Source: a virus
Taxonomy: Duplodnaviria > Caudoviricetes
Length of the DNA stretch: 64,000 bases
IMG/VR virus record: IMGVR_UViG_3300027804_000001
Span: 160,001-224,000 of that record
Direction: 5' to 3' (one strand)
In this document: positions 1 to 64,000 of the stretch, in pieces
Layout: each line of letters begins with the position of its first letter
How positions within the stretch are numbered: the first letter of the stretch is position 1
The notes under the pieces: model-generated
The model's database searches: none
Seen by the model: the letters and a program-made list of their open reading frames with translations, nothing else
What the model was told of the DNA's origin: nothing
Program-made: the position numbers and the translations under genes

Positions 1-57
1 TATTAATCCACCGAATATACTATCCATAATTCAAATATAATAAATTATTTTGAATAT

Positions 58-705
58 TCAAAATCCGGCATTGTGTATAAACAATGTATCATTATATTGT
101 AAATTATTATCTTTCATTGAATAATAACCATACTTTTCTGTTAATATTTTAAGAACATCTTCTTCTTCGTGTCGATACCATGCACTTTCATAAAGTATAA
201 TTGGTCTATTTCCCGTTGTTTCTAACCATTCATACATACCCATTATTATGTTCGTATCGTGTCCTTCAGCATCTATTTTAATAAAATCTACTTTTGGGAT
301 ATTTTTATCTTTAATCCAATTACTAAATGTGTCACATTTAATTGTTATTTTATCATGTGGATGAATCTCCATTCCCTCCTTATAGATTTTATTATAACCA
401 TAATTTAAATGAGAAGCAAATAATGTTTTATTCAGATTATCATCACTTAAACCCAAATTTTCAATTATAAATCTTTTATCATCACCAAACTTATTTACAC
501 ATTCATTATAATATTTTTCTATTGGTTCAAAGAGTATTATTTTATCCAAATCAAAATCAATCCTACTTAGTACTTCTTTAGTGAATATACCAGTATTCGC
601 ACCAATATCTACATAAACATCATTCTTTTTAAGATACTTACAAACTAAATTAATATCATGATTAACCCAATCAACCAGTTCTTTTTCCCATTCTTCTATT
701 GTCAT
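58..705 (-). CDS. FkbM family SAM-dependent methyltransferase
   Basis: VYVDIGANTG SAM motif, ILFEP, VDFIKIDAEGHD. Confidence 0.9.
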   Translation of the reverse strand: MTIEEWEKELVDWVNHDINLVCKYLKKNDVYVDIGANTGIFTKEVLSRIDFDLDKIILFEPIEKYYNECVNKFGDDKRFIIENLGLSDDNLNKTLFASHLNYGYNKIYKEGMEIHPHDKITIKCDTFSNWIKDKNIPKVDFIKIDAEGHDTNIIMGMYEWLETTGNRPIILYESAWYRHEEEDVLKILTEKYGYYSMKDNNLQYNDTLFIHNAGF

Positions 706-1847
706 ATTACGGTTGTTGATTTTTCAAATTTAAATCCTGTTATTTCTTCGTATAGTTTTTCACCATCGGATAAAGTTTTCAAATTATACTTTGGGTACAT
801 TTTTTTATAATGATTGTGGACTCTATACAACCATTCTTCCCCAAAATGTTTATGTATATAACCAATACAAATGCATTGAAATAATTTAGACCATTTATTA
901 TACGTTAAATGTTGTATCCCATAGAAATCAAAGTCAAACATTTCTTTTACAAAATCTATTGATGGGATTGAAAGTTCTCTTGTTTCAAATGTGATGATTT
1001 TTGAGTCAATGTTCTCCCCAAATTTATAATCATTTTTAGGATTGTTTTTAGGTAAACTCATTTTAAATCTAATTGGGAAAGTATAGTCATTCATATTGAA
1101 CGGTTCACCATTTCTTTCCTGCATTATGAACATGAATTCATTATTAGATAAAAAATTTCCACCATATTTCATCGAATTTCTATATTCTTTACTAATCTCC
1201 ATTAAATTTAGATGAATCATTAATTGTTCAATATAACAAGCACCATAACCCATTTCGTCAATCAACTCCCTATTTTTTTCATAGTGTTCTAACGAGTACT
1301 TTGTTGCTAAATTAAATGTTTCAAAATCTTTAACATAAACAACGGACATGTTTGGTATTTCACAAATTTTGAAATTATCTATTTTAAATTTGCTGTGTTG
1401 TTTTTCTAAAATAAAAAATAAACCAGAATAACTCTTTGTAAGTAATTTTAAATGTTCTTCATTAATAATTTTAGTTGATGGTTGATCGGGGTGTGCAAAA
1501 AGAAAATCACCACCGATATTTTTAAAATCAAAATGTTTAAATAAAATAGTATCGGTGTCTATATGTAAAAATTCTTCTTTGACATTTTCAAAAACTTTTA
1601 ATTTATAATAACTAAATGTTTTACTTTTTTCATTCTTTAATAACTCAGTATCAACAATATCATAAGGCATTCCAATGTCCTCAATTTGTTTTTTAACAAC
1701 TTCATTTGTATAAATTGAAATGTTATTATATATTTTTTTTGCTGTTAAGGTGCTCAAAAGTTGTGGGTACATTTGTTCCTTCCATATAATATTTTCAATA
1801 TTATTATCTGATATTGGTGGTATAAAACTATGTAATATTTTCAACAT
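702..1847 (-). CDS. Putative GT-A/nucleotide-diphospho-sugar transferase-like protein (DUF6734-like)
   Basis: YKLKVF...FLHIDTDTILF DxD motif; IEQ motif later; glycan context. Confidence 0.5.
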   Translation of the reverse strand: MLKILHSFIPPISDNNIENIIWKEQMYPQLLSTLTAKKIYNNISIYTNEVVKKQIEDIGMPYDIVDTELLKNEKSKTFSYYKLKVFENVKEEFLHIDTDTILFKHFDFKNIGGDFLFAHPDQPSTKIINEEHLKLLTKSYSGLFFILEKQHSKFKIDNFKICEIPNMSVVYVKDFETFNLATKYSLEHYEKNRELIDEMGYGACYIEQLMIHLNLMEISKEYRNSMKYGGNFLSNNEFMFIMQERNGEPFNMNDYTFPIRFKMSLPKNNPKNDYKFGENIDSKIITFETRELSIPSIDFVKEMFDFDFYGIQHLTYNKWSKLFQCICIGYIHKHFGEEWLYRVHNHYKKMYPKYNLKTLSDGEKLYEEITGFKFEKSTTVI

Positions 1848-2631
1848 GATATATCTTTTCGTAGTGTTCTTTTAATATTGCAATTTTTTTATACTGATGA
1901 ATGACATAATATTCTTCACCAATATCATTATAAACTTTTGAACCTATTATTGTGGGTAGTTTTTCGGTGAAAAAATATGGTTCTTTGTATTTGTCCTTTA
2001 ATGTTAAATGACAAACAAACCCTTCTTGTTGTTTTATAAACTGTGTATTATATTTTGAATCATACACTTGAATATTAAATGTTATCTGGTCAAAAGGGTA
2101 ATTATTTTTATTTATTCCTATACCCATAAAAAACATTGAATTAAGCAGATTAGATACAACCAACCTTTCTCCAACAATTACACCACAATTTTGAATTTCA
2201 TTATCCTTTATCCAATCCCATTCATTTGGAAAAAAAGAACCGATAAATGTAGACCAATCATCATCCTTAAATTTCAATGATTCTGATGTGGATAAGACTC
2301 CACCTTTAAAATTTTTTTCAATCCATTCGATAGGATTCTTGTTAAAAACAATATCAAAAACATCTAAAAACAAGACGATATCGGTATCAATATTTTTCAC
2401 TATCTTACTTGCATCAATTAATCTTTGATTATAAATCACTGTGGAATTATAAAAAATCCTTTGTTCTATTTCCCAACCATATTTTTTTAAAATGGTTTCT
2501 ATATTTTTATCGTTCTCATACACAATCATGATTTTACGTCCAATAAACCCACTTTCTTCTATGGATTTTATAAACGGAAGGATATCATTTACTTGATAAC
2601 CATGAATAGTACCTATAATTGTGTAGTTCAT
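1828..2631 (-). CDS. Putative GT-A fold glycosyltransferase (motif pattern like the PLOD GT domain)
   Basis: VLFLDVFDIVFNKNP, NCGVIVG, DQITFN, IHQY. Confidence 0.55.
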   Translation of the reverse strand: MNYTIIGTIHGYQVNDILPFIKSIEESGFIGRKIMIVYENDKNIETILKKYGWEIEQRIFYNSTVIYNQRLIDASKIVKNIDTDIVLFLDVFDIVFNKNPIEWIEKNFKGGVLSTSESLKFKDDDWSTFIGSFFPNEWDWIKDNEIQNCGVIVGERLVVSNLLNSMFFMGIGINKNNYPFDQITFNIQVYDSKYNTQFIKQQEGFVCHLTLKDKYKEPYFFTEKLPTIIGSKVYNDIGEEYYVIHQYKKIAILKEHYEKIYHVENIT

Positions 2632-2659
2632 TGAAATAATATACGAAAATTATTATTAT
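2631..2659 (+). promoter_or_regulatory. sigma70-like promoter for DUF192 gene
   Basis: TTGAAA-N17-TATTAT, 20 nt before ATG at 2680. Confidence 0.45.
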
Positions 2660-2666
2660 TTTTCAA
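2638..2666 (-). promoter_or_regulatory. sigma70-like promoter, probably leaderless
   Basis: TTGAAA-N17-TATATT on minus strand, 6 nt before ATG at 2631. Confidence 0.6.
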
Positions 2667-2679
2667 ATAATTATATATA

Positions 2680-3042
2680 ATGGTAAGAATTGGAGACAAA
2701 TCGTTTAATGCTGAATACCTATCAAATCCTGATGAAATTCAAAGAGGGATGATGGGTAGAGAATCCCTTGATGGGTGTATGGTTTTCAAAATGGGTATGG
2801 GACACCATTCTTTTTGGATGAAGAATTGTCTTATTCCTCTTGATATTGTATTCATAAACAAGGGAATTATATCAAGAATCCATCATAATTGTCCTCCAGT
2901 ACAATCCGGTGTTTTAAATCCACCAAAATATACTGGAATTGGCGACCACGTTGTTGAGTTTCCTGGTGGAACCTGTTCAAAGTTTAAAGTGGGCGATAGG
3001 GTTAACCTATATCTTGGGACACCTCAAAATCCTGTGGCATAA
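2680..3042 (+). CDS. DUF192 family protein
   Basis: RGMMGRE, GCMVF, FWMKNCLIPLDIVFI, VVEFPGG pattern. Confidence 0.85.
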   Translation: MVRIGDKSFNAEYLSNPDEIQRGMMGRESLDGCMVFKMGMGHHSFWMKNCLIPLDIVFINKGIISRIHHNCPPVQSGVLNPPKYTGIGDHVVEFPGGTCSKFKVGDRVNLYLGTPQNPVA

Positions 3043-3691
3043 AGTCATATACTACTTTAGGTTTTACTTTCTCAAATACCCAAAAATACGAATGATATTT
3101 CCTTGCGTGATATTGTTTACTCCATTTTGTACCATTGAAGGCATTTACTCTCACATTTGAAGTAAGTACAAACATATCTCTCGGATAGAACCCAATTTTA
3201 TATGCCATATTCATAACCATAACATGACTAAAATGTTGTTTACCACCCGAAACAGTATCTTGACACTTCATAACAAGAAATCCACCTTTATCCAATAAAC
3301 GATACATTTCCTTTAAAGTGTGGTAATAATTTGATTTCAAATCTTCATATGTACCATAACCCTCAAACCTTTTTGCTATAATTGAACTTCCTTCTTTGTT
3401 GTTTCTATGACCCATACCACTTCCAACAATAACAAACGGTGGATCATACATTATACTTTTCATTGAATTATCATCAAAGGGTAGACTTTCAGAACTAGCC
3501 TCAATAACGGTATCATTTACAGGATAAATGTCACTCTTATATTTTGGTTGTGGTAAGTCCTTCCAAAAATTTCCTTTCGAATATGTACAATCCAAATCGA
3601 ATTGCTCAATTTCATATAAGTGCATTATGTTTTTAATTGCATCAAAATTTGAATTATAAACACTTTTTACCATTTTGAAGTCCTTGTCCAT
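3002..3691 (-). CDS. Putative DNA amino-methyltransferase (N6A/N4C type)
   Basis: DLDCTYSKG SAM motif, IMYDPPF catalytic motif; convergent 41-nt overlap with DUF192 gene. Confidence 0.7.
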   Translation of the reverse strand: MDKDFKMVKSVYNSNFDAIKNIMHLYEIEQFDLDCTYSKGNFWKDLPQPKYKSDIYPVNDTVIEASSESLPFDDNSMKSIMYDPPFVIVGSGMGHRNNKEGSSIIAKRFEGYGTYEDLKSNYYHTLKEMYRLLDKGGFLVMKCQDTVSGGKQHFSHVMVMNMAYKIGFYPRDMFVLTSNVRVNAFNGTKWSKQYHARKYHSYFWVFEKVKPKVVYDFMPQDFEVSQDIG

Positions 3692-3719
3692 TGATTTTCT
3701 TTTAAATAAATTTTATATT
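3691..3719 (+). promoter_or_regulatory. sigma70-like promoter
   Basis: TTGATT-N17-TATATT, 33 nt upstream of ATG 3753. Confidence 0.65.
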
Positions 3720-3752
3720 TTAAAATATAGAATAAAAAAATCATAAAAAAAA

Positions 3753-5015
3753 ATGATTAAAGATTTTTCCGATTATAAGTTTGTTATTTCATCCGGCTGT
3801 AGTTACGGTAGGCTTGCGGACTATACATTTAAACCTTTTAGATATCTTGATTATCCTGGTTTATATGAACAATATGGTAAAGACCATTTAGAAACGGGTA
3901 ATAGTAAGGTTATATCTTTGAATTTATCATTAGGTAGTCAAGGTTCAAATTGGCAAGCGGATTCTCTAATATACGTTGTTGATAAAATACTTGAGTTAGG
4001 TATCAAAAAAGAAAACATATACTGTTTAGTTGAATGGTCTCAATGGCATCGTTTTTCATTACATCCGTTGCACCATTATGGATTGGATTTAGATTTATTT
4101 GATTTTCAACAAAATAAAATTACTCACTCAGAAAATTTCATTTATGAAATTGTTGAGCCTATGAACATGAAAAATAGGGATAATGATGATTTATTATTTT
4201 TTTCTGATTATTTAAAAGTTTTCACTTCAAAAAAGATTTATAACATACCAAAGTTAGAAGAAAGAATTTATATATGTCCACAACATACTAATCCTGAAAT
4301 TTATAAACAAATGGGTGTGAACTATAAATTATTTTATGATGATTCTGTTTTATTAGAACACACATACCCACTAGAAAATAAATTAAAAACATATTTTGAT
4401 AATATTTTAAGGACACAATATTTTTTAGAAAAACATGAATTAAAATATAATTTTCTATTTATGCAATCAACCTTATCCGAATGGAGTAAAGATTATGATA
4501 GTATAATAAGACATCCACTTTTCAATATGGGTACTCGTGTTTGGAATATTGAACCGGAAGATAAGGCGGTTTATAATAAAGATTATAATCCAAAAAATGA
4601 CATTAATTCAGACATCGAAAATATAATGCCCGAACTTAAAACAACAATTAATAAAATTAATTTTGATAATTTTTGGTTGTATGATAATGAAAAGTATAGA
4701 AAAGGTGGAATTGATGAATGGGCTATTGATAATTTAAAAGAAACGGGTTATATTACTGTAAATGAAGCACATTTAAAACGTGGTTACACTGTTGGTAATG
4801 TTTTATCAACATATAACCAACACCCAAACATGATAGCGTATATAATGTTATGGAATAAGGTAACCACAAATTGTGACTTTGTAAAAATAAAACCAGATTT
4901 TGAACAATTCATTTGGGACAAATATTGGGAGGATTATAATTATGATGGAGTAACAAAAAATAACATTACACTATCTAAAAAAGAGTGGAATAGAATAACC
5001 AAATTTAACACATAA
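3753..5015 (+). CDS. SGNH-hydrolase-like protein
   Basis: N-terminal SSGCSYG, GSQGSN, C-terminal QHPN. Confidence 0.55.
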   Translation: MIKDFSDYKFVISSGCSYGRLADYTFKPFRYLDYPGLYEQYGKDHLETGNSKVISLNLSLGSQGSNWQADSLIYVVDKILELGIKKENIYCLVEWSQWHRFSLHPLHHYGLDLDLFDFQQNKITHSENFIYEIVEPMNMKNRDNDDLLFFSDYLKVFTSKKIYNIPKLEERIYICPQHTNPEIYKQMGVNYKLFYDDSVLLEHTYPLENKLKTYFDNILRTQYFLEKHELKYNFLFMQSTLSEWSKDYDSIIRHPLFNMGTRVWNIEPEDKAVYNKDYNPKNDINSDIENIMPELKTTINKINFDNFWLYDNEKYRKGGIDEWAIDNLKETGYITVNEAHLKRGYTVGNVLSTYNQHPNMIAYIMLWNKVTTNCDFVKIKPDFEQFIWDKYWEDYNYDGVTKNNITLSKKEWNRITKFNT

Positions 5016-5041
5016 ACTATATTTATATTAAAAGCACTATT

Positions 5042-5212
5042 ATGGGATGCGGATGTAAAAAGAAACAAGAACAGTCACAACCAACTGTGACACCTCAAGC
5101 AATCAATATCAGTTTTGCTGAACAAACAAGTACAAATCTAACTAAAACACAGGAAAATTTAGTTAATCAAATTGTAGAAAACCTAAATAAAATAGGGGAA
5201 AAATCAGAATAA
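5042..5212 (+). CDS. Small hypothetical protein (56 aa, MGCGCKKK start), not in ORF track
   Basis: Translated by hand: MGCGCKKKQEQSQPTVTPQAINISFAEQTSTNLTKTQENLVNQIVENLNKIGEKSE; fills intergenic gap and is followed by a hairpin. Confidence 0.7.
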   Translation: MGCGCKKKQEQSQPTVTPQAINISFAEQTSTNLTKTQENLVNQIVENLNKIGEKSE

Positions 5213-5247
5213 TTTAACGGAAAAAATAATATTTCCGTTAAATTTTT
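5211..5247 (+). terminator. Intrinsic terminator-like hairpin
   Basis: 13-bp stem AATTTAACGGAAA/TTTCCGTTAAATT, 8-nt loop, T-run after. Confidence 0.65.
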
Positions 5248-5280
5248 ATAAAAAAAATATATAAGAATATATATACTAAT

Positions 5281-5478
5281 ATGAAAGCAGAAACAAAATT
5301 AACGAGCGTAAACATTATAGATGATGTTTACAAAAAATTCAAAATAAGATCAATTGAAGGTTCGATAAACCTACAAAAATTGGTTAATAGGTCATTAGAT
5401 TTATATAACAAGGATGAGAAATTTAGAGATGTGATTAATAATCATAATGGTTTAGCTTCAAGTGGTTCTAAGTTTTAA
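5281..5478 (+). CDS. Small protein, possible ribbon-helix-helix DNA-binding
   Basis: TSVNI strand followed by two amphipathic helices (DDVYKKFK / LQKLVNRSLDLY). Confidence 0.45.
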   Translation: MKAETKLTSVNIIDDVYKKFKIRSIEGSINLQKLVNRSLDLYNKDEKFRDVINNHNGLASSGSKF

Positions 5479-6836
5479 TGAAAAAGAAAATACTATTACT
5501 TTCAGATGATTTAAGAATGACATCTGGTATATCCACAATGTCTAAAGAAATTGTTTTAGGAACTGTTCATAAGTATGATTGGGTTCAATTAGGTGCAGCA
5601 ATTAAACATCCTGAGTTAGGTAAAATTGTTGATGTAAATGATGATACTCGTAAAAGAACGGGGGTTCAAGATGCAAATTTAAAAATCATACCAAACAATG
5701 GTTATGGTGATATTAACATTTTACGTAAGTTAATAAATGATGAGAAACCTGATGCAATTTTACATTTTACTGATCCTCATTATTGGCAGTGGTTATATGA
5801 TAATGAACATGAAATAAGACAACAAGTTCCTATATTATATTATCACATATGGGATAATCTTCCTGACCCATTATATAATAGAAATTATTATGAATCATGT
5901 GATTGGTTAGGTTGTATATCAAAGTTAACATATGGTATTGTTAATAGAGTTGGTAAATTAACCACACAATCCACTTGGAAACCATTAGAGGATTGGCAGA
6001 TTAGTTATGTTCCACACGGTGTAAATGAAAATACATTTAAACCAATTGATTCAGTTGGTTCAGATATTCGTGATATGATACACGGAAATAAAAAATATGA
6101 ATTTGTTTTATTTTATAATAGTAGAAACATAAGAAGAAAACAAACATCAGATGTAATTCTTTCATATAGATTATTTTGTGATATGTTACCAAAAGAAGAG
6201 TCTGATAAATGTTTATTACTAATGCACACAACATCTGTAGATCAAAATGGTACAGATTTACGGGCGGTTATAGAAAGTGTTTGTTCTGACTATGATGTCA
6301 AGATTACAGATAAAAAATTAGAACAAGAAAAATTAAATGAAATATATAACTCCGTTGATTGTACAATCAATATTGCAAATAACGAAGGATTTGGTCTAAC
6401 TACTGCAGAAAGTCTTATGGCTGGAACACCAATAATAGTAAATGTTACCGGTGGTCTACAAGACCAATGTGGTTTTGACTTTACTGAAAAAGATTATATT
6501 GATATTAAATCTTTACATAATAAAAGTGAAAGGTCTCAAACAAAACATGGAGAATGGGTTATACCTGTTTGGTCGTCTGTTAATAGTATAAATGGTTCCC
6601 CAGCAACACCGTATATTTTTGATGATAGAGTTAATAATACGGATGTTGCAGAGGCAATTTATAAGATGTATAAAATGGGTGAAACCGAAAGAAAGAGAAT
6701 TGGGTTACTTGGTAGGGATTATGTAAAAGAAAACTTCTCAAGTAAAGTTATGTGTAATAAAATGATTGAAGGAATTGAAACATTATTTTCAAATTGGAAA
6801 CCCAAAAATCGATTCTCTTTAAATAAAATTGTATAA
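5478..6836 (+). CDS. Glycosyltransferase family 4 (GT-B)
   Basis: KILLLSDD, RNIRRKQ, NEGFGLTTAESLMAGTPII. Confidence 0.9.
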   Translation: MKKKILLLSDDLRMTSGISTMSKEIVLGTVHKYDWVQLGAAIKHPELGKIVDVNDDTRKRTGVQDANLKIIPNNGYGDINILRKLINDEKPDAILHFTDPHYWQWLYDNEHEIRQQVPILYYHIWDNLPDPLYNRNYYESCDWLGCISKLTYGIVNRVGKLTTQSTWKPLEDWQISYVPHGVNENTFKPIDSVGSDIRDMIHGNKKYEFVLFYNSRNIRRKQTSDVILSYRLFCDMLPKEESDKCLLLMHTTSVDQNGTDLRAVIESVCSDYDVKITDKKLEQEKLNEIYNSVDCTINIANNEGFGLTTAESLMAGTPIIVNVTGGLQDQCGFDFTEKDYIDIKSLHNKSERSQTKHGEWVIPVWSSVNSINGSPATPYIFDDRVNNTDVAEAIYKMYKMGETERKRIGLLGRDYVKENFSSKVMCNKMIEGIETLFSNWKPKNRFSLNKIV

Positions 6837-7584
6837 TGAAATGATAAATAGAATTTTCATCATAGGTGATAGTTTTTGTGATGGAATATTACACCCTAAA
6901 TCAAAGAATTTACCAATTGAAAATATGCATTGGGTAAATTATGTAGATTATCATTACGAAGATACTGAAATAATCAATGATGCTCTTGGTAGTAGGGATA
7001 TACAATCAATAATAGATTATTGGATTAAATTGTTACCTCTTTTAACTGAAAATGATAGACTAATAATTGGTTTTCCTTATCTATCAAGACAAAGAATTCC
7101 AATAGAAAATGAAAAAAATTATAGATTAATACCTTGGAGTGGGGGTGTTTGTAGAAACATGTTTCTAACAAGACAATGGTGGACAGCGTTTAATGTTTTT
7201 AAAACAACCGCAGCCCACAATTATTCAGATAGAACACAAAAAATATGGACAGAAGAAAAAATTGATGATATAATCGAATTTTTAGAAATAATGAATTCAA
7301 CTACAACTGTTGCAATAAATTATAAAGAGGTGATAGAATCATTACACAAGATTACACCATGTAAATCATATCTATTTAGTTGGTTTGACTATTCATTACA
7401 TAACATACCAAAAGCAAACCAAATAGAAGATAAAAACGATATAACCAATAACATTGGTATTTGGACCACAAACGAAATGTTATATGAAGAAACAAATGGT
7501 GAAAAAGGAAATAAAAATGACTTTCATTGGGACTACAGAACAATGAAAGAATTCGGAAATTATGTAATTAACAAAATAAAATGA
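6829..7584 (+). CDS. SGNH-hydrolase-like protein
   Basis: IIGDSFC; C-terminal NDFHW. Confidence 0.55.
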   Translation: MYNEMINRIFIIGDSFCDGILHPKSKNLPIENMHWVNYVDYHYEDTEIINDALGSRDIQSIIDYWIKLLPLLTENDRLIIGFPYLSRQRIPIENEKNYRLIPWSGGVCRNMFLTRQWWTAFNVFKTTAAHNYSDRTQKIWTEEKIDDIIEFLEIMNSTTTVAINYKEVIESLHKITPCKSYLFSWFDYSLHNIPKANQIEDKNDITNNIGIWTTNEMLYEETNGEKGNKNDFHWDYRTMKEFGNYVINKIK

Positions 7585-8831
7585 ATAAACCTACATTATT
7601 ATTTAGAGGACCAGTAGAAACAAGAAGTGGATATGGTGGTCATTCAAGAGATTTATTAGAGTCATTATATCAAATGGATTTATTTGATATTAAAATCGAT
7701 AGTTGTGCTTGGGGATACACTCCTAGAACCGCTTTAGGTGACAATAAATTTCACAATTGGATTAAACAAAACATAGTAAATTCATTTAATGGTGTACCTG
7801 ATTTTTATATTCAAGTAACTGTACCGAATGAATTTCAAAGACTTGGTAAATTTAATATTGGGATTACTGCAGGAATAGAAACCACAATCGCACCAAAAAA
7901 TTGGGTTGATGGTTGTAACAGAATGGATTTAATAATAACAACATCAAATTTTTCAAGAGATGTTTTGATTCAAACTGTTTATAATGAAACAGAAAAGTTA
8001 ACAGGTAAGATTGTTAAACAACACAAAATTGAAAAACCAATAGAGGTTTTATTTGAGGGTGTTAATACCGATATTTTTAATAACAAAGAGGGGGATTTAG
8101 AATTGGACATTAAAGAAGACTTTGCTTATCTATTTGTTGGTCATTGGTTAAAAGGTGAATTAGGACGCGATAGAAAAGATGTAGGTATGCTGATAAGGTG
8201 TTTCTTAGAGGCGTTTAACAATGCCGATGATAAACCCGCATTAATACTTAAAACGTCAAGTGCCACATTCTCAGTAAAAGAAAGAGAATCATTAAGAAGT
8301 AAAATTGAAGAAATTAGTATGGGTTTTGGTAATCCACCATCTATATACCTATTATTTGGGGATTTAACTGATAATGAAATGAATTCTTTATATAACCATC
8401 CTAAAGTAAAATCAATGGTGTCAATTACTAAAGGGGAGGGTTTTGGTAGACCGCTATTAGAATTTTCTATGACAGGTAAACCAATAATAGCTTCTAATTG
8501 GTCGGGACACAAAGATTTTTTACCAATGAATAGGGCCATTATGATTGGTGGTAAATTAGTCGAAGTTCATGATAGTGTAATAGATGATTTTATCATTAAA
8601 GGTTCTAAATGGTTTAATGCAAATTATAATGAATTTATTGAAGTATTGAAAATAGTAAAAAAAGATTACGATACATTCAAAACAAATTCTGAAGATTTGG
8701 GAAAAGAAAATAGTGAAAAATTTAGTTTATCTAAAATGACCGAAAAGTTTAAACAAATCATATCTCCTTATTTAATTGAAAAACCGAAAGAACATAAATT
8801 AGTTTTACCAAAATTGACAAGAGTTAAATAA
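7581..8831 (+). CDS. Glycosyltransferase family 4 (GT-B)
   Basis: SGYGGHSR, RKDVGMLI, KGEGFGRPLLEFSMTGKPIIASNWSGH. Confidence 0.9.
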   Translation: MNKPTLLFRGPVETRSGYGGHSRDLLESLYQMDLFDIKIDSCAWGYTPRTALGDNKFHNWIKQNIVNSFNGVPDFYIQVTVPNEFQRLGKFNIGITAGIETTIAPKNWVDGCNRMDLIITTSNFSRDVLIQTVYNETEKLTGKIVKQHKIEKPIEVLFEGVNTDIFNNKEGDLELDIKEDFAYLFVGHWLKGELGRDRKDVGMLIRCFLEAFNNADDKPALILKTSSATFSVKERESLRSKIEEISMGFGNPPSIYLLFGDLTDNEMNSLYNHPKVKSMVSITKGEGFGRPLLEFSMTGKPIIASNWSGHKDFLPMNRAIMIGGKLVEVHDSVIDDFIIKGSKWFNANYNEFIEVLKIVKKDYDTFKTNSEDLGKENSEKFSLSKMTEKFKQIISPYLIEKPKEHKLVLPKLTRVK

Positions 8832-9064
8832 TGAATTTTAAATTTTTAAGAGGTGGTGAAGAATCTATGGGTAATATATTAACATTTCATCAACCAAGAT
8901 TCCAAAATAATGTTGAGTTTTGTTTTCAATTTGATGACGGAGAACCTACAGTATTTGGTAATGGTCCGAATGATTTACACATCCATATAACACCAAATGG
9001 AAACATTACTTTCACGAGTAATAATGGTCAAACATTTAAAATATTTGCAAGAGAAAGACAATGA
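8831..9064 (+). CDS. Hypothetical protein (77 aa)
   Basis: ORF coupled on both sides (TAATG, ATGA overlaps). Confidence 0.7.
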   Translation: MNFKFLRGGEESMGNILTFHQPRFQNNVEFCFQFDDGEPTVFGNGPNDLHIHITPNGNITFTSNNGQTFKIFARERQ

Positions 9065-9681
9065 AAATAAGTTTTGCAATTACAGTTTGTAATGAATTAA
9101 ATGAAATAAAGAAATTAATTCCATTCTTATTAGAACATAAAAGAATTGAAGACGAAATTGTTATTTTATATGATGAAAAAAATGGTAGTGAAGATGTTTT
9201 AAATTTTTTATTGGAGTATAATAAATTACCTAATGTGCAAGTGTGGAGAAGTTTTGAATGGAAAAATGATTTTGCTGAATGGAAGAATAAATTGAATCAA
9301 TATTGTACGGGTGATTATATTTTTCAACTAGATGCTGATGAAATGATTAGTGAGTACATGATTAAAAACACTTCTGTTATATTGGAAATGAATCCAAATG
9401 TAGATTTGATTTTTGTTCCAAGAATTAATACTGTAGATGGTATAACAGAAGAACACATAAAAGTTTGGAATTGGAGAATAGACGAAAATCAACGAATAAA
9501 CTTTCCCGATTTTCAAGGTAGAATTTATAAGAAAAACATGTCTTGGTATGGTAGAGTTCACGAAAGAATCGTAGGTGGTAAATATTTTTCATCGTTACCT
9601 ACGGAAGAAACATACTGTCTATTACACCATAAAACAATAAAAAGACAAGAAAATCAAAACGATTTTTATAGTAAAATTTAA
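9061..9681 (+). CDS. Glycosyltransferase family 2
   Basis: ISFAITVCNE, IFQLDADE, PDFQGRI, VHERI. Confidence 0.88.
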   Translation: MKISFAITVCNELNEIKKLIPFLLEHKRIEDEIVILYDEKNGSEDVLNFLLEYNKLPNVQVWRSFEWKNDFAEWKNKLNQYCTGDYIFQLDADEMISEYMIKNTSVILEMNPNVDLIFVPRINTVDGITEEHIKVWNWRIDENQRINFPDFQGRIYKKNMSWYGRVHERIVGGKYFSSLPTEETYCLLHHKTIKRQENQNDFYSKI

Positions 9682-9682
9682 T

Positions 9683-10225
9683 ATGAATAACTTAAACGAA
9701 ATTTATAAAAAATATCAATCAAATGAGGGTCACGGTGACAAAGGTACCTCCCATAGTTACATAGATGAATATGATAGAATATTAAATCCTTATAGGTATA
9801 ACTCAACAATTTTAGAAATTGGTTTATGTATGGGTGAATCTTTAAGAATGTGGGAAGAATATTTTATAGATTCTGAAGTGATTGGTATCGATATAAATCA
9901 ACATTTATTAAAAGATTTAATTGATGAAAACACACATAATATAATAATTGGGGACGCAACAAAAGAGGAAATATTAGAATCGTTTCCAAATAAAATGTTT
10001 GATGTTTTAATTGATGATGGTAGTCACAGACTAATTGATCAAATAAAAACGTTTGATATTTTTAAAAAAAGAATTAATAATGGTGGGATATACATAATTG
10101 AGGACGTATTAAATATTGATGGAGTAAAAGATATTTTTTTACAATTACATAATAACATTCAAATAATAGACAATAGACATATCAAAAATAGACACGATGA
10201 TGTCTTAATTATTTATAAATTTTAA
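9683..10225 (+). CDS. Class I SAM methyltransferase (MycE/OleY-like sugar O-methyltransferase pattern)
   Basis: GDKGTSHSY, ILEIG, IGIDIN, LIDDGSH, IIEDV. Confidence 0.8.
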   Translation: MNNLNEIYKKYQSNEGHGDKGTSHSYIDEYDRILNPYRYNSTILEIGLCMGESLRMWEEYFIDSEVIGIDINQHLLKDLIDENTHNIIIGDATKEEILESFPNKMFDVLIDDGSHRLIDQIKTFDIFKKRINNGGIYIIEDVLNIDGVKDIFLQLHNNIQIIDNRHIKNRHDDVLIIYKF

Positions 10226-10228
10226 AAT

Positions 10229-11221
10229 ATGAAAATTTTAATAACAGGTGTAGCGGGTCTACTTGGATCGAGATTGGCTGATTATATAATAGAAAATCAT
10301 CCTGATATGTACGTTGTTGGTATGGATGATTTGAGTGGTGGTTATAGAGAAAATGTACATCCAAAGGTTGAGTTTTGGCAAATGAATTTGGTTACTCATC
10401 CAATTGAAAATTGTTTTGAAGTACATAAATTTGATTATGTTTATCATTTTGCAGCATACGCCGCTGAAGGTTTATCACCATTTATTAGACAATACAATTA
10501 TGAAAATAATCTTGTTGCAACTGCAAGAATAATTAATCAATGTATTAAGAATGATGTAAAACGTTTAGTGTTTACATCAACGATGGCCGTTTATGGACAC
10601 GGTAATGGTAATATTTTTGATGAATCACAGATACCGTGTCCTGTAGATCCATATGGTATTGCAAAATATGCTTGTGAGATGGATATTAAAGTTGCAGGTG
10701 AACAACATGATTTAGATTGGTGTATTATTCGTCCACACAATGTATATGGAATCAAACAAAACATATGGGACAAATATAGAAATGTTTTAGGTATTTGGAT
10801 GTATCAATATATGAATAATGAACCTATGACAATCTTTGGTGATGGTGAACAAAAAAGGGCATTTAGTTTTATTGATGATTGTTTAGAACCACTATGGAAA
10901 GCATCTCAACAAGAAAATTGTTCAAAAGAAATTATAAATCTAGGAGGTACTAAACATTACACAATTAATGAAGCAAATAATATTTTAAGAGAGGTTATTA
11001 AAGATGGTCAAACCGTTTATAAAGAACAAAGACACGAAGTAAAAATTGCTGTTCCTACTTGGCAAAAATCAGTTGAGTTATTGGGATATGAGGATAAAAC
11101 ATCCTTATATGATGGATTATCACAAATGTGGGAATGGTCACAGAAACAACCCAACAGAGAAAGATTTATGTGGGATAACTACGAATTAGATAAAGGAATT
11201 TATAGTTTTTGGAAAAAATAA
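10229..11221 (+). CDS. NAD-dependent epimerase/dehydratase
   Basis: GVAGLLG, HFAA, YGIAK (YxxxK), RPHNVYG. Confidence 0.92.
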   Translation: MKILITGVAGLLGSRLADYIIENHPDMYVVGMDDLSGGYRENVHPKVEFWQMNLVTHPIENCFEVHKFDYVYHFAAYAAEGLSPFIRQYNYENNLVATARIINQCIKNDVKRLVFTSTMAVYGHGNGNIFDESQIPCPVDPYGIAKYACEMDIKVAGEQHDLDWCIIRPHNVYGIKQNIWDKYRNVLGIWMYQYMNNEPMTIFGDGEQKRAFSFIDDCLEPLWKASQQENCSKEIINLGGTKHYTINEANNILREVIKDGQTVYKEQRHEVKIAVPTWQKSVELLGYEDKTSLYDGLSQMWEWSQKQPNRERFMWDNYELDKGIYSFWKK

Positions 11222-11224
11222 AAT

Positions 11225-11806
11225 ATGAAAAAGATTGAATTTATAATACCAACTTATAATAGACCTGATAAATTAATGGTTATATTAATGTCAATAAAAG
11301 TACAGACAGTTAATAAATGGAAAGTACATGTTGTTGCAGATGCACCATATGAAGGGTATGAAGAAGTGAAATCGTATTTTAAAAATGATGATAGATTTAG
11401 ATTTTCCGAATTAAATGGTCCACATAAAGATTGGGGTCACACTGCAAGAAACTATGGTTTAGAAAATTTAGAAGAAGAGTGGGTTGTAATGTCTGGTGAT
11501 GATAATTATTATGTTCCTGTTTTTGTTGAGACATTTTTAGACTCAATTAATTTTAGAAATGATGCCAATTTTGTACATTGTAATTTGATACATAATTGGG
11601 TTAATAGTGATTACATACCTTTAATATCTGTACCAAGAGTTAATCGAATTGACATTGGTAATTTTATGACAAAATCAGAATATGCAAAACAAATAAGATT
11701 AGATGTGACTAAAGGAAACGCTGATGGATTGTTTGTTGAAGAATACATTAATAAATTTAAAGGGAATATTGTACACATAGAAAAGTTTTTATATGTCCAT
11801 AACTAA
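11225..11806 (+). CDS. Glycosyltransferase family 2
   Basis: FIIPTYNRP, ARNYGL, SGDDNY. Confidence 0.85.
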   Translation: MKKIEFIIPTYNRPDKLMVILMSIKVQTVNKWKVHVVADAPYEGYEEVKSYFKNDDRFRFSELNGPHKDWGHTARNYGLENLEEEWVVMSGDDNYYVPVFVETFLDSINFRNDANFVHCNLIHNWVNSDYIPLISVPRVNRIDIGNFMTKSEYAKQIRLDVTKGNADGLFVEEYINKFKGNIVHIEKFLYVHN

Positions 11807-12914
11807 TATAACGTTTGTACTAGCTGTATATAATAAATTAGATTTAACAAAAAATTGTTATGATAGGATTAGAAATATCTACCCCGAAGCACCATTAATT
11901 ATTAGCAGTGGTGGTTCAAACGATGGTACAAAAGAATGGTTGGAAGAAATTTCAAATATAGATGATTATTTATCGATATTTCATGATGACGATAGATTAA
12001 CATTTTCTGATACATATAACACAGGTATTAAATTAGTTGATACGGATAAATTAGTTTTGATTCACAATGATATGGTAATAGGTGAGGGTTTTTTAGAGGC
12101 AATAGAAAGAATTTTAACACCCGATACATTATTATCATACACAACAATTGAACCTCCTATATTCAAAGGACATCAAAGACCCGGTAAGGTTATATTAGAT
12201 TTGGGTTCGGGGTTCCACGACTTCAATTATCAACAATTCAATAACTACGTTCAACAATGGAAAGATAGTGATAATGTATACGATGGTGCCGTTTTCTTTA
12301 TGAGTGGATATAAAGACATGTTCGTTGATGTTGGTGGTTTCGATGGATTTAGTTTTAATCCATGTTTTTGTGAAGATGATGATTTTCTTATTCGTGCGAA
12401 ACTAAAAGGATATAAATTAAAAACTTGTGATTCAGCAATAACCTATCATTTTGTTTCGCAGACATCAAGATTTAGTGATGAGATGAAAAATGATAGACAA
12501 AAAATTGAAATATGTTCAAATAGAAACTTTGTAAGAAAATGGGGTATTCCAATTTATGCATTTAATGAACTTAGATATTGGGAAGATAATGTCTTTACAT
12601 TTAATACATTCTCTATGGGTTTAATTACGAGAAATAAGAATAGACTATTTGAAATTGAACCATTCTTCGATAAAATAGATTTAGGTGAAATTCCTAATGA
12701 TTATATTGACAATGAACAGAAGAATACTCAATATGATTTAAGATCTAAATTTGCTCTCACAGATACGGTAGATGTTGTTATAATAGAAGTAGAACCTTTT
12801 ACAAATGAAGATATAATAAATCTTCAGAAGCTTCGTTTGTCTATTCCCTATTATGAACCTGGTGAATATCATATCGGTAACATGTTAATAGAAATAAAAA
12901 AGGGACTTAATTAA
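11793..12914 (+). CDS. Glycosyltransferase family 2
   Basis: VLAVYNK, SNDGT, IHNDMV, VGGFD, CEDDDF. Confidence 0.88.
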   Translation: MSITNITFVLAVYNKLDLTKNCYDRIRNIYPEAPLIISSGGSNDGTKEWLEEISNIDDYLSIFHDDDRLTFSDTYNTGIKLVDTDKLVLIHNDMVIGEGFLEAIERILTPDTLLSYTTIEPPIFKGHQRPGKVILDLGSGFHDFNYQQFNNYVQQWKDSDNVYDGAVFFMSGYKDMFVDVGGFDGFSFNPCFCEDDDFLIRAKLKGYKLKTCDSAITYHFVSQTSRFSDEMKNDRQKIEICSNRNFVRKWGIPIYAFNELRYWEDNVFTFNTFSMGLITRNKNRLFEIEPFFDKIDLGEIPNDYIDNEQKNTQYDLRSKFALTDTVDVVIIEVEPFTNEDIINLQKLRLSIPYYEPGEYHIGNMLIEIKKGLN

Positions 12915-12923
12915 GTCCCTTTT
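12898..12923. terminator. Bidirectional terminator between convergent operons
   Basis: Perfect 26-bp palindrome AAAAGGGACTTAATTAAGTCCCTTTT at the convergent gene ends. Confidence 0.8.
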
Positions 12924-12926
12924 ATT

Positions 12927-15900
12927 TTATTGTAATTTAGATTTTATTTCGTCTATTTGTTTTTGTTGTTCTTTTATTGCTTCGATTAATACTGCAATCA
13001 TCTTTTCGTATTTAACAGCCATATAACCGTTGTCTCGAGTTGTTACTATTTCAGGTAACACCTTTTGAACTTCTTGTGCAATCACACCGATGTCGTGACC
13101 TGAATTATCATGTATACCTTCCATTGGAATCCAATCAAACTCATAACCACCTATTGACATTATTTTATCTAATGAACCAACAATCGGTTCGATGTTAGTT
13201 TTTAATCTTTCATCAGAACTTGCGAATGCAATGATATCATTTGACGCCCTAATTAAACCGACAGTTGTTGATGTGGTCGCTCCACCCACAATCAATGCAC
13301 CTGTTACAGCGGTTGTTGATGAGTTCAATGTTGTACCACCATTAATAGTTAATCCTCCAAACGTTGGTGTTGCAGTTGTGTGAATATTTTGAGGAGTTGA
13401 TAACGTTACGCCACCTGTGTTAGCACTTACTGATACTTGGTTTGTTGTACCAGATATTGATGTTACACCCGCGTTGGTTAATGTTACTGAACTACCTAAT
13501 GCTACCGCACCTCCACCACTCATACCTGTTCCGGCTGTTACAGTTACAGATGAATTTGTTAATGAAGAATTACCAATGTTAGTTATTGTATTAGACGCTC
13601 CACTAATAGTTTTATTAGTTAATGTTTGAGCTGCACTAATTAAACCAATTTCAATCTCACTACCTAAAGGTCCTGCTATCCATCTGTCAGTTGTGGTATT
13701 CCATAATAACGAACCTGATACTAACGTTGATGCTGTCGCATCTCTTACAACCAAACCTGCGTTTGTTGCACCTGTACCATTAAGTTGTATAATGTTGTCA
13801 GCAATATTAACAGTTGTTGAGTTTACGGTTGTTTGTGTACCTGATACCACCAAGTTACCACCGATAGTTACTGTTGTACCATCATCGGTTATTGTTGAGT
13901 TACCTACTGTTGTTGCAGATGTGAATTTAACTAAAGTATTGTTTGTTCCTGATACTGAAACTGATGTACCTGATGTACCCGCGGTTCCACTACTACCTGA
14001 AGTTCCTGAACTACCAGAAGAACCTGAACTACCTGATGTTCCAGATGAACCACTAGAACCTGAACTACCAGAAGAACCTGAACTACCTGAAGTACCAGAT
14101 GTTCCTGAAGAACCGTTACTTCCTGATGAACCACTTGTTCCTGAACTACCAGAAGAACCTGAACTACCTGACGTTCCTGAACTACCAGAAGAACCTGAAC
14201 TACCTGAGGTACCCGAAGAACCGTTACTTCCTGATGAACCACTTGTTCCTGAACTACCAGAAGAACCTGAACTACCTGATGTTCCAGATGAACCGTTTGA
14301 ACCTGAACTACCTGATGTTCCAGATGAACCGTTTGAACCTGAACTACCTGATGTTCCAGATGAACCGCTAGAACCTGAACTACCTGAGGTACCAGATGAA
14401 CCACTAGAACCTGAACTACCTGAGGTACCACTTGATCCATTTGAACCTGAAGTACCACTTGATCCACTTGAACCCGATGTTCCTGAAGAACCGCTAGAAC
14501 CAGATGTACCACTAGTTCCTGATGAACCATTACTACCACTTGTTCCTGATGAACCCGATGAACCAGATGTTCCTGAAGAACCGGATGTTCCTGAAGAACC
14601 AGAGCTACCTGAGGTACCTGAAGTACCTGAACTACCAGATGTTCCTGAAGAACCCGATGAACCCGAACTACCAGATGAACCACTAGAACCCGATGTACCA
14701 GATGTTCCTGAAGAACCTGAAGTTCCTGAAGAACCTGAAGTTCCTGATGTACCACTACTACCATTTAAACCCGAAGTACCAGATGTACCCGATGAACCAG
14801 ATGGTGTAGATGCAATTATTAATAATATATTTTGATTATTCGAAAAACTTGAAGATCCACCATTACTTAATAACGTAACAGGTAATGTCCAATATGTTGT
14901 GTTATCAACCGGTGTACCAATTCTCCATCTTTGATAGTTAGTGTGACTTGTTTTGTCTTGTATAATAATTGTTGAACCTGATTGTAGAAATCCAACCAAT
15001 GAATCAATATTGTTATTTAAACCATCAATATCACTAACGTTAATTGAGGTTGATCCTGATTGTGTTACGTTATTCCATGAAATAAATCCACTACCTGGGT
15101 CACTACCATTTTGTGCGTTAGTCTTGGCTTGATAATTGAAGAATGAGTTTGATTGTCCTGAAGTACCACTAGAACCTGATGAACCAGAACTTCCTGAACT
15201 TCCTGATGTACCAGAACTACCTGATGTACCTGCGGTGCCACTAGAACCTGAGGTACCAGAAGTTCCACTACTTCCTGACGAACCTGATGTCCCCGAACTT
15301 CCTGAACTTCCTGATGTACCAGAACTACCTGATGTACCTGAAGTACCTGATGTTCCACTTGTACCTGAGGAACCAGACGTTCCTGATGATCCACTTGTAC
15401 CGGCCGTTCCTGATGTACCAGACGAACCAGAACTTCCCGATGAACCCGAAGTACCAGATGTACCGGATGATCCGCTCGAACCTGAAGTTCCTGAACTTCC
15501 CGATGAACCTGATGTACCAGATGTACCACTAGAACCCGATGTACCAGATGAACCACTTGAACCAGATGAACCACTTGAACCTGATGAACCACTTGAACCT
15601 GATGAACCTGATGTACCAGAAGTTCCTGATGAACCTGATGTACCAGAAGTTCCTGATGAACCTGATGTACCCGAACTACCACTTGTACCGGAAGTACCTG
15701 AACTACCTGAAGTACCAGATGTACCAGAAGTGGCGGCACTATATGAAGTACCATTTATTATTAAACTACCTGTAATATCAACAGAACCACTTACTTGTTG
15801 ATTTCCCCTAAAAAGGTTACTACCAGTAATTGCAAATTCAGTTGAATCTTTGCCGTCTAATAAATTCGAATTATCCGCGAATGATGCCGTTACTGCTCTT

Positions 15901-16034
15901 GATGCACTGACCGCGTTCGATGTTGTACCACTAATCGTTGCATTTATGGTTCCTAATACGGTAAGATCCTGTCTTACCTCCATTGAGCCGGATACTGACA
16001 GGGATCCCGTTATAAATGGTTCAAATATTTTCAT
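12927..16034 (-). CDS. Tail-fibre/spike-like protein with Gly-Ser/Thr collagen-like repeats and C-terminal peptidase S74 intramolecular chaperone
   Basis: SSDERLKTNI...IGVIAQEV...YMAVKYEKMIAVLIEAIKEQQ coiled-coil tail; two long G-X-S triplet tracts. Confidence 0.88.
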   Translation of the reverse strand: MKIFEPFITGSLSVSGSMEVRQDLTVLGTINATISGTTSNAVSASRAVTASFADNSNLLDGKDSTEFAITGSNLFRGNQQVSGSVDITGSLIINGTSYSAATSGTSGTSGSSGTSGTSGSSGTSGSSGTSGTSGSSGTSGTSGSSGSSGSSGSSGSSGSSGSSGTSGSSGTSGTSGSSGSSGTSGSSGSSGTSGTSGSSGSSGSSGTSGTAGTSGSSGTSGSSGTSGTSGTSGTSGSSGTSGSSGSSGTSGSSGSSGTSGTSGSSGTAGTSGSSGTSGSSGSSGSSGSSGTSGQSNSFFNYQAKTNAQNGSDPGSGFISWNNVTQSGSTSINVSDIDGLNNNIDSLVGFLQSGSTIIIQDKTSHTNYQRWRIGTPVDNTTYWTLPVTLLSNGGSSSFSNNQNILLIIASTPSGSSGTSGTSGLNGSSGTSGTSGSSGTSGSSGTSGTSGSSGSSGSSGSSGSSGTSGSSGTSGTSGSSGSSGTSGSSGTSGSSGSSGTSGSNGSSGTSGTSGSSGSSGTSGSSGSSGTSGSNGSSGTSGSSGSSGSSGTSGSSGSSGSSGTSGSSGSNGSSGTSGSSGSNGSSGTSGSSGSSGSSGTSGSSGSNGSSGTSGSSGSSGSSGTSGSSGSSGSSGTSGSSGSNGSSGTSGTSGSSGSSGSSGSSGSSGTSGSSGSSGSSGTSGSSGTAGTSGTSVSVSGTNNTLVKFTSATTVGNSTITDDGTTVTIGGNLVVSGTQTTVNSTTVNIADNIIQLNGTGATNAGLVVRDATASTLVSGSLLWNTTTDRWIAGPLGSEIEIGLISAAQTLTNKTISGASNTITNIGNSSLTNSSVTVTAGTGMSGGGAVALGSSVTLTNAGVTSISGTTNQVSVSANTGGVTLSTPQNIHTTATPTFGGLTINGGTTLNSSTTAVTGALIVGGATTSTTVGLIRASNDIIAFASSDERLKTNIEPIVGSLDKIMSIGGYEFDWIPMEGIHDNSGHDIGVIAQEVQKVLPEIVTTRDNGYMAVKYEKMIAVLIEAIKEQQKQIDEIKSKLQ
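13962..14801 (-). repeat. Coding (G-S/T-S)n triplet tract 2, about 280 codons
   Basis: Degenerate 9-nt periodic repeat such as GAACTACCA/GATGTACCT on plus strand. Confidence 0.95.
15156..15731 (-). repeat. Coding (G-S/T-S)n triplet tract 1, about 192 codons
   Basis: Degenerate 9-nt periodic repeat; translation TSGTSGSSG... Confidence 0.95.
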
Positions 16035-16060
16035 CTAGATAAATTATTTTATATCTAATA

Positions 16061-16087
16061 AATACTTGCTATTTGTATTCAAGTATT
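16061..16087. other. Inverted repeat (terminator or operator) upstream of fibre gene
   Basis: AATACTTG-N11-CAAGTATT. Confidence 0.35.
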
Positions 16088-16101
16088 AAATATTTGAAAC
16101 T

Positions 16102-18219
16102 TTAGAATAAATTTTCTATTTCATCTATAACTTGTTCGGGTGTAATCTCTTTTGAACATTCAAATTGTCTATCAGTATTCTCATGAATTGGACACCAATT
16201 CCAATTACCGGGATCAAATTTATGATTGTGCCAACAACCATTACATACATCTTTATTTATAATTCTTTGAATGTTTTTAAATGGTTCTAAATAAACATCA
16301 GTAAAACCTGATATTAAAACAACAGGAATACCCGAAGACCACGCTAACCAACTCAAACCACTACTAATTCCGATAAAGAATTGGGATTCTTGTAAAACTT
16401 TTAAAATTTCTTTTGTACTACTTGGTGGTTGTTTCTTTACACCTTTAGGATGTTTGTTTCCCATGTATCCATCTTCCTCACTTGAAAGTAGTCTTACTTC
16501 ATATCCTTTTGATTTTATGTAATCGACAACTTTTTGCCATCCTTCAGGATTGTTCCAGTACTTACATTGAGAGGTTGAGTGAATAGCAATACAAACTCTT
16601 TTCTTTTTGTGTCCACCCAATGAAGGTACTTTTGGTAAAATTTCTTTGTAGTCTAACCCCAAAATATCCGATGCGATTTTCTGTAACGGTTCTTTTAGTG
16701 GATTATATGGGTGTTTATCATAGTCAACTTCGTTACCATTATAAAATAAACCTAATCTATATAGACCCAATATACCATTTACAGATGAACCAGGAGTAAC
16801 AAATTCAATATCGGGATATTGTTCTTTTAATAAATCATTGTGAAATGTTGAACAAATAACATTACACTTTTTCTGAATCCTAAATTCTTCAACATAAGGA
16901 ATAAACGCCAAGGTGTCCCCCAACGATTTTGATTCGAAACAAATGTAGAACTTGTTATTTTGTGGGTTAAATTCATGGTAACTATCGTAGTCATTATCTA
17001 CACCCTTAATTCGAATCAACCAATCAACATAGTATTTTGTTGAGGGTTTACACCACTGATTATTACTCAATATAGTTTGATAAACAATCTGATTATTTTT
17101 CTTATTTATAAATTGGATATTATATTTGTATGGAACGGTATCCAATATCTCAACAAATGGACCATCGACAAAGTGAATATTAAATTTTCTATTAGATTCT
17201 TTATTCTTCCAATCTAATATATTCTTTCTTTTAAACTCAGATAACTCCTCTTTTAATAGTTGGGTGAATACCTCAATTCCTTGGTAAAAAACTCTAACGG
17301 TTTCATTTTTAACATAGTCACCCAATAATTCTAAATGATATTCACCCCTTTTTACTGTATAAAAGAATTTTCTATCTCCATAGTTTACTTCACATAGATA
17401 ATCCTTGTCAGCGGGTTTTTCAGAAAACCCCGATACGAAATGAATATATAGTTTATTGTTATGGTCTACAGCCAAATAAGTTTGGAAAATTGCACCGTTT
17501 TTAAGAATACCATTTCTATTCCATGCTGCATATATATTTAATTCATTATCATTAGGAATATACTTACTTACAAAAACACTATTTGTAATTTTTCTTAATG
17601 TTTGATAGAATACTCTTTCTAACTGCCAACCATTTGGTCTGTTCTTAAAATATTCTTCTTTTGAATTAACTTGATTGATGACAGATAATGCAACATCGGT
17701 TTTTATGGAGAATATAAAAGTTGATGAATATGGTGGGTTTTCATTTGTTGAATTTTTTTGGTATTCGTATACAACCGCATCATGACTTCTGACATATTCC
17801 ATAAACGCTTGTCTATATTGTACCTCATCAGGAATATTATCATATTCTAAAAAGTGAATATATTTCTTGTTAAGTTGTTTTGCCAAATTAAAAGCGTTCT
17901 TCATCGTCAACCAAATGGCATAGTCATGGTGAAAGTCTAGTTTATTGAATACTTTATAGTCATTCATTATGGTCCACCTATCACTTACGACACCATATTC
18001 TTCAAAATCTTTTTCTAACAATAAATCATTATTCTTATCGAAAATAAAATAATCTACTTGTTTTTGTATTTCAGGTTTTACGGGATAGTGTCCACACAGA
18101 ATTATTGGAACATTAAATGTTTTTATTCTTTCTAATAAATTAAGTAATGTTCTTTCTTTTTCTTCGGTATCTAACCAACAGTCAACTACAAATATATCTT
18201 CATTAAAACTATAACCCAT
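16102..18219 (-). CDS. Autotransporter O-heptosyltransferase-like (Aah/TibC, GT-B) with long N-terminal extension
   Basis: FESKSLGDTLAFIPYVEEFR, AIHSTSQCKYWNNPEGW, FFIGISSGLSWLAW, VLISGFT, Cys cluster VCNGCW...WCP...FECSKEI. Confidence 0.8.
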   Translation of the reverse strand: MGYSFNEDIFVVDCWLDTEEKERTLLNLLERIKTFNVPIILCGHYPVKPEIQKQVDYFIFDKNNDLLLEKDFEEYGVVSDRWTIMNDYKVFNKLDFHHDYAIWLTMKNAFNLAKQLNKKYIHFLEYDNIPDEVQYRQAFMEYVRSHDAVVYEYQKNSTNENPPYSSTFIFSIKTDVALSVINQVNSKEEYFKNRPNGWQLERVFYQTLRKITNSVFVSKYIPNDNELNIYAAWNRNGILKNGAIFQTYLAVDHNNKLYIHFVSGFSEKPADKDYLCEVNYGDRKFFYTVKRGEYHLELLGDYVKNETVRVFYQGIEVFTQLLKEELSEFKRKNILDWKNKESNRKFNIHFVDGPFVEILDTVPYKYNIQFINKKNNQIVYQTILSNNQWCKPSTKYYVDWLIRIKGVDNDYDSYHEFNPQNNKFYICFESKSLGDTLAFIPYVEEFRIQKKCNVICSTFHNDLLKEQYPDIEFVTPGSSVNGILGLYRLGLFYNGNEVDYDKHPYNPLKEPLQKIASDILGLDYKEILPKVPSLGGHKKKRVCIAIHSTSQCKYWNNPEGWQKVVDYIKSKGYEVRLLSSEEDGYMGNKHPKGVKKQPPSSTKEILKVLQESQFFIGISSGLSWLAWSSGIPVVLISGFTDVYLEPFKNIQRIINKDVCNGCWHNHKFDPGNWNWCPIHENTDRQFECSKEITPEQVIDEIENLF

Positions 18220-18878
18220 TATCTTTTTGTTAATATAATAATTCCATTTAGGAAGTTTATTGATTCAATGTCTACTAAACATCCTGGTTGTGTTTTCATC
18301 GATAAAGATGTTAACCAATCCTCTCTTCTGGCATGTACATTAGGTGCCTCAAAATTCATTAATCCTCTAAAATTAACATCATCAACCAAGGATTTGAATG
18401 TTTCGATGCTTGTAGTTGGTTTTAAATAACCACCTTCGTAATCCTCCCAATACGCAGTACCACAATCTTCAATGATATAAACTCCACCAGGTTTTACGTT
18501 ATTCCACAAATATTGGAAGGAATAAACAACATGTGAATTCATATGTGACCCATCATCCAAAATCATATCAAATGGTCCATATTTTAATTTAATTTCTTTT
18601 AAAAATTCACTATCTGCTTGTGATCCGATTTCAACTGAAACTCTTTCTTCCACATATTGTTTACAATCAGGATTGATGTCGATTCCTATTATTTTGGAAC
18701 GGTAAAAATATTCTTTCCACGATTTTAACGATTTACCATTAAGAACTCCAATTTCTAAAATGTTTAATTCATCATATCTATTAAATGGTAGATATTTTTC
18801 ATACTTAACACAATAATTGTGTATATCGGAACTTTTATCTGTTCCGTGTGATTGTGCAATTTTATTTAGTGTACTCAT
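18219..18878 (-). CDS. Class I SAM methyltransferase (MycE/OleY-like pattern)
   Basis: GTDKSSDIHNY, ILEIGV, ILDDGSH, YIIED; paralog of 9683..10225. Confidence 0.8.
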   Translation of the reverse strand: MSTLNKIAQSHGTDKSSDIHNYCVKYEKYLPFNRYDELNILEIGVLNGKSLKSWKEYFYRSKIIGIDINPDCKQYVEERVSVEIGSQADSEFLKEIKLKYGPFDMILDDGSHMNSHVVYSFQYLWNNVKPGGVYIIEDCGTAYWEDYEGGYLKPTTSIETFKSLVDDVNFRGLMNFEAPNVHARREDWLTSLSMKTQPGCLVDIESINFLNGIIILTKR

Positions 18879-21601
18879 CTTGTAAAATATATCATTTGTA
18901 AAGCATTATTTGAACCCATAAACATAAGATATGAATTGAATCCAAGTATAGTCATTCTGTTTATTAATTTCTGTCTTAAATTATCATCATAATTGAAATG
19001 TGAATGATGGTATTCCATTGATATGGTTTTAACTTTCATTAAATTTTCATCACTAATACCTGCAAGTGCATGATGTTCGGCACCTTCAATGTCAACTTTA
19101 AGAAAATCAATCCTATCTATTAAACCCGTTTCAAATAGATAATTTAATGTATATGTTCTTACATTATATGTTTTTGCATTTTCTTGTGTACCAAATAAAT
19201 TTGATCCACCTAAATGTGTACTTTCATATAATGTCATTTCACCAATTTCATTACTTGCTGCACCGTTAAATAAAATAGAACGTGGATCCGCGTTTAATGA
19301 AAGTAATTTAAAATATCTTCTATCAGGTTCAAATGAAATTACTTTACTTGCACCTTGATTATATGCCCATCTATTAAACACACCGATATTCCCACCTAAA
19401 TCCACAACAATATCTCCCTCATTAATTCTTTTTTCTCTTTCTTTATAATAATCTCTTAAGTTAAAAATTTCATGAAATATCGCGGGTGCCCATCCAAATT
19501 TTTCAGCTACTTGAATGGTGCTAGCTTCGTATTCAAATAAATTCTCAAAGTTTTCTAATTTATAAACATCCGTATAAAAACACATTGATTTATAAAATGA
19601 TTTGTCTCTTTGCATTTTAATGAATTCAATCATTCTATCTGATATCTCCGCATTTTTGTTTCCGTGAAAATAAATTATGTCAGATTTATCTTTAGGGATA
19701 TATTGATACCCGAATATTCTATTAAAATTTTGTGGACCTTCTTCATTCCAAAATTTATAAAACTGATGTAAAGTTCTGTCGATAAATCCTTCATCCCCAT
19801 CATAAGAAGATGTGTCAAAGTTTGAAAGTGGTAAATGATTGGTATAACCGTACTTCCATCTCATTGCATTATCAATACCTTCATCATTCCACAAATAAAG
19901 TCTTTTATAATCTTTGGGGTTATTTTTCATTATTGTTTCATAATGATTTATAATTTCTTCGAACCAAGATTTGGAGTTATTGTTATAAATGTAAAAACAA
20001 ACGTGTGCGTATGGATTACCTTTTTTGATTTCCCACTCATTACTTAATTGTTCATTAAATAATTGTGATTTGTTACCATTATCATACATTCCAAAAAATT
20101 CTTCTTGTACGTGAATATCAGATAATGGATAATGACCGACTTTATTAAAATATTTTCTAACAGTATCAATATTATGATTAACAACAACATCACCATCAAT
20201 CCATATAAAGTATTCAAAATCTTCTTTCAAAGATTCAGTACAAGCATGTTGTTTCCAATACCATTTATCGTGTTCAGATATTTTTGGTGGATTTATGGTT
20301 CTCTTTATAATATTCGGATAATCAAATGGAACGTCACAATCCACACCATACACAATAATTTTTTGTTCTGAAAACTCTAATAATGATTGAACTAACTTTT
20401 CAATTACCGGCATATACCCAAGATTACCCGTTGTTACAAAGGCAAATGGTTTCTTATTTCTTGTTAATATATCAGATGCACCTTTTGCAATGGTGTCCCA
20501 ATTAAAGTTTTTATGTATATCTTTTGCGTCACTAACTGATTTAACCCACATTGCGGTATTATAATCATATGACTGTCTCATCTTAAATTTTAAATCCTCC
20601 CAATCTGGCTCACAATACTCACCAGGCCATTCCTTATGTTCAATATTTGCGGGTCTTAATCCTTTAATTGCAACTGGTACACCCTTACCTTCCGCAAATT
20701 GTAATTGTCCCCCCCAATCTGAATATATTGACGGTGTTCCACACGCCATTGCCTCAATTAAAGGTAAATTCCATCCTTCACTTCTTGCGCACGATACGAA
20801 TACATGTGCGGTTTGTAAATAATTTACATATTGTTCTCTCGACGGAAAATTTAAAAACTTAATATTCTTAGTGTCAATACCATAATGTTTAACTCTTTCT
20901 TCCGTTGAATTCATACCGTCATATGGATATGGATTTTCAACAGATGCTAAAAGTTCAACATCGTCAACATCTTTAAATTCTTCCGCAAAGGCTTGTAAAA
21001 TTTCAGTAGTACCTTTTCTATAATCCCATCTACCAAAATGAACAAACCTAACCTTTTCTCTTTTTGGAAATTTTTTAATTGGTTTAAATACATCAACATC
21101 AACACCTTCGGGTACAATAAAAATTCTTTCTTTTGGATACCCTTGTTCCACCAAACAATCAAATTGCCATTGAGTAGGAACCCATACCTCATCAAAGTAA
21201 AAAAGTCTCTTAAAAAATTCATCAGGATATCTAGTTGATTCCCAAACATTATATGCAATCTTATATCCAACATAATCTTCATAGAAATAATGATTATTAG
21301 TTTCCATTAAAACTATGTGTACATCCGGAACAAAATCACCTTTGTAATCATACATCGGTTCATCTACTCTTCCATTACCATCGGATCTATGTAATGTTTG
21401 TAGAATTAACATGTCCTCCATATCTTTGGTAAAATATGATTCACCATCGTGAGGACGATTATTCATTCCCTTCCAACTATTTCCAATTGTAAGGTTTCGT
21501 ATTTTTACTGTATGGTACTTATTGAGAGCACGGAAAAATGATCTTGAATGATTCGCATATCCCGTTGTACCTATAAATGGGGCGTGTCCTAATATCTTCA
21601 T
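18875..21601 (-). CDS. Trifunctional fusion: GT4 + GT-A-like domain + FkbM methyltransferase
   Basis: RSEGWNLPLIEAMACG (GT4); IWIDGDVVV (DxD); VVDLGGNIG...FLKVDIEGAE (FkbM). Confidence 0.82.
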   Translation of the reverse strand: MKILGHAPFIGTTGYANHSRSFFRALNKYHTVKIRNLTIGNSWKGMNNRPHDGESYFTKDMEDMLILQTLHRSDGNGRVDEPMYDYKGDFVPDVHIVLMETNNHYFYEDYVGYKIAYNVWESTRYPDEFFKRLFYFDEVWVPTQWQFDCLVEQGYPKERIFIVPEGVDVDVFKPIKKFPKREKVRFVHFGRWDYRKGTTEILQAFAEEFKDVDDVELLASVENPYPYDGMNSTEERVKHYGIDTKNIKFLNFPSREQYVNYLQTAHVFVSCARSEGWNLPLIEAMACGTPSIYSDWGGQLQFAEGKGVPVAIKGLRPANIEHKEWPGEYCEPDWEDLKFKMRQSYDYNTAMWVKSVSDAKDIHKNFNWDTIAKGASDILTRNKKPFAFVTTGNLGYMPVIEKLVQSLLEFSEQKIIVYGVDCDVPFDYPNIIKRTINPPKISEHDKWYWKQHACTESLKEDFEYFIWIDGDVVVNHNIDTVRKYFNKVGHYPLSDIHVQEEFFGMYDNGNKSQLFNEQLSNEWEIKKGNPYAHVCFYIYNNNSKSWFEEIINHYETIMKNNPKDYKRLYLWNDEGIDNAMRWKYGYTNHLPLSNFDTSSYDGDEGFIDRTLHQFYKFWNEEGPQNFNRIFGYQYIPKDKSDIIYFHGNKNAEISDRMIEFIKMQRDKSFYKSMCFYTDVYKLENFENLFEYEASTIQVAEKFGWAPAIFHEIFNLRDYYKEREKRINEGDIVVDLGGNIGVFNRWAYNQGASKVISFEPDRRYFKLLSLNADPRSILFNGAASNEIGEMTLYESTHLGGSNLFGTQENAKTYNVRTYTLNYLFETGLIDRIDFLKVDIEGAEHHALAGISDENLMKVKTISMEYHHSHFNYDDNLRQKLINRMTILGFNSYLMFMGSNNALQMIYFTR

Positions 21602-21609
21602 TAAAACAT

Positions 21610-21638
21610 AATATAATGAAAAATACTATGAAAATCAA
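21610..21638 (-). promoter_or_regulatory. sigma70-like promoter, near-leaderless
   Basis: TTGATT-N17-TATATT, 8 nt before ATG 21601. Confidence 0.65.
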
Positions 21639-22207
21639 ATCAATTTCTTATCTTTTGTGAAATATTTTGAACCATATGGAAAGGGGATATCACTTTGCAA
21701 TTCGAATATATTCTTCAATTTCTCTATTCCATTTTCATAATACAAATGTTCATATGAAATGGTTGGCAAATCGTTTTGATTTGCAAAATCAATGAGGGTC
21801 TTTTTATTAAATTCTACCTCCTCTTTGAATTTATCATAATCTTCCTTAACAAACACTCTGTCCACATCTTTTTGTGTATAGTTATGATGATATCGATTCT
21901 CTTTACTTGAATACATGTGTGAGATGGTTTGTTCGTGTGTGTTTTCCCTATAAAGACAAAGAATCTTTGTACTTAATTTTAAAATCATACTGTAATTTTG
22001 TTCGGGATACCATAACTCTTTAATGAAATATTTTTTGTTTTCTAACCAGTCAAAGTCCTGTAAGGTTGTATCATTTGTGTAAATGTTAAAATCTGAATTA
22101 AATGGTTCATGAATTACAATGAATTCATTATTAAGTGATTGTTTTATCCAGTTCATTAGATTTTGACCACCAGTTCTATATTGTGCTATAATGGTATATA
22201 ATGTCAT
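21635..22207 (-). CDS. Sulfotransferase-like protein (Stf0-like)
   Basis: IIAQYRTGGQNL PAPS-loop, HEPFN, LYREN, ISYE. Confidence 0.6.
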   Translation of the reverse strand: MTLYTIIAQYRTGGQNLMNWIKQSLNNEFIVIHEPFNSDFNIYTNDTTLQDFDWLENKKYFIKELWYPEQNYSMILKLSTKILCLYRENTHEQTISHMYSSKENRYHHNYTQKDVDRVFVKEDYDKFKEEVEFNKKTLIDFANQNDLPTISYEHLYYENGIEKLKNIFELQSDIPFPYGSKYFTKDKKLI

Positions 22208-23274
22208 TATATCATAGTTTTTTTCATATCTAAAAACTCGTGTAGATTATGAAACACAAATGGGTCCTTGGCAACTTTATTAAATTCAATAAGAAAATCA
22301 TTATGATTAGGATGATTAACATCCCATACTTTTAAAAACTCAAATTGTTCATGTGTAAAAGTGCCCCAATTATTTATCTTACCATAAAAAACTTTTGTTT
22401 TCATACCAAAGATACTTTTCATTTGTTCTAAAAAAATACCCATTTCTTTATAGTTAGATTGTTGAACCACAAATGATGTTTTAACTTTTTTCATTTTAGG
22501 TATTGTGGCAATAAATTTAAGATTGGAAATTAAATTTTCCCATTCCCCATTTAATCTAGTTACATTCTCATATGTTTCTTTTGTACCCGCATCTATACTG
22601 ATTTCACATGTTAACACATAAGGATGAATATTTATCATTGATTCCCACATTTCTTTATTCCATAAACTTGCATTAGTATGTAGGTGTATATTTTTAAGTT
22701 TTGGGTACTTCTTAGGATTAAAGTTTCTAAGATAGTTTCTGTATGATACCGATGCAAATGGATCCGCGGTACCCGAACAATAAATTGTTTCTATTGAATT
22801 TGAGAAGGCTTCCTCCATTTCTTCGATTGTGGAATTAATTCTATTAATACCTTCCGAATTTGCAACAATCATTTTAACTCTACAAGATGGACATTTATAA
22901 TTACAAGTTCTATCAAAAGACATTTGTAATATTGTGGGACCATGTTCCATATGTGATTCCTTTTTTTCATAATGTTCTTTAATATAATCAGGTAAATTTT
23001 CAATTTTTTGTATGGGACCTGATGAGTCCATGTTGTAATTTAATAATTGAGCCAAAAATGGACATTGGGTTTTATCACAAAATCTATAGGAACCATCCAT
23101 CACCGATTCTCTAATTTCTATTGCCTCTTTACTATTCCATAAGTCTTTCAATGGAATTTTGTTTGGTAATTCCTTAGTCAACCAACTTGCACAACACATA
23201 AAATTTTTATTTTCATGTATTTCAACTGCTTGAAATGGAACAGTACAAACGTAATTCTTTAAATCAATATCCAT
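22207..23274 (-). CDS. Radical SAM protein with N-terminal SPASM/twitch-like Cys domain
   Basis: CNYKCPSC (CxxxCxxC), GTADPF, SIDAG; N-terminal CTVPF...MCC...C. Confidence 0.88.
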   Translation of the reverse strand: MDIDLKNYVCTVPFQAVEIHENKNFMCCASWLTKELPNKIPLKDLWNSKEAIEIRESVMDGSYRFCDKTQCPFLAQLLNYNMDSSGPIQKIENLPDYIKEHYEKKESHMEHGPTILQMSFDRTCNYKCPSCRVKMIVANSEGINRINSTIEEMEEAFSNSIETIYCSGTADPFASVSYRNYLRNFNPKKYPKLKNIHLHTNASLWNKEMWESMINIHPYVLTCEISIDAGTKETYENVTRLNGEWENLISNLKFIATIPKMKKVKTSFVVQQSNYKEMGIFLEQMKSIFGMKTKVFYGKINNWGTFTHEQFEFLKVWDVNHPNHNDFLIEFNKVAKDPFVFHNLHEFLDMKKTMI

Positions 23275-23277
23275 ATT

Positions 23278-23766
23278 TTATAATATAGTTCTTTTTTTAT
23301 TTAATCTCAATCTATTTTCTCCTTTGGGATTAAACAAATCTTCATAATATGTTATAGATATTCCTGTAATATTAGACAATTCTCTTAATTGTATGTCCCA
23401 ATTGATAATATCATTTTTACATTCTTCAAAAACGTTTATTGGGACTTCTTCATATACATATGGATTATTTGAATTGTATTTTTTTGTTTTAGAATAAAAA
23501 GTTTGATATGAGTGTGACTCTATACATTCCCCAATATTTTTTCTTGTTAAAAGAATTACCTCATCAAAATTTTTTAATAATTCTAAATTGTTTGGGTGGT
23601 GGGATACTATTGTTTTTACTACAATATTATCTTCGTCCTTTTTATATTGGATTCTATTTGTACCATCAAAGGGTTCAAACAAAGGTTTTAGATTTTTTTC
23701 CTTCGAAATTTTTTTTAGTAATGACGTAGATCCCGTTCTTGGTAAAGAAATTATGAGGATTCTCAT
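23278..23766 (-). CDS. Sulfotransferase-like protein (short)
   Basis: IISLPRTGSTSL, FEPF, LLTRKN, YYEDL. Confidence 0.65.
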   Translation of the reverse strand: MRILIISLPRTGSTSLLKKISKEKNLKPLFEPFDGTNRIQYKKDEDNIVVKTIVSHHPNNLELLKNFDEVILLTRKNIGECIESHSYQTFYSKTKKYNSNNPYVYEEVPINVFEECKNDIINWDIQLRELSNITGISITYYEDLFNPKGENRLRLNKKRTIL

Positions 23767-24317
23767 AATAATTTTTTCGTTTTATCTATTTTATAATATA
23801 CAAAGTTAGTATCATTCATCCATATGTTTAAAGCACATCTTAATCCAAAATTAACAGGCATAACACCATGATAAGTTTTGTTACCTTCGAAAGTTATACC
23901 CTCACCAATATTTAAATGTTGAATAACTTCTGAATCCTTTAGATTCACAAATTTGGGGGACAAACAAAAATCCCCATCCTCATAACCATCAGTCAACGAA
24001 ATAACAGTAGTATAGTTCGATGTTGAGTCTAAATGTAAATCCAAAAACCTACCCTCATAGTATCTTGTTAAACTAACATTTATGTTTGTTAAATTAAAAG
24101 AATTAAAATCAAACCAAAAGGAAATTGAACCCTGTTTATATAAACTATTTATATTATTTAATATCTTTTTTTTGAAGTCCTCATCATAAATCCTTCTACA
24201 ATCCCATGTTGTTTGTTCAAAATCATAATATGAAAAAGTTTCACCTTTTTCCATTGCAAAATCTATTATTGATTTACATTCTTCACGAGTAAAAAATTTA
24301 TTTATGGAATAATTCAT
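23763..24317 (-). CDS. 2OG-Fe(II) oxygenase (prolyl-4-hydroxylase-like)
   Basis: HLD, YEDGDF, YHGV, R-x-A-L-N. Confidence 0.85.
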   Translation of the reverse strand: MNYSINKFFTREECKSIIDFAMEKGETFSYYDFEQTTWDCRRIYDEDFKKKILNNINSLYKQGSISFWFDFNSFNLTNINVSLTRYYEGRFLDLHLDSTSNYTTVISLTDGYEDGDFCLSPKFVNLKDSEVIQHLNIGEGITFEGNKTYHGVMPVNFGLRCALNIWMNDTNFVYYKIDKTKKLL

Positions 24318-25135
24318 AATAATAATGAATAAGGTTCTTTTAAATTATAACCCAATAAATTGTTTTTTTGAATAAAATCGTAAATTTCTTCTGCAATTAA
24401 TTTATAACCATTTTTATTAGGATGTTTACCTAATTGAGATTCTGTAAAATGTGAGTTATCTTCCCATACATTTTTTCTGTTCGTTTCAATTAATAAATCT
24501 CTAAATGTTCTATTCTCAAATCCCCAATAATGTTTTCTATTTATTAGATTTGTTTTATCTATTTCTTGATTGATTGGATTTTTTATTAATGAATCAAAAG
24601 CATCACAAAACATATACCTTATTCCCATCTCATTGAACATATGTTGTAGGTAAAAAATATAATTTTGATTTATAATATTGTAATATGTGTCACAATAAAG
24701 ATTTGTTAGGTAGAATTCTTTGTAACTTAAACTCGCCCTATCAAATATTACGTTATTTTCTATTGTTTTATTAAAAATTGGTGTATAAATGTGTTTCTTA
24801 CTTTTATATCTTTCTCCCCAAAAATGCCACTCCCCCTTTGGGAAAAATGGAACATCATCCCTTAAAAAGGATGTCCACATTATTACAATAAAATCTCCTC
24901 GATTTATTTGATTGGATTTTAAACAATGTGAAACGGTCTCAAATATAATGTTATTTGATGCTCCTCCAATACCATTGTTAATGAATTCAACATTTAAAAT
25001 TTCTGAAAGATATCTTGGCCAACAAAACTCTTGTCTTATTTTAGTTCTTTCTTCTGGTGTATCATATTCGAGTTCTTTATTTGAATCCCCGCCAACACCT
25101 TCAGTCCAACTATCTCCAAATGTAAATAATCTCAT
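24314..25135 (-). CDS. SGNH-hydrolase-like protein
   Basis: TFGDSWTEG, GGASN, KHPNKNGY. Confidence 0.65.
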   Translation of the reverse strand: MRLFTFGDSWTEGVGGDSNKELEYDTPEERTKIRQEFCWPRYLSEILNVEFINNGIGGASNNIIFETVSHCLKSNQINRGDFIVIMWTSFLRDDVPFFPKGEWHFWGERYKSKKHIYTPIFNKTIENNVIFDRASLSYKEFYLTNLYCDTYYNIINQNYIFYLQHMFNEMGIRYMFCDAFDSLIKNPINQEIDKTNLINRKHYWGFENRTFRDLLIETNRKNVWEDNSHFTESQLGKHPNKNGYKLIAEEIYDFIQKNNLLGYNLKEPYSLLL

Positions 25136-25141
25136 TATGCA

Positions 25142-25279
25142 TTATTGCAAGTGTTTTGCTTTTATTGCATTAATTACCGATTGTACCGCAGTTGATATTT
25201 TTGTTTTAACACCATTTGAAATTGGTGCAATTGTTGGTTTTATAACTTGAGCGGGTCTTTCTGTTCTGATTGTTGACAT
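25142..25279 (-). CDS. Small hypothetical protein (45 aa), not in ORF track
   Basis: Translated by hand: MSTIRTERPAQVIKPTIAPISNGVKTKISTAVQSVINAIKAKHLQ; fills the gap, same strand as neighbours. Confidence 0.65.
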   Translation of the reverse strand: MSTIRTERPAQVIKPTIAPISNGVKTKISTAVQSVINAIKAKHLQ

Positions 25280-25306
25280 AACTTAAATATTTTTATAATT
25301 TTGATT

Positions 25307-26800
25307 TTATAATTTTGGTGGTAAACCTTGGTTACAACCCGAACAGCTGCTATCATAACAATAGTATCCACATGAATACCATGGACACCAACAACTATTA
25401 TGCATTACACTAAAAATACCATCACCTAAATCAACAAGAAATAAATCCGATGGCTCAAAGTCTAATCCATAAATCATCATACTTGAATGTTCCATTTCTA
25501 AATTGGTTATTTCAATAGTGGTTAACTCTTGTGTATTAGAGTCTGTTACTACTAATTTATCACCAATGTACATGTTATTTAATTTTTCAAATCTTGTCGA
25601 TAGTGATCCTGATTCTTCAATATAATACACACATGATGGAGAATCAACCCAAGTTTTACCATCTGAAGTAGTAATCCTAATAAAAATAGTATCAATTGAT
25701 GATGAAACAATCCCTTCTAATGAGGATGACATTTGTGTTAACGTTTCGTTACTTTGTGCTAAACTACCACTCCATCCCAACACGTCTAACTTACCTTGCT
25801 CAAAATAAGCAGCATGATTATCATTATAATCGATAAAGTCAATTGTTCTAATTAAACTTCCTAATTGTATGTTTGAAACATTTACTAATGACCCCGTATA
25901 ATCAATGATATTTGAATCAATATCAGTGTGGTAACTGTCCATTTTTTGGTTTATACCAACCTCTTTTGTGATATATTTTTGTCTAGTTTTTTGTGTTAAT
26001 TTTGTTGTATCATTTACAAATTCATTAAGACCAAAATTTAAAGGTACGACGGTTGATTGTCTGTATCCACCCAAATTTATAACGTCTAAATTACTACCAT
26101 AAACAATATCAATACTTCTAATTATTGAATATTTTCCATCCACCAAATTGTCTGTTGAAAATAAAAACTCCTGTAATAGGTAATTTTCAGATAAATTACC
26201 CTTCAACGAAGTTAATTGGGTTGCATCGTTTAATATATGTAATTCAGGGTATAGTGCTGTGTCATAATTAGGTATACGAGCTTTAATAACTATATTCGGG
26301 TTACTGAGATTTGAAAAGTCAACAGAATCTAAAGTGTCCATACCTAAATTATTTGAAACAAAGTAGGTCTTTGGAACGTAGGTACTACCACTCATTAAAT
26401 TAAAAAATCCAAATTTATCGGCACAGTATGAATCATCAATTAAGGCCGTTGTGTCAAAAGATTGTCTTAATATAAACTTATTAGGTGCGTCTTCAATATA
26501 AGGTACCGTTATAGAATTAGTTGGTACGGTATATTCAGAAAATTGTATGTTATTTTCTGAACATTTTTGTTGTAATTTTTGTTTAAAAACATAGGGTGAG
26601 TTTGAGGGAGAGTGTGAGTCATTCTCGGTGAAAATAAAATGAAATTCACTTATATTATTGTCCACTAACATCCCAAATAACGAATCGTAATCTAATAACT
26701 CTGCACCACTATTGTATATGGTTGTATTGGTATTTGTTTCTAATATTTTTACATCATCATTGTGTTCTAACAAATCAGTACCAAGAATAATTCCTTTCAT
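25307..26800 (-). CDS. Permuted ATP-grasp-like domain + Hint domain + Cys-rich C-terminal peptide
   Basis: GTDL...ILETNT, ADK...VPKT, VIKAR, LLQEF (ATP-grasp); IIDYTGSLVNVSNIQLGSLIRTID, MYIGDKL, IYGLDFEPSDLFLV...VMHN/S (Hint). Confidence 0.72.
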   Translation of the reverse strand: MKGIILGTDLLEHNDDVKILETNTNTTIYNSGAELLDYDSLFGMLVDNNISEFHFIFTENDSHSPSNSPYVFKQKLQQKCSENNIQFSEYTVPTNSITVPYIEDAPNKFILRQSFDTTALIDDSYCADKFGFFNLMSGSTYVPKTYFVSNNLGMDTLDSVDFSNLSNPNIVIKARIPNYDTALYPELHILNDATQLTSLKGNLSENYLLQEFLFSTDNLVDGKYSIIRSIDIVYGSNLDVINLGGYRQSTVVPLNFGLNEFVNDTTKLTQKTRQKYITKEVGINQKMDSYHTDIDSNIIDYTGSLVNVSNIQLGSLIRTIDFIDYNDNHAAYFEQGKLDVLGWSGSLAQSNETLTQMSSSLEGIVSSSIDTIFIRITTSDGKTWVDSPSCVYYIEESGSLSTRFEKLNNMYIGDKLVVTDSNTQELTTIEITNLEMEHSSMMIYGLDFEPSDLFLVDLGDGIFSVMHNSCWCPWYSCGYYCYDSSCSGCNQGLPPKL

Positions 26801-26827
26801 TTTTTTGTGTTAAGTTTTATATTAATA

Positions 26828-26856
26828 AATATACAATTTATTAAAAAGATAATCAA
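26828..26856 (-). promoter_or_regulatory. sigma70-like promoter for the ATP-grasp/Hint gene
   Basis: TTGATT-N17-TATATT, 27 nt upstream of ATG 26800; -35 flanked by AAGATAA/TTATCTT inverted repeat. Confidence 0.65.
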
Positions 26857-26896
26857 TGTTTATCTTAAAATAATATATATACGTATATACGTATGT

Positions 26897-27202
26897 TTAA
26901 ATTATTGTTTTATTATTTTTTTCAATTTGGGGTTCTAAAAGACCGTTGTCAGAATCGCCCCATTTTTTAAGTGGACAGGAATTGTAAATGTTAGAAAATA
27001 TTTTTTTATTTAATGGACACCCACATCTTAAACAAATTTCTGACCACCTATTATTTTTAATTAATGGTTTCTTATACTCACATGTTGAACAAATTGAATA
27101 CCTTTTTTCTGCTAGTTCTTTTTGTTCCTTAGTAGGATTTTTGGCACTTAACCAAGAGTTAAAGATTTCCTTATAGTTATATTCTATTCCGTTAATTTTC
27201 AT
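26897..27202 (-). CDS. Small Cys-rich (probable metal-binding) protein
   Basis: CSTC, CLRCGC, SCPLKKW (DUF6171-like pattern). Confidence 0.6.
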   Translation of the reverse strand: MKINGIEYNYKEIFNSWLSAKNPTKEQKELAEKRYSICSTCEYKKPLIKNNRWSEICLRCGCPLNKKIFSNIYNSCPLKKWGDSDNGLLEPQIEKNNKTII

Positions 27203-27990
27203 AATAAAGTCTTTGTTTCTTTAACAATATCGTAATAATCATAAATACCATCATAGGTATTTTTAAACTCTTCATTTAATTTTATGAAACAGTCCACATT
27301 TTTACTAGAATTGGTTTTTTCCAATTTAAAAGGTTTATTTATTTTAATACTAACCCATTTTTCTAATTCTTTTATATTGTCAAAATCAAACCAAATTATA
27401 TCTTTATTATGATGATGATAATTCGAGGTCGGCGTTAATAATATTTCAAAAATATTAAGAATATAGGAATCTATTTTTTTTTCTTTATCAAAAATAGATT
27501 CACCCACATCTATTCTCGTATCATTTAGTTGAACTCTTTTTTTTATAAAATTGTTTTTAATTAAAAAATCGTTTATCACATTTACTCTGCTTTCCTTACT
27601 CATTAAATCGTCGGTTGAGAAAAAAAATAATTCTTTTATATCGATATTTTTTAAATGTTCACTTACATAATGTGCTCCAATTCTTTGGGTATCGAAAATA
27701 ATTTGTTTAAATAATGAAAAAAACCTATCGTATTTATTTCTTTTTACACATAAAATTGGATAATTGTCCCCAAATTTTTTTTGTAAATCAAATAAACTTT
27801 CGTGTCCATGTTTTATTAAATCCATTAAGTTACTCTTTTCTATATTTTTTAAATCAATTTTATTATTGTTTTCATTTATAGAATTAGTTACAAATTTAAC
27901 ATTTAAATTATTTAATATACATGAATAATGAAAAGATGTGGATGCACATCTAGGTATTGATATATAAAAAAATTTATTGTCTACTAACAT
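27199..27990 (-). CDS. Sulfotransferase family 2-like protein
   Basis: FFYISIPRCASTS, KHGH, VKRNKYDRFFS, KTNSS. Confidence 0.65.
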   Translation of the reverse strand: MLVDNKFFYISIPRCASTSFHYSCILNNLNVKFVTNSINENNNKIDLKNIEKSNLMDLIKHGHESLFDLQKKFGDNYPILCVKRNKYDRFFSLFKQIIFDTQRIGAHYVSEHLKNIDIKELFFFSTDDLMSKESRVNVINDFLIKNNFIKKRVQLNDTRIDVGESIFDKEKKIDSYILNIFEILLTPTSNYHHHNKDIIWFDFDNIKELEKWVSIKINKPFKLEKTNSSKNVDCFIKLNEEFKNTYDGIYDYYDIVKETKTLL

Positions 27991-28610
27991 TATAGTAAAT
28001 TTTTGGGGCTTTTACTTTTGGCTGCAAAGTTGAAATTTATGATAAACCTATCACCATCCAATGGATAATTGGCGTGATGAGCTAGTCTACCGTCAAAAAC
28101 AAAACATCTTCCCATTTTTGGGGACACTCTTTTTAGTAGAGAATAAGAATCATAATTAACGTTATTAAAGTTTTCTTGGAAGGATTGAACGTTATCTCCA
28201 TTTACGTTTGTATAAAGACAGGTGTCACCTGTCGAATCGTTAACATAATAGACCACCGCAATGTGTTCATTTATCCTATCGTAATGTAATAAATGCATCG
28301 GATTGTGTTCAAAACTAATAGGTTGGGTCCAGTTAATTTTCCATCTATAATTTTGAACAAATTCTAAGTTTATTTTTTCCGAAATTCTAATTTGGAAATC
28401 ACTGATTAAATCTTTAATCTTATCATCCTTACAGTTATTTTGAGGGTGGACTTTGGCGGGGAATTTATGTGTACTTAATTTACCACCATAATATCCCGTA
28501 ACATTTTCCATGAATTCCCATTTTATGTTTTGATTTTTAACATATTCATATAAAATCTCTTGATTTTCTTTTGAAATTATATCGTCAAATATGTAATAAT
28601 TTTTAATCAT
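27990..28610 (-). CDS. 2OG-Fe(II) oxygenase-like protein
   Basis: HYD, VYYVNDSTGDT, PKMGRCFVFDG, HHA, RFIINFN. Confidence 0.8.
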   Translation of the reverse strand: MIKNYYIFDDIISKENQEILYEYVKNQNIKWEFMENVTGYYGGKLSTHKFPAKVHPQNNCKDDKIKDLISDFQIRISEKINLEFVQNYRWKINWTQPISFEHNPMHLLHYDRINEHIAVVYYVNDSTGDTCLYTNVNGDNVQSFQENFNNVNYDSYSLLKRVSPKMGRCFVFDGRLAHHANYPLDGDRFIINFNFAAKSKSPKNLL

Positions 28611-29260
28611 AATAAACTTTTCTCTTTTTTAATATAATCAAACCCAACATTACCGGCCACAACAATTCTATCAATAGTTGAATTCGGAGCATTATTTGGT
28701 GAGTGTGGCATATCGGCCTCCATTATTATTAAATCATCATTCTCAGGTCTAATCCAATATTCTTTTTTATTTTTTCCTCTAAAATATAACACACCATCTT
28801 CTCCATTCATTACATCCGGCATTTGAATGTAATAGACATAAGTATAATGAGGGGTAAATGATTTCATTTCTTTATTTATATCAGTATGAACGTGAAATTT
28901 GTCAACCCCTTTTAACTCTTCATGTTTGAATTGAATTTGAACCGGATTCGTTGATCTCACAACATTAACCCAAACCTCCGTATTGATTTTATTATACGTG
29001 GTATTTGTTTCTTCGTAAAGTTTTTTACAAGAATCTATCCCAATTTGTATTATTTCATCTAATTTTGTTTCAATTTTAACCTCACCTAAATAATTCAAAT
29101 TTTTATTCCATTCTTTTTTATACCCAAATCCATCTGTTTTAGTATCTGGTTGTGATTCAATAACGGAGTTTGCCAATTTTAATAATTCGGATTTGTCAGA
29201 TACTCGGTTTAATTTAGTTTTCCAAATATATGTGGTCTCGTCAAAATATAATTTTTCCAT
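28607..29260 (-). CDS. 2OG-Fe(II) oxygenase-like protein
   Basis: FHVH, YVYY, GVLYF, PHSP, RIVVAGN. Confidence 0.7.
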   Translation of the reverse strand: MEKLYFDETTYIWKTKLNRVSDKSELLKLANSVIESQPDTKTDGFGYKKEWNKNLNYLGEVKIETKLDEIIQIGIDSCKKLYEETNTTYNKINTEVWVNVVRSTNPVQIQFKHEELKGVDKFHVHTDINKEMKSFTPHYTYVYYIQMPDVMNGEDGVLYFRGKNKKEYWIRPENDDLIIMEADMPHSPNNAPNSTIDRIVVAGNVGFDYIKKEKSLL

Positions 29261-30510
29261 TAAATTATGTTTTTAAACTTACCTTTTTTATTTTTTTTGT
29301 AGACCATATCATAATTGTAAATCAGAAATGGTAATTTGTCTTCTGTCCAATATTCAAATTCAAAAGATTTCAATAAATCAGTGTCGTTTTTTAACGTTAA
29401 TTTATTATCATTATCCAAGATGGATTTAAGTTTTGTTGGTATGGGGGCATTATACGCATCTTTCCAAAATTCGGTATCTAATCTTTCATTAAGATAATGA
29501 TACCTAACAAACATCATATTTTGTTCATTTGTTTCGGCACAAATTTTATTAAACATGTCTCTATAGGAAGTATCAAATTCGAAATCAATTAGTCTTTTTA
29601 ATTGTATAATAGTAGACATTAATGATGTTGCTTCCAACGGTTCTAAAAAACCATAAGACAATCCGATTGAAATACTATTACCTATCCAACTCCTTTTAAA
29701 TGTACCAGCTTTGAAGTCAAAAACTTTTTGTATTGTTATTTCATGTCCTAAATGTTCTTCTACTTCTTTTTTTGCGTCCTCAACGGAGACGTATTTATCA
29801 TTAAATGCATATCCACACCCCAATCTATGTTGTAGTGGTATTTGAAACATCCATCCACAATTCATTGCACACAAGTATGTGTGAGTCAAATCTTTGTAAG
29901 AAATGGATTTCATCTGAGGTAAAAAGAAACCAAATGCTTTATTAACTAAAAGATATTCTGAATAATCAATCCAACTTTCTTTATGGACACCACTAATAAT
30001 CAATCTAGCAAAACCACTACAATCGAATACAAAATCTAAATTAATAATTTCTCCGTTTGAAAGTTCAATATTATTTATGATTTCATTTGTATTATTTATT
30101 TTAATAACTTCTCCGTCTATCCAATTTACTCCCCTTCCTAATGCAATATTTTTAAAATATTCTGAGACTTTCCTAGCATCAAAGTGAAATGCAGAATAAC
30201 TTCTTACATCGTTTGTTTGTTTATTGTTTTGATGAAATAAGTGTTCTGATTCACTTCCTTTGTGTGTCCAATTAATTAATTGAAGTCCATTTTTGGTTGT
30301 TGATCCCGTTTTTTCTAAAAATTCTTTTACGTTTATATCTAATAATTTAAGAAATAAACCGAAATTAGATGTACCACCTTCACCAGCACCTAATATCCCA
30401 ATTTTAGAACTTTCAATTAGAGTAACTTTTGTGTCTTTCCAAAACTTTTGTACACTTAACGCAGTTGCCCATCCCGCAGTCCCTCCTCCAATTATCACAA
30501 CATTTTTCAT
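29260..30510 (-). CDS. Flavin-dependent tryptophan-halogenase family protein
   Basis: GGGTAG, ILGAGEG, TKNGLQLINW, FDCSGF, GWMFQIPL, GFLEPLEATS. Confidence 0.88.
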   Translation of the reverse strand: MKNVVIIGGGTAGWATALSVQKFWKDTKVTLIESSKIGILGAGEGGTSNFGLFLKLLDINVKEFLEKTGSTTKNGLQLINWTHKGSESEHLFHQNNKQTNDVRSYSAFHFDARKVSEYFKNIALGRGVNWIDGEVIKINNTNEIINNIELSNGEIINLDFVFDCSGFARLIISGVHKESWIDYSEYLLVNKAFGFFLPQMKSISYKDLTHTYLCAMNCGWMFQIPLQHRLGCGYAFNDKYVSVEDAKKEVEEHLGHEITIQKVFDFKAGTFKRSWIGNSISIGLSYGFLEPLEATSLMSTIIQLKRLIDFEFDTSYRDMFNKICAETNEQNMMFVRYHYLNERLDTEFWKDAYNAPIPTKLKSILDNDNKLTLKNDTDLLKSFEFEYWTEDKLPFLIYNYDMVYKKNKKGKFKNII

Positions 30511-31076
30511 AATAAATTAATTTTTTTTATTGACGAAGGCCACACATTTATTGAATATCTTTTACCACTTACAATTGGTTCTACCGAATGTGTAATGTTG
30601 GATTCAAATATAAAAACACTTCCTTTTATTTTTGGTACGTTATATTCGGTTCCATCTAATATATATTTCACAAAACCACCATCATATTCGTCATTTAATT
30701 GAATAATAAAAGTTAATGTGGCACCATTTATTATCTCATGATTATCTTCGTGCCACTCTAAAAAATCATCTTTGTTATAACGATTAAATGAATATTTTAA
30801 AACTTTGACATATTCAATAGAATTAAGTGGTTTTAATCTATTACATGTGTTTATTATTTTTTTTGTTTGGTGTTCTAATATTGGGTCTAATAAAACCTCA
30901 TTGACAAAATAACAACCCATTCTTTTATTACCTTTATATTCCAAATTAGAATCGATTAGTTTACCTTTTACTATTTTAGATGACTTCATTTCTTTCAATG
31001 ACATCGACTCACCCAAATTTATTAGATAATCACACTCATCGTTGGTTAAAAAATTCTCAATCAATTTAGTGTACAT
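30507..31076 (-). CDS. 2OG-Fe(II) oxygenase (P4H-like)
   Basis: WHED, LNDEYDGG, THSV, GKRYS. Confidence 0.88.
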   Translation of the reverse strand: MYTKLIENFLTNDECDYLINLGESMSLKEMKSSKIVKGKLIDSNLEYKGNKRMGCYFVNEVLLDPILEHQTKKIINTCNRLKPLNSIEYVKVLKYSFNRYNKDDFLEWHEDNHEIINGATLTFIIQLNDEYDGGFVKYILDGTEYNVPKIKGSVFIFESNITHSVEPIVSGKRYSINVWPSSIKKINLL

Positions 31077-31078
31077 AA

Positions 31079-31627
31079 TTAGATTAAACTTTTAATTTTA
31101 TTTTCAATTTTTTGCAATCCAACCCAATTAACTATTGAATATCTGGTACCACTAATTATAGGTGTTATTCTATGTAATTTGTTTGATGGGAATAAAAATA
31201 AATTTCCAGCACCCTCTTCTAATTTTAAGTTTTCTTTATCTCCAACAATTTCAAAATTTCCACCGGTGTATTCGTCGTTTAATTGGATGACGGCTGAGTA
31301 GAACCTTTCGGGTCGGATTTCAATTGTTGAATCAACATGCCAATCATAATAACCACCAATTTCATATTGAGTGAATTGAAATTTACTTAAGTTGGTTACT
31401 GTATGTCCATTTATGGGCAATTTATCTCTAAGAACTTCTTTTAATTTTTCGTTTAAAAAACCTAAATTATCAATTCCTGCCACATTAGATTTTCTACCGT
31501 CTTTTGAATCTCCATAAACATCTGCCGGTTTTAATTCCAATTCGACTAAACATTTATTTAGAATGAAATTACATTCTTCTTTTGATAAAAAATTTTTTAT
31601 GGTAAAAATATTATTCATTTTTTCCAA
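31079..31627 (-). CDS. 2OG-Fe(II) oxygenase (PKHD/P4H-like)
   Basis: WHVD, LNDEYTGGNF, FPS, LHRI, GTRYS. Confidence 0.9.
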   Translation of the reverse strand: MEKMNNIFTIKNFLSKEECNFILNKCLVELELKPADVYGDSKDGRKSNVAGIDNLGFLNEKLKEVLRDKLPINGHTVTNLSKFQFTQYEIGGYYDWHVDSTIEIRPERFYSAVIQLNDEYTGGNFEIVGDKENLKLEEGAGNLFLFPSNKLHRITPIISGTRYSIVNWVGLQKIENKIKSLI

Positions 31628-31823
31628 TTCCGTATTTACTAAATTTATACCACACCCTTTCGTGTAGAAAATAAATAATTGGTTTTAAAATTATTTCACC
31701 TAAACCGACCATACTAGCCCATTTAAGTGGTAAACCAGCTGAAACTGTTAATAAAATTGTTGTAATAGTACCAACAATTCTGTAGGTTATACTTTTTGCA
31801 ATGTGTCTTTTAATTAGTGGCAT
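31611..31823 (-). CDS. DUF2061 family small membrane protein
   Basis: AKSITYRI, YFLHERVW. Confidence 0.85.
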   Translation of the reverse strand: MPLIKRHIAKSITYRIVGTITTILLTVSAGLPLKWASMVGLGEIILKPIIYFLHERVWYKFSKYGIGKNE

Positions 31824-32032
31824 TATATCAACGTTAACTCTTTTTTCTTACCTATTTCAAAAAACATTATTAAACTAAATCTTACTCCTTTTATTACAGG
31901 TAAGACTCTGTGTGGTAATTTATTGTTAGATATTATAGATAAGTTATTTTTTGGTTTTATTTTTATTTTTTCTTTCTTTTCGTCTATGTATTCAAATTCC
32001 CCACCATCGAAATTTTCATTTATCCATATCAT
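31823..32032 (-). pseudogene. C-terminal half of a 2OG-Fe(II) oxygenase (lacks HxD)
   Basis: INENFDGGEF, PHRV, GVRFS present; N-terminal half absent. Confidence 0.55.
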
Positions 32033-32050
32033 AATGAACGACTGATTTTC

Positions 32051-32413
32051 TTATAAATTTGTGGTACCGTCTGACTTTATCTCTCCTTTTCTAATTTTAG
32101 TACCACTTATTTCTGCAATTTCTGTTGGTGGTTCGTGATAAACGACATCATAACCAACTCCCCTACCATAATTTACCGATTCAATATCGGGTATAATACT
32201 GATAAAAATTTTATTAGAGTTTTCAACAAAAAAGGGTTCCTGTGATAATTCCATTAAAATGTCATGTGCCTTCTTAGGGTTATTCTCATCTTGTGGTACA
32301 TCTCTAATTGCCACCCACACATTTTTTCCTTTATCCAATTGTTGGCGGATTAACCATTCGTGGCCTTTATGCCAATTTTGCCATCTTCCGATGTATAATG
32401 CGTATTTTTTCAT
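32051..32413 (-). CDS. Minimal HIGH-family nucleotidyltransferase (cytidyltransferase-like; possible ATP sulfurylase)
   Basis: GRWQNWHKGH, ISGTKIR; coupled to APS kinase. Confidence 0.75.
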   Translation of the reverse strand: MKKYALYIGRWQNWHKGHEWLIRQQLDKGKNVWVAIRDVPQDENNPKKAHDILMELSQEPFFVENSNKIFISIIPDIESVNYGRGVGYDVVYHEPPTEIAEISGTKIRKGEIKSDGTTNL

Positions 32414-32847
32414 ATATCTATAAATTTAATTAAATCGATGAAGGATTCGTCATCGCGTTTGTTAGTGGTATTAATATCTACAAAATTTTCTGTGGGGGGG
32501 TCGTAATTTGTCACATGAAAGTTTTCTCTTCCTCTAATTTCTGTTGTGTGAACATAAATCTCAATTACGTCATTCATTTTTTTGAACTCGTCTCTTTGAT
32601 CTTTATATGGAGAAACCAAGGATACTACAACCGAATAACCCTTTTCATTCATAAAACGAGCAATATCTTGTGCCCTTTCTATGTTTCGTCTTCTACCTGT
32701 TTCTGAATAATCTTTATTTTGAAAGATGTCTCTTAGGTCGTCACCATCAATATGAATAACCTTCTCTGTGTTACTCAAATATGACAATAAATGTTTTGCT
32801 AATGTCGTTTTACCCGCTGCGGGTTGTCCTGTAAACCAATAAATCAT
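32410..32847 (-). CDS. cysC: Adenylyl-sulfate kinase
   Basis: WFTGQPAAGKTT P-loop, IDGDDLR, VSPYKDQR, YDPP. Confidence 0.9.
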   Translation of the reverse strand: MIYWFTGQPAAGKTTLAKHLLSYLSNTEKVIHIDGDDLRDIFQNKDYSETGRRRNIERAQDIARFMNEKGYSVVVSLVSPYKDQRDEFKKMNDVIEIYVHTTEIRGRENFHVTNYDPPTENFVDINTTNKRDDESFIDLIKFIDI

Positions 32848-32854
32848 ATATCAT

Positions 32855-32883
32855 AATATAATGATTTTTTTTCTAAAAATCAA
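32855..32883 (-). promoter_or_regulatory. sigma70-like promoter, leaderless
   Basis: TTGATT-N17-TATATT, 7 nt before ATG 32847. Confidence 0.7.
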
Positions 32884-33557
32884 ATGAATTTTAGTGGTTC
32901 ATTTAGAGTTTTATTGAACAGTTTGGGGGTTATTCCTAATAAATTAAAAATGTATGATAATGCAATTCCTTCAGAACTACCATAACAACTAAATCCCGAT
33001 TGTTCAACCACACTCATATAATCAAAAATTGGTTTTATTTTTTCCATTTCATATATGATTCTTGTGGTATTATCGTCATATGGAAAATACATATAACACT
33101 CTCTGATTGTTGTTAATTCATTATAATCGAAATTTATTTTTTTGAAGTACAAATAAATTGGTAAGTAGTACACGCTAAAATAATCACCGAACTTATCCCA
33201 TGGAACGTATTTTTTATTGGTTTCGTCCCATTTTTGCCACTTCTCAAAAAAAACATAGTCTTTTGTTTCTTTGAAATTTTTAAAAAAATTATCGGTAAGG
33301 TTCTCACCAAAATCATGGTCTATGTAGAGAACATTTTGTTGAGTTTTTTCTGCAATTCTTAGTGAGAATAAAAGTTTATCAAAATATGAGAATATTTTAT
33401 TTTGATAATATTCGGTTTTAGTATTGGGAAATAATTCTGGTTTGTCTGTTAAGACGTAAACATCCCAACCCCGATTTTTAAAACGTTCAATTTGTTTAAT
33501 TGATTCATCAGGATTACTGGTGTAGTTTTCACCAACCAAAACTAAAGTTAAAATCAT
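32880..33557 (-). CDS. Hypothetical protein, possible GT-A-like
   Basis: FSYFDKL, LYIDHD DxD-like motif, SEGIALS. Confidence 0.45.
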   Translation of the reverse strand: MILTLVLVGENYTSNPDESIKQIERFKNRGWDVYVLTDKPELFPNTKTEYYQNKIFSYFDKLLFSLRIAEKTQQNVLYIDHDFGENLTDNFFKNFKETKDYVFFEKWQKWDETNKKYVPWDKFGDYFSVYYLPIYLYFKKINFDYNELTTIRECYMYFPYDDNTTRIIYEMEKIKPIFDYMSVVEQSGFSCYGSSEGIALSYIFNLLGITPKLFNKTLNEPLKFI

Positions 33558-33558
33558 A

Positions 33559-33678
33559 TTAATGATTATAGATAAACGGATCTCTCTTTCTGAGTTCCTC
33601 TAACTTTTTCTTTATTTCCTTTTTCTTTTTTCTTTCTTGGATTTTATTCTTAACCCATTTAATTAATTTCATTATCAT
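33559..33678 (-). CDS. Small basic protein (39 aa), not in ORF track
   Basis: Translated by hand: MIMKLIKWVKNKIQERKRKKEIKKKLEELRKRDPFIYNH; tightly packed between neighbours. Confidence 0.7.
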   Translation of the reverse strand: MIMKLIKWVKNKIQERKKKKEIKKKLEELRKRDPFIYNH

Positions 33679-33685
33679 AAAAAAA

Positions 33686-35350
33686 TCATTTATATATTAC
33701 ATAATTACCTATAACCAAAATATCCATCTCGGTATCATAGAAAGTATCAATCGCATCTTTTGGTGTTAACACCATTGTTTTGTCTTTCACATTGAATGAA
33801 GTATTAAGAAGGATTGGATATCCGGTTAGTTGTTCAAAAACAGTTAAGAGATTGTGTATTTTAGTGTGTTTATATACTGTTTGTACTCTAGCAGTTCCGT
33901 CAACATGTGTAACCGCTTTTAATATATCCACATATTCGTCCTTTACTTTAACAACTTGATTCATATAAGGAACATCCTCAACCATTTCAAAAAAATCAAA
34001 TTGTCTTTCTTTTGTAACCATTGGTGCAAATGGTCTAAAACCCTCTCTCTTTTTAATCACTTTATTTATTTTATCTTTCATTCCGTCTATTGTTGGATTG
34101 GCTAAAATTGATCTATTACCTAACGCCCTTGCACCGAATTCACACCTTCCTTGAAACCATCCGACAACCTTTCCCTTTTTTAAATTTAGGGCAACATGTT
34201 CCAACAATCTATTTTCTAAAGTAAACTTGAATATTTTTTCTTTCTTAATGTCCTTTAAAAATTTATCGTATTCATATCTTGGACCAATAAAAGGATTTTT
34301 TTGAATTCTATTTTTTAAGAGGTCGTTCTTTACCAAATAATGAACACACGCACCAATACATGAACCAGCATCTGATGGTGCCGGTGGTATCCATAAACTT
34401 TTAACATGTGTCTTTCTTATAATCTTTCCATTTGCGGTTCCGTTATATGCACAACCACCACTTAAACAAAGATTTGTATTTTGTGAAAATTTCTTTGTAT
34501 AGTTAATAATTTTAAATAATATCTCCTCATATACTTTTTGTACAGACGCAGCTAAATTTTTGTGTATAATTTCAATACTTTCCTCTGGTAATCTTTGTTC
34601 AATTCTTAAAACATTATATAGGTTTTCATTGAACATTAGTGTATCTGATCTATCCCAACAAAACACATCCATATCGCATTTTAGTTCTCCATTTTTGAAT
34701 GATATCAATTTTCTTACTCTATCAATTAATGGTCTATAATCACCATAAGACGCCAATCCCATCATTTTATATTCACCTTCATTTGGTTTAAATCCGAGGT
34801 AAGATGTCATTGCAGAATAGAATAGACCTAATGAATGTGGATATTTTGATAATGTTTTATATTCAATTCCTTTTGAATTTGCCAATCCAAAAGATAATGT
34901 ATCTATTTCACCGACACCATCAACAGATAAACAATTAGATTCTTTATAATCTGACATAAAAAAAGAATAATATTGATGTGCTAAATGATGTTCAGAATAA
35001 AAAATATTATCAGAATAGTTCGATAACATTTTTTTCACATTTTTAATATTATTTTTAATTTTAAAATAACTCTTTAAAGAGAATATTGGGTTTTTAAATA
35101 GTTTTGTTTTTACATTTTCTTTTACACGTTTAAGTTTTAATTGTGGGTTTTCATAATAACAAATAACAGAAATGTCTTTCTTTGTTAAATTATATTGTTT
35201 GAATATATAGTCAAGTGTTTTTACAGGAAACGATGAATCATGTTTTATACCTGTAAATTTTTCTTCCTCACAGGCAAACAATAATTCTCCGTTCTTGAAT
35301 AAACAAGCTGAAGAATCGTGATAGTATGCCGAAACACCAATTACGTACAT
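33686..35350 (-). CDS. Carbamoyltransferase (NodU/CmcH/TobZ family)
   Basis: YYHDSSA, EHHLAH, DGVGE, GEYKMMGLASYG, FGARALGNRS, KKREGFRPFAP, LLNTSFN. Confidence 0.95.
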   Translation of the reverse strand: MYVIGVSAYYHDSSACLFKNGELLFACEEEKFTGIKHDSSFPVKTLDYIFKQYNLTKKDISVICYYENPQLKLKRVKENVKTKLFKNPIFSLKSYFKIKNNIKNVKKMLSNYSDNIFYSEHHLAHQYYSFFMSDYKESNCLSVDGVGEIDTLSFGLANSKGIEYKTLSKYPHSLGLFYSAMTSYLGFKPNEGEYKMMGLASYGDYRPLIDRVRKLISFKNGELKCDMDVFCWDRSDTLMFNENLYNVLRIEQRLPEESIEIIHKNLAASVQKVYEEILFKIINYTKKFSQNTNLCLSGGCAYNGTANGKIIRKTHVKSLWIPPAPSDAGSCIGACVHYLVKNDLLKNRIQKNPFIGPRYEYDKFLKDIKKEKIFKFTLENRLLEHVALNLKKGKVVGWFQGRCEFGARALGNRSILANPTIDGMKDKINKVIKKREGFRPFAPMVTKERQFDFFEMVEDVPYMNQVVKVKDEYVDILKAVTHVDGTARVQTVYKHTKIHNLLTVFEQLTGYPILLNTSFNVKDKTMVLTPKDAIDTFYDTEMDILVIGNYVIYK

Positions 35351-35354
35351 TATT

Positions 35355-37088
35355 TTATAAATTTATTAAACTTTGAAAAAAGTTATAATCTGTCTTATCT
35401 TCATACAAACTAGCAACTATTTCTCTATTATGTTTGAATCTTTTTTTAGATTCTAAATAAAAACCAGATAATTGATTTTTAATTTTATTAAGACGAACAA
35501 TTTCATCGATAATCATTTTCATTCTTTTTTGTGGATTTGGTTCGTTGTCATAACTTGTATCCACAAAGTCTTCAAATAAATCAAACCCATATTTTTCTTT
35601 TGTTCTTTTAACATGTTGATATGTACCGACAAGTAACGGGATTTGGGAATAATACAATGGAATTAAAGTTTTCTCTGTAATGTGAATTACTTCATCTCTA
35701 GAGAATTGTGATTCATTTACGATATTAATATATGAATGTTTATATGGATTATTTTCAAACATATAATCCCAATTTTGTCCGCCACCTGGTGTATCTATGT
35801 CATACGTTTCAAATTCACTTTTTTTGTTTTCTGCATCTTTGAAATAATTAAAACTTTCTCTCATTTCATTTATCATTTCATCATCAAAAACATCTCTTAA
35901 TATGTTCATATCGATGTTACCATCTGGTAATCTATAATCAGCAAGTCTAGTTGCTCTTAAAAATGACCAATCGGTATCTTCTAATAAATTGTGGTGTTTA
36001 AGTGCTGTTAAAATACCAACCCTATGGCTTGTATAATTTCTATTATAACACATAAACAATCTTTCTTTTTTTGGTTGGAAGTGGTATCCATCGCAAAAGT
36101 TTAGTATGTTTCTTGTTACAACTAAAGGTAATCTATTTGAAACATGTACGTTTATATCAGAATTTGCTTCTTTTTTTAAATCAGGAAGTAGTTCATTTCC
36201 ATTAATTATAAAAATTTGATTTGTTGGTATTCCTTCCATTTTTGCAAAGTAATCTGAGAACTTTACTACGTTACCTAAATCACATTCGTGCTCTGTTATA
36301 AACAGAACTTTAAAATTTTCATTTTCAATTAGTAGTTTTTTGATTTCGTCTGATATCGGAAACTTTTTATTTTCGGATAAATAATGTGTTAAATAATATG
36401 GTACATGTACTAAATGATAAAAATTTTCCTCTTTTCTTTGAGTTATTTCTTCTTTGTTACAGATTTTATAATTTTTAACATCATACCAACCATTACCAAT
36501 AAAATCCAGTGTCATTGTTTCACTGGTGTTATGATTAAAATCGTCACAAATAAGATTTAATATTGTTTTATTGTTATATAATTCTGGATACTCGTTTATA
36601 ATATAAACACCCACTACACTTGTTGCTCGGTCATAATTTAGTCTAATGTCTTCGATTGTTTTACAATCAAGTATGGTAACATTTTTACACATACTTTTAA
36701 ATTCTTCAATATAATTTGCTTTGTGTTGATGTCCTGGGTCTAATGGTTTATCCGAACCTTTACCAACTCGTATAATCATGTGAACCTTTTCACCTGACAT
36801 TGATTCATATTTGTCAACATGATTTATTAATTGATTTGCTGCGGAAATTAAAAAATCCCATCTAGGGTAAAATGTAATTACTCTTTTACCTGTCATTGCT
36901 AATCCTAAACTCATACCCATCTGAGTTTCCTCCATTACAGGAACCTCAATCATTTTTTCTTTAGGTACTTCATCAAGTGTTGTACTCATTGGGTTACCTC
37001 TATATACAATTTGTTGTCCAATAAAAACATAATCATCATCTTTTGATAATTTAGTCATTATTTCAGAAAGTGTTTCTTTATATGTCAT
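35355..37088 (-). CDS. Fusion: TPP enzyme E1-beta/transketolase pyrimidine-binding domain + unnamed GT-like domain
   Basis: EVPVMEETQMGMSLGLA, GHQH; C-terminal INIVNES...ITEKT...YGFDLF...SYDNE. Confidence 0.75.
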   Translation of the reverse strand: MTYKETLSEIMTKLSKDDDYVFIGQQIVYRGNPMSTTLDEVPKEKMIEVPVMEETQMGMSLGLAMTGKRVITFYPRWDFLISAANQLINHVDKYESMSGEKVHMIIRVGKGSDKPLDPGHQHKANYIEEFKSMCKNVTILDCKTIEDIRLNYDRATSVVGVYIINEYPELYNNKTILNLICDDFNHNTSETMTLDFIGNGWYDVKNYKICNKEEITQRKEENFYHLVHVPYYLTHYLSENKKFPISDEIKKLLIENENFKVLFITEHECDLGNVVKFSDYFAKMEGIPTNQIFIINGNELLPDLKKEANSDINVHVSNRLPLVVTRNILNFCDGYHFQPKKERLFMCYNRNYTSHRVGILTALKHHNLLEDTDWSFLRATRLADYRLPDGNIDMNILRDVFDDEMINEMRESFNYFKDAENKKSEFETYDIDTPGGGQNWDYMFENNPYKHSYINIVNESQFSRDEVIHITEKTLIPLYYSQIPLLVGTYQHVKRTKEKYGFDLFEDFVDTSYDNEPNPQKRMKMIIDEIVRLNKIKNQLSGFYLESKKRFKHNREIVASLYEDKTDYNFFQSLINL

Positions 37089-37098
37089 ATTCTTTAAT

Positions 37099-37731
37099 TT
37101 AAAATGCTACCCATTTTCCACTTCCATAGTGTGGATATTTTGATTTATACTGATACCAAATTATATCATTAGGTACATCTCTTTTTATGTTATTCCAAGT
37201 TACCTCTGTTGGTGTATATGTTGATACTCCATTATCCTCCACAACAAAATATAATGGTAAATCGAAGTTTCTAGCGTATTTGTGTGTTTCATAAAACAAC
37301 CCACTTTCAAAACTCATATCACCTACAAATACCCAAACTTTTTCGTCACCACCACTTCTTTTAATTCCCATTGCAACACCTAAAGCAATTGATAATGTTC
37401 CACCAACAATTGCAGAAGCATAAAATTTGTCTTTTGGATTACAAACCGTAATTGATTTACCTTTTAATATTTGATCCTCTAACCATGCAGGGCAAATACC
37501 TTTTACCAAAGCATGATAATGTGATCTCCATGTTGAGAAAATCCAATCTGTTGTTTTTATTCTTTTGGATATTTCAATTAACTGTTCCTCATTACCATTT
37601 GATAAATGAACAGGTCCTCTAATTTTACCACCTTCCCAGTGATTTACAATTAAATCTTCAAATTTTATTAAATCTTCTGGTGTTAAATTTTGTTCTCTAA
37701 CTATTGGGTATTGTTCTAAATTTTTAATCAT
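37099..37731 (-). CDS. TPP-dependent E1-alpha-like subunit
   Basis: STWRSHYHAL, IVGG, GDMSFESG...VVEDN TPP motif. Confidence 0.88.
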   Translation of the reverse strand: MIKNLEQYPIVREQNLTPEDLIKFEDLIVNHWEGGKIRGPVHLSNGNEEQLIEISKRIKTTDWIFSTWRSHYHALVKGICPAWLEDQILKGKSITVCNPKDKFYASAIVGGTLSIALGVAMGIKRSGGDEKVWVFVGDMSFESGLFYETHKYARNFDLPLYFVVEDNGVSTYTPTEVTWNNIKRDVPNDIIWYQYKSKYPHYGSGKWVAF

Positions 37732-38285
37732 TTGTCTTTCATTTGAAGTATTGGGTTATTTGTTGGCCATTCTATGTTCCATTTTGGGTCGTTCCATTTT
37801 GCCACTCCGTGATTTATAGAATCTACATATTCACCTTTATAAAACATATTATAATGAAAAACACAATCAGTTAATGCGTAGTGACCATTTGCAAATCCTG
37901 GTGGAACCAATACTTGATTTCTATTTTTTTCTGAGATTAAAAACCAATCCCATTTACCGTATGTTGGTGAATTTTCTCTAACATCTAAAACTACAAGATA
38001 TATGTCACCAACTAATGCTTGTACCAACTTCCATGTTTTATCATCATAATGTAGACCTCTTAAAACATTTTTATATGACTTTGAAAATCTACCGTGAAAA
38101 CTAATTTCATTTTTATCATAATGAATATGTCTCATAACCGGATGTTCTTCACTATGAAATGTTGTAAAAATTTCACCTCTAAATTCTCTAAAGACTGAGG
38201 GTGTGAATATAGGAACCTCACATCCAAAAACTTTAGATGGGTTTTCTTCAAAATCACTCCATTTTTTTTCACTCATATTCCCCAA
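37728..38285 (-). CDS. rmlC: dTDP-4-dehydrorhamnose 3,5-epimerase family
   Basis: RGEIF, NVLRGLH, LDVRENSPTYGKW, VPPGFANGH, WNDP. Confidence 0.9.
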   Translation of the reverse strand: MGNMSEKKWSDFEENPSKVFGCEVPIFTPSVFREFRGEIFTTFHSEEHPVMRHIHYDKNEISFHGRFSKSYKNVLRGLHYDDKTWKLVQALVGDIYLVVLDVRENSPTYGKWDWFLISEKNRNQVLVPPGFANGHYALTDCVFHYNMFYKGEYVDSINHGVAKWNDPKWNIEWPTNNPILQMKDK

Positions 38286-39016
38286 AATTTTTTTCTAATT
38301 TCGTACACATCAAAAGGTTCTCTTTTCATTTGACCACCTTCTCTGATTGGTGCACTTTTTGTTTTATAACTAAGAACAATTGACCTTCTAAATCTGTCAC
38401 TTTTATTATCTTCCGAACCATGCACTAAATGGTCATGTGCAAATAACACATCACCAACTTTACAAACGTGGTTCACTTTATTAAAATGATGATTTTCAGG
38501 CATAACGCAAGCCCTACCTCTTTCATTTCTCCAAAACGATGGATTTGTTTTTGCTCTTTCCTCGTCTATTTCGATTGGTAGTATTGGTAAAAAATGTGAA
38601 CATTCATATGAATATAAACAACCATTTGTTTCATTCATAGAGTCCAAAGATATAATAACATTTATTGACCCACCCCAACCAGATTGAGTATAAAATCCAT
38701 CTTGATGAATATCTCTCCCTAACTCATTTGGGGGTTTGAAATATGCCAAACTTTGTATCCCCTCAATTTCATCTCCCATGATTTTTTCCAGTGTGTCAAT
38801 AATTTGAGGGTGACCGAATAGTTTTAGTATTAATTCAGAATCTTTTTGTGGGTGTGAGTACATGTCATATTCACCCCAAGAAAAATCTTTAGAATTTCTG
38901 ATAACTCTTAACCTATCTAATTCAAATTTTATATCTAAACATTCATACTCCGAAAAAATAGGGAGTATAATAAATCCACGATATTTCCAATTATATAATT
39001 CTTGTTCGTTTAACAT
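38273..39016 (-). CDS. Phytanoyl-CoA dioxygenase (PhyH) family 2OG-Fe(II) enzyme
   Basis: YFKPP, HQD, GDVLF, LVHGS, N-x-S-x-x-x-R. Confidence 0.88.
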   Translation of the reverse strand: MLNEQELYNWKYRGFIILPIFSEYECLDIKFELDRLRVIRNSKDFSWGEYDMYSHPQKDSELILKLFGHPQIIDTLEKIMGDEIEGIQSLAYFKPPNELGRDIHQDGFYTQSGWGGSINVIISLDSMNETNGCLYSYECSHFLPILPIEIDEERAKTNPSFWRNERGRACVMPENHHFNKVNHVCKVGDVLFAHDHLVHGSEDNKSDRFRRSIVLSYKTKSAPIREGGQMKREPFDVYEIRKKFWGI

Positions 39017-39026
39017 AATTGTATTT

Positions 39027-39437
39027 TTATTCCCAACTAATTCCCCAATCTTTAAATTCTGAAGCTAAACAGTCTGTTTTATAATCTTTCCTACCGCCAA
39101 CAATTTCTTGTATTTTATTTTTAGCAGTATTTCTAACACCGTTTAAACCATGTGTTAATTCTAAATTGGTATTTTCAGTTTTACCATACTTTCTGTAGTT
39201 AGATTCATTGTGCCAAATATGTAAATTAGTTTGTGCTAACACAACAATTGCCCTTACGGTATCAGCACTGATTAATTCATCAGTATTTTTTAGAATCAAA
39301 TCTATATCGTGTTTGATATCTCTTATTTCTTGTGCGTATTCCTCTTTATGTTCAGGTATAAACTGTTCTTTTAATTGAGAAATACTTAATCTGTCAACTA
39401 ATTCTGCTAATGTTGGTAGATACTTACGTTCTGACAT
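39027..39437 (-). CDS. Hypothetical helical protein
   Basis: TLAELVDRLSI, IWHNE, NGVRN pattern; inside NDP-sugar operon. Confidence 0.7.
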   Translation of the reverse strand: MSERKYLPTLAELVDRLSISQLKEQFIPEHKEEYAQEIRDIKHDIDLILKNTDELISADTVRAIVVLAQTNLHIWHNESNYRKYGKTENTNLELTHGLNGVRNTAKNKIQEIVGGRKDYKTDCLASEFKDWGISWE

Positions 39438-39440
39438 TTT

Positions 39441-40448
39441 TTATCTGTTTAAAAATTTACGACCTTTATTTATTCTATCTCTCCAATAATCCAAAAGGTC
39501 GTCCATTGTCTTATTGAATGGTATTAACGGTCTCCATCCCGTTAATTCACTAAATTTAGTTATATCTGGTATTTGTAAATCCGCATCAATTGGTCTTAGT
39601 CTACTTACATCTGTTACTATTTCAATATCTTTAACTGTTGACTTAGATAAAAAATAATTCAAGGTATCACCAACCTTACAGGTGTATGTGCCACCTATGT
39701 TATAATATTCACCAGGTATTGGGTTAATATTTAACAACATCCAATATGCTCTCACGGCGTCTCTAACATCTGCGTAAGTTCTTAATGAATCTAAATTACC
39801 AACCAATATTTTAGGTTCTTGTAAACCATTTTCAATCATTGCAATTTGTTTTGCAAATGTTGATTCGTGGAAAACATCTCCTCTTCTTGGTCCTGTGTGG
39901 GTAAACATTCTTGTTGTCATTACCTTCATCTTATAAGCCTCACCATAGTAACGACCAATTAAATCGGTACCTACTTTTGATATTGCATATGGTGATGCAG
40001 GGTGTAAAGAACATTCTTCATTAATTGGTAATTTATCCTTTGTAACTCTACCAAAAATCTCACTTGACGCACAAACATGTATCCTTGCATTTTTATAAGG
40101 AGATTTTCTAAGAGCCTCTAATAAATTTGCGGTACCTAATATATTTGTTTGTAATGTTTCTAAAGGTGAATCAAAACTTGTTTGTGGGTAAGATTGTGCA
40201 CCTAAATGAAACACAAAATCGGGTTTTGAGATTTCAATTGCATTAACAATAGATGCATAGTCATTTAAGTCACCATAAATTAATTCTACTCGTTCCTTTT
40301 TGTTTATGATGTCAGTTAAATGTTCTATGTTGTCCATAGATTCATTCCATCTACAGAAACCATAAATTTTAATGGACGGTTTTTCTAATAAGAAATCCAA
40401 CATATGTGAACCAACCATTCCTAAAACACCTGTTATCAATATGTTCAT
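39441..40448 (-). CDS. gmd: GDP-mannose 4,6-dehydratase
   Basis: FHLGAQSY, ASSEIFG, SPYAISK, GNLDSLRTYADVRD, LRPID. Confidence 0.85.
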   Translation of the reverse strand: MNILITGVLGMVGSHMLDFLLEKPSIKIYGFCRWNESMDNIEHLTDIINKKERVELIYGDLNDYASIVNAIEISKPDFVFHLGAQSYPQTSFDSPLETLQTNILGTANLLEALRKSPYKNARIHVCASSEIFGRVTKDKLPINEECSLHPASPYAISKVGTDLIGRYYGEAYKMKVMTTRMFTHTGPRRGDVFHESTFAKQIAMIENGLQEPKILVGNLDSLRTYADVRDAVRAYWMLLNINPIPGEYYNIGGTYTCKVGDTLNYFLSKSTVKDIEIVTDVSRLRPIDADLQIPDITKFSELTGWRPLIPFNKTMDDLLDYWRDRINKGRKFLNR

Positions 40449-41464
40449 TTATAATAAAATTTTTTTAACTTATCGTTTTCAAAAGCCCAATCAAAATCCT
40501 CTTTGTATTTTTCATATAATACGTAAAATTCTTGAGGAATGGTAGTGTTTTCTTCAATAATTTTTATTGCAGTGGAAATATTCTTTTCTAATTTATCCTT
40601 AACTTTAAGGTATAAATCATAATAGTTCATATCTTTTATTCTAATTAAGTTTGACATAATCCCATCCAATCTTTTATCTAAAGATTCTTCATTATCAAAA
40701 TCGTAGTCAAAAATCTCATCATATAATTCAAAACCATATTTTTTAAGGTTGGAGTGGAATCCCTTAATACTGACAACCAAAAAAATTTGTCCTAGTAATA
40801 ATGGTTTTGCCGTTTTTTCCGTCAGAAAAAAATAAATGTTATGGTTATTACATATAGTTTCGGTTACCAAATTTACCAGTGGGTTTCCATTATTCATTGA
40901 TAACCAATGTTGATTGGCTCCACTATCATATTCATGTGTATCATCTATTTTTACAATTTTTTGTTCCCAACATTTAAAATCATAAAGATGGTCGTCTTTA
41001 ATTAACCAAGATATCACTCCATAATCCAACAAATTGGATTTACATAGTTTATCAATTGTCATTGATCTATGTGGTTTTATGTGGTTATTTAAACAAATGA
41101 ATAATTTCTCGTAAACTCTTTTATCAATGTCCTCTTTAATTAATTTATATGTATCAAGTTGTGTATGGTATATACTGTTGAAAAAATATTGGGGGATGAA
41201 TATAAATTTAAACTTATTATATTTTCCATATTTTTCAAACACAATATCCTGCTTTTCAATACCTAAGAAAACATATAAGTCAATATTTTTACTATCTAAG
41301 AAATTATTAAAATCATTTAAAATTTCATTAAAAAATATGTCATATTCTCTAATGTAATCCCACACAATTATTTCCGGATTAAGTGTATTAATGTCATCCA
41401 AAATTTTTGAATAATCTTGGTGATTACTGCACCCACCAAACTTTATGAAATAAACTTTATTCAT
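40445..41464 (-). CDS. Unnamed GT-like family member (copy 2 of 5)
   Basis: FICLNN...HR, VNLVTET, LTEKTAKP, YGFELY...FDNE. Confidence 0.55.
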   Translation of the reverse strand: MNKVYFIKFGGCSNHQDYSKILDDINTLNPEIIVWDYIREYDIFFNEILNDFNNFLDSKNIDLYVFLGIEKQDIVFEKYGKYNKFKFIFIPQYFFNSIYHTQLDTYKLIKEDIDKRVYEKLFICLNNHIKPHRSMTIDKLCKSNLLDYGVISWLIKDDHLYDFKCWEQKIVKIDDTHEYDSGANQHWLSMNNGNPLVNLVTETICNNHNIYFFLTEKTAKPLLLGQIFLVVSIKGFHSNLKKYGFELYDEIFDYDFDNEESLDKRLDGIMSNLIRIKDMNYYDLYLKVKDKLEKNISTAIKIIEENTTIPQEFYVLYEKYKEDFDWAFENDKLKKFYYK

Positions 41465-42161
41465 TTGAAAATTTTATGTACAAATATTCAGAAAACAATC
41501 TATTCATTTTGAAACTCCAATGTGTATCAAAATCGGATCCATGTTTACCATTAGTTTGTATATAAACATCTTTATGTGTTTCCCACATACCAATATTCTT
41601 TGTTAAAATTTCTCTGTCTTCAATAATCTGAGATTTGAAATCCATTGTGTCCCAAGAAAATATATATTTTTTTCCTTTAGTTAAATTATAAAGAGATTCA
41701 ATAACTTCAATTGAATTCAATTGATTTGCCATAGAGGCGTTGATTATTTCTTGTGTTTTTAAATCATTCTCATATTTTTTCCAATCATACTGATTACCAA
41801 AGGTTTCAATATCACTATAAAGATTATTGTATGATGGGGTACCAATAAATCTATTTACGTATTTAACAACACTATTTTCAAAAACCTGATAATTTTTTTC
41901 TGATAATGGTAATCTTGTTCTTTTGAAATATGGAATACAAATAACCAAATAATCGTTTGGGGTGACTAATGATATTATTTTAATCCAATTGTCGATTATT
42001 GTTTGAACATCTCTACTTGGTTCTCCGTCACATATAAGATTGACATCTAACCTTTTAGATAAGTCACCAGCCCAAAAACACCTATTTTCATTTAAAGTCG
42101 GTTTTATGTATGTACATTCTCTACAAAAACTATCACCAATTACAAATAAATTATTTTTCAT
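41457..42161 (-). CDS. SGNH-hydrolase-like protein
   Basis: VIGDSFC, DTHWS; paralog of 6829..7584. Confidence 0.55.
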   Translation of the reverse strand: MKNNLFVIGDSFCRECTYIKPTLNENRCFWAGDLSKRLDVNLICDGEPSRDVQTIIDNWIKIISLVTPNDYLVICIPYFKRTRLPLSEKNYQVFENSVVKYVNRFIGTPSYNNLYSDIETFGNQYDWKKYENDLKTQEIINASMANQLNSIEVIESLYNLTKGKKYIFSWDTMDFKSQIIEDREILTKNIGMWETHKDVYIQTNGKHGSDFDTHWSFKMNRLFSEYLYIKFSNE

Positions 42162-43107
42162 TATTCATATACCATTCAATGGTTTCTTTTATTCCTTCTT
42201 CAAAACTATATTTTGGTACAAAACCTAACTCATTCTTTATTCTATCGGTACTAACCGCTCTAAATGGAATTGTGGTGGGTTTAGTATCATCCCAAATAAC
42301 TTCAGGTGTTTTACCTGTTATTTTTAAAATTGTGTCTAATATTTCACCAATTGTAATTCCATCACCATAACCTAAGTTATATGGTTTCATTGATTCACCT
42401 TTTTCTAAAATCAATAACGCACCTTCAACAACATCTTTAACATACAAAAAATCTCTAACAACATCGGGTGAACCCCAAGCAGTAAATGGATTTTCATCGT
42501 CAAGTATTCGTTTGATTAATGCAGGAACTACGTGACAATTTTTTAAATTAAAGTTATCGTGTGGACCAAATATTGCTGTACATCTTGCAAGTGCAATTTC
42601 TAAACCAGAAAATTTAGAGACATGTTCCATTAATTTTTCTCTATATCTCCTCATCCATCCGTAACCAAAATAAGATTGGTATGGTTCACCATCCCAATAC
42701 TCTTCTTCTGTTATTGGTCTTCTTATATCGGGATATCCAGTTGAGCTATTTAAATCTAAAAATCTTTTTACTTTATTTTTTGCAGAAGCCTCTAACACAT
42801 TACCAATTAAATTAAGTTGTTTTAATGATATCTGTACATCAGTTGGTACTGATGATGGATGTGCAATCTCACCTGCACAATGAATAACGTAATCTGCACC
42901 CTCAGTTAATTTTACACAATCCTCTAATTTCATTAAATCGATATCATGAAATACTTGTATGTGATTGTGTTCAAATTTTAATTCTTTCTTGTGTATGGAT
43001 GTCCTAATGTAAGCACCAGTCTCAACCAGTTCTTTTAAGAAATGTGTACCTATAAAACCAGAACCGCCAGTCACCACCACTTTTTTACCTTTAAGAAAAT
43101 TATTCAT
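42151..43107 (-). CDS. NAD-dependent epimerase/reductase (GDP-fucose/colitose synthase-like)
   Basis: GGSGFIG, HCAG, YGWMR, FGPHDNF, HVVPALI, RDFLYVKD. Confidence 0.85.
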   Translation of the reverse strand: MNNFLKGKKVVVTGGSGFIGTHFLKELVETGAYIRTSIHKKELKFEHNHIQVFHDIDLMKLEDCVKLTEGADYVIHCAGEIAHPSSVPTDVQISLKQLNLIGNVLEASAKNKVKRFLDLNSSTGYPDIRRPITEEEYWDGEPYQSYFGYGWMRRYREKLMEHVSKFSGLEIALARCTAIFGPHDNFNLKNCHVVPALIKRILDDENPFTAWGSPDVVRDFLYVKDVVEGALLILEKGESMKPYNLGYGDGITIGEILDTILKITGKTPEVIWDDTKPTTIPFRAVSTDRIKNELGFVPKYSFEEGIKETIEWYMNNEK

Positions 43108-43780
43108 AATATCTTTTTAAATTTTTTATCGAACTATTTTTGAATTTATTAAATAACTCGTAAATTGGCCTTCTATAATCATAATTTGAATTATACGTGT
43201 AATCCCCAAACAATGATTTAGATTTAAAATATTTTTTTACTTTAGATAACTCTACTCCCTCATTAGGAACAAAATCAAGGTTCCCCGTTAAATTCCATAT
43301 ATCAAAATTCATTATAAAATCTAACATATCCTCCATTAAAATATAATGAAAAAATGATTTATCTGATAATGTAATAATCTCATTGTTTTTAATTTTTTCA
43401 ATATGATTTTTTTTCATCGTTGGTCCAATCAAAGTTGGGCATCTAAGAATTAAATCTCTTTTGTCCATCATTGATTCAGAAAGTTTTTTAAATAAAGAAT
43501 AGGTTGTGTGATTTTCTTGGTAAACATCAACAGATGAAATATATATGAACTTTTGACACTTTAAATTTTTTAATTTTTGTGTCAAAAATATGTTATCGTC
43601 AATATATTTTTTATAGTCGGTTATATCGTTTTCCTTATTGAATGCACAATGAACAATAACATCATATTGGTTGTCTTTAATAGAATCAAAATTGTTTCTA
43701 TCTAAACCAAAAGAGTTGGGTATTCTTTCATGTAAAAATTTACCCAACCCACTGTTAACACCTGTTATTAAAATTTTCAT
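43100..43780 (-). CDS. Short NAD-dependent epimerase/SDR
   Basis: GVNSGLG, YISSVDVY, YSLFK. Confidence 0.78.
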   Translation of the reverse strand: MKILITGVNSGLGKFLHERIPNSFGLDRNNFDSIKDNQYDVIVHCAFNKENDITDYKKYIDDNIFLTQKLKNLKCQKFIYISSVDVYQENHTTYSLFKKLSESMMDKRDLILRCPTLIGPTMKKNHIEKIKNNEIITLSDKSFFHYILMEDMLDFIMNFDIWNLTGNLDFVPNEGVELSKVKKYFKSKSLFGDYTYNSNYDYRRPIYELFNKFKNSSIKNLKRYYE

Positions 43781-44751
43781 TAGTGATGTACAAAAGGATT
43801 ATATCTCTTATCAATTATTTCCTTATTATTTAAAAACCATTCAGTAGTTAATTTAATACCTTCATCCAGACTAACATGATTTCCCAATCCATGTTTTTCC
43901 ATTCTTTCCGTACTCATTAATCTTTTTGCATCTCCACTTGGCATATCACTTAACCATTTAACCTCTATGTTACGACCTGAATATTTTAAAATAATATCCA
44001 CTAAATTTTTAATCGAGTGTCCACCGCCAGAACCTAAATTAATAGGTTCTGTAATTTTATTTTCAACTACTTTCAACATTCCTTTTGCAACATCATCCGC
44101 ATAAATAAAGTCGCGAATAGGTGTTCCATCACCAAAGACTTCAAGCACATCACTTTCCTGTGCTTTTCTTATAAGTGATGGTATCACCATCGCGTTTTGA
44201 GGATTGAAATTATCATATGGACCATAAACATTAGCAGGTCTTACAATTGAAATTCTATCCCACCCATATTGTTTACTGTATGTTTCAGTTTGTAATTCAC
44301 CAATCCTTTTTGCCCAACCAGCATATTTGTCATTTGGTGATGGAAAAGTACTCCAAACAGATTCTTCATAAAAAACTTCCGCAGGTGAATAGACACCAAC
44401 AGAGCTGGTGTATAGATACCACTTAACATTTGATTCAAATGCCGCTTGTGTCATGTTTGTATTAAATTGTAACATAGGAACCATAAAGTCTACCGGTTGT
44501 TCAATACACATTTTAGGTGAACCCTTTACCCCCGCCAAATGAAATACATAATCTTTTCCTTTACATATGTCCAAACAATTGTCAAAGAATCTTAAATCAA
44601 CTTGGGTGAATTCAACACTTTCAGGTAAATCTACAGGTTTAGTTAAATCGGCAATAGTTACTATTGCACCTCTTTGTAATAAAAGATTTACAAGTGATCT
44701 ACCAATCATTCCTGATCCACCCGTTACTAATACTTTCTGATTCTCAAACAT
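43780..44751 (-). CDS. NAD-dependent epimerase/reductase (GDP-fucose synthase / GDP-Man epimerase-like)
   Basis: GGSGMIG, HLAG, YAGWAKR, NVYGPYDNF, VIPSLI, RDFIYADD. Confidence 0.87.
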   Translation of the reverse strand: MFENQKVLVTGGSGMIGRSLVNLLLQRGAIVTIADLTKPVDLPESVEFTQVDLRFFDNCLDICKGKDYVFHLAGVKGSPKMCIEQPVDFMVPMLQFNTNMTQAAFESNVKWYLYTSSVGVYSPAEVFYEESVWSTFPSPNDKYAGWAKRIGELQTETYSKQYGWDRISIVRPANVYGPYDNFNPQNAMVIPSLIRKAQESDVLEVFGDGTPIRDFIYADDVAKGMLKVVENKITEPINLGSGGGHSIKNLVDIILKYSGRNIEVKWLSDMPSGDAKRLMSTERMEKHGLGNHVSLDEGIKLTTEWFLNNKEIIDKRYNPFVHH

Positions 44752-45925
44752 TGTTTAATTTTTTTGTTAAGTTTATAATTTGTTCATCTGTTAAATCCGT
44801 ATGATTTCCAATATAAAGTGAATAGTTGTGTACATAATTAACATTTTTTAATTCACCAACAATTCTATGTTCACATTTTTCTAAATAAGGTTGTAATACT
44901 TGATTTCCTCCTCCAGATGTACCTAATCTATATTCTACACCCTCGAAAAATAAAATATCACATACACTACTATAATCATCATTAACTTTAAAACTATCTA
45001 TGTAATTTGGTTTCATTATTAATGGTAACGCAAAATTACTATTACCCTCTAAATCAAATTCGGTGATAAATTTATTACCATCCAAATTATTTAACCAAAC
45101 ATCAAGATTATGTTTTCTTTTTTCAACATTGTAATCAATCCTTTTCATTTGTTCGATACCCAAAACGGCATTCATTTCTGTACTTCTCATATTAAATCCA
45201 GGAACAACAAAAGTAAAAAGTGGATTTAAATTTGGATATTCTCTTTGGTAATATTGTTGTGTCTGTTGTGAGACTTCTCTTGTCATACCATGTGATCTGA
45301 AAAGTCTCGCCAATTCATTAATTTTTTCGTTGTTTGTTGAAATCATACCACCTTCTACAGTTGTTATGTGGTGACCAAAGAAAAATGAGAAAATTGACAT
45401 ATCACCAAATGTACCAACTTTTTGTCCTTTATGACAAGCACCGTGTGATTCACAACAATCTTCAATTAATAAGATATTTTTTTCTTTTGCAATTTGAATT
45501 AATTCGTCATCTATAGCATTAAAACCTAAACAATGAACAATAACAATTGCTTTTGTTTCATCGGTAATTGCTTTTTTAATATTTTCAGTTGTAATTGATA
45601 AATTACTTAGAGAAATATCCACAAAAACCGGTTTCATTCCGAGTTGAACAATTGATGATACATCTGAAACCCAACCCAATGGTGGTACTATTACTTCACC
45701 AATACCTAATAATTCTTTTACTATTGCAATAGAAATATAGTTTCCTGATGAACCCGAATTTATCATTGTTGAGTTTTTTACACCCAACCATTTAGACCAT
45801 ATACTTTCAAATTCTTTAACTTTCTCACCATTAGTTAATCTTTGGTTTGATAATAAAAACTCACTAAGTGCCACTCTGTCCGTGTTTGAAATATTGTCAT
45901 TTATAAGGGGCCATTTAAAATTCAT
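44744..45925 (-). CDS. DegT-fold PLP enzyme with His in place of catalytic Lys (ColD-type NDP-4-keto-6-deoxysugar 3-dehydratase-like)
   Basis: NSGSSGN, EDCCESHG, SFFFGHHITTVEGG, PGFNMR. Confidence 0.82.
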   Translation of the reverse strand: MNFKWPLINDNISNTDRVALSEFLLSNQRLTNGEKVKEFESIWSKWLGVKNSTMINSGSSGNYISIAIVKELLGIGEVIVPPLGWVSDVSSIVQLGMKPVFVDISLSNLSITTENIKKAITDETKAIVIVHCLGFNAIDDELIQIAKEKNILLIEDCCESHGACHKGQKVGTFGDMSIFSFFFGHHITTVEGGMISTNNEKINELARLFRSHGMTREVSQQTQQYYQREYPNLNPLFTFVVPGFNMRSTEMNAVLGIEQMKRIDYNVEKRKHNLDVWLNNLDGNKFITEFDLEGNSNFALPLIMKPNYIDSFKVNDDYSSVCDILFFEGVEYRLGTSGGGNQVLQPYLEKCEHRIVGELKNVNYVHNYSLYIGNHTDLTDEQIINLTKKLNNV

Positions 45926-45931
45926 ATTTAA

Positions 45932-45959
45932 AATATATTAAAAAAAGAGGAAAAATCAA
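45932..45959 (-). promoter_or_regulatory. sigma70-like promoter, leaderless
   Basis: TTGATT-N16-TATATT, 6 nt before ATG 45925. Confidence 0.55.
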
Positions 45960-46687
45960 AGATTGTCCAATGAATTATTCAAAATTGACTCTAAAAGATA
46001 TGGTGAGATGTTTATTGGATTATGTACACCCAATGGGTTTGGATAAAAAATGTTCTCAACACTAAATTTCATTGCAGTTTCTATATCAGGTAAATTATAC
46101 CCATCTAACCATTTGACAAAAAAGATATCCTCCCATCTGGGTTCATAATCTTTATGGTTTTTAGATATTTCCAACATAACATCTTTAGTCCTTAGAGATA
46201 AACCACCATTACCTATAAATTTATTTTCTTTAGGTTTTGTCCAAGGTGCACCGATATAATCATATTCTAAAAATTGTTCTACTCCGAATCTCAAAAGCAA
46301 TGTGTCTAACTGAAATGTTAAAACTTTTTTTCCTTTAACAAGACTCCAAAATTCATTTGATTTCATGTATTGATTATATTCTATTTTGGTGAAATCTTTA
46401 ACCCCGATGTTTATGAATTCTACATTTTTAATATCTTTTAAAATATCATACATAAAATCTTGGTTATCAATACCATGAAAAACCTGTAATCCCCATTTAA
46501 TGTTTGAATTATTCTCATTTAAAAAATATAAATGATTTTTTATTATAGATAACGTTTTTGTATCAATTCTAGGTTCAACATAAACAGCATAATAATCTGT
46601 TTCACTTGGTAAAACTGGTGAATAATTCTCCGTTTTTTTTGTGAAACTTTTTAAATATTTTTCAATTAAAAATTCTTGTGATGTCAT
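45956..46687 (-). CDS. DUF5672-like putative glycosyltransferase
   Basis: FQLD, YDYIGAPW, GNGGLSLR, EDIFF, FSVE, GVH. Confidence 0.8.
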   Translation of the reverse strand: MTSQEFLIEKYLKSFTKKTENYSPVLPSETDYYAVYVEPRIDTKTLSIIKNHLYFLNENNSNIKWGLQVFHGIDNQDFMYDILKDIKNVEFINIGVKDFTKIEYNQYMKSNEFWSLVKGKKVLTFQLDTLLLRFGVEQFLEYDYIGAPWTKPKENKFIGNGGLSLRTKDVMLEISKNHKDYEPRWEDIFFVKWLDGYNLPDIETAMKFSVENIFYPNPLGVHNPINISPYLLESILNNSLDNL

Positions 46688-47304
46688 ATCTTATCAATAA
46701 TACTATTATATATGTAATCACCTATAATTTTATATCCTAATAGATTTGGATGGTAATCTCCTTCCCAAAATTTTCTACCGTCGTTCCAAACACTTCTACT
46801 ACCATATTCCCAAACCGAAACGTTATTTTTAATTTCATATTCTTTTAGAATATCTGAAACACAACCATCAGGGTTTATGAATGATTTTGGTAATAGTGAC
46901 GTGTCAAAATTTTCTTCTTTAAACGTTGGGTAAAATGAGTTAAAATAAAAATGTTTATAATTTTTTAATAATTTTTCAAATTCCCAAAATAATTTTATTA
47001 AATCATAGTTATCTTTTGCATAACGATATGGATAAGAAAACATAACAATTATAATATCGTCTTCTTCCAAGAAGTTACTCTTAATCGTATCCTTTAAGTC
47101 ATTTGAGATAAAAACATTACCATAACCACAGACACCCATATTGACATATTCTATATCCAATTTTTCAGCAGCCCATCTTGGCCAAGAATTTTGATTTCTT
47201 AGTTTTTCAATGAATTTAGGTGCTTGTGCAATTTCTTTGTATTTTACTAAAGTTTCAACTCCGTGACCTGCGGTCCAACTATCTCCATAACACACTAATC
47301 TCAT
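46684..47304 (-). CDS. SGNH-hydrolase-like protein
   Basis: CYGDSWTAG, NMGVCGYGN, DYHPNLLGY. Confidence 0.7.
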   Translation of the reverse strand: MRLVCYGDSWTAGHGVETLVKYKEIAQAPKFIEKLRNQNSWPRWAAEKLDIEYVNMGVCGYGNVFISNDLKDTIKSNFLEEDDIIIVMFSYPYRYAKDNYDLIKLFWEFEKLLKNYKHFYFNSFYPTFKEENFDTSLLPKSFINPDGCVSDILKEYEIKNNVSVWEYGSRSVWNDGRKFWEGDYHPNLLGYKIIGDYIYNSIIDKI

Positions 47305-48614
47305 GACATCAATGATTGAAATAATTTATAATCATCATTATTATTTTTTATTTCATTAATGATTTTACGATTGTTTTCTAATCTTTTAGTGTTTTCTTTA
47401 TAAAACTTAATGATTTCTTCTTTGTTTTCTTTAATTCTAACAACCTCATTAATTAATTTTAATAATCTAATTTGAATTGTTGGTTCATTATCATAACTGT
47501 GGTCAATAATATCATCAAAAAAATCAAAACCATATTTGTTCTTCATATATTTCACATGATGTTGGGTTGCAACTATGATTGGTAAGTTATAATACGCAAA
47601 AGGTCTGAATGATTTTTCACTAACATGAATAACATTAAAATCATCTCTCCATTGTGATTCTGTTACAATATTAACATACGATTTCATATATGAAAAACTA
47701 TCTTCGGGTATTAATAAACCTCCGGATTCCATTGCGGCTTCACCTAACGGGGGGAATTTAGTTTTATCAAATATTATTTCTCCATTCTCACTAAAATATT
47801 GTCTGTCTATTTCATAATCACTTTCTTTTACTTTTATTGAAAGTAGTTTTTTTATTTCCTGTTCACAATTATAAACCACACCATCAGGTAAAACCTCCCT
47901 CAACCAAATAAAGTCTTCTGGTGGTCTACTTTGACCACTTACAAATGACCAATTCACATCATCAATTAAACCTTTTTTGTCTAATAATGCCAAAGTTGCA
48001 TATCTATGTGGTTTTGGTGATTTATTATGACAAATAAAAAACTTACCTGTCTTATCCGTAATTAAATTAGGTGTTAAATCAGAAAAAATACTTGTACATG
48101 TTATTGGTATTAATTGTAATTGGGTAAATTGTATATTTCTGTTATGTTTTCTATTGTAGTCTTCAAAATTACCGTTGTTATTTAACAACATAAATTGTGC
48201 ATCATTAAGACCATTATTTGTTATGTAATTTATTAGTTCTATATAACCCATTTCATCATCACTTTCGTGTTCAGTTAGAAATACAATTGTAAAATTTGGA
48301 CATTCTTTTAAACAATTTCTAATTTCTTCAGAAAAAGATAAGTTCCTGTCTTTAAACATTTGTTCTATTGACATTGCCGTTTTAATAAAAAAATAATATT
48401 TTAAATTAGGATTTTCATATACGTCTTTAATTTTATTAAAAGTTCTTGATAGTGAGTGTCTATCGTAGTTTAATTGTGCACGATAATATCTTTCATAGAA
48501 ATCAAAAAATCCGTCTTCATATCTAAATCCATCAGATCCAAAAAATTCTGAACAATTAGGTAATGGTTTATCTCCATCCCATTTCTCGAAAACAAGTCTT
48601 ATATTCTTATCCAT
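47301..48614 (-). CDS. Unnamed GT-like family member (copy 3 of 5)
   Basis: FICHNK...HR, VNIVTES, VSEKSFRP, YGFDFFDD...SYDNE. Confidence 0.55.
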   Translation of the reverse strand: MDKNIRLVFEKWDGDKPLPNCSEFFGSDGFRYEDGFFDFYERYYRAQLNYDRHSLSRTFNKIKDVYENPNLKYYFFIKTAMSIEQMFKDRNLSFSEEIRNCLKECPNFTIVFLTEHESDDEMGYIELINYITNNGLNDAQFMLLNNNGNFEDYNRKHNRNIQFTQLQLIPITCTSIFSDLTPNLITDKTGKFFICHNKSPKPHRYATLALLDKKGLIDDVNWSFVSGQSRPPEDFIWLREVLPDGVVYNCEQEIKKLLSIKVKESDYEIDRQYFSENGEIIFDKTKFPPLGEAAMESGGLLIPEDSFSYMKSYVNIVTESQWRDDFNVIHVSEKSFRPFAYYNLPIIVATQHHVKYMKNKYGFDFFDDIIDHSYDNEPTIQIRLLKLINEVVRIKENKEEIIKFYKENTKRLENNRKIINEIKNNNDDYKLFQSLMS

Positions 48615-49833
48615 TTGTTATTTTTTTATAGAATAAACTATCATCTTTCATATTTGAAATTTCCAATAGTTTAATTTTATTATTTTCCATTCTTTCTTTT
48701 AGAGATGGGTATATTTTGATTATTTCGTCTTTTTTATTGTTCAATTCAATTATCTGTTCGATAATTTTTTTCATTCTTTTTATATTATCCTTCTCATAAT
48801 CATAATCATGATTAACAATATCATCAAACATATCAAATCCATATTTTTTTCTTAAGACATCAACATGTAAATAAGATGCACAGAACAAAGGTATTTGATA
48901 ATATAAAAAGGGTTTCATTGATTTTTCAGATATGTGAATCAAGTCCTCTTCAAAAAAATTTGATTCAGATACTATATTAATGTATGAGTTTTCTTGGTCT
49001 TTTTTTATTTCAGGCATGTGAACATACAATGGAACATCCCGTATTCCTTCAAAATCGGGTTTTTTTTCCTTAATAGAATAAAAATACTCAATTTCTTCTT
49101 TTAATAACAATGTAGTTTCATCGTCTAAAAATCTTTTAATATCTTCAAATTGTGCAAATTTATTATATTCATCCTCATCGTCCCCAAATGACCAATTCAC
49201 ATTTTTTATTAAATCATATTTTTTTAAAAAAGATAACAATAGATGTCTATGTATCTTTCTCATATTATTCAAACAAATAAAAAATTTACCTTCTTTATTT
49301 TTTATAAAATTAGTCTCAAGATTTCTTACAGATGTCGAATACCACATTGGTACGTGCATAGTTGAGAGGTAATTAATTTTTAAATTCTTTTTTTCTATCT
49401 GTATTTGGTTTAATGCGTTGTTGTTAATTATGTATATTTTTTCGTCGGGTATATTATTATCACGTATAAACTTTTTAAGATATAAAAAATCTTTGTTTTG
49501 ATAACTTTCGTGACTACTTATAAAAAGAAGATTTAGATTATCATTTTTTTTAACCATATCTACAATCTTCTCAGTTATAACTTTCTTATCCATAAGTAGA
49601 CAATTCAAACTACAAGACAGGTGTTCAACCAAATAAAAAAATTTGGTTTTGTCATTTCTGAACACATCTTCAGGTTTGAAATACTCAACACTAATATCAT
49701 AAGTGTCAGATATAAAATCTGCTCTACTCAACGAACACTCAGGAAAAATTTTACTTCCATTTGGTTTTGGTACATCTTGATCCCAATCATCAAATACAAG
49801 ATTTAATTTATTTCTTGATTCTTGTATTTCCAT
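48607..49833 (-). CDS. Unnamed GT-like family member (copy 4 of 5)
   Basis: FICLNN...HR, INIVSES, ISEKSMKP, YGFDMFDD...YDYE. Confidence 0.55.
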   Translation of the reverse strand: MEIQESRNKLNLVFDDWDQDVPKPNGSKIFPECSLSRADFISDTYDISVEYFKPEDVFRNDKTKFFYLVEHLSCSLNCLLMDKKVITEKIVDMVKKNDNLNLLFISSHESYQNKDFLYLKKFIRDNNIPDEKIYIINNNALNQIQIEKKNLKINYLSTMHVPMWYSTSVRNLETNFIKNKEGKFFICLNNMRKIHRHLLLSFLKKYDLIKNVNWSFGDDEDEYNKFAQFEDIKRFLDDETTLLLKEEIEYFYSIKEKKPDFEGIRDVPLYVHMPEIKKDQENSYINIVSESNFFEEDLIHISEKSMKPFLYYQIPLFCASYLHVDVLRKKYGFDMFDDIVNHDYDYEKDNIKRMKKIIEQIIELNNKKDEIIKIYPSLKERMENNKIKLLEISNMKDDSLFYKKITNG

Positions 49834-50974
49834 AATATTCTACTCTTATTTCTTCTGATTTATATTCTCTCCATGGATCTAATACAATTGAGTTTTTAGT
49901 AAATTTATAATCACGATGTTTTCCATAATGACCCAATAGATAAACAGCATCAATTGGAGTATTCAAATCATATTCAACCTTAATTCCTTCTTTCTCAACA
50001 TAGTAACCTACTAATATGGATGATGAACCGTCAACATATTCAACATCTGGTTTATAAGCCTTTCCCAAAATAACAATAGGTAAATTATTTTCTCTAGAAA
50101 GACTAACTAATTTTAATGCAATGTTTTCTGCTTGTTTTTCTCTTGCTGTCATAATTGCATCAAACAAATCATAACCCAAATTCAAATTTTCAGCCAAAAA
50201 TCTTAAAGCTATATTATCTCTTGGATGACATCCTCCACCATCACCCATACCTGCTTTCATATATGATGGTCCCATTATTCTTTTAGTACTTCTTTCAAGT
50301 GCACCTGTTACAACATCAACATTCATGTTACCAATTTTTTCTGCAACATCTTGTATCATATTAACCAATGCAACTTTGGTTGAAATGAATGTGTTATAGA
50401 AGATTTTAATACCTTCTGATTCATCCCACGTCCCAATTTCAAAACGAGTATTTTCTTTTACGATTGTTTTATAAAAGTCGGATAATAATTTAGCGTCTCC
50501 TGTAATAGAACCGTCTTCAGTACCAATAATAACCATTTCAGGATTTACCATGTCCCACTTAACGGTACCCATTGCAATCAAATAAGGGTTATAAATAAAT
50601 CTAAAATTAGTACATAGTGGAATAAATTCTCTTCTTATAGTACCAGGTAATACTGTTGAAATTAGCACAACTAATTGTTCTTTAGTTGTATGTTTATTAA
50701 CTTCTGTCAATACCTGTTTAACGATACTATAATTAAAATCCTTATTTTCTAAATGTGATGTTGGGTATCTACCATCATAATCAGGATGATGGGGAGTTGG
50801 TACTGCAATAAAGATTAAATCTCTATTTTTACATACCTCTTCTATTGTATCAACCATATTGAAATTTAATGGTGATACTTTATTTACATCATATCCAATT
50901 ACTTCATATTTTTCTGCCATAACTTCGGCGGCGTCTTTTCCTAATTTACCTATACCGATAAATCCTATTTTCAT
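49808..50974 (-). CDS. ugd: UDP-glucose/GDP-mannose 6-dehydrogenase family
   Basis: GIGKLG, AVPTP, KIFYNTF, GGGCHPRD catalytic Cys, AYKPD. Confidence 0.88.
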   Translation of the reverse strand: MKIGFIGIGKLGKDAAEVMAEKYEVIGYDVNKVSPLNFNMVDTIEEVCKNRDLIFIAVPTPHHPDYDGRYPTSHLENKDFNYSIVKQVLTEVNKHTTKEQLVVLISTVLPGTIRREFIPLCTNFRFIYNPYLIAMGTVKWDMVNPEMVIIGTEDGSITGDAKLLSDFYKTIVKENTRFEIGTWDESEGIKIFYNTFISTKVALVNMIQDVAEKIGNMNVDVVTGALERSTKRIMGPSYMKAGMGDGGGCHPRDNIALRFLAENLNLGYDLFDAIMTAREKQAENIALKLVSLSRENNLPIVILGKAYKPDVEYVDGSSSILVGYYVEKEGIKVEYDLNTPIDAVYLLGHYGKHRDYKFTKNSIVLDPWREYKSEEIRVEYYGNTRIKK

Positions 50975-53130
50975 ACTATATCTAATTTTATTTGATTTAT
51001 TATTGATAAAATTTCTTTATAATGATTCATACTATCTCCATCAAAACTATACTTTGATGTTACAATTTCAATATATTTTTTTCTGTTAAACTCACAAACT
51101 TCTAACATTTCATTTCTAATTGATTTCAACTCATCAATTGTTTTATCTTTGAATTTTTCAATTTCATTAACTATCATATCAGATCTAACACCCATTTCTT
51201 CTTCATTATCATAACTTTCATCAAACCATCTATCAAATGTTTTGAATCCGAATTCTTTTAATTTTTTAAGAGTTCCTTTATTACCTAAAACCATAAATGG
51301 ATGACCACATGATATTGGTTTCCATATTTTTTCGGAAAGGAATAAAGTATATTTGTCTGTTAAACTTTCCGTTACTATTGATATAAAAGTATCTTGGTAA
51401 TCTTGAAACGCAATTTCGTTTGCCCAATTATAATCCAATCCCCTATCAATTTCTATTGGTGCCTTTTTTTGTAATTGATTTGTTGGGTGGTCATCTGGTA
51501 TGTTTTCTACATAAGGAAAACTATTTAAACTTACTTTACCTAAATCTAATAGATTTTTTGATAACATGTTAGACAAGAAATGTATTCTATGGTGTCTAAT
51601 GTTTCTATTGTATGATAGATATAGATATTTGTTATCCCTTGGTTCAAACAATATGGAACCTGTTCTTTCTTTCATCATATGATAATTAATCCAATTATCA
51701 AAAATTGAAATCGGGATACATTTAAACTCTATTCCTTTATTTTTTGCAATCTCATCAATAATCAAATTACCACTTAACAAATAAACTGATTTCGGGGGTA
51801 TTTCAAAATCTTTAATCCATTTATCTAATATTTCTAAATCATCGTTATTTTCACAACCAATGTAACCCTCAAGACCATTTACTAAAACCAATTTACATAA
51901 ACCTGATTTAATATCATTTATGTATTTTTCTGATATACACCTAAATCCAATTTTTTCATTTCTAATAAAAAAATTAGGGTCAAATACATTTATAAGGTAT
52001 ATGTGTTTTTCGTCTTTTATCTTTTCTTTTTGTCTAAAATCAACAAAATCATCATAAAAATTTGGTGCGACTTGGTCTTTATATGTTCCATATCCAAAAA
52101 GTTTATAATTACTGTTAACATCCATTAGATTCCAAATTCCCCACATTTTTGGTATATCTAGACCACCCTCCTCTTCAAGATACCATGTTCTACTTGCACC
52201 ATTTGGTCTTGGGCAACCCAAAATTGAATCGTACTCTTCTAAACCAAAGACAACTTTTTCAGATAAAAATATTTCATATATCCCCCTCTCAAATGATTTT
52301 GGTATGAAATTGTGTACATATTTTTGAATCTTATCAAAATTCACATAATAAGACCTAAATTCAAGTCCATCATCAAAATACTCAACATTAATCTTTTTAT
52401 TAATCGACGCTTCTACTTTTTCAATTAATTGAATTTTAGTTATATTAAAATCATTAAATCCAACATTTAAGATTTTTTCTTCCGTATTTTGTGATGACAA
52501 CCTAAAAAGAATTTCTGCACAATCTTTAACATTTAGATTTGGTCTATATGCCTCTGCTTCGTATATCCTAATTTGTTTATTTTGTTTTACGTCATTAACT
52601 ACATTATTAATTAACAAATCGTTTCTATCTATCTCACCAATTCCATATAATGTTGCTAATCTCACAATTAAAAAATTATCATACCCACCATTTAAAATTT
52701 GTTTTTCTCCTTCAATTTTTAATTTTGAATATAGTGTTGTTGGTACTAATTCGGTGTTTTCATCTACAACTTGGTTGGTGTTACCATAAACACTACAACT
52801 ACTTAAGAAAATAAGTTTGAATGATGGTGACACTTTTTTTACACATCTAATTGCATGTTCCATTAATAATATTTCTGATGTAATATGCAAGTCATCTTTA
52901 ACCTCACTAAATCTAGGAGATGCCATGTATAAAACACAATTAATATTTGACAACTTGTCTAAATGTGATGTTATGTTTGTTAGATTATCTTTAATATATG
53001 GACAACCTAAATTATCAGGATTCGAATATTCAAATTTATCATATACGATAACCTCTTGATTTCTATCGATAATCAGTTTAGCCAAAACAGAACCCAAATA
53101 TCCACCACCACCTAATAGTAAAAATTTCAT
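50971..53130 (-). CDS. Fusion: NAD-dependent epimerase + unnamed GT-like domain (copy 5 of 5)
   Basis: GGGGYLG, SSCSVYG, YSKLK; C-terminal SYNR...HHR, SIVTES, LSEKIWKP, GFKTFD...SYDNE. Confidence 0.78.
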   Translation of the reverse strand: MKFLLLGGGGYLGSVLAKLIIDRNQEVIVYDKFEYSNPDNLGCPYIKDNLTNITSHLDKLSNINCVLYMASPRFSEVKDDLHITSEILLMEHAIRCVKKVSPSFKLIFLSSCSVYGNTNQVVDENTELVPTTLYSKLKIEGEKQILNGGYDNFLIVRLATLYGIGEIDRNDLLINNVVNDVKQNKQIRIYEAEAYRPNLNVKDCAEILFRLSSQNTEEKILNVGFNDFNITKIQLIEKVEASINKKINVEYFDDGLEFRSYYVNFDKIQKYVHNFIPKSFERGIYEIFLSEKVVFGLEEYDSILGCPRPNGASRTWYLEEEGGLDIPKMWGIWNLMDVNSNYKLFGYGTYKDQVAPNFYDDFVDFRQKEKIKDEKHIYLINVFDPNFFIRNEKIGFRCISEKYINDIKSGLCKLVLVNGLEGYIGCENNDDLEILDKWIKDFEIPPKSVYLLSGNLIIDEIAKNKGIEFKCIPISIFDNWINYHMMKERTGSILFEPRDNKYLYLSYNRNIRHHRIHFLSNMLSKNLLDLGKVSLNSFPYVENIPDDHPTNQLQKKAPIEIDRGLDYNWANEIAFQDYQDTFISIVTESLTDKYTLFLSEKIWKPISCGHPFMVLGNKGTLKKLKEFGFKTFDRWFDESYDNEEEMGVRSDMIVNEIEKFKDKTIDELKSIRNEMLEVCEFNRKKYIEIVTSKYSFDGDSMNHYKEILSIINQIKLDIV

Positions 53131-53131
53131 A

Positions 53132-54142
53132 TCAGTCTCTTAACATTTCAGTTGTAACACAATGGAATGACCCACCCAAAGTTCTTGAGTGTCTTATTTT
53201 ACAATCCAATGTGTCTATATTATATTTTTTTAATTCTTTTATTAATTCAGTTTGTCTATTATCTACAATCACAGTATTTTCATCAATAGATAATAAATTC
53301 ACACCAATCCAAACAGATGCCCTAATTGTTTTATGATAACCAATATCTACCATAGGTGGACACCATATCTTATCCCAAGACTTTAAAAAGTCAGGCATGT
53401 TATTTTCATTTACTCTTTCAGGATTTAATAAACATAAACCTTCTCGAAGTACCGCAATTGTTGAATCAATATGAATATATGAATACACGTTTTCTATTGT
53501 GTGTACTCTGTATTCTTTACCTAAAAAATTTTGTAACCATTTTGCACCTTTTAAATTACCCGTGTTAGAAACCAAGTACAAAATATCATTATTACATCTT
53601 AAGATATTCGCAGCATCAAATACCGGTTCGTCATTGTTCAATGTTATCTTTGATAAGTCATCTCTTTGATACATTGAATCCAACAATCTTGGTTTTGGTG
53701 CCGCAACCCAATTAGCACCTTCTTCCATTTTCTCAATGAAAATTTTTTTAAAACAATCTGTTTCAAGTTGTCTAGAACGAAGGGACATTGGTGATTCGAG
53801 TATATTATTACCAATTACAGTAACGGTATCTCTTGGACAAAACGTATAGTATTGCGTTGTTTCCCAATAACCATTGGATATTGTTTTTGTTGTATCTATT
53901 GGAGTTGGTCTATAAACTTTAACACCTATATTGGTTAGTAAATTAGAAAGGTTTTCTAAATCTTCGTATGTTTCTTCATATACTTTTGGGTCCCAAAATC
54001 CTATTTCATCTTTTGGTATTTCATCATCAGTTGCATAGTTTATACAATGTAAATCTTTACCATGTGTTGGCATATTTGCATTGTCTACTGTTCCAACAAT
54101 AATTTCTCTAAGTTTACCCCATTCATTATTAACTAACACCAT
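53132..54142 (-). CDS. Amidinotransferase (glycine/inosamine-phosphate amidinotransferase family)
   Basis: NEWGKLREIIVG, CPRD, FDAAN, HIDST, GGSFHCVT. Confidence 0.92.
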   Translation of the reverse strand: MVLVNNEWGKLREIIVGTVDNANMPTHGKDLHCINYATDDEIPKDEIGFWDPKVYEETYEDLENLSNLLTNIGVKVYRPTPIDTTKTISNGYWETTQYYTFCPRDTVTVIGNNILESPMSLRSRQLETDCFKKIFIEKMEEGANWVAAPKPRLLDSMYQRDDLSKITLNNDEPVFDAANILRCNNDILYLVSNTGNLKGAKWLQNFLGKEYRVHTIENVYSYIHIDSTIAVLREGLCLLNPERVNENNMPDFLKSWDKIWCPPMVDIGYHKTIRASVWIGVNLLSIDENTVIVDNRQTELIKELKKYNIDTLDCKIRHSRTLGGSFHCVTTEMLRD

Positions 54143-54983
54143 TATTTAATTTTTTTAAAACATAATCTAAAACGAGATTTTGTGATAAATGTCCGTGATG
54201 TGATAAATCTCTAGCCTTCACTTCACCATGTTCATCAACAATTTCATCCACAATAAAATCATCTGATAGGAAATTTGGTGTGTCTTTATAAAACCCACAA
54301 CGAAAAGTCCAATTTAAAACTTTCACGTCTTTAGATTTCCATATGATATTTGATAATTTTATGTATAAATCTCTTTGTTTAATTAATTCTCCTTTATTTT
54401 CTAAGAATCCATGTAGATACCATTGTCCGTACAATTTTGAATTTGCGGGATACATCTCCGTAGGGAATGCTCCACAGAACAATTCAAAACCAAGTGATGT
54501 TCCTTCTTTTGAATAATCAGAAACAAAAGAAAATGTTGTTCGATACTGAAATGGCCATTGATATATAACGAGTTTAGGTAGTTTATTTATTTTCAATAGA
54601 TGTTCAAAAAGTAACATTGTGTTATAATATTGAAAATCTATTGATGTTGATCCCATACCCATATTAAGAACCTCCAAACCCAATTCTTTTCCAACCTTTG
54701 TTGACCACATATCTTCTTCATATAATCCAATACCTTCAGTATATGAACAACCAAACACAATCATAAAGTCACCCTTAATTTCATCTAATTCTTTTGATCT
54801 ATAACCCCAAGAATTATATTTGTATTCTATTGGCTTTTCATAATAATACCAATCATTACCCATTACTTCTTTATTTTTGGTAAATAGCCCTTCAGAATCA
54901 GTCGATGCAAACAAAAATGTTTCATTTTTCTGACCAATGTTTTGAATAATAGGTAAATTGTTATTTAGAATTAGATATGACAT
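54129..54983 (-). CDS. SGNH-hydrolase-like protein
   Basis: YNSWGYRS, FGCSYTEGIG, NMGMGSTS, DLSHHG. Confidence 0.65.
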   Translation of the reverse strand: MSYLILNNNLPIIQNIGQKNETFLFASTDSEGLFTKNKEVMGNDWYYYEKPIEYKYNSWGYRSKELDEIKGDFMIVFGCSYTEGIGLYEEDMWSTKVGKELGLEVLNMGMGSTSIDFQYYNTMLLFEHLLKINKLPKLVIYQWPFQYRTTFSFVSDYSKEGTSLGFELFCGAFPTEMYPANSKLYGQWYLHGFLENKGELIKQRDLYIKLSNIIWKSKDVKVLNWTFRCGFYKDTPNFLSDDFIVDEIVDEHGEVKARDLSHHGHLSQNLVLDYVLKKLNNGVS

Positions 54984-55014
54984 TATTTAACCAATATAAC
55001 CTTTTTTCATTAAT

Positions 55015-55701
55015 TTATAAACCCTTGAAGGTTGAGTTCAATCTTAAATCTTTATAGTTTTTTGAACCGTGTGTATCATCATTTATTTCAGATATTTTAC
55101 TCATTAAAATTAATCCCCTTGCTGCATCTTCTGGTGTCATGTACATATGCCAACCACAAAATTCAATATCATCATCCAAATAATTTTTACTTAAGTCTCG
55201 ACCATCATAACAAGCCCTTTTAAACCATTTATAAGCCTCATAATCGTCACATAAAATCATACCTCCTCTACCTATTGGTAATCTTTTTTTCATTTGAAAT
55301 GACAACGCTTGGAACCCTCCTTGGTACATATCCTTAGTCCATCTACCGGCCCCATCCCATACATCCAAAGGCTCTAGTTTATAAACACCGGACCATTCTT
55401 TCTCAATAAATTCAAACTCATAACCGGCATGTAAAATTTGCATCGGTACAGATGCATATGTGAAATAAGGAATCTTAATTTTTTGTGGTTTATTGATATA
55501 TTTTAGAATAAGAAATAACGCATTACTACAACAATCTACAGCAATTGCATATTTTGAACCAGAAAACTCCGCAACTTTATTTTCAAATATATCTATGATT
55601 TCATTTGGGTTATTCCATACATAACCCATATTAGACAAGGTAGATAACTCAGGTCTCTGTAATTCTTCTGGTATTTGTCCTAATGGCCATTCTTTATACA
55701 T
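55015..55701 (-). CDS. Short DegT/DnrJ/EryC1/StrS family PLP aminotransferase
   Basis: AVDCCSNAL, DGA, SFQMKKRLPIGRGGMIL (Lys retained). Confidence 0.85.
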   Translation of the reverse strand: MYKEWPLGQIPEELQRPELSTLSNMGYVWNNPNEIIDIFENKVAEFSGSKYAIAVDCCSNALFLILKYINKPQKIKIPYFTYASVPMQILHAGYEFEFIEKEWSGVYKLEPLDVWDGAGRWTKDMYQGGFQALSFQMKKRLPIGRGGMILCDDYEAYKWFKRACYDGRDLSKNYLDDDIEFCGWHMYMTPEDAARGLILMSKISEINDDTHGSKNYKDLRLNSTFKGL

Positions 55702-55702
55702 T

Positions 55703-56740
55703 TTAAAGTATTTTAAGATGATTTATATATTTTGCTTTAATCATCTCCAAATCATCTGTAACATATACCGCATCTTTTTTTACATAACACTCCGCAAAAG
55801 TTGACCACGTGGATGTTGGGGACTTAATTAAAAATGGGCAGTATGATAAAGAAAACAAATCGACCAAATTTTCTACTACATTTCCGTGTTGGAATTCAGA
55901 TTTTTTTGTACCTCCTGTTAAAAGGTAATCATAAGCAACATTAATAAGGAATTTCTTATTTACTATGTTATTTTTATATCTTTCATAAAAATAATACATA
56001 ATGTTATCAGGCATATCCGTACTAATATAAAAATTTTGATCGGGATTAATTTTTAACATTTGATCCATTATATCAAAATATAACTTATCTTGATGAAATT
56101 CATAAAAAACATGTGATTGAATTGTTGCCGTTCTTTTTATTAAATCATAATCATGTCTAACGTCTTCGGGTAATGTGTCTAAATCTTTTTGTGAATATGG
56201 TACACCATTACCTCTTCTTATATGAATACCAACCGCATCAGAAACTTCTTTTTTAATTGAGTCTTCCAAATATCTATGTTTAAGTCTAATTTCAGATAAT
56301 GGTCTTTTAGTTTTTTTTAAAACTTCGTAAGGATATAAATTATCCAATTCACGATAATTAAAATTACAATAATAATGATTGTCCTTTAATTTCATTAAAC
56401 CTGTCTCAAACATTCTTTCTACATCATCAGTATAAAGTGGTTTCGCAACATCTATTTTTTTATTTTCTACGTCATATATTGCAAGAAATTTCAATTTTTC
56501 AATATCATATTCATCACCTTCGATGTTAGATATTGTTTTTGAATCCGGTATATCTATGAGTTTAGTTTCTGGCCAATATTTTTCCTCAAGTAAAATGTTA
56601 TAATCATAGTCATTGTGTCTGTTTATTTCATATGCGACTTCCCAATGAAAAATTCTATTACATAATCCTGTATCTGATGTGTGTCCATTCCATCCTCCAA
56701 ATGGTTCTAACCATCTAAGTGTTCTTTTATATTGTGCCAT
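55703..56740 (-). CDS. Fucosyltransferase-like protein (GT11/GT23/NodZ-like)
   Basis: GLCNR, VGIHIRRG, FYISTD, DLFSLS, STWS. Confidence 0.7.
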   Translation of the reverse strand: MAQYKRTLRWLEPFGGWNGHTSDTGLCNRIFHWEVAYEINRHNDYDYNILLEEKYWPETKLIDIPDSKTISNIEGDEYDIEKLKFLAIYDVENKKIDVAKPLYTDDVERMFETGLMKLKDNHYYCNFNYRELDNLYPYEVLKKTKRPLSEIRLKHRYLEDSIKKEVSDAVGIHIRRGNGVPYSQKDLDTLPEDVRHDYDLIKRTATIQSHVFYEFHQDKLYFDIMDQMLKINPDQNFYISTDMPDNIMYYFYERYKNNIVNKKFLINVAYDYLLTGGTKKSEFQHGNVVENLVDLFSLSYCPFLIKSPTSTWSTFAECYVKKDAVYVTDDLEMIKAKYINHLKIL

Positions 56741-56743
56741 TAA

Positions 56744-58195
56744 TTATTTCTTATTATAATTGTGTTTATCTGAAACATATTCACCTGGTTCAAAGTGTGT
56801 AATTCTACCATCAGTCATTTTAACATCAGGTATTGTATTATCAATTTCTAACGAATTATACCATTCAGCTAATTCGGGGAACGTTTCTACAAAATTTTTA
56901 TTTCTTCTTATATCATATTGCATATAGAAACTTTTGAAATCATGATACTGAAGGGAATTATCCATCTCAGTTGTATTATGACCTCTATTAACAACTTCTA
57001 TATAATCAATTAATCTTTGAATTTGTGCCTTTTCACCAACAGTAAAATATTCACTATTCTTATGTTTCATAAACCATAATGAAAGTTTACCATGTAAACC
57101 ATATTTTACATCATCAGGTAATACCAATGGTGACATAAACGCCGGCCATCTTAAAATGTTTAAATCAACTATTGGTCTGTGTGTACCGTATTTCTTTTTA
57201 AGTTCTAACATATCGTCTAAGAACTCAGTGATACTAAACAAACAAAGACTATTGATTGTCATCATAATAACAACCTGTCTAAAGTTTGCACTCTCTATAA
57301 ACTTAACTAAATTAGAATGCCATAATTTATAGTTTAATCCATCTCTAATATATTCGGCATGTGCACCATATGCCTCACAACTTGTATACAAATCAAATTC
57401 TTTAACCTGTACTTCGTGTGTGACATTAATGAGTCTTTCTAATGTTTTTTGATTTAAACCTAAATTAGAATTAATTGCTAATCTAAGATTTGGTGATGGG
57501 TATTGTTTCATCAAATCAATAAATTGCCAAAAGTTTCTACTTTGTGATGGTTCTCCACCAGTTACTCTGATTTCCATTAATTTTTCTGACAACTCCGGCC
57601 ACCATTCTAAGAATGCCTTTACATATGGGTTATCTTCATTGTATTTTCCAAAGATTTCAGACCAAGACCCATCTGCATAATATGCACCCGCACTTGTTGT
57701 TTTAAATTTCTGATATGGCCCATTATCTCTAATATCCTTACCCCAAGTTGTTGAATAACCCGAATTACAATATGAACAAGCAAAATTACACGTTCTGTCA
57801 AATGACACCTCAATCGTTTTTGGTGTTATATCTTCAGTCCAATGTATATCTTTCAATTTGGCAATGTCTTGTTCATCGTAAATTATACTTTTGTAAACCC
57901 TATCTGCAATGTTATTTCTACCAATATCCTCTACCTTCCAACAGTAAGAACATTCGGCGGGTTTAACACCATCCAACATCATTTTTCTAATTCTTTTCTT
58001 AAAATCTGTGTTGTGTAGTGCAGATGGGTTTGTTTTAATTGCTTCCGCATCAATTGGGTGTGGTAGTGGTAGATGACAAGAGTTTGTGAATCCGTGACCT
58101 AAATGTAGACTAACATTATACCATTTTGCAGCACAAAAACTACAACTGACTTTATTTAAATGTTCATCTCTCCAACTTGCTAATTCTTCTGACAT
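56744..58195 (-). CDS. Twitch-domain radical SAM protein
   Basis: CAAKW...NSCH...CSYC; CNFACSYC; TGGEP. Confidence 0.9.
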   Translation of the reverse strand: MSEELASWRDEHLNKVSCSFCAAKWYNVSLHLGHGFTNSCHLPLPHPIDAEAIKTNPSALHNTDFKKRIRKMMLDGVKPAECSYCWKVEDIGRNNIADRVYKSIIYDEQDIAKLKDIHWTEDITPKTIEVSFDRTCNFACSYCNSGYSTTWGKDIRDNGPYQKFKTTSAGAYYADGSWSEIFGKYNEDNPYVKAFLEWWPELSEKLMEIRVTGGEPSQSRNFWQFIDLMKQYPSPNLRLAINSNLGLNQKTLERLINVTHEVQVKEFDLYTSCEAYGAHAEYIRDGLNYKLWHSNLVKFIESANFRQVVIMMTINSLCLFSITEFLDDMLELKKKYGTHRPIVDLNILRWPAFMSPLVLPDDVKYGLHGKLSLWFMKHKNSEYFTVGEKAQIQRLIDYIEVVNRGHNTTEMDNSLQYHDFKSFYMQYDIRRNKNFVETFPELAEWYNSLEIDNTIPDVKMTDGRITHFEPGEYVSDKHNYNKK

Positions 58196-58219
58196 ATTGT
58201 AAAATTTAATTTATTTTTT

Positions 58220-58960
58220 TTATAAAACAAAATCTTTAGGAACTCTTTCTAAAAAATTTGTATGTTTTGATTCGTCATATATGATACCTAAATTGTTCAC
58301 GGTCTTAAAATCGTAATAACAAAGTATATCATCATAACATTTTTTAAATGGTAGAACGTGTATTTCTGATTCTTTTAAGTAATCTTCAATTATTTCAATG
58401 TTTGAAGTTCTTAGTATAATTGAAAATAAAAATATATCCATTTCACAATAATATCGATGTCTGTCGGATGAACATTCCGGACTGGAACACCCAATAAACA
58501 AACTATTATCACAATAGTCAGAAATTAAATTACCGTTAAAAATTATTGTATTATTCTCTTTAAAATTTTTATATAACGCAAATTGATTATCTTTTCTTGC
58601 AACTGTAATTGTTACCCCATCTTCAATTTCTTTTTGTGTTGTATCTAACAATGGTAGAAAATAAAATTTATCTCCTTCTTCTTCATCGGTCCAAAATTCA
58701 AAAGCCATGGTTTGAGTTGTGTCGTTATAAGATAAACCTAAATTTTTACCCGGTTTACCAAAAACCATACTAATCTCATCTTTTTTATAATGTGGTTTTA
58801 TTTTGAAAGATAAAGTGATTGCATATTCACTTCTAAGTAAAAACTTAGTTAAATCACGATTTTCATACTTGTCATAATTTGTAACGTATTGATTATCGTG
58901 ATGTTCTTCAATTTCCCACTCAAACTTCGCCCAATAGGGTTCTTTATACTTTATTTTCAT
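58220..58960 (-). CDS. Standalone LamG/concanavalin-like domain protein
   Basis: GKPGKNLGLSY, FEFWT, LFIGC, YYDF; paralogous to N-terminus of next upstream gene. Confidence 0.55.
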   Translation of the reverse strand: MKIKYKEPYWAKFEWEIEEHHDNQYVTNYDKYENRDLTKFLLRSEYAITLSFKIKPHYKKDEISMVFGKPGKNLGLSYNDTTQTMAFEFWTDEEEGDKFYFLPLLDTTQKEIEDGVTITVARKDNQFALYKNFKENNTIIFNGNLISDYCDNSLFIGCSSPECSSDRHRYYCEMDIFLFSIILRTSNIEIIEDYLKESEIHVLPFKKCYDDILCYYDFKTVNNLGIIYDESKHTNFLERVPKDFVL

Positions 58961-61052
58961 TTTTAATTTTTTTAAAAAATTCTTTTAATTCGGGGAAGTA
59001 ACTGTTTACATCCAAATCTCTTCTTTTTTTATACTCATCTGTAAAGTCTAATAAATCTTTTTTGTCTTTATCAAAATCTTTATAGTTTGTGTCATAATCA
59101 GCAACAAAGATGTCACGTATTCTCATAATTTTTTCAATCTCTTGAGTTGAAAACCCAACATCCTCTAACTTTTGTGTCTTATGAAAATTTAAACTTCTAA
59201 ATGTTGAGTTGAATTTCATATACTTTATCCATCTTTCAAATACATCAACACTTATGTAGTCTTTCAATAACCTAAAACTCATAAATGGTGGGTGTCTCAA
59301 ATAGGATGTATCCAAGATTAATGCAGTATTCCAATATCTCATGTTATTAAAGTGTCTCATTTTCATTTTGTGAACTTTTTTAATTAAAAGTTCATATGAA
59401 AACACACTAAAAATATTGAAGGTTGACATAATAACGATAGTAACTCTTGGTAATTTGGTTAATATCTTATCAATGTTCTGAAATAATTTTTCAAAACTCA
59501 TTCCGAATCTTGTGTATTCTGATTGTTTTCCATATGCATCACAAGAAGTAAAAATAACTAATTCGTGTACTCTATTATCTTTAATGATTAAATCCAACTT
59601 GTCAATTAGTTTGTCGATTAAATCATCAGTTACACCAAGATTACTATTAATCGATAACTTAAGATTTTTATTGGGGTTTTCGGTTTCAATTATGTAATCT
59701 AAAACTTTCCATGTGTCTTTGTGTAATAATGGTTCTCCGCCGGTTATTCTAAAGGTATCTAAGCTACCATATAATTCAGGAAACCATTCCCAAAACGCAT
59801 TTACATAAGGATTGTCCTCTGTTTGTTTGTATGGTCTTGTACCTCTTTCATCCATTCTTCTCGTACCATTATATTCATATGAAAGATTATATGCTCCGTG
59901 TTGATTAATTTCCTCCATCCATTTAGATGAATATTCGGGACCACAATAAGCACATTTAAAATTACATGTATTTGCAAAACTTATCTCGGCATATTTGGGG
60001 TTATAATCATCCCTCCAATTTGATTGACTAATTTCTTCAAAATATGGTTCAGACCACGGTTCGGATGATTTAAAAACTCTATCTGAATAAGAACTTGAAT
60101 TATCTTCAACATTCCAACAATATTGACACTCCGAAGGTCTTCTATCCTCAAGCATTTCTTTTCTTGCTTGTTTTTTGATTTTGCTATTATGTAAGGCGGA
60201 AGGGTTTCTTGAAATTTCCTCTAAACCAATTTTATGTGGCTCGGGGTGGTGACAACTATGTGTTGTACCATTATGTAGGTGCATAGTAACTTGTGTCCAT
60301 TTAGCCAAACAAAACCCACAACCAACATCATCTAATTTTTCTTTTACTATTTCAAAACCAACACTAGACATTTTATTTTTTCTTTTCAAAAATGTCTTTT
60401 CTTTATATTGTTCAATAATTAAAAATTCTTCGGTAGAATTTTCTAAATCAAAAAATGCGTATAGTTTGTTATAATCTTTAATATTAATAATCTCAATCTC
60501 TTTTTTTAGAACTGATTCTAATGTTTTTATATTAACAACCGACTGAAAAACACTAAAATGATTAACATCCATCTCAGTTATACACTTATGTGCGGATGTA
60601 ATACTATCCATGTTATGACAACCAATGTATATTGGTTCATTTTTATAGTCATCAATTAATGGATTAGAGTTTTCGATGGTATCAAACAATTTAAAATCTT
60701 TGTACAAATAATATGTTGTTCCGTCAAATTGTACTGTGACATTTATAAAGTTTTGAAATACTTTCGGATCTATATTATCATATAAAAAATAATTGAACTT
60801 ATCGTATAAATCTCCGTCTTCATTTTTTTCTTTCGTCCAAAATTCAAATACAAAATAATTGACTTTGTAATCATAACTAATACCAAAGTTTTTACCGGGT
60901 ATACCCATAAATCCAATCTTATCGTCCTGTTTATAATCTCTTGAAACTCTAAAAGTTGTTGAGATGGTAAATGGACCATCAGTAATGATATTGGTTTGTG
61001 CCTCTGTTGATTTTGGTTTTAAAAACCAAGGTTTTAAATATTCTATTCTCAT
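58944..61052 (-). CDS. LamG-like domain fused to twitch-domain radical SAM
   Basis: GIPGKNFGISY, IYIGC; CLAKW...HSCH...CQYC; CNFKCAYC; TGGEP. Confidence 0.85.
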   Translation of the reverse strand: MRIEYLKPWFLKPKSTEAQTNIITDGPFTISTTFRVSRDYKQDDKIGFMGIPGKNFGISYDYKVNYFVFEFWTKEKNEDGDLYDKFNYFLYDNIDPKVFQNFINVTVQFDGTTYYLYKDFKLFDTIENSNPLIDDYKNEPIYIGCHNMDSITSAHKCITEMDVNHFSVFQSVVNIKTLESVLKKEIEIINIKDYNKLYAFFDLENSTEEFLIIEQYKEKTFLKRKNKMSSVGFEIVKEKLDDVGCGFCLAKWTQVTMHLHNGTTHSCHHPEPHKIGLEEISRNPSALHNSKIKKQARKEMLEDRRPSECQYCWNVEDNSSSYSDRVFKSSEPWSEPYFEEISQSNWRDDYNPKYAEISFANTCNFKCAYCGPEYSSKWMEEINQHGAYNLSYEYNGTRRMDERGTRPYKQTEDNPYVNAFWEWFPELYGSLDTFRITGGEPLLHKDTWKVLDYIIETENPNKNLKLSINSNLGVTDDLIDKLIDKLDLIIKDNRVHELVIFTSCDAYGKQSEYTRFGMSFEKLFQNIDKILTKLPRVTIVIMSTFNIFSVFSYELLIKKVHKMKMRHFNNMRYWNTALILDTSYLRHPPFMSFRLLKDYISVDVFERWIKYMKFNSTFRSLNFHKTQKLEDVGFSTQEIEKIMRIRDIFVADYDTNYKDFDKDKKDLLDFTDEYKKRRDLDVNSYFPELKEFFKKIKNENKV

Positions 61053-62476
61053 TTCATTTTGGTATTTATGAACATTGTATTTGGATATAATGTTTCATCT
61101 ATGTTAACAATTTCAGTTACGTCTAAAATCTTATTAAATCCTTCCTCTCTATAATTTATTTTTTGTTGTTGCATTTCGGTAACGAATCTTTTTTCATTTC
61201 TTGCAGTTGTTTCACCTTTCGCCCATTGACCGTTTACATAACCTTCATCCAAATGATGCATACAATCAAACGCACCCTCTCTTCTATATGGTAATATGTT
61301 TTCAATAACATTAATATCTTCTTGAGTATATGTTACATCGCGACTATCACATCCTAAATCTTGTACTAATTCTATTTGACCTTTTGTAAACTCATAATGT
61401 AACTTTAAATTTTGATTCTCGTCTTCATCAAAAATTTTAGTTGCGTCATCAAAAAATTTATTATAAATTTTCACCTCTGAAATTTTACCTTTATAATAAA
61501 CATTTTGATGGTTACAAAATCCCAATAAAAATACTTTAAGAGCGTCGTGTCTTTTTAATTGTCCTTTAATTGGAAATGGTGCATTTACTTTAATACCATT
61601 CATGTTACTTATCAATTCGTTATTCACAAAAAGATACTGTTTTCTTGTTGTGGAATCATAGGAAATAGTAACCCAAGTCCATAAGTTTTCAAATCTTTTT
61701 GCCCAATTATAATAGTGTTGGGTATCCTCGTCAAAACAAACCATTGTAACTGCTCTAGAATTATTAAATGATAATCCCCACGTCCAACTACCATCTTTTC
61801 TAATTAAAGGATATTCAATAAACTTTCTGTCTTTATCTCCAACCAACCATATGGGATTCTTATCATGTTGTTGTTCCGCTTTAAACAAAACCGAAACCGT
61901 ATGATCACCAATTAAAGAACCACTAATTTCTCTGGTTGTTTCTGATGCAAAAACTGATGAAGAACCATTAAAATTTGCAACAATTCTATTTTTATATTTT
62001 TTATATATTCTACCAGTAGTGTAACCTTCATAATAACATCTCCAAAACAAATCATCATCTTCTTGACCCCAATCCCAATAATCATTTGAATAACCATTGG
62101 TTTTTTCTACTTGTTCTTTGTTGAACAACACTACTCCACCAAAGTATTGGTCATAACCCAATCCGTAACTATATTTTGATAACATAGTTGCTATATGTAT
62201 TGGATTTTTGGTTGGATAGGAATAATCACAGGTATCGTCGTGAGGTATCATGTCCACATCGTGCCAAGCAATATAATCACATCCATCTTCAAATGCGTAA
62301 TGTGCTGCAATATTTTTCATTGATCCTCTATTAAAAAGTTTTTCATCTACTTGGTGACCAACATAGAACTTATGTGGAATACCCTGTTTATTTAAATGAT
62401 TTGTTAACTCGGGTATTAATTTTTCAATGTGTTCTTTTCTATTTCTGTATGGTATACAAATTCCTAATTTTTTCAT
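61049..62476 (-). CDS. GT7 (beta-1,4-galactosyltransferase-like) with inserted LamG-like domain
   Basis: IPYRNR, FNRG, WHDVD, YFGGV, NGYSNDYWDWGQEDDD; insert with KISEVKIYN; resumes RREGAFDCMHH. Confidence 0.85.
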   Translation of the reverse strand: MKKLGICIPYRNRKEHIEKLIPELTNHLNKQGIPHKFYVGHQVDEKLFNRGSMKNIAAHYAFEDGCDYIAWHDVDMIPHDDTCDYSYPTKNPIHIATMLSKYSYGLGYDQYFGGVVLFNKEQVEKTNGYSNDYWDWGQEDDDLFWRCYYEGYTTGRIYKKYKNRIVANFNGSSSVFASETTREISGSLIGDHTVSVLFKAEQQHDKNPIWLVGDKDRKFIEYPLIRKDGSWTWGLSFNNSRAVTMVCFDEDTQHYYNWAKRFENLWTWVTISYDSTTRKQYLFVNNELISNMNGIKVNAPFPIKGQLKRHDALKVFLLGFCNHQNVYYKGKISEVKIYNKFFDDATKIFDEDENQNLKLHYEFTKGQIELVQDLGCDSRDVTYTQEDINVIENILPYRREGAFDCMHHLDEGYVNGQWAKGETTARNEKRFVTEMQQQKINYREEGFNKILDVTEIVNIDETLYPNTMFINTKMK

Positions 62477-63894
62477 ATTCCAACAATTACGTGGGTTACA
62501 TTTTTATTTTTTACGTGAGAGTGTTCTATAAATTGACAATTGTTTAAACCGTCGTCTTTATAACTAACATTCCCTTTTTTTACTTCATTATAAAATCTTA
62601 ATTGATTGTATCTTGTTAATTTAGTTTTCCAACCATTTAACACATAACCATTTTCTTCGTGTGGAATTAATTGAAATGTTGAATTTCTTCTATATGGGAC
62701 ATCAATTTCTTTTGTTTCTTCATGTGAATAACCAACTATTTCACAATTATAAATTTGACCGTTATTTCCATTACCACTTAAATCCATTAATTTATAACCC
62801 TTAATAAATTTTGCATCGTAATTTAAAATCAATTTATGGTCAGAAACATAGTTACCAAAGTTTTGTGTTAAACCAAAATATTGATTATTTGAAATTTCTC
62901 TTATTTCGTCATCGGAAAGAATATCAGAATACACAGCAAAATTACTAATTGTACCCTTAAAGAATTTTTGGTCATTATTTCTATTTGGGTTTGAACACCC
63001 TAAATAAAATTTATTTTCTTTAGTTATATAATCTCTCAGTCTTTTAATTTTTTTATAGTCAACTACTAATCCATCTTGATAGAGTCTTATCTCTTTTTCG
63101 TATGTGTCAATTGTTATTGCAATGTTTGTTTTGTAATTTGTAACAATATTAGATTCTAAATGAATGATATCATTATTTTCATCGAAAATTTGAAATACAT
63201 ATCTTGAATATGAACTATAACCAATTAAAAAATCATAACCAGGTACACCAAAACAAGCATACATATCGTCATCTCTTTCATGATTCATTTCTATTTCATC
63301 GGGAAAGAAACTAATGAAAATTGTATTTTTATACTTGAAATCAAAAATGTTATTTGACTCTACATAAGAATTTACGCCATTGAATTTAAGGGTAGCAACA
63401 TTCCCACCTTTTTGTTGTATTTCCTTTGTGTTTAAGGGTATTTTCTCTTGTTGACATCTGAATAATAATTCAGTGTCTTCATATCCCCAACCCCAATATT
63501 TGTTTGAATACCCATTAACTTGTTCAAAATATTCAACAGGAAATAAAGTTACCCCACCAAAATATTCATCAAAAACGATTCTTTTGAATTTATATGTGGT
63601 AAGTAATTCTGTTGCCATATGTAAAGGAATGTCATAATAGGAATAGTCGACATCTATCGGTAACATATCAACGTCGTGAAAAACAACATAATCACACCTT
63701 AATTTTTTGGCGTATATGAATCCTATATTTAATAGTTTACCTCTATTAAACGCATTTCCGTTATCTTGTTCAACAACGATTAATTCATATTTAATGTTTT
63801 TATCAGATAGATAGTTTTTTAAATGTGTCTTAAACTGAATTAATTGTGGATATCTGTTTCGATATGGTACAATGATTCCAAGTTTATGAGACAT
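62473..63894 (-). CDS. GT7 (beta-1,4-galactosyltransferase-like) with inserted LamG domain
   Basis: VPYRNR, FNRGKLLN, FHDVD, YFGGV, WGWGYED; insert FYLG...FKGTISNFAVYSDILSDDEI; resumes RRNSTFQLIPH. Confidence 0.88.
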   Translation of the reverse strand: MSHKLGIIVPYRNRYPQLIQFKTHLKNYLSDKNIKYELIVVEQDNGNAFNRGKLLNIGFIYAKKLRCDYVVFHDVDMLPIDVDYSYYDIPLHMATELLTTYKFKRIVFDEYFGGVTLFPVEYFEQVNGYSNKYWGWGYEDTELLFRCQQEKIPLNTKEIQQKGGNVATLKFNGVNSYVESNNIFDFKYKNTIFISFFPDEIEMNHERDDDMYACFGVPGYDFLIGYSSYSRYVFQIFDENNDIIHLESNIVTNYKTNIAITIDTYEKEIRLYQDGLVVDYKKIKRLRDYITKENKFYLGCSNPNRNNDQKFFKGTISNFAVYSDILSDDEIREISNNQYFGLTQNFGNYVSDHKLILNYDAKFIKGYKLMDLSGNGNNGQIYNCEIVGYSHEETKEIDVPYRRNSTFQLIPHEENGYVLNGWKTKLTRYNQLRFYNEVKKGNVSYKDDGLNNCQFIEHSHVKNKNVTHVIVGI

Positions 63895-64000
63895 TATTTT
63901 CTACCTGTTTTTTTTGGTGCCGGAACATCTTCTTGGTTCTCGTCACTACCTTTTACGATTTTGTTGTGGAATTCGGCTAAATAATACTGAACACGATTGC
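63894..64000 (-). CDS. 3' end of a gene running off the window
   Basis: ...NRVQYYLAEFHNKIVKGSDENQEDVPAPKKTGRK*; TAATG overlap with next gene. Confidence 0.65.
   Translation of the reverse strand, partial: NRVQYYLAEFHNKIVKGSDENQEDVPAPKKTGRK

What the first reader, a model, noticed from the sequence alone, without database searches (positions are those of the whole stretch)
12927..18219. Aah/TibC-like protein O-heptosyltransferase directly upstream of a Ser/Thr-saturated tail fibre
Seen: the last ~300 aa of 16102..18219 carry the autotransporter heptosyltransferase motif series, including the Cys cluster (CNGC..C..C). The next co-directional gene, 67 nt downstream, has about 470 residues of G-S/T-S triplets, roughly 300 hydroxyl acceptors. 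Established: Aah/TibC transfer heptose from ADP-heptose to Ser on repetitive adhesins and are encoded beside their substrate. Inference: the phage hyper-glycosylates its own fibre for receptor binding, camouflage or protease resistance. No gmhA/hldE is seen here, so the donor would be host ADP-heptose or a different NDP-sugar.
Basis: partly seen in the sequence, partly recalled or inferred. Interest (0 to 1): 0.82.

Follow-up and report, generated by a model that had tools for sequence, protein, structure and literature searches.

The report
Phage enzyme that sugar-coats collagen-like fibre
A large freshwater phage encodes a close structural relative of the bacterial TibC/Aah protein heptosyltransferases, fused to a second sugar-transferase domain and placed just before a proline-free, serine-packed collagen-like fibre gene, so it most likely decorates its own fibre with heptose-based sugars, though no experiment has tested this.

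Summary
Window 16102-18219(-) encodes a 705-aa protein. Residues 348-703 score 283 bits on TIGR04414 (Aah/TibC; cut-off 200). The model of this domain superposes on TibC at TM 0.87, against about 0.5 for LPS heptosyltransferase WaaC. The catalytic Asp, three of four sugar-binding residues, the four iron-finger Cys and the thumb tip are kept. The adenine-contacting Arg is Ile.

The gene 67 nt downstream encodes a 1035-aa fibre. It has 157 proline-free G-[S/T]-S triplets (302 Ser/Thr) and a C-terminal S74 chaperone domain.

- The N-terminal 240 residues have a GT-A glycosyltransferase fold.
- The pair is the end of a cassette (GT4+FkbM, methyltransferase, GT-A+BAHT, fibre) kept in at least 25 viral contigs.
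- The phage genome, outside the window, carries a cupin-HldC-HldA-HldD-like cluster, so it may make ADP-heptose partly itself.

A co-directional collagen-like gene follows the BAHT gene in 22 of 46 dereplicated viral clusters; the background rate is 0.025. The reverse does not hold: related S/T collagen fibres mostly lack a nearby BAHT.

This is a new variant of a known enzyme kind, and I found no publication on it. This scan has already noted the same pairing in at least 13 other genomes. Glycosylation itself is untested.

The parts
16102..18219 (-). P0001, a 705-aa bifunctional glycosyltransferase (GT-A domain + beta-sandwich + BAHT domain).
   Evidence: ORF. TIGR04414 283 bits. TibC E 3e-54. 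About 31 full-length relatives at 50-87% identity in viral contigs.
17500..18219 (-). N-terminal GT-A-fold glycosyltransferase domain (residues about 1-240). It has an invariant Asp127 in the 'LEYD' segment, a DxD-like motif.
   Evidence: No Pfam, NCBIfam or PHROG hit. AF2 model pLDDT 86.8. Foldseek PDB top hits are all GT-A enzymes (GT6 alpha-1,3-GalT, LH3 and COLGALT1 GT domains, GfsA) at E about 1e-6, prob 1.0. Invariant residues from alignment A1.
17185..17499 (-). Beta-sandwich linker domain (residues about 241-345).
   Evidence: The AF2 model shows eight strands between residues 245 and 337 at pLDDT about 90. No family was assigned.
16105..17178 (-). BAHT (Aah/TibC-type protein O-heptosyltransferase) domain, residues 348-705. 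Key residues: D435 (base), T549, K553, W624, S619, I605, C659/C662/C676/C688, Y585-M586 (thumb tip), F686.
   Evidence: AF2 pLDDT 90.9. Foldseek gives TibC 4rap/4rb4 at TM 0.87-0.88, rmsd 3.0-3.3 A, and WaaC at TM 0.42-0.50. TibC residue roles are from PMC4358343.
16035..16101 (-). 67-nt intergenic spacer between the BAHT gene and the fibre gene. It holds an 8-bp inverted repeat (AATACTTG ... CAAGTATT). No terminator was predicted.
   Evidence: Sequence. Terminator scan.
12927..16034 (-). P0002, a 1035-aa collagen-like fibre and the probable acceptor.
   Evidence: Pfam Collagen 217 bits and Peptidase_S74 66 bits. PHROG tail-fibre families, best E 1e-62.
15150..15725 (-). Collagen-like block 1, residues 104-295: 64 triplets (GSS 32, GTS 29, GTA 2, GQS 1).
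14799..15149 (-). Non-collagen middle domain, residues 296-412. It is shared with many other phage collagen fibres.
   Evidence: 76 related viral loci.
13962..14798 (-). Collagen-like block 2, residues 413-691: 93 triplets (GSS 53, GTS 32, GSN 6, others 2).
13218..13961 (-). Ser/Thr-rich (33%) beta-type shaft, residues 692-939. It is an alternative acceptor region.
   Evidence: PHROG tail-fibre and baseplate families cover residues 703-1034.
12930..13217 (-). C-terminal intramolecular chaperone (Peptidase_S74) domain. The S-D-E-R-L-K motif starts at residue 940.
   Evidence: Pfam PF13884, 66.4 bits, residues 940-997. Motif position.
18219..18878 (-). 219-aa class-I methyltransferase (Methyltransf_24). 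Its stop overlaps the BAHT start. It is a cassette member.
   Evidence: Pfam. Found directly upstream of the BAHT gene in 26 loci at 52-89% identity.
18875..21601 (-). 908-aa GT4 glycosyltransferase + FkbM methyltransferase fusion. It is a cassette member.
   Evidence: Pfam and NCBIfam. Kept upstream in at least 25 loci at 57-89% identity. FkbM is fused directly to BAHT in other phages.
12898..12923 (.). Bidirectional terminator-like hairpin (11-bp stem) between the fibre gene and the convergent plus-strand glycosyltransferase cluster.

Best explanation
P0001 is a cytoplasmic, bifunctional protein glycosyltransferase. Its C-terminal domain is a true Aah/TibC-type (BAHT) enzyme. It most likely transfers heptose from an ADP-activated heptose onto Ser hydroxyls of the adjacent fibre P0002. 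The main targets would be the 157 proline-free G-[S/T]-S triplets, whose Y position is Ser in 147 cases and is always followed by Gly.

The fused GT-A domain, the upstream methyltransferase and the GT4+FkbM protein probably extend and O-methylate that first sugar.

The donor is probably supplied at least partly by phage HldA-, HldC- and HldD-like enzymes. An adjacent cupin may stand in for GmhA. Ser619 at the TibC Pro300 position matches Aah, which accepts both ADP-D,D- and ADP-L,D-heptose.

The likely pay-off is stabilisation or shielding of a collagen-type triple helix that has no Pro or Hyp.

Shown here: family membership, fold, kept catalytic residues, gene order and its conservation.
Inferred: the acceptor, the sugar, chain extension and the benefit.
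For: Enzyme:
- TIGR04414 scores 283 bits (cut-off 200), against 21-25 bits for LPS heptosyltransferases.
- TibC aligns at E 3e-54.
- The model superposes on TibC at TM 0.87-0.88, against 0.42-0.50 for WaaC.
- D435, T549, K553, W624 and the four Cys are kept in 71-81 of 81 phage homologues, with T549 as Thr in 71 and Ser in 9.
- The thumb tip Y585-M586 and F686 are kept.

Acceptor:
- The fibre starts 67 nt downstream on the same strand with no terminator between.
- It is the only collagen-like ORF on the 181-kb contig.
- Among 53 clusters of viral BAHT loci (90% identity), 22 of 46 evaluable have a co-directional collagen-like ORF within 1.5 kb downstream. The figure is 15 of 19 for those at least 55% identical. 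The rate elsewhere in the same loci is 0.025 per 1.5 kb.
- The link persists in enzymes only 41-47% identical that have GT4-GT2-BAHT architectures.
- BAHT-linked fibres have Ser at Y in 71-100% of triplets, excluding the two prophage-like L073/L075 fibres, which are not S/T-rich.
- TibC modifies Ser, not Thr, and also acts on peptides (PMC4358343).

Extension:
- The N-terminal domain has a GT-A fold.
- The cassette is conserved.
- BAHT is fused to GT4, GT2, FkbM and other methyltransferases in other phages.

Donor:
- A cupin-HldC-HldA-HldD-like cluster lies at G000:130990-133301. The best hits are rfaE_dom_II 82 bits, rfaE_dom_I 123 bits and TIGR02197 195 bits.
- The cluster is kept in about 20 viral contigs, including a complete 335-kb relative that also has the BAHT.

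Benefit:
- Glycosylation of Thr turns (Gly-Pro-Thr)10 from coil to triple helix, and the BclA collagen region is glycosylated, as cited in PMC11923368.
Against: - No glycan has been measured.
- TibC Arg286, which contacts adenine and whose mutation impairs TibC, is Ile605 here. It is V/I/L in 40 of 81 phage homologues, so the nucleotide may differ.
- The Hld-like proteins all score below their curated cut-offs. No GmhA or GmhB was found on this record, which is about 54% complete, and no GmhA on the complete relative.
- Known BAHT substrates are beta-helical autotransporter passengers, not collagen repeats.
- Of 49 related S/T collagen fibres with at least 2.5 kb upstream sequence, only 1 has a BAHT within 7 kb. 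Five larger contigs carrying such fibres have none, though they are only 20-73% complete.
- The viral loci are related to each other, so the synteny counts are not fully independent.
Confidence: 0.58

Rival explanations
1. The enzyme and acceptor are as above, but the sugar is not ADP-heptose. The BAHT domain of this clade would have switched to another NDP-sugar made by the large sugar-nucleotide island upstream (window about 32-64 kb).
For: The adenine-contacting Arg286 is replaced by Ile605, and by V/I/L in half of the phage homologues. The island encodes GMD-like and Fcl-like enzymes, an aminotransferase, an NDP-sugar dehydrogenase and a carbamoyltransferase. No canonical GmhA or GmhB was found.
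Against: Trp305, which binds heptose O4, the phosphate-binding Thr and Lys, and the Ser at the C6-stereochemistry position are all kept. Three heptose-pathway best hits sit together in the same genome and in relatives. The paper itself calls the Arg286 contact weak.
Confidence: 0.17
2. The BAHT domain heptosylates the Ser/Thr-rich beta-structured shaft (residues 692-939) of the fibre, or other virion proteins. These resemble the strand-loop-strand targets of TibC/Aah more than the collagen triplets do.
For: The shaft is 33% Ser/Thr, with short Gly/Ser/Thr/Val/Asn-rich stretches that look repetitive by eye, as in autotransporter passengers. Known BAHTs dock onto folded beta-helices (PMC4358343). 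In Microcystis phage Mel-JY01 the neighbour is a Ser-rich structural protein that is not collagen-like.
Against: In distant loci such as L064 the partner protein is almost entirely G-[T/S]-S triplets followed directly by the chaperone domain, with no such shaft. The feature shared by the partners is the collagen block.
Confidence: 0.15
3. The enzyme modifies a host protein or host envelope component, for example to block superinfection or remodel the surface. Its position next to the fibre gene would be incidental.
For: Phage glycosyltransferases that alter host surface polysaccharides are well known (general knowledge). The BAHT lies inside a very large glycosylation island rather than a classic tail module.
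Against: The immediate BAHT-then-collagen-fibre order is kept across divergent enzymes and architectures at about 19 times the background rate. The enzyme has no predicted lipid or LPS-type features and is far from WaaC.
Confidence: 0.07
4. It is an LPS-core GT9 heptosyltransferase acting on a lipid-linked acceptor.
For: Pfam sees only the generic Glyco_transf_9 family (29.8 bits).
Against: LPS heptosyltransferase I, RfaQ and RfaC models score 21-25 bits, against 283 for TIGR04414. The TM-score is 0.87 to TibC and at most 0.54 to LPS heptosyltransferases I/II and other GT9 structures, with WaaC at 0.42-0.50. The TibC-specific beta-barrel, thumb and four-Cys finger are present.
Confidence: 0.02

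Closest known systems
TibC and Aah, the bacterial autotransporter heptosyltransferases of E. coli (BAHT family, TIGR04414; PDB 4RAP/4RB4; PMC4358343)
   Same: The domain spans the same parts: beta-barrel, GT-B core, beta-hairpin thumb and 1Fe-0S four-Cys finger. It is 33-34% identical at TM 0.87. The catalytic Asp, Thr/Lys/Trp ligand residues, hydrophobic thumb tip and Phe368 equivalent are kept. The gene lies beside a highly repetitive, Ser-rich surface-fibre gene, as TibC/Aah lie beside their repetitive adhesin substrates.
   Different: It is encoded by a phage, not a pathogen virulence locus. It is fused to an N-terminal GT-A domain and a beta-sandwich. The neighbour is a collagen-like Gly-X-Y fibre with an S74 chaperone, not an autotransporter beta-helix. 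Arg286 is replaced by Ile. The gene is embedded with methyltransferases and further GTs, implying a longer, methylated glycan rather than single heptoses.
BclA of the Bacillus anthracis exosporium, and the Thr-glycosylated cuticle collagen of a hydrothermal vent worm
   Same: These are collagen-like Gly-X-Y repeats poor in or lacking hydroxyproline, with a hydroxy amino acid in the triplet that is O-glycosylated. Glycosylation can drive or stabilise the triple helix (as cited in PMC11923368).
   Different: The acceptor there is Thr in GPT-type triplets, with rhamnose- or galactose-based glycans and unrelated transferases. Here the triplets are G-S-S and G-T-S, without Pro, and the candidate enzyme is a GT9/BAHT.
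Mycobacteriophage virion glycosylation and Mimivirus collagen and fibril glycosylation (recalled from general knowledge, not checked here)
   Same: A virus encodes its own glycosyltransferases to decorate its own structural proteins.
   Different: The enzyme families and acceptor proteins differ, and no heptose or BAHT enzyme is involved as far as I know.
Microcystis phage Mel-JY01 (PP395634), the only cultured phage with a BAHT homologue in the phage collection searched
   Same: Its BAHT domain is 51% identical and lies beside a Ser-rich structural protein.
   Different: The domain is the C-terminus of a 1226-aa protein annotated only as an FkbM methyltransferase. The neighbouring protein is not collagen-like.

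Membership tests
BAHT (Aah/TibC protein O-heptosyltransferase, TIGR04414) | Scores above the curated equivalog cut-off of the family model, and well above LPS GT9 models. | tested here: met
   283.4 bits against a cut-off of 200. LPS heptosyltransferase I, RfaQ and RfaC score 21-25 bits. A whole-genome scan gives 285 bits.
BAHT (Aah/TibC protein O-heptosyltransferase, TIGR04414) | TibC protomer architecture: N-terminal beta-barrel, GT-B core, thumb and finger insertions. | tested here: met
   The AF2 model (pLDDT 90.9) superposes on all TibC chains at TM 0.81-0.88, rmsd 3.0-4.0 A, over about 373 columns. WaaC scores 0.42-0.50.
BAHT (Aah/TibC protein O-heptosyltransferase, TIGR04414) | Catalytic base Asp110. 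| tested here: met
   D435 in SLGD aligns with the position mutated in 4rb4 (D110A). It is Asp in 78 of 81 phage homologues, the other three being gaps.
BAHT (Aah/TibC protein O-heptosyltransferase, TIGR04414) | Sugar and phosphate ligands Thr226, Lys230 and Trp305. | tested here: met
   T549, K553 and W624. These are kept in 71 (plus 9 Ser), 81 and 80 of 81 homologues. Residue roles are from PMC4358343.
BAHT (Aah/TibC protein O-heptosyltransferase, TIGR04414) | Adenine-contacting Arg286, the basis for ADP specificity. | tested here: not met
   It aligns with Ile605. Among phage homologues it is Arg in 38 and V/I/L in 40 of 81.
BAHT (Aah/TibC protein O-heptosyltransferase, TIGR04414) | Four-Cys iron finger (Cys339/342/358/370). 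| tested here: met
   C659, C662, C676 and C688 are kept in 79 of 81 homologues. Iron binding itself cannot be tested with these tools.
BAHT (Aah/TibC protein O-heptosyltransferase, TIGR04414) | Beta-hairpin thumb with two hydrophobic tip residues (Phe265, Val266) plus Phe368, needed for the dodecamer. | tested here: inconclusive
   Y585-M586 and F686 occupy these positions. Whether a ring of 12 forms with the extra 345-aa N-terminal module was not tested.
BAHT (Aah/TibC protein O-heptosyltransferase, TIGR04414) | The partner substrate is an autotransporter passenger encoded alongside. | tested here: not met
   The neighbour is a collagen-like fibre with an S74 chaperone domain. No autotransporter family was detected in it.
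BAHT (Aah/TibC protein O-heptosyltransferase, TIGR04414) | Transfers heptose from ADP-heptose to Ser. | not testable with these tools
   This needs biochemistry. The complex prediction gave no answer.
Collagen-like proteins (Pfam PF01391) | Long uninterrupted Gly-X-Y repeats. | tested here: met
   216.9 bits. There are 64 + 93 triplets. Triple-helix formation was not tested, and the repeats have no Pro or charged pairs.
Peptidase_S74 intramolecular chaperone of phage fibres and spikes (PF13884) | The C-terminal domain matches the family, with the Ser...Lys motif at its start. | tested here: met
   66.4 bits against a cut-off of 22, residues 940-997. S-D-E-R-L-K starts at residue 940. The role of the motif is recalled from general knowledge, and self-cleavage was not tested.
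GT-A fold glycosyltransferases (N-terminal domain of P0001) | Rossmann-like GT-A fold with a DxD-type metal/nucleotide motif after a central strand. | tested here: inconclusive
   The fold is met: the listed top 50 PDB hits are nearly all GT-A-fold glycosyltransferases or nucleotidyltransferases, at E 4e-7 to 8e-5 and TM by target 0.4-0.55. Only an E-Y-D segment with invariant Asp127 is seen. No CAZy or Pfam family matched.
ADP-L-glycero-beta-D-manno-heptose pathway (GmhA, HldA/HldE-I, GmhB, HldC/HldE-II, HldD) | All five activities are encoded, each above its family cut-off. | tested here: not met
   HldA-like scores 122.6 (cut-off 345), HldC-like 82.2 (181.5) and HldD-like 194.8 (274.6). These are best hits but below cut-off. 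GmhA, SIS domains and GmhB are absent from this record, which is about 54% complete. A cupin with weak similarity to lyxose/mannose-6-P isomerases is a candidate isomerase only.

The most novel reading that the evidence does not exclude
O-heptosyl-serine takes the place of hydroxyproline. A ring-shaped BAHT/GT-A enzyme would processively glycosylate the nascent proline-free G-S-S/G-T-S chains, and this sugar coat would be what allows them to fold into, or hold, a collagen triple helix on the virion. The phage would make the donor itself by a non-canonical route in which a cupin isomerase replaces GmhA, freeing it from hosts that lack ADP-heptose.
Probability: 0.2. Interest if true: 0.85.

Novelty: new variant of a known kind. 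Interest (0 to 1): 0.66.

Why it matters
BAHT enzymes are known only as virulence-linked modifiers of autotransporter adhesins in Gram-negative pathogens. Here the same catalytic machine is common in environmental phages: at least 85 viral contigs, and 3,628 database proteins at E <= 1e-10, of which the best 120 listed are mostly multi-domain proteins like P0001. In phages it is wired to a different acceptor class, proline-free collagen-like fibres, and fused to further transferases.

If the fibre is glycosylated, three things would follow:
- It would be, as far as my searches show, the first described protein O-heptosylation system of a virus.
- It would offer a natural answer to how Pro/Hyp-free Gly-Ser-Ser collagen helices are stabilised.
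- It would provide compact, soluble enzymes for hyper-glycosylating simple repeat peptides.

It also bears on phage host recognition and on how phage particles resist proteases or grazing in lakes. The pair of genes is small and can be tested directly in E. coli, which makes ADP-heptose.

Tried and rejected
- Complex prediction of the BAHT domain (345-705) with a 65-residue collagen segment gave score 0.01 and 'no answer'. It is not evidence either way.
- The Bacteroidota promoter motif TTTG-N18-21-TAnnTTTG is not enriched in this window: 5 found, 4.4 expected. No host inference was drawn from it.
- DNA search of the window region against cultured and deposited phages found only an 87-bp match, so there is no close sequenced relative.
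- Literature searches for phage or viral BAHT, and for heptosyltransferase with collagen-like fibres, returned nothing relevant. A 'TibC + bacteriophage' search matched unrelated papers.
- Searches of the record for GmhA (TIGR00441), SIS_2 and GmhB found nothing.
- PHROGs has no family for P0001.
- Metatranscriptome contigs from two freshwater runs match both genes exactly. Contigs in RNA libraries cannot prove transcription or a joint transcript, and none spans the junction, so this was not used as evidence.
- The reverse association (fibre implies BAHT) was tested and failed: 1 of 49 loci, and 0 of 5 larger contigs.
- The LPS-GT9 reading was considered and rejected.

Full report
**Setting.** The window is the reverse complement of bases 178-64177 of a 180,831-bp IMG/VR virus record. 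The record has 30.8% GC and is estimated about 54% complete. A 335,630-bp relative rated 100% complete carries the same genes, so this is probably a jumbo phage of about 330 kb. Near-identical DNA occurs in freshwater and river metagenomes from many studies.

**Observation.** ORF 16102-18219(-) encodes 705 aa (P0001). ORF 12927-16034(-) encodes 1035 aa (P0002) and starts 67 nt downstream.
- P0001 residues 348-703 match TIGR04414 (Aah/TibC O-heptosyltransferase) at 283 bits against a cut-off of 200. LPS heptosyltransferase models reach only 21-25 bits.
- P0002 contains two Gly-X-Y blocks of 64 and 93 triplets, mostly GSS and GTS. They hold 238 Ser and 64 Thr and no Pro.

**The enzyme.** phmmer aligns residues 365-701 to TibC (PDB 4rap/4rb4) at E 3e-54. 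I mapped the residues defined in the TibC structure paper (PMC4358343) onto P0001:

| TibC residue | Role | P0001 |
|---|---|---|
| Asp110 | catalytic base | D435 |
| Thr226, Lys230 | beta-phosphate binding | T549, K553 |
| Trp305 | heptose O4 binding | W624 |
| Cys339/342/358/370 | iron finger | C659/C662/C676/C688 |
| Phe265-Val266 | thumb tip | Y585-M586 |
| Phe368 | dodecamer contact | F686 |

- Across 81 phage homologues these positions are essentially invariant.
- Arg286, the adenine contact, is Ile605. Phage homologues split between Arg (38) and V/I/L (40).
[quoted passage not shown] Aah also has Ser there and accepts both ADP-D,D- and ADP-L,D-heptose.
- An AlphaFold model of residues 345-705 (pLDDT 90.9) superposes on TibC at TM 0.87-0.88. 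WaaC reaches only 0.42-0.50.

**The N-terminal half.** Residues 1-350 hit nothing in Pfam, NCBIfam or PHROGs. They are conserved in about 30 loci and occur as separate ORFs in a few. The model (pLDDT 86.8) is a GT-A glycosyltransferase fold followed by a beta-sandwich. Its best PDB matches are GT6 alpha-1,3-galactosyltransferase, the GT domains of LH3 and COLGALT1, and GfsA, all at E about 1e-6. Asp127, in an E-Y-D segment after a central strand, is invariant. P0001 is therefore a two-transferase fusion.

**The fibre.** Pfam gives Collagen (217 bits) and a C-terminal Peptidase_S74 chaperone domain (66 bits, residues 940-997). S-D-E-R-L-K starts at residue 940. PHROG tail-fibre families cover most of its length. 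Between the collagen blocks lies a 117-aa domain shared with many phage fibres. After the second block comes a 248-aa Ser/Thr-rich shaft. P0002 is the only collagen-like ORF on the contig. A bidirectional terminator follows it at 12898-12923, and none separates it from the BAHT gene.

**Context: a conserved cassette.** Upstream on the same strand lie a 219-aa methyltransferase, whose stop overlaps the P0001 start, and a 908-aa GT4+FkbM methyltransferase fusion. The order GT4-FkbM, methyltransferase, GT-A+BAHT, collagen fibre recurs in at least 25 viral loci at 52-89% identity.
- In other phages the BAHT domain is fused directly to GT4, GT2, FkbM or class-I methyltransferase domains, in proteins of 693-1606 aa.
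- These fusions argue that the BAHT product is elongated and methylated.
- The cassette ends a long minus-strand island of sugar-nucleotide tailoring genes. It faces a plus-strand group of GT4, GT2, methyltransferase and epimerase genes.

**Is the fibre the substrate?** A scan of viral contigs found at least 85 BAHT loci.
- After dereplication to 53 clusters, 22 of the 46 with enough downstream sequence have a co-directional collagen-like ORF starting within 1.5 kb.
- Among those at least 55% identical to P0001, the figure is 15 of 19.
- Elsewhere in the same loci the rate is 0.025 per 1.5 kb.
- The association survives in enzymes 41-47% identical with GT4-GT2-BAHT architecture. Their partners are again G-[T/S]-S fibres ending in an S74-like domain.
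- In BAHT-linked fibres the Y position is Ser in 71-100% of triplets, and X is Ser more often than Thr. The two prophage-like L073/L075 fibres are the exception and are not S/T-rich.
- TibC and Aah modify Ser but not Thr, and TibC works on peptides.

Two cautions apply. The loci are evolutionarily related, so the counts overstate independence. The reverse relation also fails. Of 49 fibres sharing the P0002 middle domain with at least 2.5 kb upstream, only one has a BAHT within 7 kb. Five larger contigs carrying such fibres have none, though they are only 20-73% complete. G-T-S/G-S-S collagen fibres are thus widespread in freshwater phages, and BAHT is an accessory of a subset.

**Donor supply.** At G000:130990-133301, however, four adjacent genes encode:
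- a 128-aa cupin;
- an HldC-like adenylyltransferase (best hit rfaE_dom_II, 82 bits);
- an HldA-like kinase (rfaE_dom_I, 123 bits);
- an HldD-like epimerase (TIGR02197, 195 bits).

All three Hld-like proteins are best hits but fall below the curated cut-offs. The cluster is kept in about 20 viral contigs, including the complete 335-kb relative. GmhA, SIS domains and GmhB were not found. The cupin is Cupin_2 with faint similarity to D-lyxose isomerase. Its atlas neighbours partly carry lyxose or mannose-6-P isomerase labels, so it is a candidate replacement for GmhA, and no more than that. An HldD-like epimerase together with Ser619 fits use of ADP-L,D-heptose. Ile605 leaves the nucleotide open.

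**Mechanism proposed.**
- Shown: a TibC-type enzyme with intact catalytic residues is encoded, probably in one transcription unit, directly before a Ser-saturated collagen-like fibre, and this arrangement is conserved.
- Inferred: in the infected cell the enzyme O-heptosylates Ser in the triplets, possibly on the unfolded chain or as the S74 domain drives trimerisation. The GT-A domain, GT4 and the two methyltransferases then extend and methylate the sugar.
- The most attractive benefit is stabilisation of a Pro-free triple helix. Galactosylation of Thr converts (Gly-Pro-Thr)10 from coil to triple helix, and the BclA collagen region is glycosylated (as cited in PMC11923368). Protease shielding or receptor binding are equally untested.

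**Comparison and novelty.** The C-terminal domain is a member of the BAHT family by score, fold and catalytic residues. It fails two family features: Arg286, and an autotransporter partner. I found no paper on phage BAHTs or on heptosylated phage fibres. JGI's pipeline already labels many homologues 'autotransporter strand-loop-strand O-heptosyltransferase'. The only cultured phage with a homologue, Microcystis phage Mel-JY01, annotates it as an FkbM methyltransferase. I class the finding as a new variant of a known kind. This scan has already reported the same pairing on other DNA, with 15 notes in at least 13 genomes. My results agree with those notes and were obtained independently here.

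**Verdict.**

| Claim | Confidence |
|---|---|
| The enzyme is BAHT-type | about 0.95 |
| The adjacent fibre is its acceptor | about 0.65-0.7 |
| The first sugar is an ADP-activated heptose | about 0.6 |
| The combined statement | 0.58 |

Interest is 0.66.

Noticed in passing
G000:C1:130990-133301 (minus strand; outside the window; locus L001:707-3018): Four adjacent genes encode a cupin (128 aa), an HldC-like adenylyltransferase (140 aa), an HldA-like kinase (247 aa) and an HldD-like epimerase (269 aa). The cluster is conserved in about 20 viral contigs. The cupin is about 84% identical among close relatives while the kinase is about 59%. It may replace GmhA as sedoheptulose-7-P isomerase.
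   Followed up: partly
window 39441-45925 (-): The stretch includes a GMD-like NDP-sugar 4,6-dehydratase, two GDP-fucose-synthase-like epimerase/reductases and an RfbH/PseC-like aminotransferase, all scanned. Four smaller ORFs in the same stretch were not scanned. The enzyme set is reminiscent of 6-deoxy-heptose or deoxy-amino-sugar tailoring routes. This is my recollection and was not tested.
   Followed up: no
window 13960-15730 (the two collagen-repeat blocks): In two freshwater DNA metagenomes, contigs at least 90% alike pile up to summed depths of thousands on the G-[S/T]-S coding repeats, against about 5 on the flanks. There are hundreds of assembly joints. This repeat type seems very abundant and assembly-unstable in lake metagenomes.
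   Followed up: no
window 12949-18971: Contigs from two freshwater metatranscriptome runs, from different studies, match parts of the fibre, BAHT and methyltransferase genes with zero differences. This suggests in situ expression but does not prove it.
   Followed up: partly
window 16050-16085 (BAHT-fibre spacer): An 8-bp inverted repeat, AATACTTG ... CAAGTATT, lies in the 67-nt spacer. It could be a processing, regulatory or late-promoter element. Its conservation in relatives was not examined.
   Followed up: no
L073:7725-10965 and L075 (IMGVR_UViG_2786546706_000001, provirus-like): A stand-alone 457-aa BAHT with a Pfam TibC_1st domain overlaps the start of a collagen-like protein. That protein's triplets are charged (GEK/GDK/GDQ) and almost free of Ser/Thr. 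This is a different acceptor logic or a different target.
   Followed up: no
window 32051-32847 (-): An adenylyl-sulfate kinase-like gene (145 aa) sits next to a small HxGH nucleotidyltransferase-like gene (120 aa), suggesting phage PAPS supply. An earlier, unchecked note of this scan on this genome (e1-5320974) calls some nearby proteins sulfotransferase-like.
   Followed up: no
G000:C1:76891-77256 (+), outside the window: A second cytidylyl/adenylyltransferase-like match (rfaE_dom_II, 60.7 bits) has two in-frame TAA stops. It may be a decayed or split gene.
   Followed up: no
G000:C1:171337-175338 (+), outside the window: Two large ORFs (563 and 768 aa) have lipoprotein or secretion-type signal peptides of a kind I associate with Bacteroidota. 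This is a weak host hint only.
   Followed up: no

What the first reader, a model, noticed from the sequence alone, without database searches (positions are those of the whole stretch)
21635..32847. Peptide-tailoring-like neighbourhood around the Hint gene (possible phage RiPP cluster)
Seen: this 11 kb co-directional block, unlike the flanks, has no recognisable glycosyltransferase. It holds a Trp-halogenase, five intact 2OG-Fe(II) oxygenases, three sulfotransferase-like proteins, APS kinase, a radical SAM/SPASM protein and small Cys-rich ORFs. The released tail would offer Trp, Tyr and Cys. Established: flavin halogenases chlorinate peptide Trp (MibH), radical SAM/SPASM enzymes crosslink Cys or aromatics in RiPPs, and sulfotransferases act on Tyr. 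Inference: these enzymes decorate the Hint-released peptide or a virion protein. Similar oxygenase/halogenase genes also occur in phage islands with no known peptide, so the link is unproven.
Basis: inference. Interest (0 to 1): 0.75.

Follow-up and report, generated by a model that had tools for sequence, protein, structure and literature searches.

The report
Phage tagged-enzyme module around ligase-Hint protein
A group of large uncultured water phages keeps one gene block in which a self-cutting ligase protein with a small cysteine-rich tail is always surrounded by oxygenases, a halogenase, sulfotransferase-like and other enzymes that all end in the same four-residue label; it looks like an undescribed machine for chemically decorating a peptide or protein, but its target is not yet known.

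Summary
The gene content is as described, with corrections. The radical SAM protein has no SPASM domain, and the sulfotransferase calls rest on motifs and weak profile hits. The block also holds an SGNH hydrolase, a DUF2061 protein, a mini nucleotidyltransferase and an unnoticed 45-aa ORF.

The "Hint gene" is real. It encodes a glutathionylspermidine-synthetase-like ATP-grasp domain, a cleavage-only Hint domain (His-Asn kept in 237 of 241 relatives) and a 29-aa six-Cys tail.

I compared 240 related phage loci from three clades, down to about 25% identity. In 93 of 94 non-redundant loci the gene lies beside enzymes ending in K-[ST]-L-[IL]-COOH. Only these enzymes carry the ending; the adjacent sugar and PAPS enzymes do not. 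So the block is one conserved module.

That the tail is the enzymes' substrate is unproven.
- One clade has a second Hint domain instead of the tail, yet keeps oxygenases, radical SAM and sulfotransferase-like genes.
- Enzyme gain and loss does not track tail composition.
- The halogenase-Trp link rests on two evolutionary events.

A collagen-like fibre or glycan target is a live rival.

This scan met the hub protein and the tag before, in other phage genomes. I found no paper describing either.

The parts
32410..32847 (-). APS-kinase-like P-loop kinase (145 aa), untagged
   Evidence: PF01583 E 4e-19, NF004041 E 5e-19. Lies in a conserved trio just upstream of the hub gene in clades B and C.
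32051..32413 (-). 120-aa HxGH / ISGTKIR nucleotidyltransferase, a candidate minimal ATP-sulfurylase-like partner of the kinase, untagged
   Evidence: Weak cytidylyltransferase-like and NMNAT hits (E 1e-4 to 0.03). Overlaps the kinase stop codon. Conserved at 71-95% identity in related loci.
31823..32032 (-). 69-aa C-terminal fragment of a 2OG-Fe(II) oxygenase; carries the tag (ends TLI)
   Evidence: PF13640 E 8e-7, matching profile positions 37-97 only.
31611..31823 (-). DUF2061 small membrane protein (70 aa), untagged
   Evidence: PF09834 E 2e-12. Directly precedes the hub gene in clades B and C.
31079..31627 (-). 2OG-Fe(II) oxygenase (182 aa), tagged (ends KSLI)
   Evidence: PF13640 E 5e-14. 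Tag kept in 81-100% of homologues.
30507..31076 (-). 2OG-Fe(II) oxygenase (189 aa), tagged (ends NLL)
   Evidence: PF13640 E 2e-12; tag statistics.
29260..30510 (-). Flavin-dependent Trp-halogenase-family enzyme (416 aa), tagged (ends NII). Shorter than PrnA.
   Evidence: PF04820 E 4e-81; PrnA 2apg E 9e-50 with Lys and Glu aligned. Present only in clade A: 22/22 versus 0/35 and 1/37. Tag kept in 100% of homologues.
28607..29260 (-). 2OG-Fe(II) oxygenase (217 aa), tagged (ends KSLL)
   Evidence: PF13640 E 2e-4. Median 72% identity in 69 of 80 clade A loci.
27990..28610 (-). 2OG-Fe(II) oxygenase (206 aa), tagged (ends NLL)
   Evidence: PF13640 E 1e-4.
27199..27990 (-). Sulfotransferase-like P-loop protein (263 aa), tagged (ends KTLL)
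   Evidence: Sulfotransfer_2 E 0.049. Atlas features score 0.97, with 74 of 100 nearest clusters Sulfotransfer_2. Present in 22/22 clade A, 16/35 clade B and 0/37 clade C loci.
26897..27202 (-). 101-aa zinc-ribbon-like protein with six invariant Cys, tagged (ends KTII); constant neighbour of hubs that have a Cys-rich tail
   Evidence: Alignment A7; phrog_13558 E 3e-8. Present in 57/57 loci with a Cys-rich tail and 2/37 without.
25955..26800 (-). Hub protein residues 1-282: ATP-grasp ligase domain of the glutathionylspermidine / eukaryotic glutathione synthetase type
   Evidence: AF2 model pLDDT 89.8. VIA Z 10.0 to YgiC 7uka, 9.3 to GspS 2io7, 9.2-7.3 to eukaryotic GSH synthetases. D9, E21, N23, R112 and D122 are invariant over 112 sequences.
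25397..25939 (-). Hub protein residues 288-468: cleavage-only Hint domain ending in His467-Asn468
   Evidence: Profile versus KlbA intein E 2.4e-8. Z about 16, rmsd about 2 A, to NpuDnaB intein, BIL and hedgehog. HN kept in 237/241 relatives. His291 sits at the structural position of intein Cys1.
25310..25396 (-). Hub protein residues 469-497: 29-aa tail with framework x-C-W-C-P-W-x-x-C-G-x-x-C-x4-C-x2-C, ending K-L
   Evidence: Framework present in 53 of 58 distinct clade A proteins. Unmodelled by AF2 (pLDDT below 50). Replaced in other clades by different Cys frameworks, a second Hint domain or a Peptidase_S74 domain.
25142..25279 (-). Conserved 45-aa ORF just downstream of the hub gene (not Cys-rich, no tag; ends K-H-L-Q)
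   Evidence: Homologous 45-50 aa ORFs start 4-40 nt after the hub stop in 77/77 clade A and 77/79 clade C loci. A 29-aa ORF takes that place in 47/80 clade B loci (alignment A8).
24314..25135 (-). SGNH/GDSL-type hydrolase or acyltransferase (273 aa), tagged (ends SLLL)
   Evidence: PF00657 E 4e-6, DUF6071 E 1e-6. Tag kept in 95% of clade A homologues.
23763..24317 (-). 2OG-Fe(II) oxygenase (184 aa), tagged (ends KKLL)
   Evidence: PF13640 E 4e-5.
23278..23766 (-). Sulfotransferase-like P-loop protein (162 aa), tagged (ends RTIL)
   Evidence: PRTGS and R75...S84 motifs are invariant. Atlas structure TM 0.74 to a Stf0/Sulfotransfer_3 cluster. Pfam E only 0.17.
22207..23274 (-). Radical SAM enzyme with an N-terminal Cys-rich domain and no SPASM domain (355 aa), tagged (ends KTMI)
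   Evidence: CX3CX2C at C124/C128/C131 is invariant. NF033640 E 3e-12. There are 539 relatives in IMG/VR, and 32/32 full-flank loci carry the hub gene.
21635..22207 (-).
   Evidence: No Pfam, NCBIfam or PHROG hit. Homologues occur in 13/35 clade B loci, 92% of them tagged.

Best explanation
The block is the core of a conserved post-translational-modification module of a clade of uncultured jumbo phages. Its hub is the 497-aa protein.

Proposed mechanism:
1. The small kinase / nucleotidyltransferase pair supplies PAPS (inferred from family).
2. The hub is made as an ATP-grasp ligase domain + Hint domain + 29-aa six-Cys tail. The Hint domain has no N-terminal nucleophile, so it can only cyclise Asn468 and cut the tail free. 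The catalytic residues are shown; the cleavage is inferred.
3. The surrounding oxygenases, halogenase, sulfotransferase-like proteins, radical SAM enzyme, SGNH enzyme and zinc-ribbon protein all end in K-[ST]-L-[IL]-COOH. This ending is a docking label that brings them to one common partner, most plausibly the hub (inferred).
4. There they hydroxylate, halogenate, sulfate or otherwise tailor a peptide substrate. In phages of this type the Cys/Trp/Tyr tail is the leading candidate, possibly together with the product of the tiny downstream ORF. The substrate is then released, in a RiPP-like way, with a self-cleaving 'leader protein' in place of a leader protease.

I give about 0.75 that the block is one functional module centred on the hub. 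I give about 0.4 that the tail or downstream peptide is its substrate.
For: - Hub architecture. AF2 pLDDT 89.8. Hint fold Z about 16 and ATP-grasp Z 9-10; Foldseek E 1e-7 and 1e-5; profile versus inteins E 2.4e-8. HN kept in 237/241 relatives. D9, E21 and N23 are invariant.
- Co-occurrence. 240 loci in three clades, down to about 25% identity, keep the enzyme families next to the hub. 93 of 94 non-redundant loci have tagged ORFs within 6 kb, with medians of 9, 7 and 5. The reverse test gives 32/32.
- Position. The share of ORFs that carry the tag peaks beside the hub whichever side the enzymes lie on: 83/88, 108/137 and 63/131 in the nearest 2-kb bin, against 10% or less at 8-10 kb.
- Tag specificity. 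The tag is kept in 80-100% of homologues of the tailoring enzymes and in 0% of APS kinase, nucleotidyltransferase, DUF2061, carbamoyltransferase and sugar enzymes. It is absent from pelagiphage oxygenases and halogenase.
- Excised-unit pattern. In relatives the Cys-rich segment is followed by a second complete Hint domain or by a self-cleaving Peptidase_S74 domain. It is therefore bracketed by autoprocessing modules, as expected for a unit that is cut out.
- Links to the tail. The halogenase is confined to the clade whose tails hold invariant Trp (22/22 versus 1/72). Cys101 is confined to hubs with Cys-rich tails (57/57 versus 2/37).
- Halogenase shape. The halogenase lacks PrnA's C-terminal region and about 50 residues of its free-Trp site, which is compatible with a bulkier substrate.
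Against: - Clade C hubs have a second Hint domain and only a 0-12 residue Cys-free linker. Yet they keep tagged oxygenases, radical SAM and sulfotransferase-like genes, and no separate Cys-rich ORF sits nearby.
- Enzyme turnover is frequent and is not tied to tail composition.
- The halogenase-Trp and Cys101-tail associations rest on 2 and 3 changes on the tree, so they have no statistical power.
- All loci come from one phage lineage with a syntenic 60-kb island, so the co-occurrence is not phylogenetically independent.
- The island is otherwise devoted to glycans and ends in a collagen-like fibre.
- Within clade A the tail is a fairly conserved small domain (55% identity at non-Cys sites), and 4 of 53 proteins have Pro right after Asn468, which may hinder cleavage.
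- No cleavage, modification or binding has been observed.
Confidence: 0.4

Rival explanations
1. The tagged enzymes tailor virion surface components: the collagen-like tail fibre at 12927-16034, other outer proteins, or the glycans built by the flanking sugar genes. Oxygenases hydroxylate residues or sugars. Sulfotransferases, an SGNH acyl-enzyme, the carbamoyltransferase and methyltransferases then cap the hydroxyls. The ligase-Hint protein is a separate member of the same island, for example an attachment or maturation factor, rather than the substrate.
For: - The block is embedded in about 60 kb of glycosyltransferase and sugar-nucleotide genes and ends with GT-MT-GT-collagen-like fibre. 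That order recurs in related loci.
- Iyer et al. 2010 (PMC2938197) predicted that bacterial operons of dioxygenases, sulfotransferases and PAPS synthetases modify co-encoded collagen-like or tail-collar proteins.
- The nearest Atlas families of the two supported sulfotransferase-like proteins are Sulfotransfer_2 and Stf0/Sulfotransfer_3. From my own knowledge, these families include many carbohydrate sulfotransferases.
- Clade C keeps the enzymes without any Cys-rich tail.
- Enzyme turnover is uncoupled from the tail.
Against: - Glycosyltransferases, methyltransferases and the carbamoyltransferase of the same island lack the tag (0%). The tagged set is therefore distinct from the glycan machinery.
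- The share of tagged ORFs falls off with distance from the hub gene, not from the fibre gene.
- A Trp halogenase has no obvious role on glycans.
Confidence: 0.3
2. The tag is a substrate or handle for the hub rather than a mere dock. The ATP-grasp domain belongs to a family that activates peptide C-terminal carboxylates. It would join tagged proteins, the tiny downstream peptide or the released tail to each other or to a target. In relatives with a second Hint domain, a thioester would do the same job without ATP. The module would then be a protein-ligation or anchoring system, and the enzymes would be its cargo.
For: - The N-domain's best structural relatives ligate amines to C-terminal carboxylates: YgiC, GspS and glutathione synthetases at Z 7-10. 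RimK, TTLL and LysX score lower, at Z 5.6-6.4.
- The catalytic-type residues are invariant in all clades, even where the tail is absent.
- Relatives place a complete Cys1...HN Hint domain after the tail or linker. This is the arrangement that lets BIL2 of Tetrahymena conjugate a ubiquitin-like domain to lysines.
- The tag and the downstream ORF have conserved C-termini.
Against: - There is no evidence of any ligation product.
- Nothing shows that the ATP-grasp domain reads the tag.
- The tail's own C-terminus is not conserved between clades.
- It is unclear why oxygenases and a halogenase would need to be anchored.
Confidence: 0.15
3. There is no common substrate. The genes are independent auxiliary genes kept together by lineage synteny, and the C-terminal ending is a shared turnover or localisation signal, for example a ClpX-type basic-hydrophobic degron, unrelated to the hub.
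For: - All 240 loci belong to one phage lineage, so synteny alone could keep the genes adjacent.
- Similar oxygenase/halogenase arrays occur without the hub in cyanophages and pelagiphages.
- From my own knowledge, the ending resembles known basic-then-hydrophobic C-terminal degrons.
Against: - The enzymes keep their place beside the hub despite a change of side, frequent gain and loss, and divergence to 25% identity.
- The tag is absent from the same enzyme families in phages that lack the hub.
- 32/32 radical-SAM loci carry the hub.
Confidence: 0.1

Closest known systems
RiPP biosynthetic gene clusters (for example microbisporicin with the peptide-Trp halogenase MibH; graspetides with ATP-grasp ligases)
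   Same: A genetically encoded Cys/Trp/Tyr-rich peptide segment sits next to several tailoring enzymes. An ATP-grasp enzyme is present. The peptide differs between clades while the machinery is conserved.
   Different: - The 'leader' is a 468-aa enzyme-plus-Hint protein that would remove itself.
- No RRE-type recognition domain was seen; instead the enzymes carry a common C-terminal tag.
- One clade has no core peptide at all.
- No modification has been shown.
Pretoxin-Hint (PT-HINT) modules of bacterial polymorphic toxins and type-A bacterial intein-like (BIL) domains
   Same: A Hint domain that keeps the C-terminal His-Asn lies directly before a variable C-terminal module. Cleavage rather than splicing is expected. 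BIL 2lwy matches at Z 16.
   Different: - The N-terminal partner is an ATP-grasp ligase, not a secretion or filament domain.
- The C-terminal module is a 29-aa Cys knot, not a toxin domain.
- There is no N-terminal nucleophile.
- The family appears phage-only: no hit in 185,579 prokaryote genomes by pattern scan.
BUBL/BIL2 of Tetrahymena (ubiquitin-like domain dispensed by a Hint domain; PDB 6tmm, 6y75; PMC8616854)
   Same: Relatives of the hub (P0122, P0129-P0133) place the Cys-rich peptide between one Hint C-terminus and the Cys1 of a second, complete Hint domain. This is the layout that lets BIL2 activate and conjugate the upstream domain.
   Different: The window's protein has no second Hint domain. 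The cargo is not ubiquitin-like. Conjugation is only an analogy.
Cyanophage Syn9-type tandem dioxygenase/Trp-halogenase arrays, and bacterial dioxygenase-sulfotransferase-PAPS synthetase operons with collagen-like or tail-collar proteins (Iyer et al. 2010, PMC2938197)
   Same: Several unrelated 2OG oxygenases lie together with a Trp-halogenase-family enzyme, sulfotransferases and PAPS supply, in a phage and near a collagen-like fibre.
   Different: Those arrays have no ligase-Hint hub. In the one I checked, pelagiphage HTVC008M, the enzymes carry no C-terminal tag. Their substrates are also unknown.
Glutathionylspermidine synthetase / YgiC-YjfC / eukaryotic glutathione synthetase ATP-grasp ligases
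   Same: The fold of residues 1-282 matches (Z 7-10), and the invariant Asp...Glu-x-Asn lies at the very N-terminus. That fits the circularly permuted order known for eukaryotic glutathione synthetase.
   Different: No sequence-level family hit. The domain is fused to a Hint domain. Its substrate is unknown.
Short C-terminal address or docking tags (PTS1 SKL-COOH, encapsulin cargo-loading peptides, class I PDZ ligands, ClpX C-motif 2)
   Same: A 3-4 residue C-terminal motif is shared by unrelated proteins. Ser/Thr at position -2 and hydrophobic residues at -1 and 0 recall [ST]-x-hydrophobic-COOH ligands.
   Different: The reader of the tag is unknown. No PDZ, TPR or shell protein was linked to it here. 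The resemblance comes from my memory, not from a test.

Membership tests
Hint/intein superfamily (hub residues 288-468) | Hint fold | tested here: met
   VIA-align Z 16.0, rmsd 2.0 A over 139 residues to NpuDnaB intein. Z 16.0 to BIL 2lwy and 15.5 to hedgehog 1at0. Foldseek E 1e-7. Profile versus KlbA intein E 2.4e-8.
Hint/intein superfamily (hub residues 288-468) | C-terminal His-Asn for Asn cyclisation | tested here: met
   H467-N468 is kept in 237 of 241 aligned proteins. The preceding block keeps D447, E449 and D452 in clade A.
Splicing inteins | Cys/Ser/Thr nucleophile at Hint position 1 | tested here: not met
   Structural alignments put residue 291 opposite intein residue 1. It is His in clade A, and no nucleophile is conserved there across the family.
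Splicing inteins | Conserved Cys/Ser/Thr at position +1 | tested here: not met
   The +1 residue is S, G, T, A or P in clade A and varies freely elsewhere.
ATP-grasp ligases (GspS / glutathione synthetase branch) | ATP-grasp fold | tested here: met
   Z 10.0 to YgiC 7uka (203 residues aligned), 9.3 to GspS 2io7, 9.2-7.3 to eukaryotic GSH synthetases. Foldseek E 1e-5.
ATP-grasp ligases (GspS / glutathione synthetase branch) | Mg-ATP-binding acidic residues (Asp...Glu-x-Asn) | tested here: inconclusive
   D9, E21 and N23 are invariant in 112 sequences, with the spacing typical of the family. I could not check their equivalence to the catalytic residues residue by residue.
RiPP biosynthetic gene cluster | Gene-encoded core peptide co-located with tailoring enzymes | tested here: inconclusive
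   The Cys-rich tail and a 45-aa ORF lie among the enzymes in clades A and B. Clade C has the enzymes but no Cys-rich peptide.
RiPP biosynthetic gene cluster | Enzymes recognise the precursor (leader / RRE) | tested here: inconclusive
   No PqqD/RRE-type domain appeared among the Pfam hits for any protein of the block. The enzymes share a C-terminal tag instead.
RiPP biosynthetic gene cluster | Core peptide is modified and released | not testable with these tools
   Needs expression and mass spectrometry.
Flavin-dependent tryptophan halogenases | Family fold, GxGxxG, catalytic Lys and Glu | tested here: met
   PF04820 E 4e-81. The alignment to PrnA puts a Lys opposite the Lys of its AFKAAIKF stretch, and FLEPLE is conserved.
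Flavin-dependent tryptophan halogenases | Free-tryptophan binding module and WxWxIP motif | tested here: not met
   The protein has 416 aa against 538 in PrnA. The alignment stops near PrnA residue 408, and PrnA 105-158 has no counterpart. The motif reads W-M-F-Q-I-P.
Radical SAM / SPASM maturases | CX3CX2C radical SAM cluster | tested here: met
   C124, C128 and C131 are invariant. PF04055 E 1e-4.
Radical SAM / SPASM maturases | C-terminal SPASM Cys motif | tested here: not met
   There is no Cys in the last 130 or so residues. The conserved extra Cys are N-terminal (C10, C27, C66, C71). The best model is the twitch-type NF033640.
PAPS-dependent sulfotransferases | 5'-phosphosulfate loop and 3'-phosphate Arg/Ser motifs; family profile match | tested here: inconclusive
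   - The motifs are invariant in the 162-aa family.
- Pfam E is only 0.05-0.17, and the profile finds no PDB sulfotransferase.
- Atlas neighbours are sulfotransferase clusters (0.93-0.97; TM 0.74) for two of the three proteins.
- The 190-aa protein has no support.
Pretoxin-Hint polymorphic toxins | C-terminal toxin domain and N-terminal trafficking domain | tested here: not met
   The N-terminus is an ATP-grasp domain. The C-terminus is a 29-aa Cys-rich segment with no family hit.

The most novel reading that the evidence does not exclude
The module is an undescribed kind of protein-assembly or ligation system. More than fifteen unrelated enzyme families carry a four-residue C-terminal label. 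The label is read, and perhaps covalently used, by an ATP-grasp-Hint hub. The hub combines ATP-driven carboxylate activation with Hint-driven cleavage or thioester chemistry. With these it would build, tailor and release, or anchor, a small Cys-rich product. The hub would be enzyme, scaffold and precursor in one polypeptide.
Probability: 0.2. Interest if true: 0.95.

Novelty: new variant of a known kind. Interest (0 to 1): 0.8.

Why it matters
If the module tailors and self-releases a peptide, it would be a phage-borne class of ribosomal natural products. Its logic would be new: a leader that is itself an enzyme and cuts itself off, with docking labels on the enzymes rather than recognition domains.

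It is widespread. I found hundreds of hub homologues and 539 radical-SAM relatives in public viral contigs, on contigs up to 335 kb.

It would also give a first concrete candidate substrate for the puzzling oxygenase/halogenase arrays known in marine phages since 2010.

If the rival is right, it points instead to heavily decorated (hydroxylated, sulfated, halogenated) virion surfaces. That bears on host recognition and on escape from defence.

Either way, the four-residue tag is a simple, testable handle for finding the partners.

Tried and rejected
1. AF2 of the hub with 16 close homologues gave an unusable model (pLDDT 44). Only the 112-sequence alignment worked.
2. Complex prediction of the hub with the adjacent zinc-ribbon protein returned 'no answer' (score 0.01). 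This is no evidence either way.
3. The profile of the 162-aa sulfotransferase-like family found no solved sulfotransferase in the PDB.
4. The hub protein found nothing in the 50,697 GenBank phage records. The block's DNA found nothing there either. I therefore had no independent, non-phage context.
6. Phylogenetically independent pair tests had too few events or showed no association. I tested halogenase versus Trp, Cys101 versus Cys-rich tail, sulfotransferases versus Tyr, and radical SAM versus Cys-rich tail.
7. I considered that the shared C-terminal ending is a by-product of overlapping stop and start codons, and rejected it. Other overlapping genes in the window lack the ending, and tagged genes followed by 33-96 nt gaps keep it.
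8. I rejected the SPASM reading of the radical SAM protein.
9. I looked for a separately encoded Cys-rich peptide near hubs that lack the tail and found none.
10. Contexts of three distant homologues fetched by exact look-up were too short (2-6 kb) to be decisive, though two showed radical SAM or 2OG genes.
11. The sigma-70 promoter scan was no better than shuffles (87 found versus 87 expected). The terminator-like hits were not followed up.

Full report
**Where the window lies.** The window is the reverse strand of bases 178-64177 of a 180,831-bp IMG/VR virus record, linear, with CheckV completeness 54%. GC is about 28%. Earlier notes of this scan call it an uncultured freshwater jumbo phage.

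**The observation.** Between 21635 and 32847 all genes lie on the minus strand, mostly overlapping or a few bases apart.
- Pfam, NCBIfam and PHROGs confirm a Trp-halogenase-family enzyme (PF04820 E 4e-81; phrog_2928 E 2e-92).
- Five full-length 2OG-Fe(II) oxygenases of the PF13640 type are present, each with HxD...H...R, plus a 69-aa fragment.
- There is an APS-kinase-like protein (E 4e-19) and a radical SAM protein with CX3CX2C.
- The radical SAM protein has no cysteine in its C-terminal 130 residues. Its conserved extra cysteines are N-terminal, and its best model is the 'twitch' type NF033640. So 'SPASM' is wrong.
- The three 'sulfotransferase-like' proteins are below Pfam thresholds. The 162-aa family keeps the P-loop-like PRTGS and the R...S motif invariant. 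Its Atlas model resembles Stf0/Sulfotransfer_3 clusters (TM 0.74). The 263-aa protein's nearest Atlas clusters are Sulfotransfer_2 (0.97).
- The block also contains an SGNH/GDSL enzyme, a DUF2061 membrane protein and a 120-aa HxGH nucleotidyltransferase overlapping the kinase.
- There is no glycosyltransferase in the block. Both flanks are full of glycosyltransferases, methyltransferases, a carbamoyltransferase and sugar-nucleotide enzymes. Downstream lies a collagen-repeat fibre with a Peptidase_S74 chaperone.

**The 'Hint gene' (25307-26800).** It has no Pfam, NCBIfam or PHROG hit. It nevertheless has more than 650 homologues at 59-73% identity and 267 clusters of more distant relatives.

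With a 112-sequence alignment AlphaFold2 gave pLDDT 89.8 and pTM 0.86, leaving only residues 471-497 unmodelled.
- Residues 288-468 are a Hint fold. VIA-align gives Z 16.0 to NpuDnaB intein and to a bacterial intein-like domain, and 15.5 to hedgehog, at rmsd about 2 A. Foldseek gives E 1e-7. The family profile hits the KlbA intein at E 2.4e-8.
- Residues 1-282 are an ATP-grasp domain closest to YgiC (Z 10.0), glutathionylspermidine synthetase (9.3) and eukaryotic glutathione synthetases (9.2-7.3).
- D9, E21, N23, R112 and D122 are invariant across the whole family.
- The terminal His-Asn is kept in 237 of 241 proteins.
- The residue at the structural position of intein Cys1 is His291, and the +1 residue varies.

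The domain can therefore at most cut at its own C-terminus. The sister notes on this gene (e1-5320983, e1-5320984) are thus borne out.

**What follows His-Asn differs by clade.**
- Clade A (this window): a 29-aa tail with the framework x-C-W-C-P-W-x-x-C-G-x-x-C-x4-C-x2-C, present in 53 of 58 distinct proteins. Its non-Cys positions are 55% identical, against 68% for the rest of the protein.
- Clade B: unrelated 6- or 8-Cys frameworks of 23-62 residues.
- Clade C: a 0-12 residue Cys-free linker, then a complete canonical Hint domain (Cys1 ... His-Asn-Lys), sometimes two.
- Other relatives have the Cys-rich segment followed by such a Hint domain. Others have it followed by a Peptidase_S74-like self-cleaving chaperone (weak Pfam E 0.007; KSD..K.NI motif).

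The Cys-rich segment is thus repeatedly bracketed by autoprocessing domains. This is what one expects of a unit that is cut out. That is inference, not observation.

I fetched 80 loci for each of three clades from IMG/VR and mapped the window's proteins onto them.
- Clade A keeps the order kinase - nucleotidyltransferase - DUF2061 - oxygenases - halogenase - oxygenases - 263-aa sulfotransferase-like - zinc-ribbon - hub - SGNH - oxygenase - 162-aa sulfotransferase-like - (radical SAM) - GT - MT - GT - collagen fibre.
- In clades B and C the kinase-nucleotidyltransferase-DUF2061 trio directly precedes the hub, and the enzymes follow it.
- Among 94 non-redundant loci with at least 6 kb on both sides, some 2OG oxygenase is present in 22/22, 31/35 and 28/37 (clades A, B, C). 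A sulfotransferase-like gene is present in 22/22, 24/35 and 16/37. Radical SAM is present in 3/22, 18/35 and 20/37. The zinc-ribbon is present in 22/22, 35/35 and 2/37. The halogenase is present in 22/22, 0/35 and 1/37.
- Conversely, of the best 80 of 539 radical-SAM relatives, all 32 loci with full flanks carry the hub gene.
- No hub relative was found in GenBank phages or in prokaryote genomes. Cyanophage and pelagiphage halogenase/oxygenase arrays therefore exist without it.

**The C-terminal tag.** The tailoring enzymes end in K/N-[TSKN]-[LI]-[LI]-COOH.
- Across all three clades the ending is kept in 80-100% of homologues of most tagged families: the halogenase (100%), the three sulfotransferase-like families, radical SAM, SGNH and most of the oxygenase families. 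A few clade-family combinations fall lower, for example 32% for the 184-aa oxygenase in clade B, 40-60% for the 217-aa oxygenase in clades B and C, and 47% for the 189-aa oxygenase in clade C. The zinc-ribbon protein keeps it in 94% (clade A) and 67% (clade B).
- It is kept in 0% of the kinase, nucleotidyltransferase, DUF2061, carbamoyltransferase, GT908, methyltransferase and sugar enzymes.
- It is not a side-effect of overlapping stops and starts.
- It is absent from pelagiphage HTVC008M oxygenases and halogenase.
- The share of tagged ORFs peaks in the 2 kb next to the hub gene (83/88 upstream in clade A; 108/137 and 63/131 downstream in clades B and C). It falls to 10% or less at 8-10 kb.
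- 93 of 94 loci have at least one tagged ORF within 6 kb, with medians of 9, 7 and 5.
- 270 tagged ORFs in the loci have no homologue in this window, so the tagged set is larger than seen here.

This makes the block a coherent unit centred on the hub, whatever the tag's reader is.

**A new part.** A 45-aa ORF (25142-25279) starts 27 nt after the hub's stop codon. Homologous 45-50 aa ORFs with a shared C-terminal ..K.KH[LSMT] motif follow the hub in 77/77 clade A and 77/79 clade C loci, and in an S74-type locus. Clade B has a 29-aa ORF there in 47/80 loci. It is neither Cys-rich nor tagged. It could be a substrate or partner of the ligase domain.

**Is the tail the substrate?**

For:
- The halogenase occurs only where the tail has invariant Trp.
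- The zinc-ribbon occurs only where there is a Cys-rich tail.
- The 263-aa sulfotransferase-like gene is absent from all tail-less loci.
- The halogenase lacks PrnA's free-Trp module.

Against:
- These associations correspond to only 2, 3 and 7 changes on the hub tree, and paired tests have no power.
- Clade C keeps tagged oxygenases, radical SAM and 162-aa sulfotransferase-like genes with no Cys-rich peptide fused or nearby.
- Radical SAM changed state 17-18 times without any change in tail type.
- Sulfotransferase presence does not follow tail Tyr content.

The published precedent points the other way. Iyer et al. 2010 predicted collagen-like and tail-collar proteins as substrates of dioxygenase-sulfotransferase-PAPS operons, and left the Syn9 dioxygenase/halogenase arrays unexplained. 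A collagen-like fibre lies 6 kb downstream here.

**Verdict.** I rate the block as one functional module centred on the hub at about 0.75, and the tail (or downstream peptide) as its substrate at about 0.4. A virion fibre or glycan target gets about 0.3, a tag-directed ligation or anchoring system about 0.15, and mere synteny about 0.1.

Full-text searches found no paper that combines ATP-grasp, Hint and phage in this way, or that links intein-like domains to jumbo phages.

Within this scan, the hub protein and the tag have been reported before on other phage genomes. Those notes agree with what I measured here.

Noticed in passing
window 21635-32032 (C-termini of 14 proteins) and loci L002-L245: The shared C-terminal ending K/N-[TSKN]-[LI]-[LI]-COOH is found on the oxygenases, halogenase, sulfotransferase-like proteins, radical SAM, SGNH and zinc-ribbon proteins. 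It is kept in 80-100% of homologues for most of these families in three clades and in 0% of the adjacent PAPS and sugar enzymes. The share of tagged ORFs peaks beside the hub gene. Its reader is unknown.
   Followed up: yes
window 25142-25279 (-): An unannotated 45-aa ORF lies right after the hub gene. It is conserved as a 45-50 aa ORF with a ..K.KH[LSMT] C-terminus in clades A and C, and a 29-aa ORF takes its place in clade B.
   Followed up: partly
proteins P0122, P0129-P0133, P0242-P0264 and loci L166-L245: Relatives of the hub carry one or two complete canonical Hint domains (Cys1 ... His-Asn-Lys) after the first His-Asn, with or without an intervening Cys-rich peptide. This gives tandem Hint domains in a phage protein.
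   Followed up: partly
proteins P0013, P0118, P0152, P0160-P0168, P0175: Other relatives carry a Peptidase_S74-like self-cleaving chaperone (KSD..K.NI) after the Cys-rich segment. This is a domain otherwise typical of trimeric tail fibres.
   Followed up: partly
window 31611-32847 and loci of clades B and C: The APS-kinase-like, 120-aa nucleotidyltransferase and DUF2061 genes form a fixed trio immediately upstream of the hub gene in clades B and C. The kinase is short: 145 aa, matching profile positions 4-110 of 152.
   Followed up: partly
window 29260-30510 (-): The halogenase has 416 aa against 538 in PrnA. PrnA residues 105-158 and the region beyond about 408 have no counterpart, and WxWxIP reads W-M-F-Q-I-P. 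Its closest cultured-phage relative is in Pelagibacter phage HTVC008M (34% identity).
   Followed up: partly
window 58944-61052 (-), 61049-63894 (-), 38273-39016 (-): The sugar island holds a 702-aa protein with a radical SAM domain, two GT7-type galactosyltransferase-like proteins (one with a Laminin_G_3 domain) and a PhyH-type dioxygenase.
   Followed up: no
window 26801-26896 and 25280-25306: The hub gene is flanked by the only sizeable non-coding gap of the block: 96 nt upstream, AT-rich, with a direct ACGTATAT repeat. This suggests its own expression signals. The sigma-70 scan was uninformative.
   Followed up: no

Follow-up and report, generated by a model that had tools for sequence, protein, structure and literature searches.

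The C-terminal cargo of proteins with BIL or PT-HINT domains is thought to be freed by asparagine cyclisation. Among ATP-grasp enzymes, GspS, YgiC/YjfC, the glutathione synthetases and Cp1B join a carboxylate to an amine as an amide, via an acyl-phosphate, and the graspetide ligases, which belong to another ATP-grasp clade, cross-link conserved Asp/Glu to the Thr/Ser/Lys side chains of a separate leader-bearing precursor. The BIL2 domain of Tetrahymena joins a C-terminus to the epsilon-amine of a lysine, an isopeptide made without ATP (PMC8616854), and jumbo cyanophages such as S-SSM6a possess a secondary-metabolite-like cluster with carbamoyltransferases, a halogenase and 2OG-Fe(II) dioxygenases (Iyer et al. 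2021, PMC7824862).

The locus described here is located on DNA of an uncultured marine jumbo phage. One gene on the minus strand of the window (the whole stretch of 64,000 nucleotides analysed) combines an ATP-grasp ligase, a Hint domain and a Cys-rich tail (Table 1). A sequence-only reading had called this ORF, its motifs and both folds by eye; 497 amino acids are indeed encoded and all quoted motifs are present, a block-A-like stretch at residues 298-321, RITTSDGKTW... at 375-390, MYIGDKL at 410-416, IYGLDFEPSDLFLV at 443-456 and SVMHN at 464-468. The assignment of the ATP-grasp and the Hint fold was correct as judged by AlphaFold model, Foldseek, VIA and profile-profile comparison, and the three-part layout holds. 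In the literature, a layout of ligase, Hint and cysteine peptide was not found described, and the union of a ligase, a one-sided Hint and a Cys peptide in one protein may represent a novel route to a modified peptide. The best reading, a tentative one and slightly more apt to be wrong than right, is that of a ligase-peptide precursor which is specific to phages and processes itself, with this gene coding for its large subunit; the Hint would free the peptide and the ligase would modify it.

Table 1. Features of the fusion gene and its surroundings, with positions in the window.
Feature	Coordinates	Strand	Basis
497-aa ATP-grasp/Hint/Cys-peptide fusion (P0001), whole gene	25307..26800	-	ORF and translation, 658 homologues, AF2
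Residues 1-285, ATP-grasp amide-ligase domain, GspS/YgiC/eukaryotic glutathione-synthetase topology	25946..26800	-	VIA, Foldseek, conserved residues
Residues 286-468, Hint domain lacking an N-terminal nucleophile (His291 at position 1) and the block-B TxxH	25397..25945	-	structure and profile matches
His467-Asn468, predicted scissile Hint end (Asn cyclisation)	25397..25402	-	conservation, alignment to canonical HN
Cys/aromatic-rich tail of 29 aa (residues 469-497), predicted to be released as a peptide of 3271.7 Da (reduced)	25310..25396	-	composition, conservation
Lys496, sole Lys of the tail	25313..25315	-	penultimate Lys in 44/44 close relatives
45-aa conserved small protein ending K-x-K-H-L-x, predicted subunit of the fusion	25142..25279	-	conserved position, complex prediction
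101-aa Cys-rich small protein (CxxC...CxxCxC...C), most constant neighbour	26897..27202	-	tblastn, alignment
Upstream enzyme block: sulfotransferase-like, three 2OG-Fe(II) oxygenases, flavin-dependent (Trp) halogenase, 2OG oxygenases	27199..31627	-	Pfam, C-termini
Downstream enzyme block: SGNH hydrolase, 2OG oxygenase, two sulfotransferase-like, twitch-type radical SAM	21635..25135	-	Pfam, NCBIfam, C-termini

The fusion gene is no chance ORF, as 658 homologues were found among 90% clusters at E<=0.01, the family comprises 267 clusters at 50% identity, and matches are found in 325 IMG/VR stretches. The family is seen in virus-classified sequence only. A tblastn search of 50,697 phage records gave no homologue of the gene, a scan of GTDB species genomes no relative of the protein, and sequence searches of Pfam, PHROGs, NCBIfam and PDB with the whole protein and with a ligase-domain profile nothing significant. 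A distant lineage in IMG/VR was recovered with an alignment of the distant group as the query, a search in which single distant proteins found none. Conservation of columns was counted over 104 representatives, with a mean column identity of ~16%.

The AF2 model from a deep alignment of 121 sequences (pLDDT 90.6, pTM 0.86), which replaced a run on just 24 close homologues (pLDDT 51.8), consists of two domains. The N-terminal domain superimposes on YgiC with ADP (7uka; VIA Z 10.0, model residues 1-280 on chain residues 94-378), colinearly on GspS (2io7; Z 9.0, 1-281 on 310-608), and on glutathione synthetases (Z 8.3-8.7), fungal Cp1B (Z 7.7) and the TTLL protein-tail ligases (Z 5.6-6.4), with Foldseek E-values from 1e-5 to 7e-5. 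Among the 104 representatives, D9 is kept in 103, E21, N23 and R112 in all, K173 in 102 and R228 in 103, and T24, D104, D116, D122 and Y125 are likewise kept in 97-104; the spacing of D9, E21 and N23 is what we take to be that of the Mg-binding triad of GspS. The Mg/ATP-binding residue set of the GspS/YgiC clade (Asp, Glu-x-Asn, Lys, Arg) is recognisable, with the residue-by-residue mapping onto GspS inferred and not computed. Profile searches of Pfam, NCBIfam and PDB with the ligase domain gave no match to GSP_synth or an NCBIfam family; on the model, the domain is of the GspS/YgiC/glutathione-synthetase type and not of the RimK/MdnC type.

Downstream of the fusion gene, the 45-aa ORF is recognisable in 62 of 63 analysable IMG/VR loci (46 with a strict K-x-K-H-L, 16 as close variants by eye), and its product has a tblastn match in 78 of 80 loci. 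Complex prediction of this protein with the fusion gives an ipSAE of 0.79 versus 0.00 for the best control, a mark reached by 58 of 80 solved complexes and by 2 of 110 mismatched pairs. The predicted contact involves body residues 6-436 and not the tail, and is on the other face of the sheet from the catalytic residues, so that it provides no clue to the substrate of the ligase. As modelled, the subunit may stand in trans for the ~90 N-terminal residues of YgiC that are missing here. Homology of the 45-aa protein to the small ORF of 24-30 aa in the distant lineage is unsupported (profile probability 1.7%), and the two are positional analogues only.

The second domain closely resembles the BIL domain of C. 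thermocellum (2lwy; Z 15.6, rmsd 2.0 A, 136/138 residues, model 288-468) and Hedgehog (1at0; Z 15.0), matches inteins, BIL2 and Hedgehog in Foldseek (E 4e-8 to 1e-5), and is recognized by hhalign against the canonical Hints of relatives (98.4% probability, E 8.5e-15) and by hmmsearch against the KlbA intein (7.4e-8). The loss of Cys1 and of the block-B TxxH, noticed beforehand by eye, is borne out by the alignment, in which position 1 has no nucleophile and block B no His: intein residue 1 aligns to His291 in a column with H32/K18/G13/I8 of 104, and in block B T377 is present in 48/104 and the His position is D52/N20/G18. At block F position 452, 66 of the 104 representatives have Asp and 21 have His. 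As Cys1 and TxxH are lost, only C-terminal cleavage is chemically possible, and a true intein or mobile element is out, there being no nucleophile and the domain being fixed in the family. The sequence-only reading had proposed invariance of the His-Asn end in homologues as a test, and the column of His467 is indeed H in 99/104 and that of Asn468 N in 103/104; the pair, which hhalign places on the HN that ends canonical Hints, is the only part of the Hint conserved above 90% across the family. The +1 residue, Ser469 here, varies (A25, P12, V9, Y9 and others of 104), and a +1 nucleophile is thus no conserved feature. A +1 Pro as found in some members is atypical for inteins and speaks against the best reading; Asn-Pro bonds can nevertheless cleave by Asn-cyclisation chemistry too.

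The tail contains 6 Cys, 2 Trp, 4 Tyr, 1 Lys, 1 Asp and 3 Pro, with no Glu and no Thr. In 44 unique close relatives the framework is x-C-W-C-P-W-x-[YFW]-C-G-x-[YWF]-C-x4-C-x2-C...K-[LIVA] and pairwise identity is 0.59 for the tail versus 0.66 for the body; between lineages, the tail sequence turns over completely. The expectation of a tail that is hypervariable but Cys-rich consequently applies to the wider family and not to the close subfamily, where the framework is conserved. Cys makes up 16.5% of the residues of family tails (0.5% of the body) and His 0.3%. An even number of Cys, with values of 6, 8 and 10, is present in 71/72 plain tails, 14/14 tails bounded by a Hint or S74 domain and 55/55 tails of the distant lineage, a rule that, read from sequence, points to disulfides rather than metal binding. 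A His/Cys zinc finger is disfavoured by the near absence of His and the even counts. Lys is the one residue found in every family tail, those of 3-7 aa included, mostly exactly once, and a single Lys is also present after terminal Hints. The column of the acidic residue is S35/D5 in close relatives, Asp not being conserved. A search of the ESM Atlas with the tail alone returned chance-level matches only. Against the best reading, the tail has a pLDDT below 50 in the AF2 model, and therefore nothing places it in either active site.

In some long relatives an extra Hint or a Peptidase_S74 domain sits directly after the Cys-rich tail; canonical Hints (Cys1, TxxHP, VHN) are found in 18/36 and Peptidase_S74 in 8/36 of these forms, and the extra Hints match Pfam PT-HINT at 2.6e-21. 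Peptidase_S74, a C-terminal S-D-x3-K autoproteolytic domain, is absent from the 497-aa protein and present in relatives that are ~70 aa longer. A second self-cleaving module around the Cys segment supports release, as it is sensible if the ends of the segment must be freed. On the other side, trimeric virion fibres are where S74 domains typically occur, and the presence of these domains in relatives hints at a structural role, which counts against the best reading. The fibre encoded in the same 64-kb window also has an S74 domain. Some relatives lack a Cys-rich cargo, and in these Hint-1 leads directly into more Hints with just one or two residues behind them; as such relatives still have the ligase and tagged neighbours (see below), the system cannot exist for the Cys peptide alone, another point against the best reading.

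A conserved body, a Hint, a variable C-terminus and then a small downstream gene are reminiscent of polymorphic toxins, in which case the Hint would free an antimicrobial peptide and the small gene would confer immunity, and PT-HINT, RHS and Tox-GHH proteins are indeed among the Foldseek/ESM Atlas neighbours of the Hint-bearing protein; the S74 chaperone domains in some relatives and in the fibre of the window would alternatively fit a trimeric receptor-binding fibre with a Cys-rich tip. Either is very improbable, however, as the protein lacks secretion and trafficking domains as well as fibre-like repeats, its body is enzymatic and retains a conserved active site, and the Pfam Hint models, PT-HINT (PF07591) included, do not match this Hint. 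Furthermore, the 45-aa protein is disfavoured as an immunity protein, since its gene is conserved and does not co-vary with the tail and it is predicted on the enzyme body.

With respect to the neighbourhood, the Cys-rich protein of ~95-101 aa has a tblastn match in 77/80 close and 79/80 distant loci and belongs to no Pfam or NCBIfam family. The enzymes of both flanking blocks share a hydrophobic C-terminal ending, K-x-[ST]-[LIMF]-[LIFVY]. That it merely results from overlaps between stop and start codons is out, as the tag is present without gene overlap, and an ATGA overlap constrains no more than the last base of the codon before the stop, with the residue preceding that codon unconstrained. 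In the lineage whose tails have two invariant Trp, 60/80 loci contain the halogenase, versus 0/80 in the lineage where most tails are without Trp, a correlation of two lineages only. The earlier view of enzyme, auto-protease and core as one polypeptide is right for the three-part fusion and incomplete in that the predicted 45-aa subunit, the Cys-rich ~95-aa protein and the tagged enzymes accompany it.

The fusion gene is part of a ~50-kb glycan and modification island beside a Ser/Thr-rich collagen-like fibre, and, against the best reading, the neighbouring enzymes may modify glycans of this fibre, as proposed for cyanophage clusters, which have been read as polysaccharide or secondary-metabolite systems (PMC7824862). 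Such surroundings, and the retention of the ligase in cargo-less relatives, would suit an uncleaved amide ligase whose target is a glycan, a metabolite or a virion protein, with the Hint as a rigid spacer, the tail as a permanent metal- or disulfide-stabilised docking module and His-Asn kept for fold stability. This is decidedly unlikely, since stability alone hardly explains why only His-Asn is so highly conserved in the Hint, and since the scarcity of His and the even Cys count in the tails, their complete turnover between lineages and the extra self-cleaving domains right behind them all argue against it.

The tag bears on a further alternative, in which the ligase would activate the C-terminal carboxylates of the neighbours and join them to the tail Lys, and the Hint would free the conjugate, so that each tagged protein gains a branched C-terminal peptide, an ATP-driven analogue of ubiquitin-like conjugation by BIL domains. 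The tag is enriched around the fusion gene only (66% and 42% versus 10%) and is absent from the homologous enzymes of the cultured Pelagibacter phage HTVC008M, where no match to the fusion gene was found, observations that, like the conserved neighbourhood, also speak for the best reading; one Lys is universal, even in the shortest tails and after terminal Hints, TTLL ligases of protein tails are among the structural matches, and Tetrahymena BIL2 makes an isopeptide between Lys-epsilon and a C-terminus (PMC8616854). GspS and YgiC/YjfC couple the C-terminal carboxylate of peptides to amines, according to a passage of PMC12568646 that cites Pederick 2023. Purely inferential, and with a single turnover allowed per 56-kDa protein, such a tagging platform is quite improbable.

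For the self-processing precursor favoured here, we infer cleavage, disulfides, the ligase substrate and the roles of the neighbours from the observed folds, residue conservation, tail rules and gene linkage as follows. The GspS/YgiC-type ligase, its catalytic residues intact, would pair with the 45-aa protein of the adjacent gene and would probably make one amide bond on the still-tethered peptide, the site most likely being the conserved single Lys or the C-terminal carboxylate. The flanking tagged enzymes would probably act on the same tethered substrate. Asn468 would most likely cyclise to a succinimide and thereby break the Asn468-Ser469 bond, and the freed 29-aa peptide would fold by three disulfides outside the reducing cytoplasm. 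A more specific proposal, possible though rather unlikely, is that the whole enzyme serves as a 'leader': ligase and one-sided Hint would offer the tethered, single-Lys disulfide-type peptide to enzymes recruited by, or ligated through, K-x-[ST]-[LIMF]-[LIFVY], one Lys amide would be formed, and single-turnover Asn cyclisation would release the product without a leader peptidase.

If the peptide is released, marine phages would have a widespread route to disulfide-rich peptides, possibly halogenated, hydroxylated or sulfated, without a leader peptidase. If true, this would be a new logic of ribosomal natural products, with enzyme, protease and core in one chain and enzymes recruited by their own C-terminal tags, and it would give degenerate, C-terminal-only Hint domains a use. 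It also is a first substrate hypothesis for an orphan GspS/YgiC-like ligase clade and may explain the target of the long-noted clusters of halogenases, 2OG oxygenases and carbamoyltransferases in marine myoviruses. The invariant single Lys and the even-cysteine rule are handles open to direct test.

Compared with known systems, GspS, E. coli YgiC/YjfC, the eukaryotic glutathione synthetases and Cp1B are the best colinear structural matches of residues 1-281, and the GspS/YgiC group shares the D...E-x-N, Lys and Arg residues with the fusion ligase; the fusion ligase differs in that similarity is absent at the sequence level, the N-terminal YgiC residues are missing, and a Hint and a peptide are fused. 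With graspetides (microviridin-type RiPPs) the locus has in common that an ATP-grasp enzyme is genetically coupled to a ribosomal peptide. The graspetide analogy drawn initially nevertheless fails and is rejected, because the ligase is of the wrong clade, being of the GspS/YgiC type, and the tail has no conserved Asp/Glu; the peptide is moreover fused to its enzyme, with release predicted to occur by the Hint rather than by a leader peptidase. In the S-SSM6a-type cluster the same enzyme families are found as flank the fusion gene, and its description does not include a ligase-Hint-peptide gene.

The BUBL loci of Tetrahymena, in which a BIL is placed amid ubiquitin-like domains, come closer, as BIL2 (6y75/6tmm) is among the best structural and sequence matches, the long relatives hold their Cys-rich cargo between two Hints, and a single Lys is universal in the cargo. 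In contrast to BUBL, there is one Hint here, without a thioester-forming Cys1, the cargo is not ubiquitin-like, and an ATP-dependent ligase is fused. In BIL and PT-HINT proteins the Hint differs from that of the fusion, which is without Cys/Ser at position 1 and without the block-B TxxH, and the N-terminal partner is a secretion, RHS or filament region and not an ATP-grasp ligase; in place of the toxin domain of PT-HINT toxins, the cargo here is a Cys-rich peptide of 20-80 aa. The BIL/PT-HINT domains (2lwy; polymorphic toxins) are alike to the fusion Hint in fold, in the terminal His-Asn, after which a +1 nucleophile is no conserved feature of the fusion family, and in their place before a variable C-terminal cargo.

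The 497-aa protein P0001, composed of an ATP-grasp domain (residues 1-285), a Hint domain (286-468) and a tail (469-497), belongs to a real, large and virus-only family. Its homologues form 658 clusters at 90% identity (E <= 0.01), nearly all of about 495 aa and all unnamed, while exhaustive phmmer searches gave 267 clusters at 50% identity, with identities down to about 22%. At least 325 copies of the gene occur in IMG/VR, and the protein's neighbours in the ESM Atlas come to 96-100% from viruses (Uroviricota). No homologue was found among 50,697 deposited phage genomes or in the scanned GTDB species genomes, and no Pfam, PHROG or NCBIfam model matched the protein significantly.

The motifs quoted in the sequence-only reading are all present in the translated ORF, and the Hint fold which it had proposed is borne out by the AlphaFold model and by VIA and Foldseek matches. 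The model reached a pLDDT of only 51.8 with 24 close sequences, but of 90.6 (pTM 0.86) with 121 diverse sequences, falling below 50 at residues 472-497 only. Residues 288-468 superpose on 136 of 138 residues of a Clostridium thermocellum bacterial intein-like domain (VIA Z 15.6, rmsd 2.0 A), followed by Tetrahymena BIL2 (Z 15.3), the Hedgehog autoprocessing domain (Z 15.0) and many mini-inteins (Z 12-15), with Foldseek E-values of 4e-8 to 1e-5; intein residue 1 superposes on His291. As the structural matches always stop at residue 468-471, Asn468 is the structural counterpart of the terminal intein Asn. Profile comparison pairs the domain with the canonical Hints of longer relatives (98.4% probability, E 8.5e-15; His-Asn opposite His-Asn), and the same profile retrieves the KlbA intein (7.4e-8) and BIL2 (2.5e-5) from the PDB.

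The fold of residues 1-281 is of the ATP-grasp type and runs colinear with ADP-bound E. coli YgiC (Z 10.0), with glutathionylspermidine synthetase (Z 9.0), with eukaryotic glutathione/homoglutathione synthetases (Z 8.3-8.7) and with Cp1B, a fungal ligase (Z 7.7); TTLL tubulin ligases match more weakly (Z 5.6-6.4). A PDB profile search found no sequence-level link for this domain. Peptide-spermidine ligase activity is described for YgiC and YjfC (Pederick et al. 2023, cited in PMC12568646). Taken together, the fold and family assignments can be considered practically certain.

In an alignment of 104 representatives that averages 16% identity per column, nearly all near-invariant positions of the body belong to the ligase (D9, E21, N23, T24, D104, R112, D116, A119, D122, Y125, P168, K173, R228 and [YF]212 of a Q-E-[YF] motif), which, judged from the alignment, is the pattern of an active enzyme. 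Within the Hint domain only His467 (99/104) and Asn468 (103/104) reach this level; block-F position 452 is Asp in 66 and His in 21 representatives. Position 1 is H, K, G or I and block B lacks TxxH, so that thioester formation, splicing and an N-terminal cut are impossible, in agreement with the earlier expectation that splicing was unlikely. By established intein chemistry, Asn cyclisation is the sole reaction left to such a Hint and cleaves the bond after the terminal Asn. Cyclisation of Asn468 would thus cut after this residue, and the Hint domain probably frees the tail in this way.

The 29-aa tail contains 6 Cys, 2 Trp, 4 Tyr, 1 Lys and 1 Asp. Family-wide, the segment after His-Asn has neither conserved sequence nor length (3-84 aa, median 39), but holds 16.5% Cys versus 0.5% in the body, followed by Gly, Ser, Tyr, Pro and Asn; with the conservation of His-Asn, this matches the pattern predicted at the outset, an invariant pair preceding a hypervariable but Cys-rich tail. 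Within the window's lineage the six Cys of the tail stand in a fixed framework and its two Trp are invariant; here the tail is only slightly more variable than the body (identity 0.59 vs 0.66). The Cys count is even in 71/72 plain tails (0, 4, 6, 8, 10 or 12), in 14/14 tails preceding another domain and in 55/55 unique distant-lineage tails, and His amounts to 0.3%, which argues for disulfides rather than zinc sites and would place the function outside the reducing cytoplasm. If released, the peptide is quite probably disulfide-bonded.

Lys is the sole residue found in every tail (72/72, 55/55 and 44/44), the 'tail-less' forms of 3-7 aa included, and in most of them it occurs just once (52/72 and 41/55), a rule almost never reproduced by equal-length segments drawn from the bodies. 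It is penultimate in 44/44 tails of the window's lineage and sits mid-tail within a C-x-K motif in 49/55 distant tails. An action of the ligase on the still tethered tail, either at this lysine or at the C-terminus, is a tentative proposal and less likely than not, and the package as a whole, a ligase-Hint protein releasing its own peptide, falls somewhat short of an even chance.

In about one third of the longer relatives, one or two canonical Hints are added, either behind the Cys segment or immediately behind His-Asn. These have Cys1 and TxxHP and end in VHN, beyond which only one to six, usually Lys-rich, residues remain. Intein_splicing or PT-HINT models match 18/36 long forms (best 2.6e-21), and 8/36 have instead a Peptidase_S74 self-cleaving chaperone domain, starting S-D-x3-K, which aligns at E 1e-6 with the S74 domain in the fibre encoded by the window itself. 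Two unrelated self-removing modules C-terminal of the Cys segment are expected if the ends of the segment must be freed. Weighed against this arrangement, an enzyme that stays uncleaved and docks through its tail appears unlikely. A polymorphic-toxin-like or fibre reading is the least probable of the alternatives. According to the variant architectures, the system can do without the Cys-rich part, but not without the ligase, the His-Asn of the Hint and a lysine. The long relatives recall the Tetrahymena BUBL loci, where BIL2 links a C-terminal end to the epsilon-amine of a lysine (PMC8616854). Five relatives of 734-766 aa (P0258, P0261, P0265, P0266 and P0272) have, immediately behind the degenerate Hint, two tandem canonical mini-Hints (Cys1, TxxHP, VHN) spaced by only 2-10 residues, with 1-2 residues, usually Lys, after the last and no Cys-rich cargo.

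Features of the window around the ligase-Hint gene
Feature	Coordinates	Strand	Characteristics
Fibre, 1035 aa	12927-16034	-	long collagen-type Gly-Ser-Ser / Gly-Thr-Ser repeats without proline; C-terminal Peptidase_S74 chaperone domain (Pfam 1.9e-65 and 2.7e-18)
Sulfotransferase-like small protein	21635-22207	-	read as such, no family match
Radical SAM protein	22207-23274	-	resembles twitch-domain radical SAM (NF033640, 2.9e-12, below cut-off)
Sulfotransferase-like small protein	23278-23766	-	read as such, no family match
45-aa basic protein	25142-25279	-	directly after the ligase-Hint gene; ends K-x-K-H-L-x
Ligase-Hint-tail gene (P0001), 497 aa	25307-26800	-	ORF and translation
101-aa Cys-rich protein	26897-27202	-	six invariant Cys (CxxC ... 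CxxCxC ... C); carries the C-terminal tag
Sulfotransferase-like small protein	27199-27990	-	read as such, no family match
Flavin-dependent (Trp) halogenase	29260-30510	-	in 60/80 loci of the lineage with two invariant tail Trp
APS kinase	32410-32847	-	NCBIfam 4.5e-19

Of 63 analysable IMG/VR loci, 62 have a recognisable counterpart of the 45-aa basic protein downstream of the gene (46 with the strict motif, 16 close variants read by eye); the protein has a tblastn match in 78/80 loci and is still present beside relatives of 23-44% identity. Complex prediction with the fusion protein gave an ipSAE of 0.79 versus 0.00 for the best control, a mark reached by 58/80 solved complexes and 2/110 mismatched pairs, counts that are only rough since own alignments were used; the model supports binding. 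In strands 2-13 and 16-23 the predicted contacts involve the even-numbered residues, in strand 223-234 the odd-numbered ones, all on the sheet face opposite D9/E21/N23/R228; Hint residues 372-436 are contacted as well. The protein is therefore taken to be a putative structural subunit that bridges the two domains rather than a substrate. In the distant lineage a different ORF of 24-30 aa, ending I-G-x-L-I-[VI]-x-x-N-S, occupies the same place in 77/80 loci (L093-L172; e.g. L124:11528-11614), with no similarity to the 45-aa protein detectable by profile comparison. The most constant neighbour is the Cys-rich protein of about 95-101 aa (77/80 close, 79/80 distant loci), for which Pfam and NCBIfam gave no known family.

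Enzymes recurring beside the gene in both lineages are 2OG oxygenases, sulfotransferase-like proteins, an SGNH hydrolase, APS kinase, carbamoyltransferase and twitch-type radical SAM proteins, the window's own radical SAM protein having homologues in 17/80 and 41/80 related loci. The halogenase, which among cultured phages has its closest homologue in Pelagibacter phage HTVC008M (34% identity), occurs in 0/80 distant-lineage loci, where 35/55 tails lack Trp; across these two lineages only, its presence is suggestive of tracking the tail Trp. The APS kinase shares its block with the three small sulfotransferase-like proteins, and all four together would constitute a phage-encoded sulfation route.

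Unrelated flanking enzymes (21635-31627, minus strand; L013-L172 in related loci) end in a common hydrophobic tag, K-x-[ST]-[LIMF]-[LIFVY]-COOH. An [LIMV][LI] ending is found in 12/19 ORFs of the block around the gene versus 13/194 elsewhere in the genome, and [LIMF][LIFVY], typically K-x-[ST]-L-[LI], ends 66% (535/811) of the unique same-strand ORFs around 80 close relatives and 42% (467/1109) of those around 80 distant ones, against a background of 10% (20/194) in the rest of the window's genome. The homologous 2OG oxygenases and halogenase of HTVC008M lack the tag, and a search of phage records found no ligase-Hint match in this phage; the tag therefore travels with the ligase-Hint gene. 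It may either recruit the enzymes to the fusion protein or be the carboxylate substrate of the ligase. A protein-tagging platform joining tagged C-termini to the tail's lysine would draw on the latter option and on the universal Lys, and is regarded as distinctly improbable.

The window corresponds to bases 178-64177, reverse strand, of a 180,831-base IMG/VR record (CheckV completeness estimate 54%). An identical copy of a small protein neighbouring the gene lies on a 333.6-kb contig, which identifies a jumbo phage. Co-directional genes fill nearly the entire window and form a single island that comprises sugar-nucleotide, glycosyltransferase, methyltransferase, 2OG-Fe(II) oxygenase, radical SAM, carbamoyltransferase, APS kinase and halogenase genes. 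The phage has a GC content of about 31%, and the local rise to 43% is accounted for by the Gly-Ser/Thr-repeat fibre, a likely O-glycosylation target of the island.

With respect to known systems, the protein belongs to no sequence-defined family and is not a member of the graspetide systems; the Hint domain is not an intein, since three defining features of inteins are not shared by the family, namely a nucleophile at position 1, the block-B TxxH and a conserved nucleophile at +1. Full-text literature searches turned up nothing relevant on ATP-grasp combined with Hint in phages. A jumbo-cyanophage cluster of halogenase, 2OG and carbamoyltransferase genes, interpreted as a secondary-metabolite or polysaccharide system (Iyer et al. 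2021; PMC7824862), has the same accompanying enzymes and was described without a ligase-Hint-peptide gene. The fusion protein would work like PT-HINT and BIL domains in releasing a C-terminal cargo, coupled here to a GspS/YgiC-type amide ligase.
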